In this document: positions 1-64,000 of the stretch, piece by piece
Position numbering within the stretch: the first letter of the stretch is position 1
Layout of the letters: every line of letters begins with the position of its first letter
Assembly: GCA_040752695.1 (NCBI GenBank)
Contig: JBFMGO010000014.1
Coordinates: 1-64,000 of the forward strand
DNA from: a bacterium
GTDB lineage: Bacteria > SZUA-182 > DTGQ01
Direction of reading: 5' to 3'
Length of the DNA: 64,000 nucleotides
Notes under the pieces: generated by a model
What the model saw: only the letters and a program-made list of their open reading frames with translations
Databases searched by the model: none
Told to the model about the DNA's origin: nothing
Program-made: the position numbers and the translations under genes

Positions 1-7
1 GGTTTGA

Positions 8-1324
8 ATGAATACTGTAAAAAAAGAAGTAAAGGAAAAGTTCCTTCTGATACGATCTACCGTAAGGCAGGTTATTTTATCAATTTTATTTCTATCAGGA
101 GGAAAAGCTTTGAGGCTCGACAGCGAAGAGAAGGCAATAAGAAGGTTGAAAAACCGTATCAGGCTTTGTTCTCATGGTATTACCTTGCCAGCCGGATCAA
201 AACCTGTGCTCCATCTTCAATCCAAGCAGGGTGGAGCGGGACCGCAGGGGACATCCGTGTATGTAGGAGAGGCACCAGGGGATCACGGCAGTCAGGCAAG
301 TATCGCGATTTTTCCGGAAGACCATTATCTGGCTCGCTTTGCCCTGCCTACCAGGTGGGTGGAAAATGGATCGAATGGAACAGAGAAAAAGAAAAATATT
401 TTACAGCTCGGCCCGGACTTCTTCCTGGAAAAGATACCAAACAACTGGAAGGGAATACTCCGTGACGGCCGTAAAGTAACGTTCCTGTCCAAGGCGAGAT
501 TTCACCCTTACCAGACCTTTACAATATGTCTGCACCGGACCTGCCGGCACCTGGAGAACAAGGAAGGGTGCAAATACTGTACCGCCAGTCTGCTGATCAA
601 CAAGCTCAATTTCTATGAGCGGCTGTCTGACCAGGAAAATCTGGATTACCTCGCTTTAGCCATGTCCAACAATTCCATACGCTCGGTGACCCTGACCAGC
701 GGGACCTTTGAATCACCGGAAAGAACCGTGAAAGATCTCATATCTCAGGCCCGGTTGATCAAGGAGAAAACAGGCCTTACGGTTCATGTTCAAGCCGAGC
801 CGTTCTTTGACCGGGCACTCATGAAGGAATTGAGCCAGGTCTGTGAATCGATGGGTATATTTATAGAGTTTTTCGATGAAAAGGTGCGCCGGAAAATTTG
901 CCCCGGCAAAGCCAGAGCATTTACTCAGGAAGATTACATGAGAAGCTGGGAGACGGCGATTTCCTGCTTTGGCTGGGGAAAGGTTTTCACTACCAATATC
1001 CTGGGTTTCGATGAAGATTATGAAGTTATCCTCCAGGGAATCGAAAGAGCGGCCAGGGTCGGAGTAATGACCTCTCTTCTCTGGGTACGTGTCGGCAGTC
1101 AGCAACTGGCCGGGTACATTCCATCGTTTCTCGAACAGGATGAAAACAAGCTGTTGCAGCTCCACATGGATGCAGGGAAAATTCTGGTGGAAAACGCAGT
1201 AGGCAGCATGGCAGGAGAAAATTCCGGATGCCTGGGCTGTCATGGGTGCAATGCCACCGGCGAGGCCATAGCGTGGGCACGAATGACGGCGAAGAAGGAA
1301 GAAGGCGTGATGGAAGTTGGTTGA
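8..1324 (+). CDS. Radical SAM protein, MSMEG_0568 (Nit1C-cluster) family-like
   Basis: CX8CX2C motif (CRHLENKEGCKYC), GGAGP, HVQAEP, ICPGKA, FGWGKV and C-terminal GCLGCHGC, all resembling MSMEG_0568-family motifs; start uncertain at the window edge. Confidence 0.7.
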   Translation: MNTVKKEVKEKFLLIRSTVRQVILSILFLSGGKALRLDSEEKAIRRLKNRIRLCSHGITLPAGSKPVLHLQSKQGGAGPQGTSVYVGEAPGDHGSQASIAIFPEDHYLARFALPTRWVENGSNGTEKKKNILQLGPDFFLEKIPNNWKGILRDGRKVTFLSKARFHPYQTFTICLHRTCRHLENKEGCKYCTASLLINKLNFYERLSDQENLDYLALAMSNNSIRSVTLTSGTFESPERTVKDLISQARLIKEKTGLTVHVQAEPFFDRALMKELSQVCESMGIFIEFFDEKVRRKICPGKARAFTQEDYMRSWETAISCFGWGKVFTTNILGFDEDYEVILQGIERAARVGVMTSLLWVRVGSQQLAGYIPSFLEQDENKLLQLHMDAGKILVENAVGSMAGENSGCLGCHGCNATGEAIAWARMTAKKEEGVMEVG

Positions 1325-1388
1325 TGAATCAATGAGTGGTTGATGGGCCTGCTTGATTGAGCAGCTCATCAACCGCCTGCAGTTTCTT

Positions 1389-2132
1389 TCAGACCGGTGA
1401 AGGGATATCGACGTAAGAGATCTGGATCTGAAACTTTTCCTGGATGATCTGCGAAAGAGCTTTAATTCCTAAGGTTTCCGTGTGGTAATGTCCGGCTACG
1501 ATAACATTGAGCTTTGCCTCTTCAATCTTTCGCACTAAAGATTCTTTCATATCTCCGCAGATAAAAAGATCCGCTTCGGCCTCCAGCGCCACTTCCCACA
1601 GGTACGAGCTTCCGCCGCTGATAATGGCAATTCTCTGGACTTCGGAAGAACCGAACTCGAAGGTCATCAACTCCCGGCCGTAGATGTTCCGGACCTTGTC
1701 CACCAGGCCGGACAGTTTATCGGAGAAAGGAAGATCTCCGATAAAGCCTACATCCAATGGTTGCAGGTTTTCCAATCCCAGTTCCCTGCAGGCCAGGACA
1801 TTGTTTCCGATCTCAGGATGCGCATCCAAAGGCAGGTGATAGCCAACAAGATTGATGTCCTGGGACAGGAGCAAGGCTAAACGCTCCCGTATTACGCCGC
1901 AAAAACAGGGCGGATCGGGGATATCCCCTTTGAATAGGCCGTGATGAACCAGGATAAGTTCAGCCTTCCTGACAATGGCCTCCTGAATCAGCCGCCGGCT
2001 GACCGTGACTCCCGATACGATTTTCATCACTTCCGCAGCACCCTGTACCTGCAGGCCATTGCGGCAATAATCCTTAAAACGGTCCACTTCCAGATAGGTA
2101 TTGAGAAAAGAAATCAGTTCATCCCGCTCCAT
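1389..2132 (-). CDS. Nif3-like dinuclear metal-centre hexameric protein (YbgI family)
   Basis: DYCRNGLQV, LVHHG, YHLPLDAHPEIGNN and AGHYHTE motifs; ATG at 2132 follows a GGAGG-like RBS. Confidence 0.9.
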   Translation of the reverse strand: MERDELISFLNTYLEVDRFKDYCRNGLQVQGAAEVMKIVSGVTVSRRLIQEAIVRKAELILVHHGLFKGDIPDPPCFCGVIRERLALLLSQDINLVGYHLPLDAHPEIGNNVLACRELGLENLQPLDVGFIGDLPFSDKLSGLVDKVRNIYGRELMTFEFGSSEVQRIAIISGGSSYLWEVALEAEADLFICGDMKESLVRKIEEAKLNVIVAGHYHTETLGIKALSQIIQEKFQIQISYVDIPSPV

Positions 2133-2171
2133 GCTGGCCCTCCCCCCTTTCACTGATCTTTAAAAAAGAGA

Positions 2172-3419
2172 TCAGCTATAGCCCATATTAATGTTCACAT
2201 AGTCTTTCGAAAGGTCGCAGGTGTATATCCTGGCTTCTTTCTGGCCAAGGTTAAGATCGACAGTAATTTGTATCTCTCTGTCTTTCATAAGGGTGGCTGT
2301 TTCAGCTTCCCGTCCTGTGCCGCTGCCATTCGAAACGACCTGAACCGGGCCGTAGAAAAGATCGACCTTATCAGCCTCAACCGGTATCCCCGAGTAGCCG
2401 ATAGCGGCCAGGATGCGGCCCCACATGCACCGCTCTGCGCAGAATGAGGTTTTTACCAGAGGAGATTCGGCAATGGTATAGGCGATCTTTCGTGCCTCTT
2501 CGCAGCTTCGTGCCGTGCGGACTCTGATTTCGACCAGTTTCGTAGCGCCTTCCCCGTCGCGGACAATCATCTTGGCCAACTTGAGCGTAACAAGATTCAG
2601 GGCTTCCTGAAATGTGGCAAAGTCGGAATTCTCTTCGGTTAAACAGGTATTTCCAGCCAGCCCGTTGGCCAGAATAATAACCATGTCATTGGTGCTGGTG
2701 TCTCCATCTATGGTGATTGCATGGAAAGATTCGTCTACAGCCCGATGGAGCGCCTTTTTGAGCATTGGGGCGTCGATGGAGACATCGGTGCACAGGAAAG
2801 AGAGCATGGTTGCCATGTTCGGCTTGATCATGCCGGCTCCCTTGGCTATGCCGGCCAGATATGCTTTGTGTCCGGACAGGTCCATCTCAACGGCTGTGGA
2901 CTTGGGAAAGGTATCCGTGGTCATGATAGCTTCGACTGCTTCATCAGGAACTGAACGGGAAAGTTGAAGAGCAGCAGCGGGAATTCCCTGCCGGATCTTA
3001 TCCATGGGGAGTCTCTGCCCGATCATTCCCGTCGAGGAAACGATAATCTTATCGCTGGATATCTCAAGAGCACTGGCCCCGATTCGAGCCATTTCTTCTG
3101 CATCTTCCAAACCCGCATCGCCGGTACAGGCATTGGCATTACCGCTGTTGACAATAATTGCCTGTGCCCGCGAGCTTTGCAAATGGGCTTCTGAAACAAT
3201 AACCGGCGCTGCCCGAAAGGGATTGACGGTAAAGACTCCGGCAGCAGTACACTCTTTTTCTGAAAAGATTATGGCCAGATCTTTTTTCTGTTTTTTGATT
3301 CCGCAATTGATCCCGGCGGTCAATATCCCTCTTACCGAAGTGAGCCCTCCATCAGTGAGTAGTTCACTCACCGAAACGGGCTCTTCGTTTATCTCGTTAA
3401 CCTCAGCAGGGTATTCCAT
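2172..3419 (-). CDS. argJ: Bifunctional ornithine acetyltransferase/N-acetylglutamate synthase
   Basis: NSGNANA, IMTTDT, KGAGMIKPNMATML, DGDTSTND and DGEGATK motifs. Confidence 0.95.
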   Translation of the reverse strand: MEYPAEVNEINEEPVSVSELLTDGGLTSVRGILTAGINCGIKKQKKDLAIIFSEKECTAAGVFTVNPFRAAPVIVSEAHLQSSRAQAIIVNSGNANACTGDAGLEDAEEMARIGASALEISSDKIIVSSTGMIGQRLPMDKIRQGIPAAALQLSRSVPDEAVEAIMTTDTFPKSTAVEMDLSGHKAYLAGIAKGAGMIKPNMATMLSFLCTDVSIDAPMLKKALHRAVDESFHAITIDGDTSTNDMVIILANGLAGNTCLTEENSDFATFQEALNLVTLKLAKMIVRDGEGATKLVEIRVRTARSCEEARKIAYTIAESPLVKTSFCAERCMWGRILAAIGYSGIPVEADKVDLFYGPVQVVSNGSGTGREAETATLMKDREIQITVDLNLGQKEARIYTCDLSKDYVNINMGYS

Positions 3420-3496
3420 GCATTCTTCCTCGCATTCTCCCTTTTTGCACAGCACATACACACAATAATGTGCAGCACATACACTCGTAATGGTTT

Positions 3497-4561
3497 TTAA
3501 GGATACGGGACAGGGGACCCCAACCCTGCTCTTTCATCCAATCCAAGGATAATATTGAGATTTTGGACCGCCTGACCTGATGCTCCCTTCAGCAGGTTAT
3601 CGAGAACCGACACAATAACCAGCATATGAGTGCGCTGATCCAACACCAGTCCCAGACGGCAGTAGTTGGACAAGTAAACGTCCTTCAGGCAGGGAATGCC
3701 GCCTAAAGGGCTCAGCAGGGTAAATGGCTCATTCTCGTAGAACTGGTGATAGATTTCCCAGATTTTTTCAACAGGTGGGTGATCAGGCCGCAAAGGTACA
3801 TAGATATTACTGAGTATCCCCCTGCGGACAGGCACCAGTTGAGGGGTAAAAAGGATCGATACTTTCGATCTTCCAGGCAGGTTCAGCGCCTGCTCGATTT
3901 CAGGGACGTGTCGATGCTTTCCGATATGATAGGGCTTGACATTTTGATCACATTCGGTAAACAGATACGTCGCTTCGAGTTTTCTCCCTGCGCCGGATAT
4001 GCCCGATTTGGAATCTGCAATAATCGGCACCCCCTGAGCTGCCAGATCGGCGTGCAGGCAGGGAAGCAAACCGAGGATAATACTGGTAGCGTAACAGCCC
4101 GGATTGGCAATCAGGGAAGAGTCACGGATGTGCTGACGATGAATTTCGGGCAAACCGTAGACCGCCTGAGCCGCCAGTGCCTCATCCGTATGGGTTTTTC
4201 CATACACGTGCTGGTAAACCGCGAGATCTTTGAACCGGTAGTCTGCACTCAGATCAATGACGATTTTTCCCTCTGCTCTCAAAAAGGGGGTCAACGACAG
4301 TGAGATACCATTAGGCAGCGCCAGAAAAAAGACGCCAGCCGAGGCGACAGCCGCACCGATATTCAGCGGTTGATACACAAGATCGAGAGAGGAGGAAAGA
4401 TGAGGAAAACAATCCCGAATCTTCTTTCCTGCCAGCCGTTCAGAAGTCACATAGGTCAGCTCAAGTGCGGGGTGAGCAAGAATGAGGCGGATCAGTTCAA
4501 GACCCGTATACCCGCTGCCTCCGATAAGAGCAACTCTGGTCAGATCAGGCTTCACAGACAC
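3497..4561 (-). CDS. argC: N-acetyl-gamma-glutamyl-phosphate reductase
   Basis: GGSGYTG, DLSADYR, ANPGCY, SGISGAG and DNLLKGASGQA motifs. Confidence 0.95.
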   Translation of the reverse strand: MSVKPDLTRVALIGGSGYTGLELIRLILAHPALELTYVTSERLAGKKIRDCFPHLSSSLDLVYQPLNIGAAVASAGVFFLALPNGISLSLTPFLRAEGKIVIDLSADYRFKDLAVYQHVYGKTHTDEALAAQAVYGLPEIHRQHIRDSSLIANPGCYATSIILGLLPCLHADLAAQGVPIIADSKSGISGAGRKLEATYLFTECDQNVKPYHIGKHRHVPEIEQALNLPGRSKVSILFTPQLVPVRRGILSNIYVPLRPDHPPVEKIWEIYHQFYENEPFTLLSPLGGIPCLKDVYLSNYCRLGLVLDQRTHMLVIVSVLDNLLKGASGQAVQNLNIILGLDERAGLGSPVPYP

Positions 4562-4567
4562 AATCTG

Positions 4568-4960
4568 TTATCTCTTCGAGAACTGATAACGTGCACGTGC
4601 ACCACGCTGGCCGTATTTTTTCCGCTCCTTCACGCGAGGGTCACGGGTGATAAAGCCCGCTTTTTTCAATTTTTGCCGAAGATCCGGATTGACCTGAAGG
4701 AGGGCTTTCGATATGCCATGCCGGACTGCCCCTGCCTGGCCGTAAATTCCTCCTCCTCCGACATTGATCGCAATATCGTACTTATTAGTATAATCGGTTA
4801 TCTGGAGCGGTTGTAAAATCGTTGCTTTCAGCCGTTCGGTAGGAAAATATTCCTCAACCGATTTTTGATTGATTAAAATTTTGCCATTCCCCGGACGCAG
4901 CCACACTCTGGCAACAGAGGTCTTGCGTTTACCCGTTCCGTAATATTGTGCAAGTGCCAT
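4568..4960 (-). CDS. rpsI: 30S ribosomal protein S9
   Basis: [21 protein letters not shown] and ERKKYG...QFSKR. Confidence 0.98.
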
Positions 4961-5091
4961 GCTCTTTTTGCTCCTTTCTCTTTACTATTTCTTTCCGCAG
5001 TATTTCTTTCCGTACTTTATTGTTTCTTTCCACTCTTGCACTTACCATTTCTTGTCATCTTTATCCGCTGTCGCGGTTAGGTTACCTTACA

Positions 5092-5592
5092 TTATTTATC
5101 TAAATGGCAGGCAAAGCATAATACGCTGCGAACATTGGTCCGCCGTAAAAAATAAGATCTATAGAGATTGCTTCCTGCAAGCTGGGTCGCTCTGGCCACC
5201 ATGGGAACTGGCGATGTCCAGCTTCCATGCGGATTGTGGCAGGTAGCACAGGTTATTCTCATGGTTTCGTCAAGGTGCAGGTCCTCCGGGACTTCCATGT
5301 CTCTGCCCGGTTCCACATCTACGGGATGGGTGCGTCCCAGTTTCCCCGGCGAATGGCATTGTATCCCGCCCAGTCCTTCTTCTCCTCTCAGACAGGATGC
5401 CGTAACTCCTCGCTTGAGACGGACATCCAGGTAGCTGACCACGGTATTGGGATCGTTGGCATGGCATTCACTACAGAGGGTATGACGCTCATCGTTCATA
5501 AAAGCGTGAGGATTTGCTTCATCTATGGCAAAGGTTTTTGCACAGATCAAGCATGCAAGGGAGAACAGAAGCGATAAGAATATGATTCTCAT
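5092..5592 (-). CDS. Small exported multiheme c-type cytochrome
   Basis: Signal peptide from ATG 5592; CSECH, CATCH and CFACH plus an atypical CX11CH; THPV and TCHNPH are typical of paired-CXXCH cytochromes. Confidence 0.8.
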   Translation of the reverse strand: MRIIFLSLLFSLACLICAKTFAIDEANPHAFMNDERHTLCSECHANDPNTVVSYLDVRLKRGVTASCLRGEEGLGGIQCHSPGKLGRTHPVDVEPGRDMEVPEDLHLDETMRITCATCHNPHGSWTSPVPMVARATQLAGSNLYRSYFLRRTNVRSVLCFACHLDK

Positions 5593-5645
5593 CTTTTTTC
5601 TCACAGCCACTGTTGAGTGCTTATCATGTTCCAAAGGTTTAAGAG

Positions 5646-6251
5646 TTACAGCTTAAAATGTTCCAATGCCTTATGTAAGCTGGAAGATATTTGTGATAAT
5701 CGGGTCGTAATGCCCGCCAGTTCTTCGGAAGAGACCGTTTGCTTTTGGCTCAAAACTTTCATCTCGTCGATCAGGATCGGCAACTCTTCCGATTCCCGCC
5801 GGACGTCCAACAGTTTCTCTCGTAATTCCATCGTCATCTTACTGAAGGCGTCTGCCAGACTCTTGACTTGATCGGATTGCCGCAACCTGGTAACAATGGT
5901 CAAATCTCCCTGGGCAATCTGCTCGGCGTTTTTTTCAAAACGGTAGAGCGGTCCAGCCACCTTATGAGAGATAAAAACCGTCAGGGCTACACTCGCCATG
6001 CCAATGACAATGATAGCAATAACGTTCCCGATCAGGACATTCGGGAGGATAAGTTCCCCCGTTGTTTTAAGCTTTGAATGAGCGTCTCCATAGTGGTCTC
6101 CCAATTCTGTAAAGGTCCTTTTATAGAGCAACCCTCCGGATATGGCACTGCCAAGAATGACCAAGAGAAGAAAAAGCACAACAAATTTCGTTTGAAAAAC
6201 ACGCTGAATAAGGTATGTTTTTCTCCTCTGTTTCCCCTCTCCCCTGCTCAT
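5646..6251 (-). CDS. Two-TM HAMP-domain protein (short MCP-like)
   Basis: Two hydrophobic segments, SHKVAGPLYRF...GDLT...LRQSDQV HAMP signature and a C-terminal coiled coil ending FKL. Confidence 0.75.
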   Translation of the reverse strand: MSRGEGKQRRKTYLIQRVFQTKFVVLFLLLVILGSAISGGLLYKRTFTELGDHYGDAHSKLKTTGELILPNVLIGNVIAIIVIGMASVALTVFISHKVAGPLYRFEKNAEQIAQGDLTIVTRLRQSDQVKSLADAFSKMTMELREKLLDVRRESEELPILIDEMKVLSQKQTVSSEELAGITTRLSQISSSLHKALEHFKL

Positions 6252-6288
6252 TGCTTTTCCCTATCCTGCTTAGATTTTAGCCTTTGAC

Positions 6289-6720
6289 TCAAGAAACCTT
6301 CAGGACTTGCGGCGTCTGAGCTTCATGAGGATGATCCGGTCCTGTGTACACCTTCAGTTTTCGGTATACCTCCCTCCCCAGTTTGTTTTTGGGAAGCATG
6401 CCTCGAATTGCCTTTCTAATAATCTCTTCGGGTTTTTCTTTCATCATCTTGTGGGCCGGGGTGATTTTAAGTCCTCCCGGATAACCCGAGTGACGATAGT
6501 AGAGCTTTTGCTGAAGCTTTCTGCCGGTCATCAGTACCTTTTCCGCATTGATAATAATCACATGATCACCAGTATCTACATGAGGAGTGAATTCGGGTTT
6601 TAACTTTCCTCTCAAGACCATTGCGGCTTTTGTGGCGAGCCGTCCCAACACTTCTCCCTGGGCATCCAACACATACCACTCTCTCTTTTGATCTTCCTCT
6701 TTGGCCATAAACGTTTTCAT
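6289..6720 (-). CDS. rplM: 50S ribosomal protein L13
   Basis: [30 protein letters not shown] and GMLPKN. Confidence 0.98.
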
Positions 6721-6846
6721 TTTCTACCTCTTCTACCTCATTATTACCTGTTATTACCTGGCTTTTTATTTTTCCGTCTGTTTATTTTTATGTTAGAGAA
6801 TGCAACGAAAAGAACGTTTTTCCTTTTCAGATAAAGAGAAACACTT

Positions 6847-6876
6847 ATTATATAAGTAATCGCCAGTTCTTGTCAA
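6847..6876 (-). promoter_or_regulatory. sigma70 promoter for the rplM operon
   Basis: Minus strand TTGACA-N18-TATAAT, perfect hexamers. Confidence 0.75.
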
Positions 6877-7067
6877 GGGAAACTTTGTACCCTCAATGAT
6901 TCCTCTGATGTTTCCCATTGAAAAAGATTTTCACTTATGAGCCTGTTATGGTAATATAGGACTACCATAGCATATACAGATAATTTAATCAACTGGCCTC
7001 TTTGCGTAAAGCGATCCCCATTCATCTTAATCTTTAAGGATATGTATGAATCAAAAAGAGGATAGGT

Positions 7068-8678
7068 ATGAATCAAAAAACAGCGGTCATCATTGGAGCG
7101 GGACCTGCCGGACTGACAGCGGCTTACGAACTGCTCGAAAAAACCGATATCAAGCCGGTTGTCTATGAGATGACCGGGGATATCGGCGGTATTTCAAAGA
7201 CTGTCAACTATAAAGGTCAACGAATAGATATCGGCGGGCACCGGTTTTTCTCCAAATCCGACCGGGTAATGCAATGGTGGCAGAGTATTCTCCCCTTGCA
7301 GGGAGCGCCGGCCAAAGATGACCGCATCCTCGGAAGAAACATGCATCTTTCTCAGGCAGGCAATGCCCCGGCAGCGGTTGGTGCCCCTGAAACAGTCGAT
7401 GCCCTCGACCCTGAAAAGGTCGACAGGGTAATGTTAATCCGGGGCCGGGTCTCAAGGATATTCTTTCTCAAAAAATTTTTCGATTATCCTCTCTCTTTAA
7501 ACGTGAATACCTTTTCAAACCTTGGCTTTTTACCAATCATAAAAATCGGCCTGAGTTACCTCAAGGTTCAGCTTCTCCCCATCCGTAACGAACAATCCCT
7601 TGAGGATTTCTTTATAAACAGGTTTGGGAAGGAACTCTACCGCACCTTTTTCAAAGACTACACGGAAAAGGTCTGGGGAGTCCCCTGCCACCATATTCAT
7701 GCTGCCTGGGGGGCACAAAGGATAAAGGGCTTGTCCATCACCAAAAGCATCCTTCACGCAGTCAAAAACATCGTGGTCAAAGATGATTCCCTTACCCAAA
7801 AGAATACGGAAACAAGCCTCATCGGCCAGTTTATGTACCCCAAATTAGGTCCTGGCCAGATGTGGGAGGAAGTTGCCAGGATCGTGAAGGAAAGGGGGGG
7901 AGAATGTCATCTTGGACATAAGGTGGCAGGTCTCATCCGGCAGGGCAACAAAATCGTGAGCGTTGAAGTGAAAGATGAAACTACCGGTAAGACCATAAGC
8001 CGGCAAGGGGATTATTTCTTCTCGACGATGCCGGTGAAGGAGTTGATCGAATCTCTCGACGGCCATGTACCCGAACAGGTCCGGCAGGTGGCCCAAGGAC
8101 TCGTCTACCGCGACTTCATCACGGTTGGCCTTTTGCTCCACAAATTAAAAATAAAGAATAAAACCTCGATAAAGACGGTCAATGACCTGATTCCCGACAA
8201 CTGGATCTATATTCAGGAGAGGGAGGTAAAACTCGGTCGGCTTCAGATATTCAACAATTGGAGCCCTTATATGGTCAAGGATGAAAACAAGGTATGGGTA
8301 GGGCTGGAATACTTCTGCAACGAGGGGGATGAGTTATGGAGTAAGCCGGACCCGGATCTGGCCAGGTTCGCGATCGAGGAATTAGCCCGAATCGATATCA
8401 TAGACAAAGGGGATGTTCTTGATAGTGTCGTCATTCGAATGCCGAAAACCTACCCTGCCTACTTCGGAACATACGACCGGTTTCAGGTAATCAGGAACTT
8501 TGTCGATGATTTCGATAATCTTTTTTTAATAGGAAGAAACGGCATGCACAGGTACAACAACCAGGACCATTCCATGCTCACCGCTATGGTGGCCGTAGAG
8601 AATATCAAGGCAGGCGTCTGCGGCAAAGAGAATATCTGGGCCATAAACACTGAAGAAGATTATCATGAAGAAAAATAA
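7068..8678 (+). CDS. FAD-dependent oxidoreductase (HemY/UDP-galactopyranose mutase-like superfamily)
   Basis: GAGPAG Rossmann motif, [10 protein letters not shown] and [15 protein letters not shown]. Confidence 0.8.
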
Positions 8679-10197
8679 CCTGATAACGTACTTCATCGTG
8701 ACCATAGCATTCATTGCCATAAGTATCAACTGGTTTTGTCATCTGGAAAAAGACCCGGATACTTCCCTGACGGATTGCAATGTTTTCTACACCGATGAAG
8801 GATGGCATTCCGGCAATGCCGTAAGCAGGTATTTGACGGGTAATTGGCTGATGAATGGACCTAACCATATGCTGCTTATGCCAACGATGCCCCTTATTCA
8901 ATATCGGGTTTTTACCCTGCTTGGGCTGTCGTTGGCCTCCGCCAGGCTGCCATCTGCGGTTATTTCTCTGTTCCTCGTTCTGTTCGTCTGTTTATTCGTC
9001 GCCGCCAATAATAGACACAGAGAGAGTCACGGAGACGGGCTGATGAGGGACGAGAGGATGAGGGACGGGCGAATGAGATTACCGGCGCTGGTGCCCATAT
9101 GCCTCTGCCTCTTTCTCTTGGGATCTAATATCTATTTTTTCGTTTTCGGCAGACTGGCCTTACTGGATGTTCCGATGTCGGCCTTTGGTCTGTTTTCTTT
9201 GTTCCTTCTCTATAAAGCAATGGCTTCATCCGGACCGGGATCGAAGATAATCCTGTATCCTGCCAGTGGTGTTGTGCTGGCCATTTCAATTTTGACCAAA
9301 TCGAGTGCTTTTGTTTTTGTTGTAACCATGCTCTTTGTACTCGCCTTACGTTTTTATTTTGCCAGGGAGCGAAGGAAACAAGATCTTTTGGGCATCTTGT
9401 CTTCTCTGGTCATAGCCGTTATCATCGTTTCTCTGGCTTACCCCTTTATCCGCCATCTCACCGGCGCTTCACGGGACATGACGCCTGCCGGATTAATAGG
9501 AAGTAAAATTGTGTATAACCCGCTGCTCATCGGAATAAATTATGTGAAATTTTTCTCGAATCAGTTCCTTGTACGGAACGGTATTTTATTCCTCCTGGCT
9601 TTGGCGAGTTTTTTCATAGTAACAGCGGAAGGGTTTAAAGACACGAGCATCCATCTTTCGGACATGATCATGGGCTCTTTGTTGGTAGCCAGCTTTTTGT
9701 TTCTGGGATATTTTACCTATCAACCTCCCCGCTATTTCCTTATCTTGATTATCCCTCTGGTCTATTTTGTGTCTACATTGCCAATAAATATCCAGAATGT
9801 ACGGATTTACCATAGATTGTCAGAATTACACCATCCGGAAATCATCGTGATCATTCTTATCCTTGCAGGGAATACGTATAATGTATTCGGTATGCTGAAA
9901 ATCCATCTCGATCCGCGGTTCACGATCCCTTCGGTTGCCAGGGCTGTACGGCATGATATTCTTGCGGATAAGAAAGGAGAAAGGGCTGAGGATATCATCC
10001 TGATTCATGGGGCTACCCTGTCCCTTGTCAATCAGTTAATACCGTATGAGACCCCTTCCGCAGATATGAAAAAACCAATCTACCATCTCCTCCAGGGCGA
10101 GATGAAACCTCAGGGGAAAGGATTTACCCTTATTTCCAGCTACACTATGCTTAATAATTATAAAGGGTCAAAACTATACTTATATCGTGAAGATTGA
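8665..10197 (+). CDS. GT-C (ArnT/PMT-like, GT39/83) membrane glycosyltransferase
   Basis: TDEG motif after TM1, ARLPS, many TM helices, LTKSS and PPRY. Confidence 0.65.
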
Positions 10198-10944
10198 ATT
10201 GGCAGCCTTTTTGAGTATTGATTCTATTCTGGGTACATCTTCCGGCGTATCCACTCCGCAGGATTCATAGTCGGTTTCAACCACCTTGATTCTATACCCA
10301 TTTTCCAGAATTCGAAGCTGCTCGAGCCGTTCGGCCTGCTCCAGGCTTGAGGGGGGGAGTGACGGAATCTGCAAAAGGAAATCTGTCCGGTAGGCGTAAA
10401 TACCGATATGCTGATACACAAGATGGTGATTATCAAGGCCATCCCGGTCAAAGGGTATAGGGGAGCGCGAAAAGTAAAGGGCAAACCCTTCCTTGCTGGT
10501 CACTACCTTGACACAGTTGGGATTATCGATATCCTGTTTTCGTGAAATCCTGCGCTTGAGGGTAGCCATGGGGATTTCCCGGCTTTCGGCCATAGCGTCG
10601 GCCATAGCTCCTGCCAGAAGATCGATGGCTTCGGGCCGGATCAACGGCTCATCCCCCTGGACATTGATCACTACGTCTGCCGGAATGCTCCGGGCTACCT
10701 CAGCCACCCGCTCTGTGCCTGACTCGTGATTCGGGGAGGTAAGCATCACTTTTGCGCCAAGTGAGCTGACCGCCTCGAAAATTCTCTGATCATCGGTTGC
10801 CACCCAGACCTCATCGACCAGGCGGGCTTCACTTGATCGCTCGTATACATGCTGAATCATCGGCTTGCCCAGAATCGGGGTGAGCGGCTTACCCGGAAAC
10901 CGGCTGGATTGGTACCGCGCAGGGATAACGGCTATGACACGCAT
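10180..10944 (-). CDS. kdsB: 3-deoxy-manno-octulosonate cytidylyltransferase
   Basis: IPARYQSSRFPGKPL, SGTER, NVQGDEP, LYFSRSPIP and LEQLR; start placed at ATG 10944 because the upstream ORF extension is a heptamer repeat. Confidence 0.95.
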   Translation of the reverse strand: MRVIAVIPARYQSSRFPGKPLTPILGKPMIQHVYERSSEARLVDEVWVATDDQRIFEAVSSLGAKVMLTSPNHESGTERVAEVARSIPADVVINVQGDEPLIRPEAIDLLAGAMADAMAESREIPMATLKRRISRKQDIDNPNCVKVVTSKEGFALYFSRSPIPFDRDGLDNHHLVYQHIGIYAYRTDFLLQIPSLPPSSLEQAERLEQLRILENGYRIKVVETDYESCGVDTPEDVPRIESILKKAANSIFTI

Positions 10945-10947
10945 ATT

Positions 10948-11036
10948 CTCTGACTCCTGACTTTGGGCTTCTGACCTCTGGCTCCTTGCCTCTGGCCTTC
11001 TGACTCCGGGCTTTCTGGCTTCTGGCCTTTCTGCTT
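10948..11036. repeat. Degenerate 7-bp tandem repeat (tctgact/tctggct-type)
   Basis: Roughly a dozen imperfect heptamers fill the dgt-kdsB spacer. Confidence 0.7.
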
Positions 11037-12083
11037 CTACACCACCACCCATGGTTTTGGGAAGAACAATTCCTGATAAAGCCGGAGCGTAAACCGGTCG
11101 GTCATTCCGGCAATGTAGTCACATACGGCTCGGTGGATACACTCCTCTGAGGAACCAGCCGGGGCTTGAGTAAGGTGATCGGGCAAAAGGCGGGGGTGCT
11201 CAAAATAATATTCATAGAGCTCTTTGATGATTTTCGTAGCTTTGGTGAATTCACTGTCGGTCTCGGAATTATAATAAACCTTTTGATAGAGGTATTCCCG
11301 CATGAGCAGGGTGGCGGACAGAACGGAATCGCTCATGCAGATTTTTTCCAGATCATGCTCCCTGGTAGCATGAATCACATCAGTGACCATGGTGTTGATC
11401 CGCTCCACGTTGGTACAGCCCAGGATTTCCAGACAGTCCTTGGGCAGGTGCTCCGGATGGATGATTCCGGCTCTCATCCCGTCGTCGATGTCGTGGTTTA
11501 CATAGGCGATGGTGTCCGCTACGCGGACTACATCTCCTTCGAGGGTGAGAGATTTATCCTCGGCGGTTGGTAAAAGCCTTGATCTTCCCTTGGAGTGCCG
11601 TCTGATACCATCGCGAACCTCGATCGTGAGATTGAGCCCTTTGCCGTTTTTCTCCAGCACGTCAGCCACGCGCAGGCTTTGTTCGGCGTGTTTGAATCCG
11701 CCGGGATGGATTTCGTTGAGTGCGTCCTCGCCTGCGTGGCCAAAAGGAGTATGTCCCAGATCATGCCCCATGGAAATGGCTTCGGTCAGTGTCTCATTGA
11801 GGCTGAGGGCTTTGGAAATGGTCCTGGCGATTTGCGAAACCTCCAGGGTATGGGTCAATCGAGTGCGATAATGATCGCCTGAAGGTGAGAGAAAGACCTG
11901 CGTCTTGTCCTTCAGCCGACGAAAGCTCTTGCAGTGAATAATGCGGTCTCTGTCCCTTTGAAAGCCTGGCCGAATGGGACATTCCTCTTCCGGGCGCAGC
12001 CGCCCCTGGCTTCGTGAACTCAAAGCAGCTTTTGGGGAGAGGATTTTTTCCTCCTGCTCCTCCAGCATTTTTCGGATAGTCAT
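11037..12083 (-). CDS. dgt: Deoxyguanosinetriphosphate triphosphohydrolase-like HD protein
   Basis: FQRDRDRI, FRRLKDKTQVF, RTRLTH, HDLGHTPFGHAGE and DYIAGMTD. Confidence 0.92.
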   Translation of the reverse strand: MTIRKMLEEQEEKILSPKAALSSRSQGRLRPEEECPIRPGFQRDRDRIIHCKSFRRLKDKTQVFLSPSGDHYRTRLTHTLEVSQIARTISKALSLNETLTEAISMGHDLGHTPFGHAGEDALNEIHPGGFKHAEQSLRVADVLEKNGKGLNLTIEVRDGIRRHSKGRSRLLPTAEDKSLTLEGDVVRVADTIAYVNHDIDDGMRAGIIHPEHLPKDCLEILGCTNVERINTMVTDVIHATREHDLEKICMSDSVLSATLLMREYLYQKVYYNSETDSEFTKATKIIKELYEYYFEHPRLLPDHLTQAPAGSSEECIHRAVCDYIAGMTDRFTLRLYQELFFPKPWVVV

Positions 12084-12258
12084 AGGTTTTTTGGTAGATT
12101 CAAGAGCTTGGAGTCAGTTGGAGTCAGAATGTAAAAAGCTGGAATTTTTAAGGTCAGGTTAAAAAAAGCCGGAATACAAAATAAATGCTTTTTCCTCCCG
12201 GCATCCCTGGGGTTTCCCGCCGACTCCTTTTTATTTTTAATAATAAATACAACCACAA

Positions 12259-12286
12259 ATTATAGCATAGCCTGGCCTGTTGTCAA
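12259..12286 (-). promoter_or_regulatory. sigma70 promoter for dgt-kdsB
   Basis: Minus strand TTGACA-N16-TATAAT with extended TGn. Confidence 0.65.
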
Positions 12287-12515
12287 CTATCTTGTCAATA
12301 CCAAAGTTTCTAAGGCAGGTTTCCAGTACAGCTTTGCGGAAGTTTCTCGCCGGTTTCTTCCCCTTGATGTGGGATAGAGTGCCTATCGGGATGAAGGCAG
12401 CCGACCTACCCCTCTCTCCAATGAAACTATTCTGATAATTTTCTCTGGATGGGAAAAGTGCTTCACGACCTGTCATTTTTCGAAAAAACTGGTTCATGAG
12501 GGTCTTATAAAAAAT

Positions 12516-12545
12516 TTGACAATATCCTTCTTTCCAAATTATAAT
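12516..12545 (+). promoter_or_regulatory. sigma70 promoter for the pilin-like/secretin cluster
   Basis: TTGACA-N18-TATAAT in an AT-rich spacer. Confidence 0.7.
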
Positions 12546-12656
12546 ATGAAAAAGTTAGTATATTTATTAAATATAGATTATAAATTTTTAATATCTTCCA
12601 TTTATTTTTCATTACTATAAGATTGAGATTCCCACAGATTTGATAAAAGGAAAACT

Positions 12657-13562
12657 GTGAGTCGCAGGAGCCAAGTGGTTTTTATTCTGGTTGGTATTTT
12701 TTGGCAGTTGTCAACAGTTTTTTGCTGGGCAGAGCCAGACCCCGAAATAATTCTCTCCCATGACCTTATCCATTTTCATCTTATCTCCGGGCAAACAGGG
12801 CCTGTAGATGCTGATACATTGGTAAGGATAATTATCCAGTCGAGCGGATCAGGATGGGTCCTCAATTACCAGGCCAATCCGCTGATTGGCTCGCACGGGG
12901 AGATATCGCCTGACAGGATACAGGTAATGACACCTTACACCAGCGGGTTCGAGACCCTTGACCTGCCGAGGTTTGTCGGCAGGGGAGAGGCCACTGGGCC
13001 GGAATCAGATGAGGTGGCCACCATGCAGTTCAGGTACATGGCCAATGGTCAGGAAAAGGCGGGGACTTATGAAGGTAACATCTTCTCATCCGATGGCAGA
13101 GGGCCAACCATACACGTGAGGATGATCATTGAGCCGCCAGGTGCAGAATCCAAGCTGTTTGAGCCTCCGGCTGCAAGGCAATCGGCGGGGTCGAGGATAC
13201 ATATGGTCTTATCACCTCAGGGTATTCGCTTTCCCGTGACCGGAACACCAGGAGAGTATGAGGCAGACAGCCCTGTTCATCTTGCCGTTGAGTCAAAATA
13301 TCCCTTTATCGTAACGACGCGTGCCACCTCGCTTCACAGCCAATATGGGGATATCCCGGCTGATCGGCTTTTTTTGACTCCGGGTGATGGAAATTCCTAT
13401 AGTCTTGAAAAAGATGTGGTGGTGCTTGAGGGCCTATCGAAAATACCTGAAAAGGGTGAAAGAATTTCTGCTGATTTGCATTTTCGGTTAAAGACCACAG
13501 GGAATGACAAGGCAGGTGAATACACAGGGGAGATCGTTTTTACCTGTATGCCGGGAGAATAA
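12657..13562 (+). CDS. Exported protein with two tandem pilin-like Ig domains (candidate minor/tip subunit)
   Basis: Signal peptide; two internally homologous halves ending KAGTYEGNI and KAGEYTGEIVFT. Confidence 0.6.
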   Translation: MSRRSQVVFILVGIFWQLSTVFCWAEPDPEIILSHDLIHFHLISGQTGPVDADTLVRIIIQSSGSGWVLNYQANPLIGSHGEISPDRIQVMTPYTSGFETLDLPRFVGRGEATGPESDEVATMQFRYMANGQEKAGTYEGNIFSSDGRGPTIHVRMIIEPPGAESKLFEPPAARQSAGSRIHMVLSPQGIRFPVTGTPGEYEADSPVHLAVESKYPFIVTTRATSLHSQYGDIPADRLFLTPGDGNSYSLEKDVVVLEGLSKIPEKGERISADLHFRLKTTGNDKAGEYTGEIVFTCMPGE

Positions 13563-13781
13563 GACCAGGGAAAAGGGATAAGAAAGAGAATCGAGAGAAT
13601 AAAAAGAAGATCAAGAGAATAAAAGGAAAATCAAAGGGATAAACGACATAAGCATCTATTGATCCTTCCACAGGAAAACTATAAGGAGGAAGGGGGGGGA
13701 AAAGATCAAGGGATGTCCTTAACTGATACTGTGGGTCAAGAGGAAGAAATAGTTCCCTCGTTGAGGGGAATGGTACTGAGA

Positions 13782-13865
13782 GCAGTTAGCATGGTTATTA
13801 AGGCAGTTACAGCGGTTGTTAAGGCAGTTACAGCGGTTGTTAAGGCAGTTACAACGGTTATTAAG
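13782..13865. repeat. 4 x 21-bp tandem repeat (gcagttacagcggttgttaag)
   Basis: Two identical and two near-identical units directly upstream of the 13895 gene. Confidence 0.9.
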
Positions 13866-13894
13866 CAGGAAAGAATAAATCCGGAGGATTCATT

Positions 13895-14395
13895 ATGAAA
13901 AGGTATGCAATGCTTTTGATAGTTTTAATCGTACTGTTTGGATTTGTCGGAATGGCCGCAGCAGGCCCGGAGGGAGACCCCAATATTCCTGAATTACCTC
14001 CAGCAGGGAATGTTTTAGTATCAAGCAAGGTTCAGGTAACAGCCCAGATAGGGGGGTGGGCTTCGCTCAGTCGGGTTGTCGCACCAAGCAAAATTGGTTT
14101 CGTAGGTAAGCCAAATGAAGAACAATCCAGGTATGACGGCTGGATAGAGGTGCAGTGTAATGTACCCGTGATAATGACTGCGGAAATAACAGCTCCTTTG
14201 ACAAATCCACAGGGTAATCAGATCAAGACCATGGTCAGCCTTGATTATGGTCCATTCGATGTATTGGTATCAGGGCAGACCTGGGGCGGATATGAACAGC
14301 ATAACCTCGGCCTGTACGGAGTTTTAGGAGATCCTGCTCAGGAAGCCGGTGAGTATACAGGAGAAGTTACGGTTACTTTATCAAGGCCGCTCTGA
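13895..14395 (+). CDS. CS1/CFA-I-like fimbrial subunit (candidate major pilin)
   Basis: GGAGG RBS, signal peptide, VQVTAQI donor-strand-like segment, VQCN, PLTN and C-terminal AGEYTGEVTVTLS. Confidence 0.6.
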   Translation: MKRYAMLLIVLIVLFGFVGMAAAGPEGDPNIPELPPAGNVLVSSKVQVTAQIGGWASLSRVVAPSKIGFVGKPNEEQSRYDGWIEVQCNVPVIMTAEITAPLTNPQGNQIKTMVSLDYGPFDVLVSGQTWGGYEQHNLGLYGVLGDPAQEAGEYTGEVTVTLSRPL

Positions 14396-14532
14396 TCCCT
14401 GCAGGTCTTTTGAAAGAAGAAGAGAAAAGGAGCATAATGGCATAAAAAGAGCAGCCGTGATGAAGAATGGAAGATTCGTAAGCAAAAAAGGTTAGTATCC
14501 GCGACAGCGGATAAATGACGACAAGAATGGCA

Positions 14533-14571
14533 TGGCTGAGGGGTGATGGCAACTCCTTCACCCCTCAGCCA
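14533..14571 (+). terminator. Strong stem-loop after the pilin-like gene (terminator or mRNA stabiliser)
   Basis: tggctgaggggtga...tcacccctcagcca, 14-bp stem; no U-tract. Confidence 0.5.
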
Positions 14572-14624
14572 AAGATCCATAGACTATTCTATGGTCCATG
14601 TTCTGAGCCATTGGAGGGTTATTA

Positions 14625-16334
14625 TTGTTTGGCCGTTGTATTCCCGACAGCAGCGGGAAAAAAGATCGTGATCAGCCGGGGGCCCGGCAGGTTTGTCTTG
14701 CTGTTTTGGCCCTTAGCGGTATTTTTACCTTTTCCTGCCTCTTCCCTTCTTTATCCTGGGCTGTTGGCTTCGTGGGTGTGAACCCTTTGCTCATAGATCT
14801 TGAACTTTCAACAGGCAAAAGAGGCGAATTCGAAATGGAAGTATATTCCATCTCAAATGAAGATGTCCCTGTTCATTTTTCCCTCTTTGATGTCATACAG
14901 AAAGAGGATGGAAGTACGGAATTTTCGGATATCGGCAGCAACCGCTATTCATGCACTCCCTGGATAAAACTTGAAAAGAGTGATCTTACCATACCCGCTG
15001 GTGAGAGCGTAATCGTCAAGGGTGAGATCACCGTTCCCCTTGCCCATGCCGGGAGCAGGCTGGCTGCCATTATGGTCGAACCTTGTCGCGGGCAGAAAGA
15101 AGCCGGTATCATTGTAAAATTACGGTATGCAGTTATTCTCAGACTGAAGATAACGGACAGGCCAGCCATGGAAGAGGCAAGGCTTGACAGATTCGGCAAA
15201 AAAAAATTAGCGGATGGTACACCTGCCCTTGAGGCGGTTCTCTTCAACAAGTCCGAGACAGACTATAAGGTTAAGGGAAGTGTCCTCATCCAGGACGGTT
15301 CAGGAAAGATATTCACTGAGCTGAATCTTACTACGGACTCACTCGAGCGAAAGAAAAAAGAGGGAAAGAAAGAAGAAAAAGAAAAAAAGAAAGGCACAGC
15401 GGCCACCACCGGAGGGGAAGAAGATCAAAGGATCTATCCAGGCGCCCGGGTGGCCTTTTGGGCGGGATTGGACAAACCAGTACCTCCGGGCGATTATGTG
15501 GCTATCCTGAACATGCGGTATGGCCAGAGAAGCCTGACGGCCAAAGAAAATATCAGCTTCACTGAAGAGGATATCGCCCCTATAGCCAGGAAGTCTGCAC
15601 AAGGGGTATCCTTCGAGATTAAGCCCTCTTATCTTGAGGTGAAGGGACAACCTGCAGGTATAAGGACAGCGGTTTTTACGATCATCAATCTGGTCGATGA
15701 GCCCCAAAAGGTATCATTATCAATCAAGGATATCGAGTATGATCCCAATGGGCAGGTCCTCGTAAAGGACCCTGGCACTACACCCTATTCTGCAAACGGA
15801 TGGCTTCAGCTTGAGCGGTCTGAATACGAGATAGGGCCGAGGCTTTCACAGAGCGTGTCGATGAGAGTCGAGGTTCCTGCGTCAATCGTCCAGGTCGGGA
15901 ACAGGTATGGCCAGGTAGTGGTTGAAAAGTCTTACCAGGGGGGATTCGAGACGGCCCATGGGGAAAAAGGCCGCATGGAAGTGGGAGTGATTCTTCCCGG
16001 TAAGGTTGAACCCGCTTTTGAGGTTAAGTGTCTCAAACGGCTGGAAAAGGATAAAGGATTCGGGGAATTGGTGGCAGAGGTCAGGAATAATGGCCCGGTC
16101 CATGTGATTCCAAAGGGAAGAGTTATTATCAAGGACGTTTATGATAATAAGGTTGACGAGGTGGAACTTAATCTGATAGTCAGAGCCCTGCTGCCCTACT
16201 CAGAGGGGAGGATGAGAGGGGAGATAAAGAAAAAGCTCATCCCCGGTGAATATATTGCCATCGCCGAGATAGATTACGGCGGAAAGGAAAAGGCAACCTC
16301 GAAGATAACCTTCAAGAAGCAACCTCGCTCATGA
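14625..16334 (+). CDS. Exported tandem PapD-N/DUF916-like chaperone-type protein
   Basis: TTG start with GGAGG; signal peptide; two homologous modules (VNPLLIDL..YSCTPWI..PGDY and IKPSYLEV..YSANGWL..PGEY), all-beta pattern. Confidence 0.55.
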   Translation: MFGRCIPDSSGKKDRDQPGARQVCLAVLALSGIFTFSCLFPSLSWAVGFVGVNPLLIDLELSTGKRGEFEMEVYSISNEDVPVHFSLFDVIQKEDGSTEFSDIGSNRYSCTPWIKLEKSDLTIPAGESVIVKGEITVPLAHAGSRLAAIMVEPCRGQKEAGIIVKLRYAVILRLKITDRPAMEEARLDRFGKKKLADGTPALEAVLFNKSETDYKVKGSVLIQDGSGKIFTELNLTTDSLERKKKEGKKEEKEKKKGTAATTGGEEDQRIYPGARVAFWAGLDKPVPPGDYVAILNMRYGQRSLTAKENISFTEEDIAPIARKSAQGVSFEIKPSYLEVKGQPAGIRTAVFTIINLVDEPQKVSLSIKDIEYDPNGQVLVKDPGTTPYSANGWLQLERSEYEIGPRLSQSVSMRVEVPASIVQVGNRYGQVVVEKSYQGGFETAHGEKGRMEVGVILPGKVEPAFEVKCLKRLEKDKGFGELVAEVRNNGPVHVIPKGRVIIKDVYDNKVDEVELNLIVRALLPYSEGRMRGEIKKKLIPGEYIAIAEIDYGGKEKATSKITFKKQPRS

Positions 16335-17986
16335 CCAGAATCTTACGATACACCCCTTTCTTAGCTTTTTTGTTCTCTCTTTTCATGTTCCTTTCAGCAG
16401 CAGGCTGCGTCCATGGTGATTATGCACTTTTAGAAGAAGGCAAGCGGCTTTACGAGAGGCAGGAATATGAAAAAGCAGTCAGTAAGTTTCTGGAAATAAA
16501 GCATAATTACCCACATAGTAACGTAGCCGAACTGGCAGATGATTATGCAAAAAGGGGCGAAGATGCCCTGAGCAGAAAGAAAGAAACCCGGAAAGAGCTT
16601 GTACCAAAAGAGCCCATACCAAAAGAGCATATACAAAAAGAGCGCATACCAAAAGTGCTCAGGCCGGAGGAAAAATCGTCAAAGCCAGGTGGGCAGAGGA
16701 ACAAAGAGTTAATTGCTCATGGTGAATCGGCGCCAGCCCATTCGAACAAGGGAGACGATGCTGTCAGGAAAAAGGAAGATGCTCGTAAAGAAGCCGCACT
16801 GCAAAAGAAAATACCAGAGCCAAAAGGACCAGAGCCTGAAACAAAGGGTTCAGAGCCTGCAAAAGCAAGCAAAGAGCTGGGGAAAAAGCCGGAAAAGCTC
16901 CTCACGAATGTGTTCTATGATACCGATATACGGGAGATAATCAGAAACCTTTCTGCCGAAACAGGTGAAAATTTAATTACCGATGATACCATTCAAGGCA
17001 TTATTTCACTAAAATACGAAAATCAGCCTCTTGAAAAGGTATTAAAGATGATACTCGCCGCAGGGGGATATACTTTCAAAAAGATGGATGATTATTACCT
17101 CATCGGCTCGGCTGATCCCCGGAGCGCACTGTTCAATTTCCTGAGCAGGACTGTCTCTGTGAAACCAAGATTTTTAAAGGCCAAGGAGATTTTAAAACTC
17201 ATTTCCCCTTCATTTGCCCCATCGATCCAGCTCAATGAAGAGCGCAACCTGCTTACTATCACCTCATCCCCCGAAAAGATAGAAAGGATACTTGAGGACA
17301 TCAGGATAATCGATAAAAAGCCACGGCAGGTGACACTTGAGGCAATCATTATAGACCTTTCATCAGATGCAAGGAAGAGTCTGGGTATAAACTGGACAGG
17401 GCAATCGGGCAAGTTTCCCGGATCTATGGAGGACCTCGATATAACATTCGGCTATACCGATACGCAGGTCTTAACTCAGCAGATTACGGCCAAGATTCGT
17501 GCGCTGGTTGAGAATGGTTTAGCCTCAGTGAAAGCTACGCCCCGGGTAACTACCATGGATGGGGAGGACGCTGAAATCAACCTGAACCTTGAACAATATA
17601 TATCCATAACTTCAGGTCCGGTCTCTTATCCCTATAGCTCAGTCCAGACAATCAAAGCAGGGATCAGTCTCCATATCGTTCCCTTCATTTCAGAAGATAA
17701 TGAAATTCTGGTGAAAATAAAACCGGCAGAAGTAAGCGATTTTGTCGGAACAGGGCCGGGAGACCTTCCTCTAATCAATAAACGTTCGGTTACTACTTCA
17801 GTGATGGTTAAAGATACCGAAACCATAGTTATAGGAGGTCTCCTCAGAAAGCGGGATGTCAACCGGGTTTCAAAAGTTCCCATTCTCGGCTATATACCAG
17901 TTATAAATATATTCTTTAGCAAGAGAGAAAAGGTAACCGAAGATTCAGAGGTGCTTATATTGATAACGCCTCGTATACTCCAATAA
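16331..17986 (+). CDS. Lipoprotein secretin (type II/III secretion, PilQ-like) with an N-terminal TPR-like domain
   Basis: Lipobox AAGC; N0 domain (DTDIREII), N3 domain, QVTLEA, TPRVTTMDGEDA and IVIGGL...KVPILGYIP...LILITPRI core. Confidence 0.88.
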   Translation: MTRILRYTPFLAFLFSLFMFLSAAGCVHGDYALLEEGKRLYERQEYEKAVSKFLEIKHNYPHSNVAELADDYAKRGEDALSRKKETRKELVPKEPIPKEHIQKERIPKVLRPEEKSSKPGGQRNKELIAHGESAPAHSNKGDDAVRKKEDARKEAALQKKIPEPKGPEPETKGSEPAKASKELGKKPEKLLTNVFYDTDIREIIRNLSAETGENLITDDTIQGIISLKYENQPLEKVLKMILAAGGYTFKKMDDYYLIGSADPRSALFNFLSRTVSVKPRFLKAKEILKLISPSFAPSIQLNEERNLLTITSSPEKIERILEDIRIIDKKPRQVTLEAIIIDLSSDARKSLGINWTGQSGKFPGSMEDLDITFGYTDTQVLTQQITAKIRALVENGLASVKATPRVTTMDGEDAEINLNLEQYISITSGPVSYPYSSVQTIKAGISLHIVPFISEDNEILVKIKPAEVSDFVGTGPGDLPLINKRSVTTSVMVKDTETIVIGGLLRKRDVNRVSKVPILGYIPVINIFFSKREKVTEDSEVLILITPRILQ

Positions 17987-18139
17987 TTTGATGAAGATAG
18001 CCCCCCCTTCCTCCCTCCCAAACTGAAGTTACTTCGCCCCAAATCTTGAAAACATTCTGGATGAGCTTGAAAAAGGATAGGACTTTTACGTTTTAGATTG
18101 CCTCCACTTTAACTCCACAGAGTTTTGTGGTGCTACCCA

Positions 18140-18156
18140 AGGCATGAATATTGCAT
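18140..18156 (+). promoter_or_regulatory. sigma54 -24/-12 promoter for fdnGHI
   Basis: AGGCATGAATATTGCAT (GG-N10-GC). Confidence 0.65.
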
Positions 18157-18293
18157 ATTATACTTATTACACAAGCTCTTGGGGGGCAGATTATAGCCAT
18201 TACAGAACAACAAGATCCCAAATTCCCAAGCAGGTCATCACATGACAGCCCTTAAATCCTATAACTATCAATCCCTTCTCAAAGGAGGACTCA

Positions 18294-21278
18294 ATGGATC
18301 TGAGTCGAAGAGGTTTTCTTAAAGCATCAGGTGCAGCCGCGGCGTCTGCAGCCATAGGCTCTCTGGGATTCGACCTTTCAGGTGTGTCGGCGTATACTCA
18401 TCCTCTCAAGATCAGCTATGCCAAGGAAACTACCACTATCTGCCCCTTCTGTTCATGCGGGTGCAGCATTATTGTGCATACTGTGGACGGCAAGGTCATC
18501 AACACCGAGGGGGACCCCGACTCGCCCATCAATGAGGGGGCGCTGTGCGCCAAGGGATCGGCCCTCTATCAGGAGGCACACAGCGAGTATCGGCTGCGCA
18601 AAGTCCGCTACCGTGCTCCTGGAAGCAGCACCTGGGAGGAAAAGGACTGGGACTGGGCGCTGGACAGAATCAGCCGGAATGTCAAAAATACCAGGGACAA
18701 TACCTTTGTCACAAAGACCAGCGATGGCCTGATCGTCAACCGGACCGAAGGGATTGCCAATCTTGGGGGAGCAGCGATCAATAACGAAGAATGCTATATT
18801 CTGGCCAAGCTTGCCAGAAGCTTAGGATTCGTTAATCTCGATCATCAGGCCAGGGTCTGACACTCCTCTACAGTAGCGGCTCTGGCAGAGTCGTTCGGTA
18901 GAGGTGCAATGACCAATCACTGGATCGATCTGAAAAACAGTGACTGTATTATCGTCATGGGCAGCAATGCAGCGGAAAATCATCCCATGTCGTTCCGATG
19001 GGCTCTTCGGGCCAGGGATGAGCGGTCGGCCAGGATCATCAGCGTGGACCCGCGCTTCACCCGTACCTCGTCTCTGGCCGATATCTATGCGCCGCTGCGC
19101 TCCGGCACGGATATTGCCTTTATTGGCGGGATGATTAACTATTGCCTCCAGAATCAGCTCTACAATCAGGAATATGTAGTGGAATATACTAATGCCGGCC
19201 ATCTCATATCCGAAGACTTCTCCTTCTCCGAGGGGCTTTTCTCCGGCTATGATCAAACCGCCAGAAAGTATGATAACGCCAGTTGGGCCTACCAGCTCGA
19301 TGAGAATGGGGTTCCCCTTGAGGACAAGACCCTTCAGAATCCGCATTGCGTATTTCAACTGCTCAAAAACCACTTCAGCCGCTATGATGTTGACACGGTG
19401 TGCAAGATTACCGGAACTCCCAGGGAGAAATTCCTGGAAGTGGCCAGGACCTTCTGTGCAACCGGAGATCCCCGCAAAGCCGGAACCATCATGTATGCCA
19501 TGGGCTGGACCCAGCACACTACCGGCACGCAGATCATCCGGGCTTTTGCCATCCTGCAACTTCTTTTGGGCAATATTGGCATTGCCGGTGGCGGAGTCAA
19601 TGCCCTGCGGGGTGAGCCGAATGTGCAGGGATCAACCGATTATGCGCTTCTCTTCCACCTTTTACCCGGCTATCTGAAGGTTCCGGTTGATAAGGACACC
19701 TCCCTTCAGGCATATCTTGACAGGTGCACACCGGTGTCAAAAGATCCCAAAAGCGTCAACTACTGGAAAAACTATCCCAAGTTCATGATCAGCCTGCTCA
19801 AGGCCTGGTATGGGGAGAATGCCACAGCGGAAAATGAGTTCTGTTTTCATCTACTGCCAAAGGCCTCAGGCAATTACTCGCATATGTCCATCTTCCAGAG
19901 CATGTATCAGGGGAAGATCAAGGGACTTTTCTGCTGGGGTCAGAACCCGGCTGTGAGCGGTCCCAATGCACTGATGGAGCAAAAAGCCCTTGAGAAGTTA
20001 GACTGGCTGGTCTGCACGGACATCTTCGAGACGGAAACTTCCATCTTCTGGAAACGCCCGGGTGCAAACCCTGGCGATATCAAAACCGAGGTCTTTCTTC
20101 TTCCGGCTGCATCCTCATCCGAGAAAGAGGGAAGCATCAGCAACAGCGGCCGCTGGGCCCAGTGGCGGTACACATGTGAGCAGCCCCAGGGAGAAGCAAG
20201 ATCAGACCTTTGGATCATGAATTCCCTCATGCTGCGGCTGAAAAGGCTCTATGCTCAGGACCCTGGTCCGTTCCCTGACCCGATCACCAGGCTTAGCTGG
20301 AATCTCGGCTCAGCCGACAAGCCAAGCGCTGCTGTCGTGGCCAGAGAGATCAACGGGTACGATCTTTCTTCAGGCAGGCTGCTCGATAATTTTACTCAAT
20401 GCCAGGACAATGGAACAACATCTTGCGGTAACTGGCTCTATTCGGGCAGTTACACGGAAGCGGGTAACCTGATGGCTCGACGGGGAAAGGATGATCCCAC
20501 CGGTATGGGCCTTTATCCCAACTGGTCCTGGTGCTGGCCACTCAACCGCAGAATTATCTATAACCGTGCCTCCTGCGATACTCAAGGCAGGCCCTGGGAT
20601 CCTGACCGTGCGGTCATCTGGTGGAATGAGGCCATGCAGCAGTGGGAGGGAGATGTGCCGGATTATGGCAAGAAAGTTCCGCCAAAGAATAATGCCGGGG
20701 CCTTTATCATGAAGACCGAGGGGCATGCCCGGCTCTTTGGCATGGACCTGGCGGATGGACCGTTCCCGGAGCACTATGAGCCGTATGAAAGCCCTGTGGA
20801 TAATATTCTCTCATCCCAGCAGATAAACCCTTGTGTCTTCCTTGGCTATAATACGGACCTTGACAAGAAGGGCAATCAGCGTGAGTTTCCGATTGTGGCT
20901 ACCACCTACCGGATCACCGAGCATTGGCAGAGCGGGATCGAAACCCGCTGGCAGCCGTGGCTCTGTGAGCTGATGCCGGAGATGTTCGTCGAATTGTCCA
21001 GGGAACTGGCCAAAGAGAAAGGGATCAGTAATGGGGATCTTTGCACCGTCGCATCGGCCAGAGGCTCGATCAGGGCCGTAGCTGTCGTTACCGCCCGGTT
21101 CAGACCCTTTCTGGTCGATAACCGCGTGGTCCACCAGATCGGGCTCCCCTGGTGCTATGGCTATGCAGGACTGGCTACCGGAGATCCGGCCAATATCCTG
21201 ACGCCGAATATTGGAGATCCAAACACCAGGATACCCGAATACAAGGCATTCCTGTGTGCTATCAGGAAGGGGGTGTGA
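18294..21278 (+). CDS. fdnG: Formate dehydrogenase-N alpha subunit, selenocysteine-containing
   Basis: Tat signal SRRGFLK; CPFCSCGC; in-frame TGA 18858-18860 in HQARV-U-HSSTVAALAESFGRGAMTN joins the two ORF-track pieces. Confidence 0.95.
18861..18906 (+). promoter_or_regulatory. Bacterial SECIS element
   Basis: Hairpin just after the UGA: lower stem cctctac/gtagagg, upper stem gcggctct/agagtcgt, G-containing loop. Confidence 0.8.
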
Positions 21279-21284
21279 TGAGCC

Positions 21285-22088
21285 ATGAGTATGAAACGAA
21301 TTGGTCTTTTGATGGATACTTCGCGGTGCCTGGCCTGCCGGGCCTGCCAGGTGGCCTGCAAGCAATGGAACAAACTTCCTGCTGAGCCGAAAGAATCCTG
21401 GAAAACCAGAGGCAGCTATGAAAATCCTGCCGACCTTTCTCCGGTCACCTGGACGCGAGTGAGGTTCACTGAATATGAGCAGCATGGCGGCGGGGTCGAG
21501 TGGCTTTTTCGCAAATTGCAGTGCATGCAGTGCCAGGACGCCACCTGCCTGAAAGTATGCCCTGAGAAAAAGGCTCTTTATCGGAACCAGGATGGATTGG
21601 TTGTTCTTGACAGCGCCTATTGCACGGGATGCGGATACTGCACCCAGAACTGTCCCTTTGAAATTCCCCGCTTCGATGCCAAAGAAAGAAGAACCTTCAA
21701 GTGCAATATGTGTTATGACCGCATCGCCAATGGCCTGATCCCGGCCTGTGCCAAAGCCTGTCCTGCACAGGCGATCCAGTTCGGCCCGCGAAATGAACTG
21801 ATTGAAAAGGCCCATCAGCGCATTCAGGCTCTGAAAGGAAAGGGATTCCCGGAGGCTTCACTTTACGGAGAGAATGAGTGCGGCGGCCTTGGGGTAATAT
21901 ATATTCTGAAATATGGCCGGAGCAAGTATGAGGGGCTGCCTGCTGATCCCAAAGTGCCCCTGTCGGTCAAACTGTGGAAAGACTGGCTCAAACCCGTGGG
22001 ACTGGCCTCATTTTTAGGCGGACTTGGCTTTGTGGTCTTCCATTACGTCCTGCACGGGCCAAAGATTATTGAAAAGGGAGGTGATTGA
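21285..22088 (+). CDS. fdnH: Formate dehydrogenase iron-sulfur subunit
   Basis: Four ferredoxin-type Cys clusters and a C-terminal TM anchor. Confidence 0.9.
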   Translation: MSMKRIGLLMDTSRCLACRACQVACKQWNKLPAEPKESWKTRGSYENPADLSPVTWTRVRFTEYEQHGGGVEWLFRKLQCMQCQDATCLKVCPEKKALYRNQDGLVVLDSAYCTGCGYCTQNCPFEIPRFDAKERRTFKCNMCYDRIANGLIPACAKACPAQAIQFGPRNELIEKAHQRIQALKGKGFPEASLYGENECGGLGVIYILKYGRSKYEGLPADPKVPLSVKLWKDWLKPVGLASFLGGLGFVVFHYVLHGPKIIEKGGD

Positions 22089-22090
22089 TC

Positions 22091-22735
22091 ATGGCTGATT
22101 ATTCTTCTGAGCTGAACCTGGTTAAGGTTTCCAACTGGTTTGAACGCCTGTCCCATACGGTTTTGGCCATCAGTTGGCTGCTCCTGGTCTTTACGGGCCT
22201 GGCTTTCTATTCCAAAAAGTTTGCCCTGTTCGGAGAATTTTTCGGCGGCCTTCGAGCCACTGTGCCGGTGCATAATTATGCCGGCCTTGTTTTTCTGTTC
22301 TCGGTAGTGATGATATTCTTTGCCATGTTTAAGGAATCGGCCAAAATTGACAGCGATGATATCAAATGGGTACTGTGTGCAGGCGGCTATCTGTGGCCAG
22401 CCAAAGCGCCCGAATCAGGGCGGTTCAATACGGGACAAAAAGGGATGTACTTTTTCACGGTCATTATGGGTATCATTATGGGCGTGACTGGCTGGACCAT
22501 GTGGCATGCCCCGACCACCTCTTATAATAAGGCGTGGGTATCTATCTGCTATCCGGTCCACTCTCTTGGCGGGATTCTCTTTTTTTCTGCCTGGATAGTT
22601 CATGCCTATTTCGGATCGATCTGCAACCCGGGCAGCATCGAGGCCATAACTCATGGATGGGTATCCAAGGCATGGCTGCGGCTTCAGCATGGGAAGTGGT
22701 TCAAAGAGCATGTCCCGGTGAATAAAAAGATGTAA
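22091..22735 (+). CDS. fdnI: Formate dehydrogenase cytochrome b (gamma) subunit
   Basis: ERLSH, GRFNTGQK, four TM helices with His ligands and W..LQHGKW. Confidence 0.9.
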   Translation: MADYSSELNLVKVSNWFERLSHTVLAISWLLLVFTGLAFYSKKFALFGEFFGGLRATVPVHNYAGLVFLFSVVMIFFAMFKESAKIDSDDIKWVLCAGGYLWPAKAPESGRFNTGQKGMYFFTVIMGIIMGVTGWTMWHAPTTSYNKAWVSICYPVHSLGGILFFSAWIVHAYFGSICNPGSIEAITHGWVSKAWLRLQHGKWFKEHVPVNKKM

Positions 22736-22758
22736 GAGCCTGTGATAAGCCTACCCCC

Positions 22759-22804
22759 AAATCCCTCCTCCCCCCTTTTCTAAAAGGGGGGAGGAGGGAT
22801 TTTT
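22759..22804. terminator. Long palindrome (REP-like or terminator) after fdnI
   Basis: aaatccctcctcccccctttt / aaaaggggggaggagggattt, about 21-bp perfect stem. Confidence 0.7.
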
Positions 22805-22894
22805 AACATAGAGTCCAATTAAGCTTTGCACACTATGTGGATACTTTTCAGGTTTTGGCTGAATTTTCCATGGGGATCGGGGATTCGTGAACGA

Positions 22895-22924
22895 TTGACA
22901 GTTCCATGAATGATGGAGTATACT
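22895..22924 (+). promoter_or_regulatory. sigma70 promoter for the Lrp/trp-like cluster
   Basis: TTGACA-N18-TATACT. Confidence 0.6.
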
Positions 22925-23041
22925 GGGTTTCTAATAGAAAAAGGTATTCCCATCATTATGTTTATTTCACAATATTTATTATCACATACCAGCTTTTATC
23001 GACTTTAGCACCTTTTCCTTGACAATAGAAGGAGCGCTATC

Positions 23042-23317
23042 ATGATTACATCGGTTGTAATGATTACGTGTGAGGTGGGTAAGGTTCACCAGATCGCAGA
23101 GGATCTGGTGAACCTGGATGGAATTGCCGAGGTGTACTCTATATCCGGTGAGTACGATATCATGGCCATTATCCGGGTGAAGGAGTACGATTCTCTGGCC
23201 AAGCTGGTATCACAGGATATCGCCGGTCTTGATGGCATCACCATGACCAACACCCACATGGCCTTTCGCTGCTACTCGAAGCATGATATGGAGAGAATGT
23301 GGTCGGATTTTCTCTAG
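23042..23317 (+). CDS. Stand-alone Lrp/AsnC ligand-binding (RAM) domain protein
   Basis: EVYSISGEYDIMAIIR and GITMTNT; no HTH. Confidence 0.85.
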   Translation: MITSVVMITCEVGKVHQIAEDLVNLDGIAEVYSISGEYDIMAIIRVKEYDSLAKLVSQDIAGLDGITMTNTHMAFRCYSKHDMERMWSDFL

Positions 23318-24195
23318 GATTTGATGGCGGTATTGATGATGGCGCATTTCCCGGTGATAATAGATGCTCGCCTGATAATGGCTCGATACCCAGGGATAGC
23401 GGCCGCTCAGTTGATGATGGCTCATCTCCCAACCATGGTAGCCACTCGCTCTCAGGCGCGATCCTGAAGGCGCAGGAGCGGGGCGAGGCAGCGGTGATTG
23501 TCGATATCAAGCCGGTTTCTCCCCGGGACGGCGACCTGATAGGAAACCGTGATCCGGCGGAGCTGGCCAGGTCACTGGAGAGAGCCGGTGCATGCGCCTT
23601 ATCGGTGGTGACAGAACCCCGGCATTTTGGCGGCAGCATCAGGACGCTGGCCGAGGTTGTCCGGGCGGTTTCTTTGCCTGTTCTCAGAAAGGATTTCATC
23701 TCCGGTCTCGATCAGATCGATGAGTCTCGAAAAGCAGGCGCATCCAGTGTGCTGCTCATTCTGGCCACTATTCCCGCAAGCTTAGTGTCTCCTTTGTATC
23801 AGCGCTGCCGCGAACTGGGTCTGGAGGCGGTAGTCGAGATACACAACCGGACGGAGTTCGATCGGGCGATGGCCTTGTCTCCCGCCCCCGCCATTATCGG
23901 CATCAATAACCGGGATATCCTGAACCTTGAGAAAGATGGCGGCAGCGTGCTCCTGACCGAGGAACTGGCCCCATTAGTCCCCGACTCGGTGGTAGTAATT
24001 TCGGAAAGTTCCCTGACTACACCTGACGATATAGCTCGCGCCATCAGAGCGGGCGCGGACGCCGTGCTGATAGGCACTGCCATTTTGAAATCGGACGATC
24101 CAACTGCACGCCTTGCGGTACTCAGTCAGGCTGCGAGGATGGCCTGCAGGGAGAATAATCCATTGACCAGATTGCCCGGTGTCGGAAGACCATGA
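23299..24195 (+). CDS. Divergent indole-3-glycerol-phosphate synthase-like protein (TrpC paralogue)
   Basis: DIKPVSP, LSVVTEPRHFGGS, LRKDF, VEIH, GINNRD, SES and DAVLIG; start uncertain because the N-terminus is a repeat. Confidence 0.8.
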   Translation: MVGFSLGFDGGIDDGAFPGDNRCSPDNGSIPRDSGRSVDDGSSPNHGSHSLSGAILKAQERGEAAVIVDIKPVSPRDGDLIGNRDPAELARSLERAGACALSVVTEPRHFGGSIRTLAEVVRAVSLPVLRKDFISGLDQIDESRKAGASSVLLILATIPASLVSPLYQRCRELGLEAVVEIHNRTEFDRAMALSPAPAIIGINNRDILNLEKDGGSVLLTEELAPLVPDSVVVISESSLTTPDDIARAIRAGADAVLIGTAILKSDDPTARLAVLSQAARMACRENNPLTRLPGVGRP

Positions 24196-24884
24196 CCAGA
24201 GTCAAGATATGCGGTCTCATGAGCCGCACCGATATCGATATGGCTGTTGCTGCCGGAGCTGATTCCTTAGGATTCGTGACCGAATATCCGATTTCTGTAC
24301 CGTGGAACATCACCCGCCAAAAGTCTGCCGAACTGGTGGCGCAGAGCCCGCCCTTTGTGACCACTACTGCGGTCGTGGGTGGTGAAGTGGCGCAGATGGT
24401 GGGCATAGCCCAGGCGGTCAGGCCGCATTTTTTGCAGCTTCATGGCGATGAAACCCTGGAGGAGATCCAGGCTGTCTGTGATGCGCTTACTGGTACCGGC
24501 ATCAAGGTGTTGAAGGCGCTTCGGATCGACGTGCAGACGGGAAAAGCGCAGTTTTCCATTCAGGACCCGGTTGAAGCCTGCCGCGTTCTGGCCCGGTCCG
24601 GCCTGGCCGGACTGGTTATCGATTCCAAGACCGCAAGCCGCCCCGCTGGCACGGGTGTTGCACTGGACTGGCGTATGGTCAAAACGGTGTCAGACAGTAT
24701 CCTCCTGCCCCTCATCCTGGCCGGCGGGCTGACTGCACGCAATGTCGGTCAGGCCATTGCTCTGGTGCGGCCCTATGCCGTGGACGTAATCAGCAGCGTG
24801 GAAAGGGAGCCAGGCGTGAAAGACGAACAACTGATCAATGAGTTTGTCAAGGCTGCAAAAGCAGCCTTGCTCCCTGCAAATTGA
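24192..24884 (+). CDS. Phosphoribosylanthranilate isomerase-like protein (TrpF paralogue)
   Basis: VKICG, QLHGDE, IDS...GTG..LDW, LAGGL and DV.SSVE..PGVKD. Confidence 0.85.
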   Translation: MTRVKICGLMSRTDIDMAVAAGADSLGFVTEYPISVPWNITRQKSAELVAQSPPFVTTTAVVGGEVAQMVGIAQAVRPHFLQLHGDETLEEIQAVCDALTGTGIKVLKALRIDVQTGKAQFSIQDPVEACRVLARSGLAGLVIDSKTASRPAGTGVALDWRMVKTVSDSILLPLILAGGLTARNVGQAIALVRPYAVDVISSVEREPGVKDEQLINEFVKAAKAALLPAN

Positions 24885-24937
24885 TAAGCTGTTAAGCTGA
24901 GCGGGCTTTCTATCACTATAAACTTTAGGATAGTTCC

Positions 24938-25666
24938 ATGAAAAGACCGTATACATTTATGCTGGTGGCTGTCAGCCTGGACGGTAAAATATCTCCCAGG
25001 CGGCGTCCGGGACAGCCCAACCCGATTGGCCCATCCCTCATCGATGCGGATATCATGAAACTGCATAATTCCCAGCGCGCGAATGCAGATGGCATTATGG
25101 TGGGCCTCAACTGCATCCTTTTGGACGATTCGCGCCTGACCCTGCGTGAGGGCCGTCCGGGGCACCAGCTTACGCGCATCGTGCTGGATGGATTGGCCGA
25201 AGTCCCTCCGACGGCAAAAGTGCTGAATAGGGATGCACCCACGATTATGGCTGTAACAGAGGATGCACCCATCGAGCGGGTCCGGGCCTTCCAAGATGCC
25301 GGAGCTCAGATTGTGACTGCCGGACACGGCAAATATGTGGATCTTGTACTGCTCATGAATGCCTTATACGAGCAATTCGGAATCAGGCGGCTTTTAGTTG
25401 AGGGTGGCGGAACGGTGCACCAGTCGATGATCAGCGCCGGCCTTTACGATGAGATTCATCTGATCATCTGCCCCTTTGTCATTGGCGGCTCCGCATCCAT
25501 CACACCTGTGGAAAGAAGCTCTTTTTGGCCAAAGGAAAAGGTACCGACCTTTCAACTGGTGAAGGTCGATGTCCTCGGTGATTATCTCTCTGTAATCTAC
25601 AAACCAGGTCCGGATACTTCCTGTACGTTATCGGCCACTGCTGAATGTGAGTTACCGGCTACCTAA
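24938..25666 (+). CDS. RibD C-terminal/DHFR-fold reductase
   Basis: SLDGKI, R..ADGIMVG, DDSRLT, LLVEGGG and DEI.L.ICP.VIGG; no deaminase domain. Confidence 0.85.
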   Translation: MKRPYTFMLVAVSLDGKISPRRRPGQPNPIGPSLIDADIMKLHNSQRANADGIMVGLNCILLDDSRLTLREGRPGHQLTRIVLDGLAEVPPTAKVLNRDAPTIMAVTEDAPIERVRAFQDAGAQIVTAGHGKYVDLVLLMNALYEQFGIRRLLVEGGGTVHQSMISAGLYDEIHLIICPFVIGGSASITPVERSSFWPKEKVPTFQLVKVDVLGDYLSVIYKPGPDTSCTLSATAECELPAT

Positions 25667-25747
25667 ATGAATACCTTTGACTGAAGGATTTCAATTGAAG
25701 GACCGAATGACTTCAAATGAAGGATTAGAATGAAGGAGTAAACGGGT

Positions 25748-26863
25748 ATGGAGACAAAAGAGGATCGTTGGAGAAAGTTTGGTGCCATTGTTGTCCGTCT
25801 AACGCGTGGTGAAAATATTACCAGGGAGGAAGCGCGGGAGTGCTGGAGGCAAATCTGCGAGGAGGAGCAGAGCGATCTGCAGCAGGGCGGTTTTATCGGT
25901 GCGCTCAAGTCCAAGCCTGAGACACCCGAAGAGGTGGCCGGAACCTTTGAGGCCCTCTACGAGCACGATACTCTGAAGGTGCAGGTAAATACGCCTGAGC
26001 CCCTGATCGATAACTGCGGCACAGGCGCTGATACCCTGAAAACAATGAACATCAGTACGGGAGCTGCCATTGTTTCATCCTCCCTTGGCCTGTATGTGGT
26101 CCGGCACGCTGCACGGGCGATTTCATCCAACTGTGGGGCCATCGATGTCATAGAGGCACTTGGCGTGAACGTGGAATCAACTCCCGATATCCCGAAAAAG
26201 AGCATCGAAAACGCAGGCATCTGCGCCTGGAATGCCTTTTTACCCACGGTGCACCCAAAGACCCTGGCCAGGGTTTTGTCACAGATCCGGTTTGGTTCTG
26301 CCATTAACCTGGTGGGGCCGCTCCTGAATCCCACCATGCCGACCTTTAAAGTTATGGGTGTACCGACCCTGGAAATGATCGAGATCGAGATCAAGACCCT
26401 GCGGGAGCTGGGTTTCAGGCGGGCATTCGTCATGCACGGGCTGGACGATGAGTCCGGAAAAGGCATGGACGAGTTATCTACTCTTGGAACCACTCACGTG
26501 GCCGAGTTGTCCGAGGATGGATCGATCGAGAATTACACCCTGACTCCCGAAGATTTCGATCTGAAGAGGGCGAGGTTTGAGGACGTGGCTTCAAGCCGTG
26601 ACGTACAAAAAGACGCTCTGGCTCTGCTCCGGGTGCTGGCAGGCAAAGACACGGGACCCCGGCTTGATATCGTCTGTCTGAATGCAGCTCCGCTGCTTTA
26701 CATCACAGACAAGGCCAAGGATCTGAAAACGGGCCTCACGATGGCCAGGGAAGCGGTGGCAGATGGTCGCGCCCTGAACAAACTGCGCGATTGGGTCACC
26801 TGGCAGAACGAAAAGCCGGAGGATGGCCTTCCGAAACTGGAAGAGATGATCAGCAGGCTTTGA
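25748..26863 (+). CDS. Divergent anthranilate phosphoribosyltransferase-like protein (TrpD paralogue)
   Basis: DNCGTGAD, NIST, GPLLNP, GMDELS, PEDF and LNAA; canonical KHGNR replaced by RHAAR. Confidence 0.85.
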   Translation: METKEDRWRKFGAIVVRLTRGENITREEARECWRQICEEEQSDLQQGGFIGALKSKPETPEEVAGTFEALYEHDTLKVQVNTPEPLIDNCGTGADTLKTMNISTGAAIVSSSLGLYVVRHAARAISSNCGAIDVIEALGVNVESTPDIPKKSIENAGICAWNAFLPTVHPKTLARVLSQIRFGSAINLVGPLLNPTMPTFKVMGVPTLEMIEIEIKTLRELGFRRAFVMHGLDDESGKGMDELSTLGTTHVAELSEDGSIENYTLTPEDFDLKRARFEDVASSRDVQKDALALLRVLAGKDTGPRLDIVCLNAAPLLYITDKAKDLKTGLTMAREAVADGRALNKLRDWVTWQNEKPEDGLPKLEEMISRL

Positions 26864-26940
26864 TCCGGAGGACAAACGGATCATTGATGCCAAACGGGTA
26901 ATATCGAAGGTAAGCAGGTAACGAGGGTAAGCAGGTAACC

Positions 26941-29154
26941 ATGCAGATAAGATATTCCAGTTGCTATTTTTGTACAAGTAAAGGCTGTGCCATGAAGGTC
27001 TATGTCGAGGGTGACCGGATAAAGAGAGTAGCTGTCGATACCAAGGCCCCGGTTACACCCAAGGCATTTTGTGTACGGCCGACCCTGGCCAAAGAGTATC
27101 AGGAGCATCCTTTCCGGTTGCACTATCCCTTGAAGCGCAGGGCAGAGCGCGGCGCAGATCAGTGGGAGCAGATATCATGGGACCAGGCCCTCGACGAGAT
27201 AGCGGAAAAACTGCAAAATCTTCGCAATCGCCATGGCGCTGAAACTCTGGCCACCAGTTCGGGCACGGGCCGTGGTGCGTGGGATTTTGCCAAAGGCCGT
27301 TTTATGAACCTGTTCGGCAGCCCTAACCGCTTCGGTGCGGTCACGATCTGCTATGGCCCCCGCAGCATGGTCTGGTTCACTACGTTTGGCGGGTCGGTCG
27401 TGTCAGATCAAAAGCCTGGCAAGACGCGGATGATGGTGCTCTGGGGCCGCAATCCCCACGAGGGTGGGCCATCGTCGTGGCACAGCTTTAAAAAGGCAGG
27501 TCAGGCAGGCGCGTTGACCATGGTCGTCGATCCCCGGTGCACCGAAGCGAGCCGCACGGCAGACTGCTGGGTGCAGCTTAAGCCGGGCACGGATGCGGCC
27601 CTTGCCCTTGGCCTTATGCATATCATCATTGAAGAGGGGCTCTACGACCGGGAGTTTGTCGAAAACCATACCTTCGGATTCCCTCAGCTCAAAGAAAGGA
27701 TTAAGGAATATCCGCCGGAAAAGGCAGCCCGGATCACGGGTCTTTCCGAATACAAGATACGCGAGACAGCCAGGTTTTTTGCGGCGAATCAGCCATCGAC
27801 CATGGTCATCGGCGTGGCGGCAGAGCACAGCTCTCCAAACAGCATCCAGGCGATTCGCGCCATCAATATTCTTTTCGCTCTATGCGGCAGTATTGACAAA
27901 GCAGGCGGCAGCCTGATCGCAGGCCCGTGCTCAGGATTCATACCGGATGCTGCCATGGAGCTGAATCATATGCTGACTCCTGAACAGCGAAAGAAACAGA
28001 TCGGCAGCGACCGCTTCCGTTACCTGAGTTATCCCGGATGGGAACTGGTCGAAGAGCAACTTCGCAAAAAATGGGGCGACCGCCATCCCGCCGCTGTCTA
28101 TCTGAACTGCCTGGCCCATGCACCCAGCGTCTTCCGGGCTATGCTGACCGAAAAGCCCTATCCGGTAAAAGCCCTGATTGTCTCCGCCAGTAACCCCCTT
28201 CTCTCCTATGCCAATACCAGGCTCGTCTATCAGGCGCTCAAGGCCACAGAGCTTCTTTTGACCTTTGACATTACCTGGACGCCTACGGCTCGTATCTCAG
28301 ACTACGTGCTGCCTGCCGCCTGCTGGATGGAGCGGCCCGACATGGGCAACTTCGCTTCAGTGGGTGCATATCCCCTGGTTCAGATCGGCGAGGCAGCCCT
28401 CCCAAGCCGTGTTCCGGGCAAGTACGAGCGGTTGAACGACTATGAATTCTGGCGGGAACTTGGCCTTCGACTGGGACAGAGCGAGTACTGGCCATGGAAA
28501 ACTTTCGAGGAGGTATGGGAATACAGGCTGCGTGAAATAATGGATAGACGAGGTGTCGAGACGCTCCCGGAATTTATTCGTCAGCAGCGCTGGGAGATCG
28601 ATCCCCCAAAAGCCGGCCTGTGCAGTCAGGGGCCGCTGGCGACTCCATCAGGTAAAGTGGAACTTTATTCTACCATTTTCGAGAAGCTGGGTTACGATCC
28701 GCTGCCCGGTTATCTGGAGCCGGTCGAGCCTGAGGATATTGTGCGCAAATATCCTCTTTTGAATATCAGCGGCTGTCGCGTCATGCCGTATCACCACAGC
28801 GAGTTTCGCCACGTCAAGGGCTTTCGCCAGCGCCAGCCTGACCCAATCGTCGAAATCCACGTGGACCTTGCCCGGCGCAAAGGCATTGCTGACGGTGACT
28901 GGGTTTGGATCGAATCACCGATCGGACGGGTAAAGCAGCGTGCACGTCTGACGACTTCATTCGCCCCTGAGTATATCGTTACTCAGCACTCCTGGTGGTT
29001 TCCGGAAATGGCCGGTGAAGAACCATTCGTGCACGGGCTCTGGGAGTCGAACATCAATGTCATCACGGACGATGACCCTGCCAAGTGCGACCCCATCTCC
29101 GGTGGCTGGCCATTCAAGGGCCAGTACCTCCGCTGCCGCATCGAGAAGGTATGA
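26941..29154 (+). CDS. Cytoplasmic Mo/W-bis-PGD enzyme, acetylene hydratase-like (DMSO reductase family)
   Basis: N-terminal CX2CX4C...C, ISWDQALDEIAEKL, RFMNLFGSPN, ICYG metal-ligand Cys, TPSGKVELYS and a molybdopterin-dinucleotide C-domain; no Tat signal. Confidence 0.85.
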   Translation: MQIRYSSCYFCTSKGCAMKVYVEGDRIKRVAVDTKAPVTPKAFCVRPTLAKEYQEHPFRLHYPLKRRAERGADQWEQISWDQALDEIAEKLQNLRNRHGAETLATSSGTGRGAWDFAKGRFMNLFGSPNRFGAVTICYGPRSMVWFTTFGGSVVSDQKPGKTRMMVLWGRNPHEGGPSSWHSFKKAGQAGALTMVVDPRCTEASRTADCWVQLKPGTDAALALGLMHIIIEEGLYDREFVENHTFGFPQLKERIKEYPPEKAARITGLSEYKIRETARFFAANQPSTMVIGVAAEHSSPNSIQAIRAINILFALCGSIDKAGGSLIAGPCSGFIPDAAMELNHMLTPEQRKKQIGSDRFRYLSYPGWELVEEQLRKKWGDRHPAAVYLNCLAHAPSVFRAMLTEKPYPVKALIVSASNPLLSYANTRLVYQALKATELLLTFDITWTPTARISDYVLPAACWMERPDMGNFASVGAYPLVQIGEAALPSRVPGKYERLNDYEFWRELGLRLGQSEYWPWKTFEEVWEYRLREIMDRRGVETLPEFIRQQRWEIDPPKAGLCSQGPLATPSGKVELYSTIFEKLGYDPLPGYLEPVEPEDIVRKYPLLNISGCRVMPYHHSEFRHVKGFRQRQPDPIVEIHVDLARRKGIADGDWVWIESPIGRVKQRARLTTSFAPEYIVTQHSWWFPEMAGEEPFVHGLWESNINVITDDDPAKCDPISGGWPFKGQYLRCRIEKV
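28812..29152 (+). repeat. 341-bp direct repeat, copy 1
   Basis: Identical by eye to 30118-30458 (offset 1306). Confidence 0.95.
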
Positions 29155-29250
29155 GGTGCTGCCTATTCTCTCTGAATAGAGCAGGGGCTCCGGCAGTGAT
29201 CAATGATCCGGTCTGCTTTTTTGAATTTCACAAATGAGAGGAAGATATTT

Positions 29251-29673
29251 CTAGAAGGGGACAATTACCTTAATGCCTGGGATCTTCTCAAAATCTTTCC
29301 TGTTTTCTGTAATAATTTCGCTCAGACCATTTTCCTTCATACAGGCCACAATCAGTGCATCCCATAAATGAATTCCATATTCGGCAACGTAGTCCAGAGC
29401 ACTCAAAAAGGTATCAACATCTCTATCGATAATCCTCCAGCTTTCTGATTTTAAAAAATCTTCCACGATAGATTTTGCCACTGATATATCGACAGGGTTT
29501 TCGACTTTTCTGGTGATAACAGCGAAGAACTCCATAAGGTTTTGCAGGCAGACAGCACCTCCGCCCTCCTTCCAGTTTTGCTTGAGAATATCTCTTGAAA
29601 CCTCATGCCTCTTTCCTTCAGAAGTATCGTAAGCATACACGAGGATGTTTGTGTCGATAAGCTTATCTGGCAT
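29251..29673 (-). CDS. PIN-domain (VapC-like) toxin
   Basis: LIDTNILVY, E, WDALI and TEN.KDF acidic active-site pattern. Confidence 0.88.
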   Translation of the reverse strand: MPDKLIDTNILVYAYDTSEGKRHEVSRDILKQNWKEGGGAVCLQNLMEFFAVITRKVENPVDISVAKSIVEDFLKSESWRIIDRDVDTFLSALDYVAEYGIHLWDALIVACMKENGLSEIITENRKDFEKIPGIKVIVPF

Positions 29674-29878
29674 ATAAGTCTTCGCGTCTTGAGTAGAGTT
29701 TTTTACCTAAAGAAAAACCTTCATCCAGAAGTTTTAATTGTCTTTCTTTTATTTCATCTTGCTCCTTTTTATTCATAACCTTTAGAGTAACGACCGCTTG
29801 TGTCCCGGCAGGAAAACCTGTTTCTTTATCGAGACGGACGATATTGCCTTCAATCACTCCTTTATAAACCTTTTTCAA
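29663..29878 (-). CDS. Antitoxin (AF2212/DUF104-like) paired with the PIN toxin
   Basis: TTG start after GGAGGTGA; YKGVIEGNIVRL beta motif; SRREDLY end overlaps the toxin start. Confidence 0.65.
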   Translation of the reverse strand: MKKVYKGVIEGNIVRLDKETGFPAGTQAVVTLKVMNKKEQDEIKERQLKLLDEGFSLGKKLYSRREDLYAR

Positions 29879-30117
29879 AGACTTCACCTCCTCTACAGGC
29901 AAGAAGATCACCGCTTCAAAATTTACCATATTGGATTATCCTATTTATAGAATATACTATTTCCTCTGGGAGCTGTAAAGGAATTTCATGCTGGCCAATC
30001 GCAGGTAAATCACACAAGGCCAATTGGTAAAAGTATAGATCTGGCTGCCCTGCAACTTCACGGTTTTTCCTCTTGCTTTTTCTTTTCCATCGGGTCATCT
30101 GAAGCGAGTTTCGCAAT

Positions 30118-30463
30118 CGTCAAGGGCTTTCGCCAGCGCCAGCCTGACCCAATCGTCGAAATCCACGTGGACCTTGCCCGGCGCAAAGGCATTGCTGACG
30201 GTGACTGGGTTTGGATCGAATCACCGATCGGACGGGTAAAGCAGCGTGCACGTCTGACGACTTCATTCGCCCCTGAGTATATCGTTACTCAGCACTCCTG
30301 GTGGTTTCCGGAAATGGCCGGTGAAGAACCATTCGTGCACGGGCTCTGGGAGTCGAACATCAATGTCATCACGGACGATGACCCTGCCAAGTGCGACCCC
30401 ATCTCCGGTGGCTGGCCATTCAAGGGCCAGTACCTCCGCTGCCGCATCGAGAAGGTATACTGA
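30118..30463 (+). pseudogene. Duplicated 3' end of the Mo/W enzyme gene (direct repeat copy 2)
   Basis: Exact copy of 28812-29152, ending KVY-stop; no 5' part of the gene. Confidence 0.9.
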
Positions 30464-30510
30464 ATAAAACACGTAAGTCTCATTTCCGAGAAAGTTCTCC
30501 TTCGAAAAGA

Positions 30511-30560
30511 TTGACTTCAGCCGATTAGACAGCTATGATATTAATAGCTCATATGGGCTA
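30511..30560 (+). promoter_or_regulatory. sigma70 promoter and palindromic operator of the dinJ-yafQ-like module
   Basis: TTGACT-N17-TATGAT followed by the tagctcatatgggcta palindrome. Confidence 0.6.
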
Positions 30561-30603
30561 CTATTATCATAGCTATTCTATAAGAGATAGGAGAATTGGG
30601 CCA

Positions 30604-30864
30604 ATGAGTAAAACATCAACAGTGAGAGCCAGAATTGAGCCTGGCTTAAAAAAAGAAGTGGAAGATCTTTTTCATAAATTGGGATTATCGACCACAGAAG
30701 CAATTAATATTTTTTACTGCCAGGTAAAAATGAGGCAGGGATTACCATTCCCTGTTGCCCTTCCTAATGAGGAAACAAAAAGAATATTTGAAGATACTGA
30801 TAAAGATCAAAACGTTATTCATTGTTCAGATGTAGATGAATTGTTTAAGAAGCTCAAAATATAA
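30604..30864 (+). CDS. RelB/DinJ family antitoxin
   Basis: SKTSTVRARIE..LK...LGLSTTEAI.IF...GLPF...PNEET. Confidence 0.9.
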   Translation: MSKTSTVRARIEPGLKKEVEDLFHKLGLSTTEAINIFYCQVKMRQGLPFPVALPNEETKRIFEDTDKDQNVIHCSDVDELFKKLKI

Positions 30865-31133
30865 TGTTGAAACCCGGCTATACCAAACAGTTTCAAAAAG
30901 ATTTGAAAAGGATGGAAGGGCAGGGAAAGAATATCGAAAAGTTAAAATCTATTATTATCCAACTTGTTAATCAAAAACCGCTCAATGAAGGACACAGAGA
31001 TCATAAGCTTATTGGTAATTATAGAGATAGACGCGAATGCCATATCGAATCTGATTGGCTGCTTATTTATAAGACAACAGAGGAAGAGATTATTTTTGAA
31101 AGGACCGGATCACATTCTGATCTTTTCAAGTAA
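30864..31133 (+). CDS. yafQ: YafQ family mRNA interferase toxin
   Basis: F.KDLK, DHKLIG, RECHI.SDWLLIY and RTGSHSDLF. Confidence 0.92.
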   Translation: MLKPGYTKQFQKDLKRMEGQGKNIEKLKSIIIQLVNQKPLNEGHRDHKLIGNYRDRRECHIESDWLLIYKTTEEEIIFERTGSHSDLFK

Positions 31134-31173
31134 TTTTGACGGTGTTCCTTTCCAGTAATACTGTAGAGTAAAG

Positions 31174-32568
31174 ATGCTTATGAGCGAGATGCTTATGAAT
31201 GACAGCCTTGACAGCCTGCCCATAGGATGGAGTCTGGAATCATCGGGAGAAGGGCTCGGCAGAGTGCTTCGCTACCGTTGGGTCATCTTCTCCATTCTGG
31301 CTTTCAGTTATATCCTTGTTTACTTTCACCGGCTGTGCCCGGCTGTGGTTGCCGGAGACATGATGCGGGACCTTCACGCCACCGGCGTTTTGCTGGGACT
31401 GCTTGGCTCTGCCTACTATTACCCTTACGCCCTGATGCAGCTTCCCGCCGGGCTTCTTGCAGATTCATGGGGACCGCGCAAGACCATTACCACCTTCTTT
31501 GCGGTCGCCTGTGCGGGTTCGCTTATCCTGGGCTGGGCGCCGTCGCTTTCCTGGGCGATTTTCGGACGGACCCTGGTCGGGATCGGGGTATCGATGCTGT
31601 TTGTCCCTACCATGAAGATTCTGGCCGAGTGGTTCGACAGGCAGGAATTCGCCAGCATGGCTGGAATCCTGATCGCCATGGGGGGCGTCGGATCAATTAC
31701 CGCTACTTCGCCGCTGGCCTACATGAGCAGGGCAGTAGGATGGCGACTGTCGTTCACCATTGTGGGTATCATCACCCTGATCCTGGGCATTTTACTCTGG
31801 CTCATGGTGAGGGACAGGCCCCAGGACATGGGCTGGCCATCCCCCCTGGAGAACGGCGCTGATGATGAGCGGCCAGCCGGCATCGGGCTGTTCGAGGGAG
31901 TAAAAAACGTGCTTTCGTATGGCCCTTTCTGGCCTCTGGCTATCTGGTTCTTTTTCGGCTGCGCCGTATTTTTCTCCTTTATCGGCTTATGGGGAGGCCC
32001 TTACCTTATGCAGGTCTATGGCCTGAGCAAGCCCCAGGCAGGCAATATCCTGATGATGTCGGCCTTCGGGATGGTGGTCGGGAGCCCTATTTTGAGCTTT
32101 CTCTCAAACCGGGTGTGCAAAGGCAGAAAGCCGCTTTTGATGATCTCAAGTTTCATGACGGTCCTCATCACCGCTGCCTTGACTTTTCTCACTGACAGGC
32201 TGCCCATTCCCGGCCTTTACCTGCTCTGCTTTTTCACGGGTGTGTTCGTCAATGCCATCGTGGTGATCGGCTTCACAGCGACTAAAGAGCTTTTTCCCGT
32301 CAGCATTGCCGGGACATCCACAGGACTGGCCAATTTTTTCCCCTTCCTGGGAGGTGCCCTTCTTCAGCCCTTCATGGGATATCTGCTCGAGCGGTATGGA
32401 AAGGCCGGTGAATCCTTCACCGCAGCCGGTTACAGCCGTGCCTTCATGGCCATGTTCGTCTGTGCAATAATCACCTTTGCGGCCAGCATCTTCATCAAAG
32501 AAACCCTCATCAGGGAACCTCTCATCTCAGGGAACCTCAAAGAGGGCTTGAGAAGGAAGGGTGAGTAA
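31174..32568 (+). CDS. MFS transporter
   Basis: About 12 TM helices; motif A GLLADSWGPRK; start uncertain. Confidence 0.9.
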   Translation: MLMSEMLMNDSLDSLPIGWSLESSGEGLGRVLRYRWVIFSILAFSYILVYFHRLCPAVVAGDMMRDLHATGVLLGLLGSAYYYPYALMQLPAGLLADSWGPRKTITTFFAVACAGSLILGWAPSLSWAIFGRTLVGIGVSMLFVPTMKILAEWFDRQEFASMAGILIAMGGVGSITATSPLAYMSRAVGWRLSFTIVGIITLILGILLWLMVRDRPQDMGWPSPLENGADDERPAGIGLFEGVKNVLSYGPFWPLAIWFFFGCAVFFSFIGLWGGPYLMQVYGLSKPQAGNILMMSAFGMVVGSPILSFLSNRVCKGRKPLLMISSFMTVLITAALTFLTDRLPIPGLYLLCFFTGVFVNAIVVIGFTATKELFPVSIAGTSTGLANFFPFLGGALLQPFMGYLLERYGKAGESFTAAGYSRAFMAMFVCAIITFAASIFIKETLIREPLISGNLKEGLRRKGE

Positions 32569-32832
32569 TTTACCCTCCCTACATACCTCCAGGGGGTAAT
32601 TGCCGGTTTTTTCTCTTGCTTTTTCTTTTTCATTTTGAGAACATAATTAACTTAACTGCGACAGATTCCTGCCATCCGCGTAAAGGAGGTCAGATTCCAG
32701 GAGCCAGAACGCGCAGAGCAGGAGCCAGAGCCCGGAGTGAGAGAGGGGGGGGAGGAGAGCCGCTCCCTTTCATGCGAATATTTTGGTATTCCCTTGAGAG
32801 TTTCCTGGAAACTCGCCGGAGATAATCGGTAC

Positions 32833-33972
32833 ATGTTTTTGCTTTTCCTTTTCGGGGGATTTTCCACAGGATTTTGCCTGATCATATATGGAATATATAT
32901 CCTGGCCTTTATCAAAGGGAGAAAGTATCTTCCCATCGACGAACTAAAGGAGTATGTGCCTGTTTCCGTGCTTATTCCGGCAAGGAATGAAGAAAAGGTC
33001 ATGGAGAGGAAGATCAAGAACCTGGCTGAAATCGATTATCCCCGCGAACTGCTTCAGGTCGTTGTCGTTGATGATGCATCGACTGATCAAACCAGGGAGG
33101 TCGCTCAGGCAGCCCTTTCCCGATATCGTATTTCCGGCATGGTTATTTCAAACGACACCAGAAAAGGTACAAATTACAATTATAATCATGGGATGAAGTA
33201 CGTATTCCATGATGTTGTCGTAACCACCGATGCCGATGTGACCTTGGAAGGTCAGGCGCTGAAGAGAATGGTGGCTGTTTTACAGAATGACGATAAAATC
33301 GGGGCCGCCTGTGGGGAATTGGTGCCGCTCATTGACGGTCAGTATATTTCGACAGGGGTCGAGAAGCCCTACCGCGATGTTTTTGGAAAAATGTGCTCCT
33401 GGGAAAGCGCACTGCACAGCACCTACTGCTTTAACGGCCCGCTGATCGCCCTGAAAAAGCAGGCTTACAGCCCAATGAATCCGCACAAGGGAGCAAGTGA
33501 TACCAATATGGCGCTGTCCGTTATACGCAATGGCTATCAGGCCAAGTACATTTCCTCGGCAAAATTCTACGAATGGGTTCCAACCAAGCTGGCTCAGCAG
33601 AAAAAACAGAAGATTCGCCGGGCATCCCGGCTTCTGGAATCCACCTGGGCGGCCAGGGGGATGCTGTTCGATAAGAAATACGGAAAGTTCGGTATGGTGG
33701 TACTGCCTCTTCGGATGGCCATGCTCTTTTTGGTACCTGCCCTGTGCCTGGTTTCCCTGGTCTTTTTTGGCATGCTCTCTTTGCGGTTCCTCGGTATTCT
33801 GGGTTTGTTTCTCTATCTCCTTATTTTATTGGGAGTTATCGTGCTGGGAGCTTACCGTACCAACTTCCTGACATCTTTCATCTGGCATCAATACTATTTG
33901 CTCGCCGGTTTTGTTAACATGATCAAACCCATGCACATCTGGGAGTCTGTGGATAGAACGGCTTTACATTAA
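32833..33972 (+). CDS. GT2 glycosyltransferase (CESA-like) with TM segments
   Basis: IPARNEE, VDDASTD, TDAD, SD and QKIRR (QxxRW-like). Confidence 0.85.
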   Translation: MFLLFLFGGFSTGFCLIIYGIYILAFIKGRKYLPIDELKEYVPVSVLIPARNEEKVMERKIKNLAEIDYPRELLQVVVVDDASTDQTREVAQAALSRYRISGMVISNDTRKGTNYNYNHGMKYVFHDVVVTTDADVTLEGQALKRMVAVLQNDDKIGAACGELVPLIDGQYISTGVEKPYRDVFGKMCSWESALHSTYCFNGPLIALKKQAYSPMNPHKGASDTNMALSVIRNGYQAKYISSAKFYEWVPTKLAQQKKQKIRRASRLLESTWAARGMLFDKKYGKFGMVVLPLRMAMLFLVPALCLVSLVFFGMLSLRFLGILGLFLYLLILLGVIVLGAYRTNFLTSFIWHQYYLLAGFVNMIKPMHIWESVDRTALH

Positions 33973-34032
33973 TACGCTTTCTTGACGTAATATATCGGCA
34001 TGACCATGAAGATATGAAGCGATTATGAAGAT

Positions 34033-35316
34033 ATGAAGCAGCAGGCGCAAAAGATTTTGATTATCTCTCTATCGGGTATCGGAGACCTTATTTTATTCAC
34101 TCCAGCCATTCCCTTGCTGCGAAAGAGGTTTCCTGAGGCAGAGATTTCCCTTCTCGTGAAAAAAAAGGAAGCGGCAAAAGTGCTCAAAGGGAATCCTTAT
34201 ATTGATAAAATCATTGTCTTTGATCCGCAAAAAGCATCGATAAAAGAGAACATCCTGTTTTATTTCAGTATGCGAAAAAGAAAGTATGACATCAGCCTTT
34301 CCACCTTTCCGGCCATGACTTTTCTCAATAATCTCTCCACCTTCGCCATCGGCGCCAGGAAGCGCTGGGTCTATAAAACAGACCACCCCCTGCTCTCTTT
34401 CGATTTTTTACAAAACAGGCGTATCCCTTACCAGCACGGTAAACACCGGATTGATTATAATCTGGCTCTGGTCAAGGCCCTTGCCCGTGAGCAGGAATCG
34501 GGCAGTGAGAAAAAACCGGGCACTGAAGATCCGATTGAACTTGAAACAAACCCTTTGGATCAGGTGTATATTTACGGGAGAGGTCACGCTGGCTGCGGAA
34601 GTTCCGGCGACGGCAATAACGGCAATAATGGTAATAACGGTATTCATGGGAATAAAAGAAACAGCAGAAAATATGGAAGCAATGGAAACGGCAGGGGTAA
34701 TGGAAGTGATGGAAGGGATGAAAGATACGGAAATTACCAAAAGGGCCAATCCGGGCAAATCCTGCTGCGGCTTGGCGCAGACCCCCTGGAGTTGTTCATT
34801 GGGATTCATGCCGGTTCAGGAGACAACCAGCCATTTAAGAGGTGGGGTGAAGAAAAATTCGCCCTGCTGGCTGATAAGATTCAAAAAGAGTTCCCCTTTC
34901 GCGTCATTCTGCTTGGGGGACCGGAAGAGGAAGAGCTGTCGAGAAGAGTTGCCAGGCATATGGCAACCACTCCTCCCGTAATTGCTGCAGGAAGAACCTG
35001 CATCGAAGAGACCCTGGCCCTTATCAGTCGGTGTGAACTTTTGATCAGCAATGATTCAGGGGTCATGAACATGGCTTTTGCCCTGCGCAAAAAGATCCTG
35101 GCCATCTTTGGCCCCACCGATGATACCTGTACCAGGCCTCTGGGCAAAAACGATGTCGTTATTTTAAAGGAATTCCCCTGCAAACCGGCATGCAGAAAGA
35201 GATATCTCTACAGCAAGGAGTGCAATTTCGGCTACCGATGTCTCAAGGAGCTTTCGGTGGATGAAGTGTGGAACGTTGCGCGGGGTGTATTGGAATCCAT
35301 GGTGAGACAGGAATAG
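34033..35316 (+). CDS. GT9 (heptosyltransferase-like) glycosyltransferase with a Gly/Asn-rich insert
   Basis: GIGDL, IHAGS...KRW, SNDSG and AIFGPT. Confidence 0.88.
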   Translation: MKQQAQKILIISLSGIGDLILFTPAIPLLRKRFPEAEISLLVKKKEAAKVLKGNPYIDKIIVFDPQKASIKENILFYFSMRKRKYDISLSTFPAMTFLNNLSTFAIGARKRWVYKTDHPLLSFDFLQNRRIPYQHGKHRIDYNLALVKALAREQESGSEKKPGTEDPIELETNPLDQVYIYGRGHAGCGSSGDGNNGNNGNNGIHGNKRNSRKYGSNGNGRGNGSDGRDERYGNYQKGQSGQILLRLGADPLELFIGIHAGSGDNQPFKRWGEEKFALLADKIQKEFPFRVILLGGPEEEELSRRVARHMATTPPVIAAGRTCIEETLALISRCELLISNDSGVMNMAFALRKKILAIFGPTDDTCTRPLGKNDVVILKEFPCKPACRKRYLYSKECNFGYRCLKELSVDEVWNVARGVLESMVRQE

Positions 35317-35343
35317 AAATTTTGAAGCCTGGGTGTACGATGA

Positions 35344-35496
35344 GAAGAAGATGGAGAAATGTGCCCATATGCTTTCTTTGATAGGTCTTTTCAAGGAGGA
35401 AATGTGATGGAAATGAAATATTTCCCCGACACTGATACCTTGTTGATAGATTTTACAGATGAATCACCTTCAGACGGAACATCCTTCAATGGATGA
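35344..35496 (+). pseudogene. Relic of a DUF2283-type module (partner C-terminus plus truncated DUF2283 start)
   Basis: Reads EDGEMCPYAFFDRSF then MEMKYFPDTDTLLIDF and stops after 29 codons. Confidence 0.5.
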
Positions 35497-36421
35497 TTTC
35501 AAGACAGGTCGCCTTCGAATTGCAGTGACGATTCCCTGCTATAATGAAGATGCCTCCATCGGCAAAGTAATCAAGGATTTTCAAAAGGCATTGCCTGAAG
35601 CCCGGATTATTGTCTTTGATAATGATTCCACCGATAATACTGCTCAGATCGCCCAGGGCAGCGGGGCCTGTGTGATCCGGGAGGGAAGAAGGGGAAAGGG
35701 AAACGTGATCCGGTCTATCTTTGAGAAGATAGATGCTGATTTCTACGTCCTGGTCGATGGCGATGACACCTATCCGGCTGAAGAGGTGGGAAAACTGTTG
35801 ACCCTGGTCCAAAATGATCAGGCGGATATGGCTATCGGCACGCGACTGGATAACTTTACCAAGGAATCGAGAGAACTTCTCCATAGTATCGGCAACCGGG
35901 TATTGTTAAAGATTCTGAACCTGTGTTTTCATACAAACCTGTCAGATATCCTGTCCGGTTACCGGGTATTCAACCGGGAGTTTGTGAAAACCGTCCCCCT
36001 TTTTTCAACAGGATTTGAGATTGAAACCGAGTTAACCATTCAGGCACTGATGCGTGAATTCCGTATCCGGGAGGTTCCGATAACGTACCGGTCCAGACCT
36101 CAAGGGGGGAAATCCAAAATCAAGCCCTTCAGGGACGGGTACCGGATTCTCATGACTATTCTTATGTTTACCAGAGATTTGCGGCCTATGATTTTCTTCC
36201 CCGCTCTCAGCCTGTTCTTTATTCTGGGGGCATTTATCCCGGGGTTTCGGGTCATCCGTGAATATCTCCAGACCGGTCTCATCCGCTACCTGCCTTCTGC
36301 CATACTGGCTACAGGCATGGTAATCCTTGGGATTCTTTTTTTCATTGCAGGTTTTATCGTTCATACCCTGAACCGCAGGTTTAATGAAATCAACCTTGTC
36401 TTAAAAAGGATGCAAAAATAA
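35489..36421 (+). CDS. GT2 polyprenol-phosphate glycosyltransferase (DPM1/GtrB-like)
   Basis: IPCYNE, DNDSTD, GKG, VDGDDTY, DILSGYR, FEIETE and two C-terminal TMs. Confidence 0.88.
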   Translation: MDDFKTGRLRIAVTIPCYNEDASIGKVIKDFQKALPEARIIVFDNDSTDNTAQIAQGSGACVIREGRRGKGNVIRSIFEKIDADFYVLVDGDDTYPAEEVGKLLTLVQNDQADMAIGTRLDNFTKESRELLHSIGNRVLLKILNLCFHTNLSDILSGYRVFNREFVKTVPLFSTGFEIETELTIQALMREFRIREVPITYRSRPQGGKSKIKPFRDGYRILMTILMFTRDLRPMIFFPALSLFFILGAFIPGFRVIREYLQTGLIRYLPSAILATGMVILGILFFIAGFIVHTLNRRFNEINLVLKRMQK

Positions 36422-36442
36422 AAGAGGATGCAAAAATAAAAA

Positions 36443-38353
36443 ATGTTATCGCACGATGAGCAGAAACAGAATACGAACCGAAAGGGGATGGCAGTCTTGA
36501 TCGCCATCCTTGCCCTTGGATTTAGCTTGCGGCTGTGGGGAATTCAATTCGGATTGCCCGAGTATTTTTATGTCGATGCCACCAAAACCGTATATCCGGC
36601 CAAGAAGATCGCCTACAGCTTTCTGAGTGGAAAACCGGACCTGGACCCCCAGTTTTATCAATATCCAACCTTTTATGTTAATATACTCGCCCTGGAATAC
36701 ATATGCTATGGATTCGGCAAGGGGCTTTCGATCAAGGCCCGGAATCACCTGAGCAGTCTCAGGGAAGCAGTGAGTATCCTCTATCAGGATCAGGCCAAAG
36801 AGCATGTATTCTTTTTGCTGGCCCGGCTGACCAGTGCCGTGGCCGGCACTCTGACTATTCTGCTCCTTTACCTGGCGGGCATGGCAGGCTATAAGGATCG
36901 CAGGATAGCTTTGCTGAGCGCCTTTTTTCTTGCCGTTACCTTTCTTCATGTCAAGGACGCCCAATACCCGATGACCGACGCAATGATGGCCTTTATGGCA
37001 ATTTGCGCCTGGCTCTTTATTCTGAAAATCACCCACCACGGTGCTGATGAAGCTGATAAAGCCGATGAAGCTGATGGAGCTTATAAAAGTGAAGGAGGCA
37101 GGGGGAGGAGAACCGGGAGAGGCACCGGAGGCACCGCAGTCACCGGAGTCGCTACAGTCAACAGGGCCAATGGAGGCAGCGGATGTCATGGGGGTGATAG
37201 GGGTGATTGGGGTGACAGTGGCAGAAAGAAGGCGGCCGATGGTGGTCAGGGAGGTGGCGGACGTGGCTTTTGGAGGAAGGACTATATCCTGGCAGGGCTT
37301 TTCATCGGACTGGGTACTTCTACCAAATATCTGCCCCTGTTCCTGCTCCTGCCCTTCGGGATGGCTTTTGTGATAGATTATTATCAGAATAAAAAGTACC
37401 GTACCTATCTTATGCAATGCATTATCCTGGGCCTTCTTTTTATCCCGCTCGGCTTTCTCATCGGGACACCGAGCTTTATTTACAGATCAGGTCGGTTTAC
37501 CAACAGAGCCGCTTCGGAAAAGAGCGGGCAATACAATATCGGAGGAAAACCGGGAGATGTTCAGCAGGGGTACTTCGATTACCTGTTTTCCCGAAATTCA
37601 ACCTATAACGAACCTTTCGCCCAAAACTCTTTAATGGGCTCAATGGGCATCCCGCTCCTTTTGCTGACCATTCTGGGAATTTTTTATGCTTTACGGCAGG
37701 GAATTGCACAAAAGGCTAACCGGGGGAATGCAGACCTTATCCTGAGTGTATCGTGCCTGGTTTTTTACTGTCTTATGGCCCAGCCGGGACAGTTGCGGAC
37801 AGTACGGCATTTTTATTGGTTTTTGCCCATCTACGCACTTTTGGCCAGCCGTGTGCTGACCGCAGCAGGAGATCTGCTCAGGAAGCAGAACATGGTTGTT
37901 ATCCCTCTTCTGGGTATCCTGATAGCCAGTCCCACCCTGTGGCGTACCGTGCGGTATGATTATCTTCAGTCCCATACGGACAACCGGGTTTTTGCCCGGC
38001 AGTGGATTGACGAGAATCTTCCTGCAGGCAGCAAGGTGCTGATGCCGAACCTGTATCACCCCAAAATCTCTCAGCAAAAATTCCAGGTGCTCATCTATAA
38101 CCGGGGTACCATCAACCAGAAGGTGTTGACCTTTGATGCATTGCTGGCCAACGGTATCAACTACTGCCTCACCATCAGCTACTTTGATGACCGCTACTTC
38201 ACCCAGGAGGCGTTGAAGGATTTTCCATCCATTGTCAGTCATTACCGGGCATTCTGCACATCTCTCGAAGAGCGGGGGCAATTGGTGAAGGAGTTTCCCT
38301 CTAACCTCGTCGACAAGCCAGGCCCGACGATCAGGATATTCAAGATTTCCTGA
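36443..38353 (+). CDS. GT-C (PMT/ArnT-like) membrane glycosyltransferase with a Gly-rich insert
   Basis: LRLWGIQFGLP, ARLTSA, TKY, multiple TMs and A.QWI..NLP. Confidence 0.75.
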   Translation: MLSHDEQKQNTNRKGMAVLIAILALGFSLRLWGIQFGLPEYFYVDATKTVYPAKKIAYSFLSGKPDLDPQFYQYPTFYVNILALEYICYGFGKGLSIKARNHLSSLREAVSILYQDQAKEHVFFLLARLTSAVAGTLTILLLYLAGMAGYKDRRIALLSAFFLAVTFLHVKDAQYPMTDAMMAFMAICAWLFILKITHHGADEADKADEADGAYKSEGGRGRRTGRGTGGTAVTGVATVNRANGGSGCHGGDRGDWGDSGRKKAADGGQGGGGRGFWRKDYILAGLFIGLGTSTKYLPLFLLLPFGMAFVIDYYQNKKYRTYLMQCIILGLLFIPLGFLIGTPSFIYRSGRFTNRAASEKSGQYNIGGKPGDVQQGYFDYLFSRNSTYNEPFAQNSLMGSMGIPLLLLTILGIFYALRQGIAQKANRGNADLILSVSCLVFYCLMAQPGQLRTVRHFYWFLPIYALLASRVLTAAGDLLRKQNMVVIPLLGILIASPTLWRTVRYDYLQSHTDNRVFARQWIDENLPAGSKVLMPNLYHPKISQQKFQVLIYNRGTINQKVLTFDALLANGINYCLTISYFDDRYFTQEALKDFPSIVSHYRAFCTSLEERGQLVKEFPSNLVDKPGPTIRIFKIS

Positions 38354-38881
38354 TAGCGGCTTGGTCGATCTTCCCTTTTTCAAAGCGCCGCATGCATCGC
38401 TTATACAGCTTTTTCAGCTTTTACAAAAAGGGCAGGGGGGAGAGGAGATCTTTGGGAGGAATATCCTCTCATTCAAAACGTGGCCGTGTAATTCCCTCGA
38501 CGTGTACTCACATCCTGCTTTCCTGAGGCCAGGCGCCGTTGAGCCGCTCTTCCAGAAGTCCTCGCCGGGTGCGGTAATCTGTAAAAACCTGGTCGATCCG
38601 GGATCTGAATTGTTCCACCCTGCAAAAATGCTGAGCAGGATCTCTCACTTCCACAAAGCGGGCTACCGCTTCGTAATGATCATATCATAAACTCGCTATA
38701 AACTCATTGCCAAAACCTGCATTTTCGATCCTGAATGGAATGCGTCTGTCTGAAAGCAGATGGGACATTTTCTGTGTCGACGACAGAAATAACATATATA
38801 TTTACAATATGTTACGACAACCAGCCAGATTTATCAAGAGGTTAATGCATATGTAGATCTATGCATAATGCTGAAAAAAAT

Positions 38882-38898
38882 TGCACAATAATGTTGCA
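38882..38898. promoter_or_regulatory. NtrC-like enhancer (UAS) upstream of the Tad promoter
   Basis: TGCACAATAATGTTGCA versus NtrC consensus TGCACCANNNTGGTGCA, about 110 bp before the -24 box. Confidence 0.5.
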
Positions 38899-39004
38899 AC
38901 GCGTTGCGCATTGAGCAGATATGATCCTTGTTCAATTATGGATATTGTTATCTTTTATAAAATGTATATTTTATTTATTTTAAGTAAAATATATTTATTT
39001 AAAT

Positions 39005-39021
39005 TTGGCATACTTTTTGCT
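39005..39021 (+). promoter_or_regulatory. sigma54 promoter for flp
   Basis: TTGGCATACTTTTTGCT (GG-N10-GC), preceded by an AT-rich tract. Confidence 0.75.
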
Positions 39022-39440
39022 ATTATATAAGTATTATTAGAATTTGATTAGCTTTTATTCTTATCTCTGGAAAATAGATGGAAGTAGATTTTTCAGAATG
39101 AAAAATATCTGATTAAAAAGGCTCTTATATATTGACTGGGTGAACGGGGTACATGCAATGAGCTTATTCCAAAACACTCCTCATCCCCCTTTTCCCACGG
39201 GGGATGAGGAGGCAGATATCGTTTTTTAAGCTCAAGGAGTGCGGATGTAGCTTAAAAAACAAATGCAAAGCCGGGCTGACGAAGAGGGGGGTGGTGATCA
39301 AGAAACGGATAGTGGAATAGAAGGACTGATAGGAGTAAAAAAGAAAGTATATTTTGGGTAATAGTATATTTTAGGTAACAGGGTTTATTAAGAATCGAAA
39401 TAGTTTATTGACTTATAAAGTCGTAAGGAAGGTAAATACT

Positions 39441-39605
39441 ATGGATCAGTTAGTCAAGTTTTTACAGGAAGAGGACGGAGTTACCGCTATTGAGTATGCC
39501 TTGATCGCTGCTACAATCGCTGTATTTATTATTGGCATCTTACAAGCCACGGGTGGTGCTTTGGAAAGAACTTTTCAGGCGATCATCGATGTACTTCCCA
39601 CCTAA
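39441..39605 (+). CDS. flp: Flp family type IVc pilin
   Basis: FLQEEDG/VTAIEYALI prepilin motif; ATG 39441 after AAGGAAGG. Confidence 0.92.
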   Translation: MDQLVKFLQEEDGVTAIEYALIAATIAVFIIGILQATGGALERTFQAIIDVLPT

Positions 39606-39606
39606 G

Positions 39607-39717
39607 CTTGTGTAGTTTTTAGAAAATGGGGGTGGAGTTACTACTGATAGGGACCTAATGATTGTGGTGGTTATTACTGTTACTGTAATGGCAGTGGATA
39701 TATCAACAGAGAGATAA
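39607..39717 (+). pseudogene. Degenerate flp pilin copy
   Basis: LV*FLENGGGVTTDRDLMIVVVITV aligns without gaps to LVKFLQEEDGVTAIEYALIAATIAV; no start codon, internal stop. Confidence 0.55.
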
Positions 39718-39775
39718 AGATCCCAGAGATTGTAACTGCCTTCCTCGTAATCTAAATAGCGGCTAGTTACTTATC

Positions 39776-39834
39776 CTAAGGGGGGTGTATTGCGTATCTT
39801 TTCATTTCCAAAGAAGGCGCAATGCATCCCCTAG
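39776..39834 (+). terminator. Stem-loop after flp
   Basis: ggggtgtattgcg...cgcaatgcatcccc imperfect long stem. Confidence 0.5.
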
Positions 39835-40050
39835 TGGTTATTTTTAAGGAATAGGTATTTATACTTGTTCAACTTAGGTTTTGATTGGCATGAATATTGG
39901 TAATCGTGTTAATGGACATATTTTTATGGTATTTTGAATACAATATTGAAATAAATAATAAATTTTTACCAAAATAGCTAATCAATAATCATGCCTGGAA
40001 AAACCAAAGTTGAAGCACTATAATCACTTATCTTATAAAAGGAGATTTTA

Positions 40051-40227
40051 ATGTTAAGAAAGACAATGTTAAAAAAGACAGTTTATTTCCTGATATCCGA
40101 GGATGGCAATACATGTATTGAATATGCTTTGATCGCGTTCATTATGGCAATGGCTCTTTCGAGCTCTCTTCCTTCATTAGCCGAAGATATGGAGTCAGTA
40201 TATCGGACGTTAATCAACGCTTTTTAA
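40051..40227 (+). CDS. flp: Second Flp pilin (58 aa, absent from the ORF track)
   Basis: AAGGAG RBS; MLRKTMLKKTVYFLISEDG/NTCIEYALIAFIMAMAL... Confidence 0.8.
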   Translation: MLRKTMLKKTVYFLISEDGNTCIEYALIAFIMAMALSSSLPSLAEDMESVYRTLINAF

Positions 40228-40295
40228 TACGGTTAGCCAAAAAATTAACCAACAAATTAACAGGGGTATTTCACTAATTTTCGAGAGAGAGGCAG

Positions 40296-40829
40296 ATGGA
40301 CCGAGGGCTCATTCAGGCAATTCCCATTTTATTGTTGGCCGTTATACTGCTCATAGCTGCCATAAGCGACTTTCGTACCCGGAAGATTCCCAACCGGCTT
40401 ACCTTTCCTACGGCAGCGGTGGGAATAATTTACCATACCTGCGTAAGCGGATGGAAGGGGCTCCTTTTCAGCACAGCGGGCGTAGTCGCAGGGCTTGCGC
40501 TGCTCATGGTTTTTTATCTCATGGGGGGAATGGGCGCAGGTGATGTCAAACTCATGGGAGCTGTCGGCGGTCTTTTGGGGCCAGAAGGAGTATTGGCAGC
40601 CTTCGTGGGCACTGCCCTGATCGGAGGTATCTATGCGGTTGGGCTTCTGGCTGTACACGGAGATCTCCCTGACATGGTCAGGCGGTACGGAATAATGCTG
40701 AAGACGTTTTTCTTCACCCATCGGATGGTTTACATTCCTCCGGAAAACAGGGAATCACGGCCAGTTTTGTGCTATGGATTGGCGATCGCAATTGGTACGT
40801 TACTCTCGGTTTTCATAAGGGTTATTTAA
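40296..40829 (+). CDS. cpaA: Prepilin peptidase A24 (TadV/CpaA)
   Basis: SDFRTRKIPN, GGMGAGDVKL and YGLAIAIG. Confidence 0.92.
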   Translation: MDRGLIQAIPILLLAVILLIAAISDFRTRKIPNRLTFPTAAVGIIYHTCVSGWKGLLFSTAGVVAGLALLMVFYLMGGMGAGDVKLMGAVGGLLGPEGVLAAFVGTALIGGIYAVGLLAVHGDLPDMVRRYGIMLKTFFFTHRMVYIPPENRESRPVLCYGLAIAIGTLLSVFIRVI

Positions 40830-41190
40830 AGATTATCTCATGGGAAAACAGGCATGGGAGAACATGACTGAAACAAGAGGGGGGCAGGAGGATTCATGAG
40901 CAGGGGGGTGATATCGAAGAGTTAATGTCATATGCGTTAAGCCAGGATGGGCTTGACCTGAGGGGCTTTAGAGCTTAGCTTAAGGTATATGAGATTGACT
41001 TGGTGCAAAAGGGGCTTAATACCCATAAGACAGGTGACAGGTATACCTTTCAAGGGGTATGGCACTGTGCAGGGAGTAAACTCAAGACGGTGAGCAGAAG
41101 AAGGGCCGGGCTGTGATTAAGAAGACAAGGTGTACTGCCAAGAAGGGGAATAACGATGAGAAGGAATGAGAGCGAAGAAGGAGATGCATA

Positions 41191-42195
41191 ATGGAAAAGA
41201 AGAAATCGATCATCATGGTTGGCCTGGCCATGGTCATATCGTTCATTATTACGATTCTGGTCATGAAAAGTATAAAAAAGGACATACCTCCCCCACCCCA
41301 AGCGAAATTAGTCACGCAGCCAATAGCGGTAGCGGCTTTCGATTTACCGTGGGGCACCTCCCTTTCCAGAGAGCAGATCAGGATGGTGCCTTTTCTCCAA
41401 AAAAGTCTGCCGATGGGATCTTTTTCCGATTCCAATTCCCCGGGAAAACTGGTCGGGCGGACCACTATCTATCCGATCAATGCCGGGGAGCCGATATTGG
41501 AGTCAAAACTGGCCTCGAACGACCCTAAAAACAACGGGGTGGCCGCAATCGTTAATATTAAAAAACGCGCTATGGCGGTGAGGGTTGATAAGGTTATTGG
41601 CGTAGCCGGCTTTATTTATCCCGGTCATCGGGTAGACATTTTAGTAACCTTAAAAGAGAAGGATCAGGAAAAGCGTACCGGCCCTATAACCAAGACAGTG
41701 CTTGAAAACATATTAGTTCTGGCTGTAGGTACAAAAATGGCTGTAGATACAGAACCGGGACTGGTAAGCAAGGGTCTGGAAGAGACGGGGTTGAAAGAAA
41801 AAGATAAAAAAACTGTCGCGGTAGATGTGATCACCCTTGAAGTAACACCGGAAGAGGGGGAAAAACTGGCCCTGGCCGCTAATGAAGGCAGGATACAACT
41901 GGCGTTGAGAAGTTCCAACGACATCAATGCCGTTGAAACGGCTGGAATGACCATACCGGTCCTTTTGAGCTCCTGTACGTCTCCTTCACCTCCGCCGCCT
42001 CCTAAAGTCTGCACCGTGGGCCGTGGCGTCAAGCGCCAAAAAAACCGGAGCACTAAAAATCCGCCCAAAGCTGCATCCAAACCTGCACCTTTCACCGTCG
42101 AATTAGTCAAAGGAGCCCAAAAGAGTGAAGTGAAATTTGATGAGAATGATGTGGAACTTGATAATAGTGAGGTGAAACGTGAACGGAGGATCTAA
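41191..42195 (+). CDS. cpaB: Flp pilus assembly protein CpaB/RcpC
   Basis: TM anchor, SAF domain, RAMAVRV...GVAGFI.PG.RVD and TLEVTPEE. Confidence 0.92.
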   Translation: MEKKKSIIMVGLAMVISFIITILVMKSIKKDIPPPPQAKLVTQPIAVAAFDLPWGTSLSREQIRMVPFLQKSLPMGSFSDSNSPGKLVGRTTIYPINAGEPILESKLASNDPKNNGVAAIVNIKKRAMAVRVDKVIGVAGFIYPGHRVDILVTLKEKDQEKRTGPITKTVLENILVLAVGTKMAVDTEPGLVSKGLEETGLKEKDKKTVAVDVITLEVTPEEGEKLALAANEGRIQLALRSSNDINAVETAGMTIPVLLSSCTSPSPPPPPKVCTVGRGVKRQKNRSTKNPPKAASKPAPFTVELVKGAQKSEVKFDENDVELDNSEVKRERRI

Positions 42196-42199
42196 GTGC

Positions 42200-43720
42200 A
42201 TGGTAAGACAGCATGGAGTCAGGCGATACAGGAGAGGGGTCTTTTTTTTCATCATCCTGCACCTTTGCCTTTTACTTCCCTCATCATGCCGGGCGGCTCA
42301 GGCGGAGAAGGCGGGCATTATTGCAACCACACCGCAGACATTGAGCCTGGCGGTTGGGAAATCGATTGTCATTGAGAGTCCGGTGCCAGTGGAACGGGTA
42401 ACCCTTGCCGATCCTGCTGTGGCGGATGTACTGATACTGTCTCCTCAGCAAATTTACCTGAACGGGAAGGTCCCCGGTCTCACCAACATCACCCTATGGA
42501 GCGACAGGGTGAGAATCTCCGATGTTTTCGATCTCGAAGTCGTACCGGATATCACCCGGCTGAAGGAAAAACTCCATGAAATATTTCCCCAGGAAGAAAA
42601 TATCCGGATCACGGCCACCCACGACAGCCTCAGCCTGTACGGCACCGTTTCCAGTTCGGCCAGCCTCTCCGAAATACTGGCTCTGGTTCAGTCATACACG
42701 CCCAAAGGCAAAGGGGGAGAGTCGATGGTTAATAATTTTCTCGAGGTGGAAGGTGTGCACCAGGTGATGATCGAGGTTCAAATATCGGAGATGTCCCGGA
42801 GCCTGATCAAGGAATTGGGTATTAACTTCAGTGGGGTGAGTGCAGATGGAACAAAATTCGGGGTGAGTCTTCTCGACAGATTGTCAGGCATTGACAAGCT
42901 TTCGGCAGGTGAGAGCTTTACAACAAAGGAATTGGGTTTATCATCCAACCTGAATGCGATCTTCCGGTTTTACGGAAATGATGTTCCCTGGACAGTCCTG
43001 ATGAACGCATTGAAGGACGAGGGACTGGTAAAGGTCCTGGCTGAACCGACATTAATCACCTTAAGTGGCAAGCCTGCCGATTTTCTCGCCGGTGGAGAAT
43101 TCCCTATTCCGGTCCCTCAGGAGGGAGGAATTACCATAGAATACAAGAAGTTTGGCGTAGGGCTTCAATTCACTCCCATCGTACTGAGCAGCGGAAAGAT
43201 CAACATGGAGGTGTCGCCGGAGGTGTCCGAACTTGATCCATCGAATTCCCTGTCCTGGAGCGGTTTTAAAATACCGGGCCTGAGCACGAGGCGCGTTTCG
43301 ACGGTGATCGAGCTGGGTGACGGGCAGAGTTTTGCCGTTGCCGGTCTTTTGAAGAATAATGTCGGAGAATCTGTCCAGAAATTTCCTCTTCTTGGTGATA
43401 TCCCTATCTTGGGTTCACTGTTCAGGAGCAGCTCTTTTCAAAAAAACGAGACCGAACTGATCATCATTGTTACTCCTCACCTGGTAAAACCGCTCGATAT
43501 GGCCAAACAGACCTTACCTACAGGCGAATACAGAGAACCGGATGACCTGGAGTTCTACTTTCAGGGAAAACTGGAAGGGAGAGGAGAACCGTTTCTTTCG
43601 TCTCCTGCTCCTTTAGATCTGCCATCGGCCCTGACGCTTCAAGGCAAGAAGGGAGTGCTTTTCCATGAGGTGCCTGCCGGAGATGGACTGGAAGGAGATT
43701 TTGGCCACATTGTGCCTTAA
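42200..43720 (+). CDS. cpaC: Tad secretin RcpA/CpaC
   Basis: Pilus-formation N domain, LAEPTL..LSG..A.FLAGGEFP and GDIPILGSLFRS. Confidence 0.92.
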   Translation: MVRQHGVRRYRRGVFFFIILHLCLLLPSSCRAAQAEKAGIIATTPQTLSLAVGKSIVIESPVPVERVTLADPAVADVLILSPQQIYLNGKVPGLTNITLWSDRVRISDVFDLEVVPDITRLKEKLHEIFPQEENIRITATHDSLSLYGTVSSSASLSEILALVQSYTPKGKGGESMVNNFLEVEGVHQVMIEVQISEMSRSLIKELGINFSGVSADGTKFGVSLLDRLSGIDKLSAGESFTTKELGLSSNLNAIFRFYGNDVPWTVLMNALKDEGLVKVLAEPTLITLSGKPADFLAGGEFPIPVPQEGGITIEYKKFGVGLQFTPIVLSSGKINMEVSPEVSELDPSNSLSWSGFKIPGLSTRRVSTVIELGDGQSFAVAGLLKNNVGESVQKFPLLGDIPILGSLFRSSSFQKNETELIIIVTPHLVKPLDMAKQTLPTGEYREPDDLEFYFQGKLEGRGEPFLSSPAPLDLPSALTLQGKKGVLFHEVPAGDGLEGDFGHIVP

Positions 43721-43842
43721 CATGTTAGCAAAAGCCTTAACTATAGTAGCAAAAAAGGGGGCCTGACCCCCTCGAATGCTTAGCCGATGCTTATGAGGGT
43801 AACCTCAAAGAGACTGTCAAGACGGCAGGGGAGGATTATGAT

Positions 43843-44124
43843 ATGAAGAAAAAATGCCTTGTTTTCATAACGCTGTTTGTTGGGTTCATGGTTTTGGCCG
43901 GTTGCGGTGGTGGTCTCAGTCGGCTGGAGGCTGACTACGGGACCTCGTATGCTCTTGCCAAGCGGAACCAGACCCTCAACCCGGATGCGGGGGAAAAACC
44001 GGCGCCGGCTGCTTGCAGGCTCGATGGTCAGGCAGCCCAAAAGACGGTCGAGAAGTATCAAAAGGGCTTTGGATGCCAGACCGAAGCATCCTCACATGCT
44101 GTCGGCATCAGTATCGGCAAATAG
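43843..44124 (+). CDS. Small Tad-associated lipoprotein
   Basis: Lipobox LAGC, Q.LNPDA and DG.AA...YQK; position after the secretin. Confidence 0.7.
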   Translation: MKKKCLVFITLFVGFMVLAGCGGGLSRLEADYGTSYALAKRNQTLNPDAGEKPAPAACRLDGQAAQKTVEKYQKGFGCQTEASSHAVGISIGK

Positions 44125-44154
44125 CAGCCAGTTTGGAAGGAGGTGTTGGCAATT

Positions 44155-44580
44155 ATGAGAAAACCAGAATTGGCTGATGAAAAAGGTGTAGCGGTAGTAG
44201 AATTTGCTCTTGTTCTTCCGCTGTTGCTTGCCCTTTTTTTCGGCATGGTCGAATTCGGTGTGATCCTGTATGATCAGCATTTAATTACCAATGCGACCAG
44301 GGAGGGCGCGCGCGCTGGGATTGTGGCTCAAGATCCCAGAGTAAATGATGATGCTATAAAGAAAATTGTTAAAGATAATATGTCGTACCTTATAAGTCTC
44401 GGTAAAGGGGCCGTAGCATCACAAGACCCAAATGTTATTCACCCTACGAATCCAAATTTTGGAGACGACCTTACAGTTAATGTGTCTTATCAATACCATT
44501 TTCTGGTCGCTTCCGCTCTTATTCCAGGGCTCGGCGATTCGATTGAGTTGCGTGCCCAAACGGTGATGAAATATGAATAA
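44155..44580 (+). CDS. tadE: TadE-like pseudopilin
   Basis: KG/VAVVEFALVLP and NATREGAR. Confidence 0.88.
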   Translation: MRKPELADEKGVAVVEFALVLPLLLALFFGMVEFGVILYDQHLITNATREGARAGIVAQDPRVNDDAIKKIVKDNMSYLISLGKGAVASQDPNVIHPTNPNFGDDLTVNVSYQYHFLVASALIPGLGDSIELRAQTVMKYE

Positions 44581-45784
44581 CACAGAAAATAATGACAATA
44601 AGAAAAAATGGACATGGCTCATTTCAGGCATAAGGGGTCAGAGGGGGGCGGTAGCCATTTTGGTAGCGTCGTTTCTTGTATGTTTGACTGGTGTAGCGGC
44701 ATTAGTTATTGATATGGCGAACCGCCATGTCAATAAGAACACCCTTCAAAATACTTCTGATGCGGCAGCATTGGCCAGTACCAGGGTGTTAGGAGAAAAG
44801 TACAAATCGTTGCAGGAGGGGGACGAGTACGTTTGTGATCAAGGAGCCATTGATGAGATTATCAGCGCCTGCATCGATGTAGCAGTAAAGAACAGGCCTG
44901 CTGGAGAAAAGGAAATTATCACTATCACTGATAGCGATGTATGGATCGGAAACTGGGATAAGGTAAATAATAAATTGGATCCTAATTATCCAATCAGGGA
45001 CAGTCGTGTTTTTCTGCTTATCAATCCGGATGGAGTAAAGGTAATAGCCCATAGAGATGGAGAAAACCAGGTACCCACCTTTTTTGCCAGGATATTGGGT
45101 ATAGACGCTATGAACGTTGCTGCAGATGCCACGGCTGCTCTGCTTCCTGAAATACCCGGCGGCACCGTACCTCCCGGCGTACCTCCCGGTGGACCTTCTG
45201 GAACATCCATCGGGCGCATTCCCATCACGGTTGGGGTTAGCGAGCGTATTTTTAAAGAACATGATATAGATGGTGAAACGGTTAGAATTCATCCCCTTGG
45301 GAGTGAATTAGGCATAGATTTTAATGAATATTTCGGGTGGCATACCTATGACCGGGAAGCGAATACTGATAACTTGAAGGATATCCTGAGAGAATTTCAA
45401 GAAGGGAAACTCGAATGCCCGGATGCGGTAATAGGCAGAACAGTATTCAATTTCTTTTATCCTGGTGTAGAGCGTGCTGGGCAGGACATGGCGGATGCTT
45501 TTGGCCCCATACTGGAGCTCGATTCGGATACGCAAAGAAATAATTATGGTGATCTTGACGAAGACCCTAATACCTGGACGATACCCATAGTGGTTTATGA
45601 GGATAGCAGCACTTCCGTGCCTGAACATCCGGAAGGTGAGAAACTTATCGTAGGGTCCTGCAGGCTGACTGTAACAATTGTTGGAGAGGGGGGCGGAACT
45701 GAAACGATAATAGAGGGCATCATTGACGATGAGCCGGATGATGTGCCGATACAGGCATCGGCTATCCCTGTACTCGTGCAGTAA
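44573..45784 (+). CDS. tadG: TadG-like pilus protein
   Basis: RG/AVAIL, ALVID, LQN.SDAAALA and TFFARILG. Confidence 0.8.
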   Translation: MNNTENNDNKKKWTWLISGIRGQRGAVAILVASFLVCLTGVAALVIDMANRHVNKNTLQNTSDAAALASTRVLGEKYKSLQEGDEYVCDQGAIDEIISACIDVAVKNRPAGEKEIITITDSDVWIGNWDKVNNKLDPNYPIRDSRVFLLINPDGVKVIAHRDGENQVPTFFARILGIDAMNVAADATAALLPEIPGGTVPPGVPPGGPSGTSIGRIPITVGVSERIFKEHDIDGETVRIHPLGSELGIDFNEYFGWHTYDREANTDNLKDILREFQEGKLECPDAVIGRTVFNFFYPGVERAGQDMADAFGPILELDSDTQRNNYGDLDEDPNTWTIPIVVYEDSSTSVPEHPEGEKLIVGSCRLTVTIVGEGGGTETIIEGIIDDEPDDVPIQASAIPVLVQ

Positions 45785-46221
45785 AAAGACATTTCCATGA
45801 GGTGAGGGGGGCAAGAGCGAGAAAACTGGCAGGGGAATTCCCATGCAGTGTCCTCAAGACAGATCGCATTCAATCCGCGGCTGGATTCAGCACGTAACAT
45901 GCAGGGGGTGGGACTTATTCCCCACCAACGATGGTAGAGGGCAGGGCAAAAGAGCCCCACCCCCTGCATGTTGAGTATCGGTGATACCTTGCCCCATGAT
46001 CAAGGGGATGTTTTTATTTCCCCCCTTTGTAAAGGGGGACAGGGGGGATTTGGAGAGATTTTCGAGGAATGCCCCCCATTCAATATCGGCCGGGGTAATT
46101 GCCGGCCAGGGCACTAAACTGACTGCATCGCCCTTGCGGCTATACCTGTATATTGTTTTGGGAGCAGGAGTGGCAAACAGGATATGATCGAACCTTAAAA
46201 CTGGGAGTTGAAAAACACATT

Positions 46222-47442
46222 ATGCCTGAAAACAGTATTTCAGTGAGATTCAGAATCAAGACGCAGAAGATAAGAGAGGAATTGGAAGAGGCCATCTCCT
46301 CGATAGAGGGGTTTGTTCTCCAGCGGTCTGAGAGCTCACAGCCCTGCGACCTTCTGATCATGGAAATGGGAGATGATCCGGCAGAGGAGTTTCGGCTGGT
46401 AAATGATTTCCAAACCCTGGGAATAGCGGGCGAGGTTTTTCTGACCTCGGATGTCACGGACTCTGAGACCCTGCTCAAGGCTTTAAGAACCGGCGTCAGG
46501 GAGTTTTTCCCCCAGCCTCTTCAGAGGGAAGAGGTGAAAACCGCCCTTATACACTTTAAAGAGCGGTTCGCGGAACAAAAGGGACAGGGAGGAGCAGGCA
46601 AGTCCTCATCGAAGAAGGGTAAGATAATAGCTGTCCTGGGCAGCAAGGGCGGGACGGGAACGACGACGGTAGCGGTAAATCTGGCTGCCTGCCTGGCCGG
46701 ACCGGGTGGGGGGCAGTCAATCGCTCTTTTGGACATTGGTTTTCCTTTCGGGGATGTATCGCTCTATTTAGGCATAAAACCCCTTTTTGACTGGACAGAG
46801 GCTGTCAGGAACATTTCCCGGCTGGATAATACCTATCTGACGAGTATTCTTACGAAACACTCTTCAGGGATTTACGTATTGCCATCTCCAGCCAGGCTGT
46901 CCGGGGAGCAGGAAATTGCCTCGGAGGACATGAAAGCTCTTCTTGAGGTCATGCGCACCATGTTTGATTTTATTATCGTAGACTGCGCACAGGCTCTCGA
47001 TGGAGCGGGCAGAATGGTTTTGAAGGAGTCGGATACGGTTCTTATGGTTACTCTTCTCAGCCTTCCCTGCCTTGTTAATGTCAAAAGAATCCTGTCCACT
47101 TTCCGGGACTTCGGTTATCCTTCTGAAAAGGACATACAAATACTGGCGAACCGGGTCCATAAAAACTCCCCCGTTTCTCTGAAGGAGGCGGAAGAGAGTG
47201 TCAAGAAAAAATTCCTGTGGGTATTTCCGAACAACTATCAACTGACCATGAGAGCCATCAATCAGGGAAAATCCCTTTGTGTTCTGGATCATGGTGCTGA
47301 AATATCCAAAAAGTTCAGAGAGTTGTCTTCTGCTTTTTCTGGCAGGAGCGAGAATGATGCAAAGGAGGGTTTTGCCGGTTCCAGGGTGGGGAAATTGCTG
47401 ACAAAAATTATCGGCGAAAGCGCCATCTTGTCAAGTCATTAA
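46222..47442 (+). CDS. cpaE: CpaE/TadZ (receiver-like plus MinD/ParA ATPase)
   Basis: ALRTGVREF and the deviant Walker A KGGTGTTT. Confidence 0.9.
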   Translation: MPENSISVRFRIKTQKIREELEEAISSIEGFVLQRSESSQPCDLLIMEMGDDPAEEFRLVNDFQTLGIAGEVFLTSDVTDSETLLKALRTGVREFFPQPLQREEVKTALIHFKERFAEQKGQGGAGKSSSKKGKIIAVLGSKGGTGTTTVAVNLAACLAGPGGGQSIALLDIGFPFGDVSLYLGIKPLFDWTEAVRNISRLDNTYLTSILTKHSSGIYVLPSPARLSGEQEIASEDMKALLEVMRTMFDFIIVDCAQALDGAGRMVLKESDTVLMVTLLSLPCLVNVKRILSTFRDFGYPSEKDIQILANRVHKNSPVSLKEAEESVKKKFLWVFPNNYQLTMRAINQGKSLCVLDHGAEISKKFRELSSAFSGRSENDAKEGFAGSRVGKLLTKIIGESAILSSH

Positions 47443-47500
47443 TACTGAGCGAATCAAGTCATGAATAGTTATCAAAACATCAGAAGATTAAGGAGAATAC

Positions 47501-48823
47501 ATGGCCCTCGTGGGTGAAAGACCGTTTACATTCTCAAGAACGAATGAATACATCGAGATGAAAGCAAGAGTTCATGATCGCCTTCTGGAGGTTTTGGACC
47601 TGTCGCTGATCGATTCTCTTGACCAGGTTTCATTGAGACGGCAAATCCGGGAACTGACTGAGGAAATAGTATCGGAAGATCAGTTCAGCATGCCCCTTAA
47701 TTCCGAAGAGCGGGAGCGATTTTACCGCGAAGTTCAGGATGAAGTGGTCGGGCTTGGGCCCATAGAGCCTTTCATGCGAGATCCTACGGTTTCGGATATC
47801 ATGGTGAATGGGTATAAACAGGTATATGTGGAGACGCGGGGGAAATTACATCGTACTGATGTCCGCTTCAGGGATGATGCCCACTTGAGGAAAGTCATTG
47901 ACAGAATTGTATCCGCCGTCGGGCGCAGGATTGACGAGTTCTGCCCTATGGTGGATGCCAGGCTGCCGGATGGCTCGCGAGTCAATGCCATCATTCCTCC
48001 TGTGGCTGTCGATGGACCTTCGCTGTCGATTAGGCGTTTTGCCGTTGATCCACTCGAATTGGATGATTTGATCGAATTAAAAACCCTGATTCCGGAAATC
48101 GGAGAACTTCTGCAGGGGATCGTCAAGGCGAGGCTGAATGTTTTGATTTCCGGAGGAACCGGCAGCGGAAAAACCACGCTTCTGAATGTGCTTTCCCGGT
48201 TTATTCCCGCTGACGAGAGGATCGTCACGGTCGAGGATGCTGCAGAGCTGCAACTGAAACAGGAACATGTAGTCCGTCTGGAAACGAGGCCTTCCAATGT
48301 CGAGGGCAAGGGTGAGATCAGCACCAGGGATCTGGTGAGGAACACTCTGAGAATGCGGCCTGAGCGGATTATCGTCGGTGAGGTCAGGGGATCGGAGGTT
48401 CTGGACATGCTCCAGGCAATGAACACGGGGCATGATGGATCACTGACGACTATCCATGCCAACTCACCCCGCGATGCTCTCATCCGGCTGGAGACACTGG
48501 TGGCCATGTCCGGGCTCACCATCCCCCATGAGGCAGTCAGGAGATATATCTCATCTGCCCTGAATGTCATCATTCAGTGTGCACGTCTTGTCGATGGAAG
48601 CAGGAAAGTGATGAGTCTCCAGGAGGTTACGGGAATGGAAGGAAACATAATCACCATGCAGGAAATCGTTTGCTTTGAACAAACCGGCATGGATGACAAC
48701 GGCAGAGTAAAAGGGAGATTCAGAATGTCAGGTGTCCTGCCGCGGTTTATAGACAGATTTAAGGTGCGGGGAATCCCCTTTTCGTATGAAACCTTCGGCA
48801 CCCCAAGAGTGTTGGAGATTTAG
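47501..48823 (+). CDS. cpaF: Tad assembly ATPase CpaF/TadA
   Basis: [24 protein letters not shown] and AMNTGHDGS. Confidence 0.95.
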
Positions 48824-48836
48824 GGAGAGAAAGAGT

Positions 48837-49814
48837 ATGCTCCATATCATCGCTTCTATTGCCCTCTTTGCCACTTTGGTATTCTTTTTTATCGAGATCT
48901 TCCTGATTCAAAGAGCCATACGGAATCCGGAAGCGAAGAGACTTAAAAAGCAGCTTGAAGAGATCACCGGTGAAGCCCCAAGACGTCCCTCCGTTACTAC
49001 CATCAGGCTGAAGCAGCAAAGGAGTGATATTCCCTGGCTCAACAGGGTGCTGTCAAGTGCCTGGGCACCCCTTATACACTGGTTTGATCAGATTCTGCTG
49101 CAATCCAATACCCAGCATCCCCTGGGAGTTTTTGTCCTGTTCAGTCTTCTTCTTGGTCTGAGCGGATTTTGTATTGTCTTCAGGCTGACCAGGAGCTACC
49201 CTCTCGCATTTCCCGCGGGAGGGCTGGCGAGTACCTTGCCCTTTTTCTACCTTTCCATAAAAAGGATGCGCAGAATGCGCAAGTTTGAACAGCAGTTGCC
49301 CGATGCCCTCGATTTGATTGCACGGGCATTAAAAGCAGGACAGGCTTTCCCCGGCGGGCTCCAGATGGTGGCCCAGGAGTTTGACGATCCCATAGGCCCT
49401 GAATTCGAAAAAACCTTTGTTCAGATCAACCTCGGTGCCGGTTATCAGGAGGCATTAAAAAGTCTCACCGATCGCGTCGATTGTCCTGACCTCAAATTTT
49501 TTGCCATTTCCGTTATTATTCAGAGACAAACCGGTGGGAATCTAGCTGAAATTTTGGAAAACATCAGCCGTCTCATCAGGGAAAGATTCAAGCTGCGCGG
49601 TCATGTTCGAGCCCTGGCTGCTGAAGGGAAGCTGTCTGCCTGTGTTCTGATAGCACTCCCTTTTTTAATCTTTATTACGCTTTCTTGCATCAATCCGGAT
49701 TATGTCAATGTTTTAGTAACGAATGATATTGGGAAGATGCTGATTTTCGGCTCGCTGGTCATGATGATGCTGGGAGTTTTCATTATGAAAAAAATTGCTA
49801 CCATAAAGGTTTAG
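48837..49814 (+). CDS. tadB: TadB (T2SSF domain)
   Basis: FEQQLPDALD...LKAG and QRQTGGNLAE. Confidence 0.92.
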   Translation: MLHIIASIALFATLVFFFIEIFLIQRAIRNPEAKRLKKQLEEITGEAPRRPSVTTIRLKQQRSDIPWLNRVLSSAWAPLIHWFDQILLQSNTQHPLGVFVLFSLLLGLSGFCIVFRLTRSYPLAFPAGGLASTLPFFYLSIKRMRRMRKFEQQLPDALDLIARALKAGQAFPGGLQMVAQEFDDPIGPEFEKTFVQINLGAGYQEALKSLTDRVDCPDLKFFAISVIIQRQTGGNLAEILENISRLIRERFKLRGHVRALAAEGKLSACVLIALPFLIFITLSCINPDYVNVLVTNDIGKMLIFGSLVMMMLGVFIMKKIATIKV

Positions 49815-49833
49815 ACAGGCGGAGATCGATACC

Positions 49834-50784
49834 ATGAATTATTATTTAATATGCGGATTAATATATTCCGATATCCTGTTAGCCACCATGTGGATTTACC
49901 TTTATGTCATTTACATCAGGGAACGCCATAACCTCATGGAAAAAATTAAACAAGATGGGGTCAGGCAAAAGGGGCGGGGGACCAAGATCCTGTCCGGATC
50001 GGGTGCCGTTATCTCCTGGACCAAACTGTACTTGACAAAGGTTATGAGCAAACTGGGAAACAAGCTGAAGCCGAAGAACGAGGGGGAATTGTCCAGCGCG
50101 CAGACAAAGCTTTTACGTGCCGGTTACCGGAACAGAAACGCTGCCATCATTTTTTTCGGTGTCAAGGGCTTTTTTGTCATTCTATTTCCGTCCATCCTTC
50201 TCCTTCGATTTTTTGTCTTCAGGCCATCGAGCGTTTCCCGGTTTACGTTTCTCCTGCTCCTGTCCACAGTGATTAGTCTTTATTTACCTCAGCTCTGGCT
50301 CTATGTACGCATTTCCCGAAGAAAAGAGAGGATAACCGAAGGATTTCCCGATACGCTTGACCTGCTGGTTGTCTGCGTTGAAGCGGGTATGGGGCTGGAT
50401 GCAGCTATAAACCGCGTTGCAGACGAGATGAAACTGGTCAACAATGTGATCAGCGAAGAACTTCAAATGCTCAACCTGGAACTGAGGGCAGGGAAACCGC
50501 GTCTGGATGCCCTGAGGAGCCTCGCTTTCAGGACTGACCTGGACGATGTAAAGAGCCTGGTAACCTTATTAATTCAAGCAGACCGGTTTGGTACCAGTGT
50601 AGCACAGGCATTGAGGATTCAATCGGACTCCATGAGAACAAAAAGATATCAGAAAGCAGAAGAGAAAGCTGCCCAGTTATCGGTGAAACTCCTGTTTCCC
50701 CTTATCTTTTGCATTTTTCCATCTCTCTTTATTATCATCCTGGGACCAGCGGTTATTCGACTGCTGGAAATTTATCACCGCTGA
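49834..50784 (+). CDS. tadC: TadC (T2SSF domain)
   Basis: FPDTLDLL..CVEAG, Q..RFGTS and AEEKAA..VKLLFPL. Confidence 0.92.
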   Translation: MNYYLICGLIYSDILLATMWIYLYVIYIRERHNLMEKIKQDGVRQKGRGTKILSGSGAVISWTKLYLTKVMSKLGNKLKPKNEGELSSAQTKLLRAGYRNRNAAIIFFGVKGFFVILFPSILLLRFFVFRPSSVSRFTFLLLLSTVISLYLPQLWLYVRISRRKERITEGFPDTLDLLVVCVEAGMGLDAAINRVADEMKLVNNVISEELQMLNLELRAGKPRLDALRSLAFRTDLDDVKSLVTLLIQADRFGTSVAQALRIQSDSMRTKRYQKAEEKAAQLSVKLLFPLIFCIFPSLFIIILGPAVIRLLEIYHR

Positions 50785-50950
50785 TTACAGAAAGAGCATT
50801 AACCCTTGAATAACATTTTTATTCACACCGGAGGTTTTTGAATATGAAGAATAGAGGCAGGCAGCCTGTTACCAATGACAATATCAACGCACTAACAGAC
50901 CGGCATCCGATCCTGCAGAGAGGATTGCTCAGGTCGAAACAAATACGCCT

Positions 50951-51910
50951 ATGAGACCGTTGACACTTTTTCGTACACTCATTTTTTCCCTTCTCCTTAT
51001 CATCGCTACGGGCCTTTTGGGGTGTGCCACTGTGGGAGACCAGAAGAATGTTCTTGGTGAGGGCGACTATGAGCGGTGGCTGGACATGGAAAAGCAAATT
51101 GACTCAGAACCGCTGGCGGAAGAAGCTGCAAACAGAGGGCCGGCAGTAACTGCCGAAGAATTTGAAGAGCTCGGTGACCGGTACGTCAGACAGGGCAAAA
51201 CGGGTATGGCTCTTTTAGAATATGAAAAGGCTCTTCGCCTGAAGCCGCATGAGTCTATCCTTCGTTACAAGATGGGGATTATCTACCTGAAAAGGGATAT
51301 GATCAACGAGGCACTGAAGGCCTTTGAGGAGGTTCTCTCGGATAATCCGAAAAATGCTCTGGCTCATGAAGGCAAAGGACGGGTATTTCTCGCCAGGGGC
51401 GAACTGGATGCAGCAAAAGAGAGCTTCCAGACGGCTATAAATCTCAACCCGCAATCATGGCAGCCGTACGTTTTCCTGGGATTGGTTTATGACCATAAGA
51501 AGCAGTATATATCCGCTATCAACGAGTATCAGAAGGCGATAGCCATAAACCCGGCTTCAAGTACCCTGTTGAATAATCTGGGAATGTCCTATTACCTGAA
51601 AGGAGATTATCAGCAGGCAGTAGATACCTTGACCGAGGCATCGCAAATGGTGCAGGTAGACCCAAAAACATATAATAATCTCGGCCTGGCCCTGGGCAAA
51701 GCGGGAAAGTATGAGGAAGCGCTGGAGGCTTTCAAAAAGGGCGGGGATGAGGCTGCCGCTTACAATAATCTCGGGTGTCTCTACATGGGTGACGGGAAAT
51801 ATGAGGAAGCGATTCAGTCATTTGAGAAAGCGGTTGAAAACAAAGCTGGTTTTTACCCAAAGGCTCATGAAAATCTCATAAAGGCCAGGGCCGCTCTATT
51901 CAGCAAGTAA
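50951..51910 (+). CDS. tadD: TPR lipoprotein, TadD-like
   Basis: Lipobox LLGC; multiple TPRs (NNLG); last gene of the tad operon. Confidence 0.75.
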   Translation: MRPLTLFRTLIFSLLLIIATGLLGCATVGDQKNVLGEGDYERWLDMEKQIDSEPLAEEAANRGPAVTAEEFEELGDRYVRQGKTGMALLEYEKALRLKPHESILRYKMGIIYLKRDMINEALKAFEEVLSDNPKNALAHEGKGRVFLARGELDAAKESFQTAINLNPQSWQPYVFLGLVYDHKKQYISAINEYQKAIAINPASSTLLNNLGMSYYLKGDYQQAVDTLTEASQMVQVDPKTYNNLGLALGKAGKYEEALEAFKKGGDEAAAYNNLGCLYMGDGKYEEAIQSFEKAVENKAGFYPKAHENLIKARAALFSK

Positions 51911-52277
51911 GCAAGCAAGTAAGTAAGTAATTGAGGCAGGAGGCAGGAGGCTGAGAAGGCTCGATGTGAGGGCTGGTGTTGCCGGGGTTGATGTTTAATG
52001 TCGCTGGACTAGGATGCTGGTTGCCGGGGCTGAACGCTTGATGCCGAAGTTGGGTGGGGTGCAAGGATGCAGGACAATGGTGCTGGAGGCTTGGAGCAGG
52101 CTTACGCTGTGGAGGCTGGATATTGTGGCGGCTGGTGGCTGGATGCGGGGTGGCGCAGTGCTGGGCAAAATGGTCCAGGCACTGCGCACCCCGTAATCTC
52201 AACCATGTATTGGTATCGGTTCATCGAAGAGCGCCAGATTTCCTTTTCCCTTGTGGGGCAGTTCGTTTTTTCATCTT

Positions 52278-53666
52278 TTAAGGCAGTCCGGCCATTTTGT
52301 CAGGCTGTACTGCCTGGTCGAATTCTTCTTCAGTTAAAAATCCCAGGTTACGTGCAGCCTCTTTCAGGGTGGTTTTTTCCTGGTATGCTTTTTTGGCAAT
52401 CTGGGCGGCCCGGTCATAGCCGATTTTCGTATTGAGGGCAGTGACCAGCATAAGAGAATTTTTCACATACTCCTCGATTCGTTCACGGTTGGGTTCGATT
52501 CCTATCACGCACTTATGATTGAAGGAAATGGACGCGTCGGCCAGCAGCCGGATGGACTGGAGCAGATTGTAAATCATCACCGGCTTGTAGACATTCAGCT
52601 CGAAATTGCCGGAGGCTCCGGCCAGAGTGATGGCGGCATCGTTGCCGATTACCTGGCAGGCGACCATAGTCAGGGCCTCACACTGGGTGGGATTAACCTT
52701 GCCGGGCATAATGGAGCTCCCCGGCTCGTTTTCCGGTATGCTGATTTCAAACAGTCCGCACCGTGGGCCGCTGGCCAGCCACCGGATATCGTTCGCGATC
52801 TTCATCAGACAGCAGGCCACGGATTTCAATGCCCCGCTGGTTCCTACCACTGCATCGTTGGCAGCCAGTGCCTCGAACTTGTTTTCAGCGCTGACAAAGG
52901 GCAGCCCGGTCAACCGGGAAATTTCCCCGGCAACCTCGATGCCGTAATTCGGCGGCGCATTGAGCCCGGTGCCGACGGCGGTTCCTCCAAGGGCCAATTC
53001 CGAGAGGTGAGACAGGGTATTTCGGATCGCTTTGATTCCATGCTCGATTTGAGAAGCATATCCGGAAAATTCCTGTCCGAGCGTCAAGGGGACAGCATCT
53101 TGCAGGTGTGTCCGGCCAATTTTGACGATACCGGCAAATTCCCTTGATTTTTCCCCAAGCACATCTTTCAACTGAGTCAGGGCGGGCAGCAAGCGGCAGG
53201 TGATCTGCTCAAAGGCCGCAATGTGCATGGCGGATGGAAAGACATCGTTTGAGGATTGGGACTTGTTGACATGATCGTTGGGATGGACGGGATATTTACT
53301 GCCGAGTGTTCCTCCGAGGATTTCGATGCTGCGGTTTGCGATGACCTCATTGATATTCATGTTGGTCTGGGTTCCGCTGCCGGTCTGCCAGACTATGAGG
53401 GGGAAATGGTCATCCAGTTCGCCAGCGATGACTTCGTTGGCAGCCAGCTCAATCGCCTCTGCCAGCTTTCGATCCAGCACTCCCAGCCGGGCATTCACCC
53501 TGGCCGCGGCTTTTTTCAGGATACCGAGCGCCCGGATAAATTCCCTGGGAAAACGCTCAGTACCGATTTTAAAGTTTTCCAATGACCTCTGGGTCTGGGC
53601 ACCGTAATACCGGTCCGCTGGGACTTGAATTTCTCCCACGCTGTCTTTTTCCATGCGATTCGACAT
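52278..53666 (-). CDS. fumC: Class II fumarate hydratase
   Basis: [22 protein letters not shown] and [13 protein letters not shown]. Confidence 0.97.
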
Positions 53667-53866
53667 ATTTTTCCCCTCTTAAGATGTGATTTATTTTTAA
53701 ACCCAAGCGTGATATATATGTTAAGTTCAATCAAAATTCCCTTGCTAACTATATCACAGTGTTGCCAAGTGCTTATAGGGATTTTCGAATAATATTTCTT
53801 TACGAAAAGCTCATTTATGGTTAGAATAAGAATAAATACACTTAGAAAGAGGGAGGATCTTGCTCA

Positions 53867-54955
53867 ATGCGTTCTCAGGTAACCGTTGTGAAAACCAAAC
53901 CGGACACTGTCATCGAGGATATTCAATCTCTTTGCACTTCGGCCGGTTTGGAAAAGGCTCTATCCCCGTCGCAGGGAACTATTTTAAAGGATAATATCTC
54001 CTGGCACTACCCCTATTTAAGTGCCAACACCACGCCATGGCAGTTGGAAGGAGTCATTCGGGCACTTAAGGGGGCGGGATTCAGCAATCTGGTGGCTGTC
54101 CATAACAATACGGTGGTAACCGACCCTTTCAAGGGCGGGAGATTGAATAAACTTGAGCCTGTTTATCGCAAGTACAAGATCCCTGAAAGGTACAATTTCA
54201 ATCCTCAGCACATCCAGTGGATTGCCTACAAGCCAAAGGCAAAAATGATGGCACTGGATAAAATTTTCCCCGAAGGGATCAGGATTCCCGAATATTTTAT
54301 CGGTAAAAACATACTTCATCTGCCTACGGTAAAATGCCATATTTATACAACGACTACAGGGGCCATGAAGAATGCATTCGGAGGACTGCTCAACACCAGA
54401 CGTCACTACACCCACAGCGTTATCCATGAGACCCTGGTTGATCTTCTGGCTATTCAGAAGGAGATCCATACGGGTATTTTTTGCGTCATGGATGGGACTC
54501 TCTGCGGCTGCGGACCAGGCCCTCGAACCATGATCCCCGTTGAAAAAGACTACATGCTGGCCAGTGCGGACAGTGTGGCCATTGATGCGGTGGCTGCCAA
54601 AATGATGGGGTTTGACCCTCTGAAAATCGGATTTATCCGCATGGCCCATGAGGCGGGCTTAGGGGTTGGTGATCCCAGAGAGATTGAAATTCTGGGGGAA
54701 GATATTAAAAATGTGAATTTTCACTTTTGGGTGGGCGACAATTTCGCCAGTCAGTTCGGGGATCTGTTCTGGTTCAGTCCCTTGAAACGGTTTCAGAAGT
54801 TCTTTTTTCATACTCCCTTAGTCTATGCTTTCGTATTTAGTTCCTTTTTTTATCATGATAAAATCTGGTGGCCTTTTGTGGGCCAGAAGATTCAAAAGAC
54901 CATACGGCTCAATACCAAGTGGGGGAAATTCTTCCATGAATATGGAAGGGGATAG
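53867..54955 (+). CDS. DUF362 family protein
   Basis: LKDNISW, LPTVKCH, GAMKN.FG and D.VAIDAV. Confidence 0.75.
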   Translation: MRSQVTVVKTKPDTVIEDIQSLCTSAGLEKALSPSQGTILKDNISWHYPYLSANTTPWQLEGVIRALKGAGFSNLVAVHNNTVVTDPFKGGRLNKLEPVYRKYKIPERYNFNPQHIQWIAYKPKAKMMALDKIFPEGIRIPEYFIGKNILHLPTVKCHIYTTTTGAMKNAFGGLLNTRRHYTHSVIHETLVDLLAIQKEIHTGIFCVMDGTLCGCGPGPRTMIPVEKDYMLASADSVAIDAVAAKMMGFDPLKIGFIRMAHEAGLGVGDPREIEILGEDIKNVNFHFWVGDNFASQFGDLFWFSPLKRFQKFFFHTPLVYAFVFSSFFYHDKIWWPFVGQKIQKTIRLNTKWGKFFHEYGRG

Positions 54956-55054
54956 AGAGTTCAGGTCTTCAGAGCTTTCGGAGTACGAAGGGCTCTTGGT
55001 GTTCTGTAGGTATCAGGTTACAGTTGAAGCATTCGTGTGATAAGGAGGTCTGTC

Positions 55055-55714
55055 ATGGAAAGTAAACATTTTTCTTTTTTCATTCTTTCCCTCTTCTCCC
55101 TGCTGCTGGCCATATCCCCTCGCCAGTGCTTTGGTGCTATGGTTCCCTACCAGGGAGGAACGGTGACTACCATCGAAGGGAAGATCACCGGTATTTATAC
55201 GGTCGATAACCGGACAACTTCAGAGCTTGGGTTTCACCTGAAGGTCGAGACATCCGCAGGGGATTACATCGTTCATGTTTCCCCGCAATGGTATGCGGAT
55301 AAGCAAAACTTCCAGTTCATGGAAGGGGAATTGCTGACTGTTACCGGTTCAGCTTTTACGCGAGATCAGCAAAAGAATATCTATGCGGCCACTATTACCC
55401 GGCGGTTCAGCGCTCTTGCACGAGAGCAGCAGATCATGCTTGCCTCTGAAATCCTCGCTCCTTCGAGCGATCTTCAGGCTCTGGCCAGAAAGTATGCAAT
55501 CTCGATCGAAGAGGCAGAGCGCATCAAAACCAGAGTGGCGCAGTACCTGGATCAGGCCCTCTTTCCTGAGCCGGTTCAATTGAGGGATCCCAAGACAGGT
55601 GACGGGCTGTGGGGAGGCAGATTTTACGAGCAGAACATGCCGTTAGTCCGGCAGCAGAAACAGTGGGAGATGCGAAAAAGAATGCAGGAGACGCGGGGAG
55701 GAAAGCCACAATAA
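55055..55714 (+). CDS. Exported OB-fold protein (MamS/MamX-like domain) with an internal helical insert
   Basis: Signal peptide; TIEGKI, HLKV, VHVSPQWY, G..LTVTGS and LRD..G..LW. Confidence 0.5.
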   Translation: MESKHFSFFILSLFSLLLAISPRQCFGAMVPYQGGTVTTIEGKITGIYTVDNRTTSELGFHLKVETSAGDYIVHVSPQWYADKQNFQFMEGELLTVTGSAFTRDQQKNIYAATITRRFSALAREQQIMLASEILAPSSDLQALARKYAISIEEAERIKTRVAQYLDQALFPEPVQLRDPKTGDGLWGGRFYEQNMPLVRQQKQWEMRKRMQETRGGKPQ

Positions 55715-55732
55715 GCAGGGATAAAACTTTAT

Positions 55733-55802
55733 GATCAGATAGATCAGATATGTCTTGATCTATCTGATCTATCTGATCTATTTGATCTATTTGATCTATT
55801 TG
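55733..55802. repeat. 9-bp tandem repeat (gatctatct/gatctattt) with inverted copies
   Basis: gatcagata x2 followed by tgatctat[c/t] x5. Confidence 0.85.
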
Positions 55803-55830
55803 TAAATCTGAGATCTAAGGAGATTGGTTG

Positions 55831-56757
55831 ATGTCTTTTTATGATACCGTTATCATTGGAGGAGGCCCGGCTGGATTGAGTGCAGGTCTTTACGCTGCCA
55901 GGGCCGGTCTGAAATCCCTTCTTTTGGAAAAGAGCTTCCTGGGAGGGCAGGCCATAACTACAGACAAGGTGGAGAATTATCCGGGTTTTCCTGAGCCGAT
56001 AAGCGGTCTGAAGATTATCCAGAATATGGAGGAACAGGCACGCAAGTATGACCTGGCCATAGACGTGCAGGGGGTAAAGTCCCTCGTGCGTAATCACGAG
56101 ACGGATTTTCGCATCTATCTGGAGAACGGGCAGGAGCTTGGCAGCCATACGGTTATTCTGGCCACCGGCGCATCACCCATACGCCTTGGTGTCCCCGGTG
56201 AAGAGGAATTCACCGGCCGCGGCGTTTCTTACTGCGCTACCTGCGATGGGCCGCTCTTTCGGGAGAGGGAAATCGTAGTGATCGGAGGTGGAAACTCTGC
56301 CCTGGAAGAAGCGCTCTTTCTGGCCAAATTCGCTCAAAAGGTGACGATCGTTCACCGCAGGAGCGCACTGCGCGCAGATAAGATTCTTCAGGAGAGGGCT
56401 TTTCAAAACCCGAAAATACATTTTCTGTGGGGTTCGACGGTCCAGGAAATCAAAGGGGATACCCAGGTGAGGGAGATCATCGTACAAAACCTTGCCGATC
56501 AATCTGTAGCCTCTCACCGGATCGACGGTCTGTTTATTTATGTTGGCTCAAAGCCCAACACTGCGTGGCTGCCTTCGACCGTTGCGGTAGATCCGCAAGG
56601 CTTCGTCATTACCGACGAGAAGCTTTCCACCAGTCTAAAGGGGCTTTTTGCTGCCGGGGATTGCCGGCAAAAACCGCTGCGGCAGATCGTTACCGCCGCC
56701 AGTGACGGGGCCCTGGCCGGAATGATGGCTTACCACTATCTCCAGGAAAATACTTGA
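55831..56757 (+). CDS. trxB: Thioredoxin reductase
   Basis: GGGPAG, ENYPG, CATCDG, GGGNSA, HRR and AAGD. Confidence 0.95.
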   Translation: MSFYDTVIIGGGPAGLSAGLYAARAGLKSLLLEKSFLGGQAITTDKVENYPGFPEPISGLKIIQNMEEQARKYDLAIDVQGVKSLVRNHETDFRIYLENGQELGSHTVILATGASPIRLGVPGEEEFTGRGVSYCATCDGPLFREREIVVIGGGNSALEEALFLAKFAQKVTIVHRRSALRADKILQERAFQNPKIHFLWGSTVQEIKGDTQVREIIVQNLADQSVASHRIDGLFIYVGSKPNTAWLPSTVAVDPQGFVITDEKLSTSLKGLFAAGDCRQKPLRQIVTAASDGALAGMMAYHYLQENT

Positions 56758-56830
56758 CAAATAATGAGTAAATACTGTATATTGACCCAGTTTGCTTGGC
56801 TATTAACTTAGGAAAAACAAAAGGTTCATC

Positions 56831-57835
56831 ATGTTACCATCGAGCATTTCCTCTCTGATTGGTGAAGACCTGTGCAAGGTCGATCAGCATCTCAAAAGTT
56901 TATTGGAATCGGATAATCCTCTTATTTCGCAAATCGGAAATTACATTTGTCAAAGCGGCGGCAAACGGGTGCGCCCAATCTTACTGCTGCTGAGTGCCCG
57001 GATGGCAGGCTGCGAAAGTCAGCAGCCAATGGATGACGAAAGCCGCAAAGAGCGGGCTGTCCATCTGGCCAGTATCGTAGAGTTTATTCATGCAGCTACA
57101 TTGCTGCATGATGACGTAATCGATGAGGCTCATCTTCGCAGGGGCAATCCTTCAGCCAACCGAAAATGGGGAAACCAGTTGCCTGTGCTGGTGGGAGACT
57201 ATTTGTATGCCACTTCATTTTACCTGCTGGTCAAAGATAACGATACCAGAATGATGGAAACGGTATCCATGGCCACGGCCACGGTAACGAATGGTGAGAT
57301 CCTGCAATTGCAAAAAGCCGGGGACCTGTTTATCAAGGAAGACGAATATATCGAAATCATTGCCAAAAAAACCTCCTGCCTGATGGCGGCCAGTTGCCGG
57401 ATCGGTGCTTTCCTGGGAGAGGTTTCACAAGAGCACGTCAAGGCCCTCCATGACTATGGAACAGATGTCGGCATTGCCTTTCAACTGGTGGATGACCTTT
57501 TGGATTACATCTCCTATGAAGAAAAGCTTGGTAAGCCGGTCAATAATGACCTGAAGGGGGGAAACTGTACGCTGCCTCTGATCCGGACCCTGCAAGTGGC
57601 ATCGGCGGAGGAAGTAAACCGGATTTGTCAGGCACTTTCCAGGCCGGCTTTCTCCAGAGAGGATTTAGCCTGGATCGTGAGCCTGATCAAAACCTACGAA
57701 GCAGATACATATACCATGGATCGGGCAGCCTGGTATGTGCAAAAGGCCAAGAACAGGCTGGCCATGTTCGGGGATTCCGCTTACCGGCAGGCTCTCCTGG
57801 AATTTTCAGATTATATCGTACAGAGGGATTTTTAA
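56831..57835 (+). CDS. Polyprenyl diphosphate synthase (IspB/HepT-like)
   Basis: GGKRVRP, LLHDDVID..RRG, KT and FQLVDDLLD. Confidence 0.93.
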   Translation: MLPSSISSLIGEDLCKVDQHLKSLLESDNPLISQIGNYICQSGGKRVRPILLLLSARMAGCESQQPMDDESRKERAVHLASIVEFIHAATLLHDDVIDEAHLRRGNPSANRKWGNQLPVLVGDYLYATSFYLLVKDNDTRMMETVSMATATVTNGEILQLQKAGDLFIKEDEYIEIIAKKTSCLMAASCRIGAFLGEVSQEHVKALHDYGTDVGIAFQLVDDLLDYISYEEKLGKPVNNDLKGGNCTLPLIRTLQVASAEEVNRICQALSRPAFSREDLAWIVSLIKTYEADTYTMDRAAWYVQKAKNRLAMFGDSAYRQALLEFSDYIVQRDF

Positions 57836-57870
57836 TTACTCATACCGTGAAAAAAGTACATCTGACGTTT

Positions 57871-58884
57871 ATGAGAGGAGCCCTGGCTCTGGCTTTCGCC
57901 AGTGCGGTCTTATGGCTGATCCCGTCCTGTAAGCTCCCCTTTACCCAATCTGCCAGGGTTTACCAAAGAGAGAGATTTTTAATGGGGACCCTCGTCTCCA
58001 TATCGGTGGTGTCCGATCAAAAGGATCGGGCCATGACAGCTATGGATCAGGCCTTTTCGGTTTTGCAGGATATCGAAAACCAGGCCAGCAAAAGAATCCT
58101 CACCAGCCTGACCAGCAAGATTAACCGGGCTGCGGGCCAAAACGGTATTCCTGTCTCTTCGCCTTTTCTGGAAATGATCGCCAAATCCCTTGAATGTTCC
58201 AAAATGACCCACGGTGCCTTTGATGTTACAGTCGGGCCTGTTACCGAGCTCTATCATTTCGAGGATGGGCAGGGAGTTCTCCCTGATCCAGAGGCAATCA
58301 GGCAATTACTGCCCCTGGTCGATTATCGGAATATCCGCATCGACAAGGAGTTAAGGACCGTCATGCTGACCATGGCCGGAACCGGGATTGACCTGGGAGG
58401 AGTCGCCAAAGGGTTTGGAGTGGATCAGGCGGTGAAGTCGCTTCAGGAAAGTGGACTGCCGGCTGGCATTGTCAACGCCGGAGGGGATATCCGGCTCTTT
58501 GGCTGCAAGCCTGGACAAAAGCCGTGGGTCATTGGAATCCAGCATCCCCGGCAATCCGACAAGGTCATAGCTTCTTTGGAGATTACCGATAAGTCGATTG
58601 TTACTTCAGGGGATTACGAGCGGTTCTTTATCCAGGATAATGTCCGCTATCACCACATCCTCGATCCTGCGACCGGCCTGCCCGCCAGAGGCTGCCAGAG
58701 TGTAACCATTGTCTCTGAAACCGCTCTTTTTGGAGATGCCTTAAGTACCGGGGTCTTCGTCCTTGGCCCGGAAAAAGGGATTGCACTGATCGAAAGCCTG
58801 CCTGGCGTCGAAGGACTCATTATTGACCAGGAGGGCAAGCCCACAGTCTCCTCTGGCCTGCGGTCTTCGCTCGTTTGGAGGTAA
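57871..58884 (+). CDS. apbE: FAD:protein FMN transferase (ApbE)
   Basis: MGT, GAFDVT, DLGGVAKG, TSGDYER, HHILDP and DALST; alternative GTG start at 57847. Confidence 0.93.
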   Translation: MRGALALAFASAVLWLIPSCKLPFTQSARVYQRERFLMGTLVSISVVSDQKDRAMTAMDQAFSVLQDIENQASKRILTSLTSKINRAAGQNGIPVSSPFLEMIAKSLECSKMTHGAFDVTVGPVTELYHFEDGQGVLPDPEAIRQLLPLVDYRNIRIDKELRTVMLTMAGTGIDLGGVAKGFGVDQAVKSLQESGLPAGIVNAGGDIRLFGCKPGQKPWVIGIQHPRQSDKVIASLEITDKSIVTSGDYERFFIQDNVRYHHILDPATGLPARGCQSVTIVSETALFGDALSTGVFVLGPEKGIALIESLPGVEGLIIDQEGKPTVSSGLRSSLVWR

Positions 58885-58908
58885 AAAGCCATTAAGGTTT
58901 TCCGTGCT

Positions 58909-59283
58909 TTGACCCTGGGGGACAAGGTCCTGATTTTCCTTTTGATTCTCATCAACCTTGGCTCTGTTTTCTTCCTCGGCAGGATGGGGAAAAGTAAACA
59001 GGTGATTATCCAGGTGGATCAGAAAGTTGTGGGCATCTATGACCTCCATGCCCCTGCCGCAAGGAGGGTGGTGGTCCAGGGGCCTTTGGGCGATTCGGAA
59101 GTCGAAATTCAAGGGGGAAAGGTAAGAATGCTCCGATCTGCCTGCCCTGGTAAGACCTGCCAGAAGGCCGGCTGGATCAGCGGTCAGGGACAGATCATCT
59201 GCTGTGTACCCAACAAGGTCCTGATTCGCATATCAGGCGATGAGAGCGACCCTTCACTCCACCTGGATGGTATTGCCCAGTGA
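58909..59283 (+). CDS. NusG domain II-containing membrane protein
   Basis: GD + TM, GPLG, CP.K.C...GWI and IICCVPNKV. Confidence 0.85.
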   Translation: MTLGDKVLIFLLILINLGSVFFLGRMGKSKQVIIQVDQKVVGIYDLHAPAARRVVVQGPLGDSEVEIQGGKVRMLRSACPGKTCQKAGWISGQGQIICCVPNKVLIRISGDESDPSLHLDGIAQ

Positions 59284-59351
59284 AATGGAGGGGAGGGGAG
59301 AAGAAAGAGAAGCAAAGGGCAGAGAAGCAAAAGGCAAAGAGAAACAATATC

Positions 59352-59933
59352 ATGGATAGATCTCAGAGACAAAAGAAAATCAACCGCACCATTCTCCTTT
59401 CTCTCTTATCGAGTATGGCCGTAATCTTTTTCGTTGTTGAATCGGCCATCCCGAACCCCGTACCCTGGCTGAGATTGGGTCTGGCCAATATCGTGGTCAT
59501 GGTGGCTATCGTTTTCTACGGGGTGAAGGACGGGCTTTTGGTGTCATTCCTGCGGGCCATGGCAGGGTCTATGATTGTGGGAACCTTCCTGGGGCCGAGC
59601 TTCTGGCTGAGCATATCGGGAGGTCTGGCCAGCGCGCTGATCATGGGCCTATTATACCGGTTTTGTTCACCCTTTTTCAGCCTGATCGGCATCAGCATTG
59701 TCGGTGCCTATACCCACAGCCTGACTCAGATGGTGCTGGTCTTTGTATTTCTCATCCAGCGCAGGGAGATTTTTTACCTCCTGCCGGTTATTCTCTTTAG
59801 TGCTCTGGCCACCGGGTTTATTAACGGCCTGGCCGCTACATTTCTGGTAGAGCAGTTGCACAGGGTTCTCTCCCGTTCCATGCATGCGGCTATTCTTAAG
59901 GGCCAGGGCATGCATGAAGGGCAGGGCCTGTAA
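59352..59933 (+). CDS. Gx transporter (heptaprenyl diphosphate synthase component I-like) family protein
   Basis: ES.IP.PVPWLRLGLAN, LR, S.SGG and GISIVGA..H...Q. Confidence 0.85.
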   Translation: MDRSQRQKKINRTILLSLLSSMAVIFFVVESAIPNPVPWLRLGLANIVVMVAIVFYGVKDGLLVSFLRAMAGSMIVGTFLGPSFWLSISGGLASALIMGLLYRFCSPFFSLIGISIVGAYTHSLTQMVLVFVFLIQRREIFYLLPVILFSALATGFINGLAATFLVEQLHRVLSRSMHAAILKGQGMHEGQGL

Positions 59934-59978
59934 AAAAGAGTCCTGAAGCTGATCCTCCTGGGCAGGGAAGAAGTGCAC

Positions 59979-60118
59979 TTATTGCTGGCTCTCGAAACGC
60001 TGCTGCAAGAAATGGTAGGTTCTCTCAAGCTCAGGAAAATACTGTTTGATGTGGCCATAAATTCGCTTGGATGTTTCTTTATCGTAGACATGAAAGGTTT
60101 CATTCAAAACCAGATTTC
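59979..60118 (-). pseudogene. Relic of an HI0074-type HEPN nucleotidyltransferase substrate-binding gene
   Basis: EIWF, then in a shifted frame NETFHVYDKETSKRIYGHIKQYFPEL (NxTxHxY HEPN-like). Confidence 0.4.
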
Positions 60119-60130
60119 TATATTTTTTAT

Positions 60131-60160
60131 TTGACTTCTTGATCTATGACCTGATAAAAT
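60131..60160 (+). promoter_or_regulatory. sigma70 promoter
   Basis: TTGACT-N18-TAAAAT with extended TGn. Confidence 0.55.
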
Positions 60161-60276
60161 CATTATAATGAATGCTATATGAAAACCCTATTAACTCATA
60201 TAATTTTACTCTAAAACCCTATTAACCCATAGAACGATTTTTCTCCCCAGAAGTCGAACAGAAGGTTTCAGCAACT

Positions 60277-61212
60277 TTGTTAAAAAAGAAGGTATATTTC
60301 TTTATATTTTGTTTTATCTTTTTTATTCCTCTCCTTGTGACTGCCCAAACACTTGATATTCCAAAACCGAGCAGGCCCAGTCGTTATAGTCAAGGATTAA
60401 TTCCTCAGACGCAACCCTTACTGAGTGCGTTGCCGGATGAAGAAGAAATCCTGCGGCTGGCTTCGGGAACTACGATCCCATTATTTCCGCTTCCTGATGT
60501 CCGCTCTTTTACTACCAATGCACCTCAGTACCCGGCAACCTTCACCCCGGTTTCACTCTTACCCTCTGGGGGGGCAGGATCAGGTCCGATAGGATCGGCA
60601 AGCTCAACAGACCTGACAGGATCGATCCCTCAAATCATCTCGGCCTATTATCCGCCGGCCAGTACTTCCGCAACTATGCCAGGGAATGCTGACTCCCGCC
60701 AGGCTCAGTATTGGGAAGGATATGGTCCGATCGGCCAGCAGGCCCAAGCCGCACCTGTCTTGGTAAGCGGTCCCTTTGTACAGCCATCTTTCACTCAACC
60801 GGCATTACCGGCCACTCCTCCGACTACGGGGCAGGGGTTCGGGCCGGCTCCTTATTCTGCACCTTCTCCTCAGCCGGTCCCTCTGCCAGGGCCATATCAG
60901 CAGCCATGGCCTCAGCAACCACTGGTCCCATTAGCCCAGCAACCGGGAATTCGGCAGACAGCATGGACTCAGGTCCCTGTCGTCCAGCCGCTCCAGGCAG
61001 CCGATGCTTTCCTCTTGGGATATCCAGCGCCATTCTGGCCGGGGGCACCATCGTCTCCCTATTATCCTCCTCAAGTGTCTCCTTTTGGACTCAGTTTCTC
61101 TCCATCTCCTTTGGGGCTGGTTCATTATGGAAACGCATTTTTTACCGCTGCACATTATTCTGCCCCATTTCAGTCTTATCCTTTTTCTCCCTTCTTTGGG
61201 CCGGTTTTATAA
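60277..61212 (+). CDS. Exported Pro/Gln/Ser-rich low-complexity protein
   Basis: KKK plus a hydrophobic signal peptide (VTA/Q); long open frame. Confidence 0.6.
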   Translation: MLKKKVYFFIFCFIFFIPLLVTAQTLDIPKPSRPSRYSQGLIPQTQPLLSALPDEEEILRLASGTTIPLFPLPDVRSFTTNAPQYPATFTPVSLLPSGGAGSGPIGSASSTDLTGSIPQIISAYYPPASTSATMPGNADSRQAQYWEGYGPIGQQAQAAPVLVSGPFVQPSFTQPALPATPPTTGQGFGPAPYSAPSPQPVPLPGPYQQPWPQQPLVPLAQQPGIRQTAWTQVPVVQPLQAADAFLLGYPAPFWPGAPSSPYYPPQVSPFGLSFSPSPLGLVHYGNAFFTAAHYSAPFQSYPFSPFFGPVL

Positions 61213-61236
61213 ACCAGGCTCTTTCTCCAGCAAGGC

Positions 61237-61265
61237 TTGACCCTCTGTCCCGAATCTGTTAGACT
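61237..61265 (+). promoter_or_regulatory. sigma70 promoter for the J-domain gene
   Basis: TTGACC-N17-TAGACT with extended TGn. Confidence 0.5.
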
Positions 61266-61363
61266 AAAGAAAGATATGTTGAGAACATGAGCATTAACTG
61301 CTTGATTAATGGCCAGATACATAATTCCGGCCGGTTTTTTGCTTCAGGTGAAGCAGGTTTATC

Positions 61364-62275
61364 ATGCAAAAGAAAAACTATTATGAAATTCTGGGTATCA
61401 GATCCGACGCCACGGCTGAGGAAATAAAAAAAGCCTACCGCTCCCTGGCTTTAAAGTATCATCCTGACCGAAATACTGCGCCCGATGCAGCCGAAAAGTT
61501 CAAGGAGATTACGGCTGCTTACGGAGTACTCATCGACGAAAATAAACGAAGGGAATACGATCGGTTCCAGGCAGCCGGGCAAGCTGGCAGAAGAGGCGGA
61601 TACGAGTACCGCAGCCAGCAGCAGCAAGGTCAGGATTTCCGGTATTCTCAGGAAGATATCTTTCGTGATCTGTTCAACAACCCCTTCTATACTACCATTT
61701 TTCGGGAGCTGCACAGGGAATTTTCCAAAAGTGGATATACCTTTAATGAGGAGTTTTTCCGGAAGGTATTCTCGGGCTATGCGCAGGGCATCTTCTTTAC
61801 CGGCTGGGTCTATGGCTTTCCAGGAGGAGGAAGGGGAGGGAGGCAACACGGCAGCGGCGGTAGTATCAGCGGTACTTTTTCCGACCTTTTCGGCCTCTCG
61901 ATGGAAGAGATAGGGGATGTTCCTATCAGGCTCTCCCCTGCTTCAGCAGGTTTAAAGGGCACATTGCGCCATTGGGGACATAAGCTGAAAGGATTGATCC
62001 TTCCTGATCACAACCAGGGACAGGAAGAGGACAGGAAGGCCATTCAGCGATCAGAACTCGGGTTATCGTATGAGCTTGGCATTACCCGGCGGGAAAGCGC
62101 TGAAGGAGCCCAAAAAGACCTGATCTTCGATAAAGGGGATTCTGCGGAAAGATTGGTGGTCACTATTCCCCCCGGTGTTCGTGATGGCACTAAACTGCGA
62201 CTCAAAGGGAAAGGCAAGGCTAACTCACGCGGAGAAACCGGGGATATTTACCTTACTATCAGAATCCAGGATTAG
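61364..62275 (+). CDS. DnaJ-class (CbpA-like) J-domain protein
   Basis: YYEILG, HPD, a G/F-rich region and a single C-terminal [16 protein letters not shown] domain; no Zn finger. Confidence 0.85.
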
Positions 62276-62297
62276 GAGCAGAGCTTTTCAATTCACT

Positions 62298-62585
62298 TCA
62301 CTCAATCACCCTGGGCACGGCAAAAAAGTCGTTATCCCTTTCCGGAGCAGCAGCCAGGACCTTTTCGGTGGGATAAGAGGGCTGCATTTCATCCTCTCGC
62401 ATCACGTTTTCCAGTGGTAGAACGTGTGAGGTTGGCGGAACATTTGTCGTATCTAATTCATTCAGCTTGTCCATATACAGCAAGATACTATCCAACTGCT
62501 GGGTAAATAATCCCTTTTCTTCATCAGAGAGCTTCAGTCTGGCCAATTTAGCCACGTATTCCACTTCATCGATGGTAATTTTCAT
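62298..62585 (-). CDS. gatC: Asp/Glu-tRNA amidotransferase subunit C
   Basis: V.YVAKLARL, LDT.NVPPT, NVMRED and F.VPRVIE. Confidence 0.95.
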   Translation of the reverse strand: MKITIDEVEYVAKLARLKLSDEEKGLFTQQLDSILLYMDKLNELDTTNVPPTSHVLPLENVMREDEMQPSYPTEKVLAAAPERDNDFFAVPRVIE

Positions 62586-62636
62586 GTACTCGTCTCCTTG
62601 TTTTAAGCATACATACAACGGTGAAAAAATCTTTTA

Positions 62637-64000
62637 TTATATTTTTTTCAGCCTGGCATATTTAACCAGGAGCTTCTTTCGCAATCCGCCAAAGTTAACC
62701 GAGACTTTGGTATGTTCCCCTTCTCCTTCACAATGGAATATCACTCCCTCTCCCCACTGTTCATGATAGACCCGGTCACCGGGTTGAAGTTTTCCGTTTC
62801 CTTTTTTTTCGTCCGGGGTTTGATTTTCCCATCCCTTAGAGGAGAAAAACTGCTTTGGAGCTTTTTCCGTCCTGGCAGTGGCTGCAAAGGGGACCGCTCC
62901 TCTTACTGCCTCAGGAGTGCAAGCGGCGTTTCTCCGGGCTGCTTTTGCCTCTGTCGTGCCGGGGGTGCCAAGGCAGAAAAAATCCTGAGGGATTTCCTCG
63001 ATGAACCGGGAGATTTCCGTTTCCTGGATAGTTCCATAAATCATCCTCTGCTCTGCCCGTGTGAAGAAGAGCTGATTTCTGGCGCGGGTCATGCCCACAT
63101 AGCACAGCCTGCGCTCCTCCTCCAGATCCTCCGCGTTCATGGTGCTGCGGGCCAGGGGGAAGAGCTTTTCTTCCATGCCGGTTATAAAAACCACGGGGAA
63201 TTCCAACCCCTTAGCGCTGTGTACCGTCATCAGGGTCACTGCTCCGGATCCTTCGTGGTATTCATCGATATCGGAAAGGAGACTGACATAGTCGAGAAAT
63301 TCCTCCAGACTGCTGTCCGGATTCTGGCTTTCGAAGTGCCGAATACCGGATTGCAGCTCCTTGACATTCTCGATCCGCGCCTCTGCCTGGTCTGTCTGTT
63401 CCTCTTGCAGGTAAGCGAAGTAATCGATATCTTTCAGGACAAGGTCCAAAAGTTGTGAGAGAGTGTGGCCTTCGCAAAAGTCTTTCCACTTCTTGAGAGA
63501 TTGGAGGAAAGTACTCACATGGTGCCTTTGAGTGGAATTCAGCTCCTGGGTCTTGAGAATAGCAATAAGAGCCTGACCGAAGGTGATGCGGTTTTCATCA
63601 GCCAGGGCTTCGATTTTGGCCAGGCTGGTCTGGCCTATCTTTCTTGGCGGTACATTGATGATCCGCTGCAAACTCAGCCGGTTATCCGGGTTTGAGATTA
63701 CTTTCAGGTAGGCGATAAGGTCTTTTATTTCCTTGCGCTCATAGAATTTCAATCCGCCAACGATCTGATAGGGGATGCCATCGTTACGCAGGGCCTCTTC
63801 AATGGTTCGTGATTGGGCATTGGTTCGATAAAGAATGGCAAAATCGCGATAATCGGAAAAACCGCAAACCTTTAGCTTGCGGACCTTTTGGCTGATATAC
63901 CGGCTTTCTGCCTGCTCGTCCTGTGCCTCGTGGAGCGTGATCCCGGTTCCTTCCTCGTTTTCCGTCCACAGTTTTTTGACCTTTCGCAGGTTATTGTGGC
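62637..64000 (-). CDS. pcrA: ATP-dependent DNA helicase PcrA/UvrD (5' part outside the window)
   Basis: ILYRTNAQSR, FYERKEIKD, LMTVHSAKGLEF, EEERRLCYVGMTRA and a C-terminal Tudor-like domain. Confidence 0.95.
   Translation of the reverse strand, partial: HNNLRKVKKLWTENEEGTGITLHEAQDEQAESRYISQKVRKLKVCGFSDYRDFAILYRTNAQSRTIEEALRNDGIPYQIVGGLKFYERKEIKDLIAYLKVISNPDNRLSLQRIINVPPRKIGQTSLAKIEALADENRITFGQALIAILKTQELNSTQRHHVSTFLQSLKKWKDFCEGHTLSQLLDLVLKDIDYFAYLQEEQTDQAEARIENVKELQSGIRHFESQNPDSSLEEFLDYVSLLSDIDEYHEGSGAVTLMTVHSAKGLEFPVVFITGMEEKLFPLARSTMNAEDLEEERRLCYVGMTRARNQLFFTRAEQRMIYGTIQETEISRFIEEIPQDFFCLGTPGTTEAKAARRNAACTPEAVRGAVPFAATARTEKAPKQFFSSKGWENQTPDEKKGNGKLQPGDRVYHEQWGEGVIFHCEGEGEHTKVSVNFGGLRKKLLVKYARLKKI

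Follow-up and report, generated by a model that had tools for sequence, protein, structure and literature searches.

A candidate donor-strand pilus locus with a tandem chaperone and a secretin in the usher position

Genes at the locus and the pilin-like proteins

The stretch of DNA that we analysed (64,000 nt, hereafter the window) carries four ORFs in the same orientation at 12657–17986 (+), which encode A (301 aa), B (166 aa), C (569 aa) and D (551 aa) and are flanked by genes for a dGTPase and a formate dehydrogenase. Upstream lies a candidate sigma-70-type promoter, TTGACA-18-TATAAT (12516..12545, +), that matches the consensus at 12/12 positions, so the original prediction of a co-oriented four-gene unit behind a consensus promoter holds. 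A second 12/12 match is found in the opposite orientation (12286-12259, −); a lax scan gave 13 sites in the window versus 9.5±3.1 in shuffled sequences, and only the two 12/12 sites therefore stand out. The reading frames of C and D overlap by ATGA. A 79-aa ORF at 13659-13898, which runs across a 21-nt repeat, was treated as spurious. The B–C intergenic region contains a strong RNA hairpin (14533..14571, +; −44.2 kcal/mol over 14500–14600, z −5.3), and 0/200 shuffles of this region reach a folding energy as low. The best 60-nt hairpins in 15 other pre-chaperone gaps range from −18 to −36 kcal/mol (raw energies, no control). Such a hairpin would favour expression of the pilin over that of the downstream genes.

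Gene A (12657..13562, +) encodes a signal peptide (assigned by eye) and two homologous pilin-like domains (hhalign probability 98.7%, E 1.4e-16). Domain 1 (12732..13136, +) has an AGTYEGNI strand followed by a conserved turn and an extra strand (SDGRG-PTIHVRMII), and in an alignment of nine rows (A and eight homologues from related loci) G136, Y138, S144 and P150 are invariant; judging from the sequence, the extra strand would complete the fold of its own domain. Domain 2 (13185..13559, +) ends with the strand AGEYTGEI and matches the B family (63%, E 7e-5) in an alignment that starts only at mature residue 26 of B. No direct match was found between the B family and A domain 1 (hhalign 0.3%), so the resemblance of B to A runs through domain 2. 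Among Atlas structures, A has SCPU and WxL clusters as some of its neighbours, with low TM values. A and B had both been called pilin-like, and the two domains of A and the single domain of B bear this out; A, in turn, is likely a tip or initiator subunit without a donor strand and resembles such a subunit more than a second major pilin.

Gene B (13895..14395, +; signal peptide 1–23 by eye; AF2 pLDDT 87.9) likely encodes the major pilin. It contains AGEYTGEV, so the AGxYxGxI/V motif is present, as anticipated, in all three pilin-like domains, and a scan of 27,095 genome ORFs for this C-terminal motif returned A and B as the sole matches. Neither Pfam (E up to 1) nor NCBIfam has a family for A or B. 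For the B model, Foldseek places CfaB first (E 2e-4), and VIA places the PapG pilin domain first (Z 8.6, rmsd 3.0, 105 residues aligned), with CsuE at Z 8.5 (rmsd 2.6, 97 aligned); these fold scores are modest (Z 8.6; TM about 0.46–0.56). The closest named Atlas clusters are SCPU and DUF4402.

The predicted N-terminal donor strand of B is VLVSSKVQVTAQI (mature residues 17–29; 14012..14050, +). Residues 17–29 are unpaired in the monomer model, where strands cover mature residues 33–140, and residues 21–30 have a pLDDT of 89 despite the lack of strand pairing. The N-terminal consensus of the B family, IxVxAxVxxYA, is conserved and alternating. On the model, B would be an incomplete Ig fold with a free N-terminal donor strand, the feature by which a chaperone-usher pilin is recognised; this, the pilin matches and the predicted complementation by the chaperone (below) speak against a complete Ig fold and agree with the donor-strand subunit originally proposed. 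The C-terminal (F) strand (14351..14392, +) is the predicted partner of the chaperone (interface residues 130–143 in the complex model). The locus has this single small pilin and no separate large adhesin. In close loci a tip-like A accompanies between one and three paralogues of B, and subunits in distant loci are larger (230–270 aa) and divergent.

The tandem chaperone and its predicted complex with the pilin

Gene C (14625..16334, +) encodes a 569-aa tandem chaperone-like protein with four Ig domains (AF2 pLDDT 91). It contains an internal duplication (25% identity, E 6e-10; profile E 3.7e-44) and models as two WxLIP/CfaA-like two-domain chaperone units. The tandem make-up originally described for C is thus upheld, except that the repeats are predicted to be two full two-domain units, not only PapD-type N-domains. 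The PF06030 (DUF916/WxLIP) match is below threshold (22.2 bits vs a cut-off of 27.3, E 1.5e-4), and a homologue (P0014) has both PF11797 and PF06030. Using VIA, we matched residues 48–327 to WxLIP (9i1y; Z 17.7, rmsd 5.8, 245 aligned) and residues 328–565 to YadV (Z 12.8) and CfaA (Z 12.5). Foldseek hits of whole C were dominated by long Ig-repeat proteins (rmsd >15), which were set aside in favour of the compact WxLIP matches and VIA; a PDB sequence search with C gave nothing useful. The model of C ends in a beta strand (557–565) with no C-terminal membrane helix, and no LPxTG-plus-helix tail was found in the sequences of A, B or C.

Unit 1 (14760..15569, +) is the predicted pilin-binding chaperone, with modelled interface residues 48–56 and 161–171. 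Its predicted donor (G1-like) strand, GIIVKLRYAVI (15105..15137, +), includes R167, and this column is R in 88/108 rows. Unit 2 (15600..16331, +) has the same predicted fold and a short, variable donor segment. R is found at the equivalent column in 3/18 of the second units, as compared to 14/18 of the first units and 23/40 of the single-unit chaperones. Unit 2 contributes only residues 333–334 to the confident interface with B, and it possibly docks on the secretin. In a quick-mode tree of chaperone units (L094 and L095 left out), the units do not form single clades, and the tree does not settle on one duplication origin.

The C+B complex model has an ipSAE of 0.62 (0.63, 0.62 and 0.58 in the individual runs; best of three controls, 0.00), a mark attained by 116/157 solved pairs and 2/215 mismatched pairs; this pass may reflect likeness to solved chaperone–pilin complexes, and the job differed from the calibration set. 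The runs have at least 40% of contacts in common, with partner pLDDT of 66–72. Ascending contacts (164:135, 168:139 and 169:140) set the unit 1 strand parallel to strand F of B, and unit 1 is thus predicted to pair with the last strand of B as in donor-strand complementation. When two pilin copies were modelled with C, one was placed confidently and the second fell outside the listed confident interface, so pilin–pilin exchange is not seen in the model.

The secretin and the recurrence of the cassette

Gene D (16331..17986, +) encodes the 551-aa secretin that had been predicted to overlap C (PF00263, 133 bits vs a cut-off of 27.5, E 8e-39). It consists of a lipoprotein-type Cys26, a short helical region, a Lys/Glu/Pro-rich linker, N0, N3 and the secretin domain, directly past which the protein terminates; the N0 and N3 matches are sub-threshold in Pfam, and D is under every NCBIfam cut-off. 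The lipobox-like Cys is present in close homologues of D (L016, L022, L023, L036) and absent in L043 and L082–L086. In these latter loci a further outer-membrane-like (barrel-like) gene follows the secretin gene, so a second pore besides D may exist there.

The host genome has kdsB and seven secretins including D. The Tad locus has its own (42179-43720), and D is not simply the missing part of Tad, as originally noted; the five on other contigs belong to clusters that, from a reading of their ORFs, are of T4P, T2SS or MSHA-like type. As these six other secretins sit in their own clusters, we rejected a reading of D as a secretin that some other system lacks. A secretin tree separates 17 cassette secretins from 32 others with a split support of 100/99, and a tree with same-genome and pIV controls separates 12 from 38 with 98/96 (the broken L020 secretin was left out of both trees, and 16 near-duplicate rows out of the second). 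The cassette secretins hence form a supported branch of their own, apart from the secretins of T2SS, T4P, Tad and phage pIV. D shares 26% identity with Pf3 ORF430 across 98% of the core; a phage pIV origin of D is not supported, four phage secretins lying outside the cassette branch.

Among the 102 loci surveyed, a same-strand secretin lies within 2.1 kb in 17 of 20 with a full-length tandem chaperone, and such a secretin lies within 6 kb in 0 of 76 with a single-unit chaperone; the loci are related, so these counts are not independent. A chaperone match lies within 6 kb of 31 of the 33 secretin matches in a distant phylum (counted from coordinates), and the cassette is present in many closed genomes. 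Within 2.5 kb of the single-unit chaperones there is a same-strand ORF of at least 750 aa in 62/76 loci, and 35 scanned large neighbours included 4 PF00577 ushers and 26 proteins with SdrD_B/CarboxypepD_reg; ushers in these loci occupy the slot that the secretin takes just downstream of the tandem chaperone. The secretin is conserved with the chaperone and pilins, as the original proposal requires. An exception is one genome (G005) that has two tandem chaperones and pilins, no adjacent secretin and no close orthologue of it (best 32%, in an MSHA-like cluster), and an isolated fragment of one large SdrD-type gene. Neither a secretin nor an usher is present in two loci whose tandem chaperones are weaker (L094, L095). 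A fifth gene, E, stands between C and D in relatives (L016, L017, L023, L063); it was not found in this genome (best match E 0.03) and resembles B only weakly (hhalign 1.4%). An alignment scan of genome contigs gave four loci, a single-protein scan gave no relative, and a plasmid search with C gave no match.

The absence of an usher from the unit extends to the whole genome (96.6% complete) and to 40 other carrier genomes, none of which has a PF00577 match, so no usher that tracks with the unit was found. A profile of five large partners gave only short accessory-domain matches in this genome, and searching it with 41 individual large neighbour proteins gave nothing beyond C-terminal domains of 67–199 residues. 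The SdrD-type partners themselves, considered as ushers, have only a weak porin match (E 0.23). As for motors, Pfam found no type IV prepilin, assembly ATPase or platform protein in A–D, and homologues of TadA, PilB and GspE as well as prepilin motifs are absent from the 17 secretin cassettes, in line with the original claim. In L084 a PilC gene lies some 5.6 kb away from the secretin, and L062 has an ExeA-like ATPase close to its chaperone.

Proposed export route, alternatives and known systems

Donor-strand pili of two-membrane bacteria are generally regarded as depending on an usher, which serves them both as pore and as catalyst. Secretins count as passive gates that a motor-driven filament, or a phage, normally has to open. 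We propose that the locus encodes a donor-strand pilus that leaves via a secretin of its own, the locus itself encoding no motor, a reading to which we give a probability of roughly 55%. The fuller picture, a donor-strand pilus primed by a doubled chaperone that pushes itself through a dedicated, ancient clade of secretins, lacking usher and ATPase, found across three phyla or more and frequent in one of them, appears to us to have similarly slightly favourable odds. A–D likely build a thin surface fibre. How the fibre polymerises, that it passes through D, what drives it and what unit 2 does are what we infer here. A, B and C (signal peptides by eye) would enter the periplasm by Sec, where each pilin would receive from unit 1 of C a strand running parallel to its own last one. 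A, having no donor strand, would be the first subunit, at the tip. Exchange of N-terminal donor strands would then displace C and add one B subunit after another, and the linear fibre would pass through the ring of D, powered by the exchange itself instead of an ATPase. Unit 2, with the conserved Arg lost, may dock on the secretin N-domains in place of the periplasmic domains of an usher. If true, a chaperone–pilin module with a secretin would break both the usher rule and the passive-secretin rule, the gate being opened by folding energy alone; it would also account for a group of 'extra' secretins that currently carry the names PilQ or GspD.

An unlikely but serious alternative is that D is a swap-in secretin, and that a T2SS/T4P inner-membrane machine encoded elsewhere pushes chaperone-delivered subunits or short fibres out. 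All 40 carriers have a PilC/GspF-type gene (PF00482) among T4P/T2SS platform genes elsewhere in the genome, so a motor could be borrowed; six other secretin systems exist in this genome, and D keeps N0, the part that binds GspC/PilP in other secretin systems. PF00482 is, however, also matched in 13/14 control genomes and is thus expected as background, PilB/GspE/TadA and prepilin genes are absent from the 17 cassettes, and the other motors own their secretins, from which the cassette secretins branch apart. We consider it somewhat less probable again that no long pilus is made, and that chaperone-folded A and B are released by the secretin as monomers or short oligomers, forming a matrix, a coat or a secretin-plugging stub. 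The one small pilin without a large adhesin, the unplaced second pilin copy and the large, divergent subunits of distant loci would fit this, whereas the conserved, alternating and unpaired N-terminal strand of the B family, the chaperone pairing as in pilus systems, and the B paralogues with a tip-like A in close loci argue against it. The least probable of these readings is that a divergent usher or another barrel exports the fibre, and that the secretin has a side job, e.g. venting chaperone or misfolded subunits. PF00577 misses most of the large partners of single-unit chaperones and is therefore insensitive here, and the barrel-like genes in L043 and L082–L086 and the secretin-less G005 point the same way; against this, the partner searches returned only accessory domains from a nearly complete genome, and the secretin fills the usher slot.

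Export of a donor-strand fibre through D, if true, would also supply a missing case next to export by ushers and the usher-free Elr pilus described recently from Gram-positive bacteria. According to the preprint on the WxL/Elr pilus of Enterococcus faecalis (bioRxiv 10.64898/2026.10.17.759780), ElrE is a DUF916/DUF3324 WxLIP chaperone, ElrD polymerised with ElrE alone in E. coli (a precedent for usher-free exchange), and the system is reported from Bacillota only; the word 'secretin' has 0 occurrences in its main text. Our locus resembles this pilus in the WxLIP match of C (Z 17.7), the predicted parallel chaperone strand on the last pilin strand and the lack of an usher. It differs in that ElrE is single and membrane-anchored while C is doubled and shows no membrane helix in its model, that Elr pilins have WxL domains (PF13731) and the fibre is sortase-anchored while A and B have no WxL Pfam match (WxL appears only among their distant Atlas structure rows), and that the unit includes a secretin in a host with kdsB and seven secretins. 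No description of a chaperone–pilin–secretin system was found in the literature searched (most subscription papers fall outside its scope), as the original prediction had supposed, and 'secretin' and 'DUF916' co-occur as whole words in 0 papers there.

As in alternate (CFA/I, CS1) and archaic (Csu, CupE) pili, the modelled fold of B matches CfaB, CsuA/B, CsuE and PapG pilin domains, unit 2 of C matches CfaA and YadV, and a tip-like two-domain subunit, a major pilin, a chaperone and a pore gene stand in one unit; unlike in those chaperone-usher pili, the pore gene is a secretin, no usher is present and the chaperone is tandem. Single-unit loci (e.g. L066, L073, L028, L021) share the chaperone family by profile, the small pilins and the downstream gene slot, but have one unit and a 750–1400 aa partner where the secretin stands here. 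D resembles T2SS, T4P, Tad, T3SS and pIV secretins in its secretin domain, N0 and N3, and its branch excludes pIV and its cassette lacks the ATPase, platform and prepilin of those systems, while its compact N0–N3 layout is like that of pIV.

The cassette and its host genome

The cassette consists of four co-oriented genes: A (12657-13562; two-domain pilin-like), B (13895-14395; pilin-like), C (14625-16334; tandem chaperone) and D (16331-17986; secretin). The original prediction of such a unit behind a consensus promoter holds, with a sigma-70 match (12/12) about 110 bases upstream of the four genes. A divergent dGTPase gene flanks the cassette on one side and a formate dehydrogenase operon on the other. 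A formate dehydrogenase-N alpha gene (18294-21278) is split by an in-frame TGA, read through as selenocysteine. The gap between A and B is filled by 20-nt and 21-nt tandem repeats (13578-13643 and 13793-13865; 3.5 copies, 94%), and in several relatives a further pilin gene occupies this position.

The host genome (6.05 Mb, 96.6% complete) contains kdsB and seven secretins, and so has two membranes. D is the seventh secretin; reading of the ORFs assigns the other six to Tad, T4P, T2SS or MSHA-like clusters. The Tad/Flp pilus cluster in the window (40296-51910) does contain its own secretin (42179-43720), as had been claimed, together with a TadA-like ATPase. D shows a lipoprotein-type Cys26, a low-complexity linker, N0, N3 and a secretin domain, and falls under every NCBIfam cut-off. 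Among 20 genomes of the phylum, close orthologues of D (58-70% identity) are found in only three other genomes, each adjoining a chaperone, and the next-best relatives (about 30% identity) lie in MSHA-like clusters. A tree separated 17 cassette secretins from 32 others (branch support 100/99), and a second tree, with four phage secretins and further secretins of the same distant genomes included, separated 12 from 38 (98/96); several rows in these trees are long branches, and the splits are unrooted.

A 15-nt repeat (4.7 copies, 16592-16661) lies in the Lys/Glu/Pro-rich linker of D, and linker length differs widely between relatives, giving proteins of 385-722 aa. At three related loci (L082:4461-6254, L083:2785-4584, L084:4685-6484) the gene after the cassette secretin is a paralogue of it, a further secretin-like gene of ~600 aa that matches the cassette secretin profile at E 1e-57 to 1e-59 and is extended at its C-terminus by a barrel-like part. 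In L085 and L043 the cassette secretin is followed by a shorter barrel-like gene, of 386 and 299 aa respectively.

Co-occurrence of tandem chaperones and secretins

Using a profile built from 108 tandem chaperones, we found matches in 13/20 genomes of the window's phylum, 25/351 genomes of the phylum of locus L022 (titled Thermodesulfovibrionales) and 70/401 genomes in a broad sample. We scored 102 loci, omitting three single-unit matches from the Thermodesulfovibrionales-phylum search and a few weak ones from the broad sample. Seventeen of the 20 full-length tandem chaperones have a same-strand secretin within 2.1 kb (of the remaining three, L088 is cut by a contig end and two, in genome G005, lack a secretin), as compared to 0/76 single-unit loci with a secretin within 6 kb; co-conservation of secretin and chaperone is thus borne out. 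The secretin nearest to any single-unit locus (L108) is 6.4 kb away on the opposite strand, and at single-unit L100 a secretin-like stretch below threshold adjoins the chaperone. No secretin was found near six other long chaperone-like ORFs among the loci scored. In the phylum of genome G425, 59/91 genomes contain the chaperone, and 31/33 matches to that lineage's cassette secretin have a chaperone match no more than 6 kb away (counted from coordinates), 27 of these 31 being on the same strand directly downstream; these genomes are kin to each other, and the counts are not independent. Thermotoga maritima, a named control, also matches PF06030, and PMC5637354 lists two secretins for it, TM1117 and TM0088.

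In 62/76 single-unit loci, an ORF of 750 aa or longer lies on the same strand no more than 2.5 kb away. Thirty-five large neighbours were scanned, including 4 ushers, 26 proteins with SdrD_B or CarboxypepD_reg, and 5 unrelated or unmatched ones. The simplest reading is replacement: single-unit loci carry an usher or large partner 3' of the chaperone, and tandem loci carry a secretin in that slot. The cassette is real and conserved.

Some loci depart from this layout. In G768:C16, G752:C1 and G823:C1 the secretin either lies 2.5 kb from the chaperone and on the other strand, or is present as two tandem copies. In G005 (L018, L019, L056) two tandem-chaperone loci include pilins and an A with three domains, yet no secretin adjoins them; another contig of this genome carries a lone fragment, the C-terminal part of a large SdrD-type gene. 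In G018 (L020:1024-8292), stops or frameshifts break the A, C and D homologues (decay or assembly error). A fifth gene of ~190-230 aa lies between chaperone and secretin in L016 (8692-9270), L017 (7489-8079), L023 (9569-10252) and L063 (4812-5372), and is absent from the window and L022. LuxR-type regulator genes (named by reading) are found just upstream of the cassette in L022 (5077-5718), L023 (3123-3731) and L042 (2426-4317), i.e., Nitrospirota-titled loci and one metagenome locus.

Predicted pilins and chaperone-pilin complex

No Pfam family was found for B. When B is aligned to 24 paralogues taken from related loci, three features are seen: a signal peptide, a strand of alternating pattern (IxVxAxV) and, at the C-terminus, the strand AGxYxxxIxxT. 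In the AF2 model of mature B (pLDDT 87.9, 33-row alignment), strands span residues 33 to 140 and residues 17-29 are unpaired. All seven Foldseek matches below E 0.001 are CfaB or the PapG pilin domain, which agrees with the proposed pilin nature of B; the top VIA matches are the PapG pilin domain (Z 8.6) and CsuE (Z 8.5), a small lead as unrelated Ig domains reach 7.9. The two domains of A are homologous to each other. Domain 2 aligns to B only from mature residue 26 onwards and so lacks most of the donor strand, and after domain 1 come a conserved turn and an extra strand that would complete it; for these reasons A reads, from its sequence, as a putative tip subunit. The Atlas model of A is weak (pTM 0.47).

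C is an internal duplication. Modelled from a 108-row alignment (pLDDT 91), it folds into four Ig domains and lacks a terminal membrane helix. VIA places WxLIP of Enterococcus faecium first (Z 17.7), followed by CEP192 (13.0, rmsd 16.6), YadV (12.8) and CfaA (12.5), in keeping with the tandem exported chaperone-like protein first proposed. When C was modelled together with two B copies, the predicted complex reached a score of 0.62; the best of the three controls gave 0.00. This mark is attained by 116/157 solved and 2/215 mismatched pairs, and the pass may stem from likeness to solved complexes. The runs have at least 40% of contacts in common, with partner pLDDT of 66-72. C residues 161-171 and 48-56 touch B residues 130-143 in ascending, i.e., parallel, register, the orientation given for chaperone complementation in the Elr preprint (10.64898/2026.10.17.759780). 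In the model, the expected chaperone-pilin pairing was recovered for C unit 1 and the first B copy, which alone make up the confident interface; the second B copy falls outside it. R167, in the contacting strand of C (161-171), is retained in 14/18 unit-1 rows and 23/40 single-unit rows but only 3/18 unit-2 rows, so unit 2 probably has an altered role. The chaperone tree did not resolve.

Proposed export through the secretin and its alternatives

In the reading we favor (probability roughly 0.55), C unit 1 would prime the fibre, A would start it, B would extend it by donor-strand exchange, and the fibre would thread through D without an ATPase of its own. Polymerisation and the exit through D are inferred, as are the source of energy and what unit 2 does. 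The chaperone-pilin half is predicted from the models to work like chaperone-usher and WxL systems. None of the 17 cassettes contains a PilB, GspE or TadA homologue or a prepilin motif; a PilC gene lies near one of them and an ExeA-like gene near another. A motor borrowed from T4P or T2SS is an unlikely alternative: a PilC/GspF gene is present elsewhere in the genome in 40/40 carriers, but also in 13/14 controls.

That D exports monomers or a short stub in place of a fibre seems somewhat less probable again. That a barrel was missed is the most doubtful of these alternatives: the PF00577 usher, whose absence had been noted, was found neither in the host genome nor in any of the 40 carriers, and a search for divergent large partners in this genome and five relatives returned one fragment, in G005 alone.

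The cassette belongs neither to the chaperone-usher family nor to the WxL or type IV filament families, and our literature search found no description of a chaperone, pilin and secretin combination. The closest system to the favored donor-strand fibre is the Elr/WxL pilus, which is likewise usher-free but is monoderm, membrane-anchored and reported only in Bacillota (10.64898/2026.10.17.759780). At L109 (5407-10327; G439, a closed 0.8-Mb genome), pilin-like genes are interspersed with two single-unit chaperones whose C-terminal tails are hydrophobic, and neither a secretin nor a large partner on the same strand lies within 2.5 kb; this gene set resembles a membrane-anchored Elr-type set.

Follow-up and report, generated by a model that had tools for sequence, protein, structure and literature searches.

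A conserved six-gene cassette of TrpC-, TrpF-, RibD- and TrpD-like proteins with a W/Mo enzyme, most likely acting outside tryptophan synthesis

The window, a 64,000-nucleotide stretch of bacterial DNA (contig JBFMGO010000014.1), carries a cassette of six closely spaced + strand genes (23042-29154). They encode, in order, a RAM protein, TrpC', TrpF', the reductase RibD_C' (RibD'), TrpD' and an acetylene-hydratase-like W/Mo enzyme (Table 1). Many uncultured anaerobic bacteria carry these six genes as a fixed unit under very strong conservation, and the cassette most likely makes or processes a nitrogen-containing ring compound, not tryptophan. Every gene named in a preliminary description of this DNA was recovered by Pfam, NCBIfam and structure matches, on the + strand and where it had been placed, and trpE, trpG, trpA and trpB are, as had been claimed, absent from the cluster. 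A literature search found no publication on the six-gene cassette.

Table 1 Features of the cassette and its surroundings (positions in the window).
Feature	Position	Strand	Match or remark
Terminator-like hairpin of upstream fdn operon	22773-22798		precedes promoter-like site
Promoter-like site, TTGACA-18 nt-TATACT	22895..22924	+	upstream of RAM gene; 11/12 consensus matches
RAM (Lrp/AsnC ligand-binding) domain protein, stand-alone, 91 aa	23042..23317	+	PF01037, E 4e-16
TrpC' (IGPS-like barrel)	23299..24195	+	PF00218, E 2e-55; match begins at profile position 43 of 254
TrpF' (PRA-isomerase-like)	24192..24884	+	PF00697, E 4e-31
RibD_C' NADPH reductase	24938..25666	+	PF01872, E 4e-37
TrpD' phosphoribosyltransferase	25748..26863	+	PF00591, PF02885
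W/Mo bis-PGD [4Fe-4S] enzyme	26941..29154	+	best solved relative acetylene hydratase 2e7z, E 3.6e-127
vapC/PIN	29251-29673	-	
Small ORF	29663-29929	-	no Pfam match
Perfect duplicate of W/Mo gene 3' end	about 30102-30459		equals 28796-29153
relB	30535-30864		toxin-antitoxin
yafQ	30864-31133		toxin-antitoxin
MFS transporter	31174..32568	+	PF07690

Successive cassette genes are spaced by -19, -4, 53, 81 and 77 nt, the RAM gene overlapping the start of the TrpC' gene by 19 nt, and a single operon is the best explanation for 23042-29154. Only its match to the consensus identifies the promoter-like site, the best-matching of 11 in 22600-32700, a region in which such sites are not enriched (9.4 expected from shuffles). 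Downstream, 29155..31133 is a strain-specific insertion that lies outside the pathway; it is missing from both other genomes of the genus and has a GC content of 34-40%, against 55.5% for the cassette. The MFS gene stands immediately 3' of the W/Mo gene in genomes G001 and G002. Its proposed membership of the pathway did not hold up more widely, as only 3/22 assessable loci, all from the window's own genus, have it after the W/Mo gene.

The cassette enzymes are extra paralogues, because the same genome has trpE-G-D-C-F on contig C15, trpA on contig C23 and a complete riboflavin operon (ribD-E-BA-H-nusB) on contig C58; the cassette does not hold the genome's only trpC, trpF and trpD. Identity to the same genome's canonical enzymes is 36-37% for TrpD', 34% for TrpC' and 33% for TrpF', and RibD' is 32% identical to the fused RibD. 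Co-conservation was counted over 30 unique related loci, all in MAGs, with at least eight lineage labels (Desulfobacterales, Syntrophus/Syntrophobacteria, Desulfuromonadales, NC10, Brocadiia, Phycisphaerae, Lentisphaerae, Gammaproteobacteria/Chromatiaceae); every host is an uncultured MAG. The W/Mo gene lies directly downstream of the TrpD' gene in 29/29 loci, and in assessable loci RibD' co-occurs in 27/28, TrpF' in 24/25 and TrpC' in 23/24, with the RAM gene opening the cassette in 21/24. The RibD' and W/Mo genes thus almost always accompany the TrpD', TrpF' and TrpC' genes. Gene order and strand are constant, and the flanking genes are unrelated housekeeping genes. An arrangement that is found again, with its six genes in the same order, at 29 further unique loci is far from random. 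Distribution among relatives is patchy: TrpD' was found in 4/101 related genomes, comprising 3/3 of the genus and one in another family of the order. All four also carry a canonical TrpD, and the remaining best matches among the 101 genomes are 41% identical or less.

TrpD' is the most conserved cassette protein. Across lineages its protein identity is 73-91% with synonymous sites saturated (73-86% in protein against 27-36% at four-fold third positions); between genomes G000 and G010 it is 86% identical, against 64% for canonical TrpD. A quick tree of 61 sequences split 16 canonical from 45 non-canonical TrpD sequences (SH-aLRT 100) and placed the 27 cassette TrpD' sequences in one group (support 93), bearing out the separate clade anticipated in the preliminary description. 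The protein shows the motifs GTGAD, RHAAR and GMDE and a conserved C-terminal tail (W-V-T-W-Q-N..P.DG.P). The chemistry-bearing motifs GTG.D, NIS and GMDE are retained and the PRPP/Mg motifs are intact. At the acceptor site canonical KHGN has become RHAA, and no Arg aligns to the canonical PxR Arg; contacts to the anthranilate carboxylate are changed. TrpD' scores 280 bits against TIGR01245 (NCBI trpD, cut-off 199), so some residual anthranilate activity is conceivable. In alphaproteobacterial MAGs a TrpD' that is 62-71% identical occurs without any of the five remaining cassette genes, and TrpD' therefore also works outside the cassette pathway. In a sister clade, TrpD-like proteins (41-42% identical) come with a Zn-dependent polyol-type dehydrogenase in 3/3 cases, which echoes the combination of phosphoribosyltransferase and sugar-chain oxidoreductase.

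The earlier statement that substrate residues are altered applies to TrpD' and to TrpF', which retains the catalytic pair Cys and Asp and carries a conserved EYP..VPWN insertion in place of the Ser-x-Arg segment of canonical TrpF. It does not apply to TrpC', in which all catalytic residues (Lys, Lys, Glu, Asn-Arg, Glu-Ser) are retained, as is the Arg of the GINNRD motif; in canonical IGPS this Arg contacts the substrate carboxylate. TrpC' lacks the N-terminal lid helix, several loci allowing at most 22-38 residues before the D-I-K motif. In this genome it starts at a GTG (23299) and has a low-complexity N-terminus of ~45-50 aa found in no other. The nearest relatives of RibD' are archaeal-type ribosylaminopyrimidine reductases. 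It scores 163.7 bits against TIGR01508, under the equivalog cut-off of 186.45, and 67 bits against eubacterial RibD; among structures it matches 2azn (E 1.5e-35), with ~125 bits for 2azn and 6p8c and 63 bits for B. subtilis RibG. The NADPH motif EGGGT is retained and an additional conserved loop (P.R.PGQ.NP.GP) is present. Its ring-specificity position is an invariant Leu, a residue that in an extract of the source is Lys in bacteria, Thr in fungi and Asn in archaea (PMC3631187). A Pfam domain search found no DNA-binding (HTH) domain in the RAM protein, whose family alignment has an invariant C-terminal motif (MAFR.YSK..ME..W).

By its sequence, the W/Mo enzyme is cytoplasmic and single-subunit and belongs to the acetylene-hydratase lineage. 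It lacks a twin-arginine signal, the cassette has no gene for a partner subunit, and the four cluster Cys and the metal ligand Cys137 are retained. Of the acetylene hydratase pocket residues, Asp13 is replaced by Thr or Ser and Ile113 and Trp179 by Gly. At 50% identity the enzyme forms its own cluster, and ~35 other clusters outscore acetylene hydratase. The nearest relatives outside the cassette (46% identical or less) occur in multiple copies in Dehalococcoidia and Desulfobacterota MAGs. They adjoin TRAP/TctC transporters, UbiD decarboxylase, CoA ligase with acyl-CoA dehydrogenase, aldehyde:ferredoxin oxidoreductase and GltD-like NAD(P)H modules, one of the last being fused to the relative in two cases. 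The NAD(P)H/FeS partners of these nearest relatives point to redox chemistry. Extracts of two papers place catechol dehydroxylases nearest to acetylene hydratase (PMC7028382) and describe a more distant relative, metallopterin ergothioneine synthase, as sulfurising an imidazole ring (PMC9516567); the Mo/W lineage has precedent for aromatic or heteroaromatic ring chemistry.

We propose, with moderate confidence, that the cassette is a self-contained non-tryptophan pathway that would need only PRPP, NADPH and an aromatic or heteroaromatic amine. Gene content, paralogy, co-conservation, constraint and the residues kept or changed are observations; the chemical steps, their order and the product are inferences. 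TrpD' would transfer the 5-phosphoribose of PRPP to the amino group of a non-anthranilate acceptor, probably one without an ortho-carboxylate; TrpF' would open the N-riboside by Amadori rearrangement, and TrpC' would close a ring on the ketone so formed. RibD' would use NADPH to turn the N-ribosyl imine into an N-ribityl chain, or else to reduce the imine of a later intermediate, and the W/Mo enzyme would change the ring of acceptor or product, with oxygen transfer, (de)hydroxylation and hydration as candidate reactions. The RAM protein could act as a small subunit that senses a ligand and tunes one enzyme of the set. For use inside the cell, the pathway would yield a small, phosphorylated molecule, either an N-heterocycle or an N-ribityl arylamine. 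Besides the trpD-level score of TrpD' and its occurrence without the other cassette genes, the following points weigh against this proposal: (i) TrpF' and RibD' would be rivals for a single N-riboside should the TrpD' product be the direct substrate of both; (ii) the GINNRD Arg kept in TrpC' does not fit a carboxylate-free substrate; (iii) the catabolic-looking contexts of the W/Mo relatives favour a degradative role equally. The interpretation in the preliminary description survives in part, in its separate paralogues, co-conservation and distinct TrpD' clade. The analysis lends no support to a cobamide base, and its indole-like or N-ribityl product stays inferred, as no result names a substrate or product.

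Three other accounts were weighed. In a catabolic, salvage or detoxification role, the W/Mo enzyme would reduce, dehydroxylate or hydroxylate an environmental aromatic amine or N-heterocycle and N-phosphoribosylation would capture the compound, to be rearranged or reduced on the way to further breakdown; in the window's genus the MFS transporter would import the compound or export the product. The multi-copy W/Mo relatives beside transporters and degradation-type genes, the two fusions to a GltD-like module, the shared lineage with catechol dehydroxylases (extract of PMC7028382) and the adjacent MFS gene in 3/3 genomes of the genus are consistent with such a role. We nevertheless consider it unlikely: the cassette has no co-conserved transporter, regulator or downstream catabolic gene (MFS 3/22, flanks unrelated), catabolic islands seldom reach 73-86% protein identity across phyla with saturated synonymous sites, and it is expensive to use up PRPP and NADPH on a nutrient.

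A pterin- or flavin-like branch from an aminopyrimidine would let each enzyme act once in linear order. RibD' would reduce the GTP-cyclohydrolase-II product, or TrpD' would ribosylate a free aminopyrimidine; TrpF' and TrpC' would perform Amadori rearrangement and ring closure to a pteridine-type second ring, as GTP cyclohydrolase I does, and the W/Mo enzyme would oxidise or hydrate that ring. RibD' is much nearer archaeal-type diaminopyrimidine reductases (164 bits) than bacterial RibD (67 bits), a divergent ribBA adjoins the cassette at locus L013, and at locus L012 the TrpD' and W/Mo genes follow glyA-nrdR, a position where rib operons often sit. Against it, RibD' has an invariant Leu, not Lys, Thr or Asn, where the pyrimidine C2 substituent is read, a rib gene is nearby in only 1/~24 loci, a full rib operon exists elsewhere in the genome and the basis of the scheme is chemical analogy alone; we judge it quite improbable. 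Least probable is a second, differently regulated tryptophan isozyme set (for instance for anoxia or stress) with RibD', the W/Mo enzyme and RAM as unrelated passengers. Pfam and NCBIfam do call the proteins TrpC, TrpF and TrpD, the trpD cut-off is exceeded by TrpD', which public records annotate as anthranilate phosphoribosyltransferase, and the catalytic residues are intact. However, the canonical operon is present in 4/4 cassette genomes checked, TrpD' forms its own clade with altered acceptor-site motifs, TrpC' has no lid helix, and the cassette never holds trpE/G/B/A and nearly always holds RibD' and the W/Mo enzyme.

The proposed non-tryptophan pathway can be set beside several known systems. 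Acetylene hydratase (2E7Z) matches the W/Mo enzyme over its full length and shares the [4Fe-4S] cysteines and the Cys ligand, but the equivalents of Asp13, Ile113 and Trp179 are replaced. The riboflavin-pathway reductases (bacterial RibD/RibG C-domain, archaeal/fungal Rib7, M. jannaschii 2AZN) turn an N-ribosyl into an N-ribityl group and have the PF01872 fold and EGGGT in common with RibD', which differs in the Leu where 2-oxo/2-amino pyrimidine is selected, the extra loop and a score below the equivalog cut-off. The DNA-binding TrpD2/YbiB family shares the glycosyltransferase family 3 fold with TrpD'; membership was rejected, NF006005 giving only 32 bits (cut-off 185) and TrpD' keeping the PRPP/Mg motifs. 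Conversion of a PRPP-derived N-riboside to a new ring by Amadori rearrangement is a recurring design (HisG-HisA-HisF, GTP cyclohydrolase I); homologues of HisG, HisF and FolE are absent from the cassette and this likeness is chemical only. The closest parallel in folds and families (PF00591/PF02885, PF00697, PF00218) is the TrpD/TrpF/TrpC branch of tryptophan synthesis, whose catalytic residues are conserved in the cassette and whose logic of N-ribosylation, Amadori rearrangement and ring closure is likely the same. The cassette departs from it in identity to its own genome's enzymes (33-37%), in the change from KHGN to RHAA, the replaced Arg segment of TrpF' and the missing TrpC' lid, and in its linked partners, which are a reductase and a W/Mo enzyme and never trpE/G/B/A.

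The trp-like enzymes of the cassette (TrpC', TrpF' and TrpD', the primes marking cassette paralogues) and its riboflavin-type reductase RibD' are additional to the canonical genes of the same genome. Other contigs of this genome carry trpE-trpG-trpD-trpC-trpF (C15), trpA (C23) and ribD-ribE-ribBA-ribH-nusB (C58), and identity between the cassette proteins and these canonical counterparts is 32-37%. The preliminary description had proposed a repurposed trp-like operon; the objection that these might be the genome's only trpC, trpF and trpD falls away because canonical copies exist on C15. Among the window's genome and 100 relatives, TrpD' occurs in just four genomes (all three of the genus, and one from another family of the same order), all four of which also possess canonical TrpD; in the remainder of the 101 the best match is at most 41% identical. 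The best 120 clusters in a large protein collection are all at least 75% identical to TrpD' and, where the source gives a name, it is anthranilate phosphoribosyltransferase.

Features of the cassette and its surroundings, with the number of cassette-type loci carrying each gene among those long enough to judge
Feature	Position	Strand	Match or description	Present	Missing at
Formate dehydrogenase operon	18144-22735		FdnGHI-type: alpha subunit, then 4Fe-4S subunit, cytochrome b subunit		
Hairpin	22773-22798		terminator-like		
Promoter-like site	22895-22924		TTGACA-18-TATACT		
RAM protein	23042-23317	+	PF01037; 91 aa, no HTH	21/24	L012, L013, L042
TrpC'	23299-24195	+	PF00218, match only from profile position 43	23/24	L012
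TrpC' N-terminal extension	23299-23440		low-complexity, about 45-50 aa		
TrpF'	24192-24884	+	PF00697	24/25	L012
RibD_C' (RibD')	24938-25666	+	PF01872	27/28	L012
TrpD'	25748-26863	+	PF00591/PF02885; TIGR01245 280.6 bits, cut-off 199.05		
W/Mo bis-PGD enzyme	26941-29154	+	best solved relative acetylene hydratase 2e7z, E 3.6e-127, residues 8-723	29/29	
Direct repeat, first copy	about 28796-29153		W/Mo gene 3' end		
Direct repeat, second copy	30102-30459				
98-aa ORF	30167-30463		continuation of second repeat copy		
MFS transporter				3/22	all loci outside the window's genus
Glycosyltransferase genes	32737-36421		GT2, GT9 heptosyltransferase-like, GT2		

Distances between successive genes along the cassette are -19, -4, 53, 81 and 77 nt. 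The first gene encodes a RAM fold (PF01037 over residues 6-76 of 91) without an HTH domain, for which the best-supported role would be that of a small ligand-binding subunit. The terminator-like hairpin closes the formate dehydrogenase operon upstream, and 3' of it lies the best promoter-like site of the region, a consensus match only. A search for riboswitches or leader RNAs (Rfam scan of 22500-33000, E up to 1) returned chance-level matches only. In the alpha subunit of the formate dehydrogenase, which carries a twin-arginine signal (RRGFLK), an in-frame TGA falls at the classic ARV-U-HS position; the protein is therefore probably a selenoprotein, read as two ORFs under translation table 11. 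This operon is not conserved beside the cassette at other loci.

Co-conservation of the cassette was assessed by two scans of one-genome-per-species contigs, which yielded 20 and 43 loci. Repeat fetches of the same contig were dropped, and five alphaproteobacterial loci, 13 more distant ones and one canonical trp locus (L021) were set aside. The 30 unique cassette-type loci that remain, the window among them, have TrpD' identities of 72-100%. The exceptional locus L012 (a Desulfobacterales MAG) has only TrpD' and the W/Mo gene (2749-6001), behind rpiB-glyA-nrdR. No conserved neighbours were found in the flanks of 24 loci, which consist of unrelated housekeeping genes. The cassette records are all MAGs, labelled Desulfobacterales, Desulfatibacillum, Syntrophus, Syntrophobacteria, Desulfuromonadales, NC10, Brocadiia, Phycisphaerae, Lentisphaerae, Gammaproteobacteria and Chromatiaceae. 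Plasmid records that match TrpD' number 165, all less than 60% identical to it, so none counts as a cassette-type copy.

In the window's genome two toxin-antitoxin modules, a PIN/VapC gene with a small ORF (-) and RelB-YafQ (+), separate the W/Mo and MFS genes. The vapBC-like module is bracketed by a direct repeat, about 356 bp long and perfect, which duplicates the 3' end of the W/Mo gene; the second copy of the repeat continues as a 98-aa ORF. The modules have a GC content of 34-40%, against 55.5% for the cassette, and are absent from the genus's other two genomes, in which the W/Mo gene is followed directly by the MFS gene. The modules have been inserted in this strain specifically, or may be an assembly artefact, and the repeat is due to duplication in a very recent insertion or to an artefact of MAG assembly. 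The three glycosyltransferase genes 3' of the MFS gene are unrelated to the cassette in other genomes.

TrpD' passes the curated cut-off of the TrpD model TIGR01245 and forms a lineage of its own. In a quick maximum-likelihood tree (IQ-TREE) of 61 TrpD-family sequences, computed without the partial cassette sequences L017, L018 and L044, 16 canonical sequences separate from 45 non-canonical ones with SH-aLRT support of 100. The 27 cassette sequences form one group (support 93) that joins the alphaproteobacterial copies (support 99). The window's TrpD' is 73-86% identical to orthologues from other lineages at the protein level, with four-fold degenerate third positions at 27-36%, which is saturated; this combination indicates long-term purifying selection. 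Between the window's genome and its relative G010, TrpD' is 86% identical, against 64% for canonical TrpD. Recent horizontal spread as the cause of the high identity is ruled out by the saturated four-fold sites. The cassette may have been acquired by an older transfer: its GC of 55.5%, where the genome averages 48.4% (sd 2.8), ranks in the top 0.1% among 1685 six-kb windows. A search for fused, longer forms of TrpD' gave none at E up to 1e-60, which is weak evidence.

The residue pattern combines retained catalytic groups with altered substrate contacts; the roles given here are those ascribed to the canonical enzymes, and their mapping onto the cassette proteins was computed. TrpD' keeps the PRPP/Mg motifs, which we take to be GTGGD, N-x-S-T and D-E in TrpD, as GTGAD (the second Gly replaced by an invariant Ala), NIS and GMDE. 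In the 27 cassette sequences RHAA stands in place of KHGN, whose Asn is presumably an acceptor-site residue. The canonical Arg, presumed to bind the anthranilate carboxylate, aligns with Leu, in an alignment that is ambiguous by two residues around two Arg. TrpD' also has an added, conserved C-terminal tail. TrpF' retains, in 24 sequences, the Cys of K-x-C-G and the Asp of D-S-K-T, which we take to be general base and general acid. The segment bearing Arg36 (T. maritima numbering), presumably another anthranilate-carboxylate contact, is replaced by a conserved EYP..VPWN insertion without a basic residue.

TrpC' has invariant or nearly invariant D-I-K, L-x-K-D-F, V-E-x-H, G-I-N-N-R and S-E-S motifs, so keeping the catalytic Lys, Lys and Glu and the Asn-Arg and Glu-Ser contacts, with the first Glu changed to Asp. 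It lacks the N-terminal helical lid that covers the anthranilate pocket and is formed by about the first 45 residues of canonical TrpC; in L015, L026, L022, L005, L042 and L003 there is room for at most 22-38 residues before D-I-K. The window's protein starts at a GTG (23299) inside the RAM gene, with no other in-frame start before the conserved core, and its low-complexity N-terminus, rich in Asp, Gly, Ser and Pro, is unique, relatives being without it. No tandem repeat was found in this extension.

The cysteines of the W/Mo enzyme that correspond to the cluster (C8, C11, C16, C44) and to the metal ligand (C137) are invariant in 26 full-length sequences. Numbering transferred from an alignment of the window's protein to 2e7z places Thr/Ser, Gly, Tyr/Phe and Gly at acetylene-hydratase Asp13, Ile113, Ile142 and Trp179. 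In acetylene hydratase we take Asp13 to activate water, the other three to form a small hydrophobic ring around acetylene, and the C137 equivalent to bind W. Judged by these positions, the W/Mo enzyme is not an acetylene hydratase and its pocket is probably larger. In a 50%-identity library the enzyme forms one cluster (representative 69% identical), the next clusters reaching at most 46-49%, and about 35 clusters outscore acetylene hydratase (428 bits). Two relatives are fused to a GltD-like NAD(P)H/FAD/FeS module. The nearest family outside the cassette is multi-copy in Dehalococcoidia and Desulfobacterota MAGs and adjoins TRAP/TctC transporters, a separate GltD-like gene, UbiD, CoA ligase, aldehyde:ferredoxin oxidoreductase and ferredoxins. 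These contexts and GltD-like partners suggest that the close relatives are redox enzymes acting on small organic substrates. Some Dehalococcoidia MAGs encode no fewer than 3-5 members each, often next to other Mo enzymes (L086, L099, L100, L102 and L146 in one; L088, L098 and L101 in another), in what looks like an expanded, uncharacterised enzyme family. The available parts of two papers describe catechol dehydroxylases as the closest characterised relatives of acetylene hydratase (PMC7028382) and a more distant relative that puts sulfur on an imidazole ring (PMC9516567).

The analysis establishes which genes the cassette holds, their paralogy and co-conservation, the constraint on them and the pattern of their residues. 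The best-supported reading is a self-contained pathway other than tryptophan synthesis, for which we infer the chemistry, step order and product. TrpD' would use PRPP to N-ribosylate an aromatic or heteroaromatic amine other than anthranilate, TrpF' would perform the Amadori rearrangement of the N-riboside and TrpC' the ring closure that follows; RibD' would contribute an NADPH reduction and the W/Mo enzyme a ring modification. It is conceivable, though we hold it only tentatively, that the product is a small cofactor-like metabolite with a heteroaromatic ring and a PRPP-derived ribityl or glycerol-phosphate chain, and that the six proteins form one tightly interlocked assembly. Such an assembly would explain why TrpD' evolves several-fold more slowly than housekeeping TrpD. 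A pathway of this kind faces three difficulties: a single N-riboside would be contested by TrpF' and RibD', an Arg that we take to contact the substrate carboxylate persists in TrpC', and TrpD' also occurs alone in other lineages.

Other readings of the same genes appear less probable. The cassette might serve a catabolic or salvage route, which we consider unlikely. An aminopyrimidine (pterin- or flavin-like) branch is harder still to credit. RibD' is closest to archaeal-type reductases and falls below both equivalog cut-offs (TIGR01508, 163.7 against 186.45 bits; TIGR00227, 147.9 against 150.15 bits), and at one locus (L013, a Brocadiia MAG lacking RAM) ribBA (762-2204, -) lies divergently upstream of the cassette. 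In the available part of PMC3631187, one reductase position selects the pyrimidine 2-substituent, being Lys in bacteria, Thr in fungi and Asn in archaea; at the position so defined, five before the L of LDGK, the 24 cassette sequences have an invariant Leu. A second set of tryptophan isozymes is the least credible reading; trpE, trpG, trpB and trpA never accompany the cassette at the 30 unique loci.

The solitary copies of TrpD' come from five alphaproteobacterial MAG loci (L043, L047, L049, L050, L052), where a gene at about 4500-5610, 62-71% identical, stands without other cassette genes. Its neighbours are adenylate/guanylate-cyclase-TPR proteins (4/5) and a HAD phosphatase (2/5). In four of these genomes, searches with the cassette queries turned up neither TrpF' nor W/Mo enzyme of the cassette type. 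The solitary gene represents another use of TrpD', distinct from that in the cassette. A sister clade, 41-42% identical, lies directly 3' of a Zn-dependent alcohol/polyol dehydrogenase gene in three of three cases (L020:6982-9104, L080:5089-7218, L081:3428-5514) and is with it a conserved two-gene unit. More distant copies (33-45%) occur in Myxococcota and Acidobacteriota; at L053, L058 and L062 (about 4500-5600) they neighbour large Ser/Thr-kinase-AAA-TPR proteins, haem-oxygenase-like iron enzymes, and tryptophan-halogenase-like, UbiA and PNPOx genes. Polyangium fumosum DSM 14668 (L055) is the sole cultured organism seen in the non-canonical clade.

The searched literature, with most subscription journals and the supplements outside it, held no description of the cassette, no paper joining acetylene hydratase with anthranilate phosphoribosyltransferase, and nothing relevant on a stand-alone RAM protein with anthranilate or on TrpD-like proteins. 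The available part of PMC5445326 treats the neighbourhoods of TrpD, DeoA and YbiB only, with nothing on the cassette. Public annotation presents these genes as ordinary tryptophan enzymes, and metabolic reconstructions of these MAGs are therefore misled. At 6.1 kb, and with common precursors sufficing, the cassette is small and simple enough for a direct test of its function.

The operon occurs widely among lineages of anaerobic sediments, groundwater and reactors and is under unusually strong constraint. TrpD, TrpF and TrpC are textbook models of enzyme evolution, and here all three have been recruited jointly and share a single fixed operon with a reductase of riboflavin type and a W/Mo enzyme. 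Were the product a new cofactor or redox-active heterocycle, the cassette would add an anaerobic pathway and a new reaction type for the acetylene-hydratase lineage, and its W/Mo enzyme would be the first of that lineage recruited into a PRPP-based biosynthetic line.
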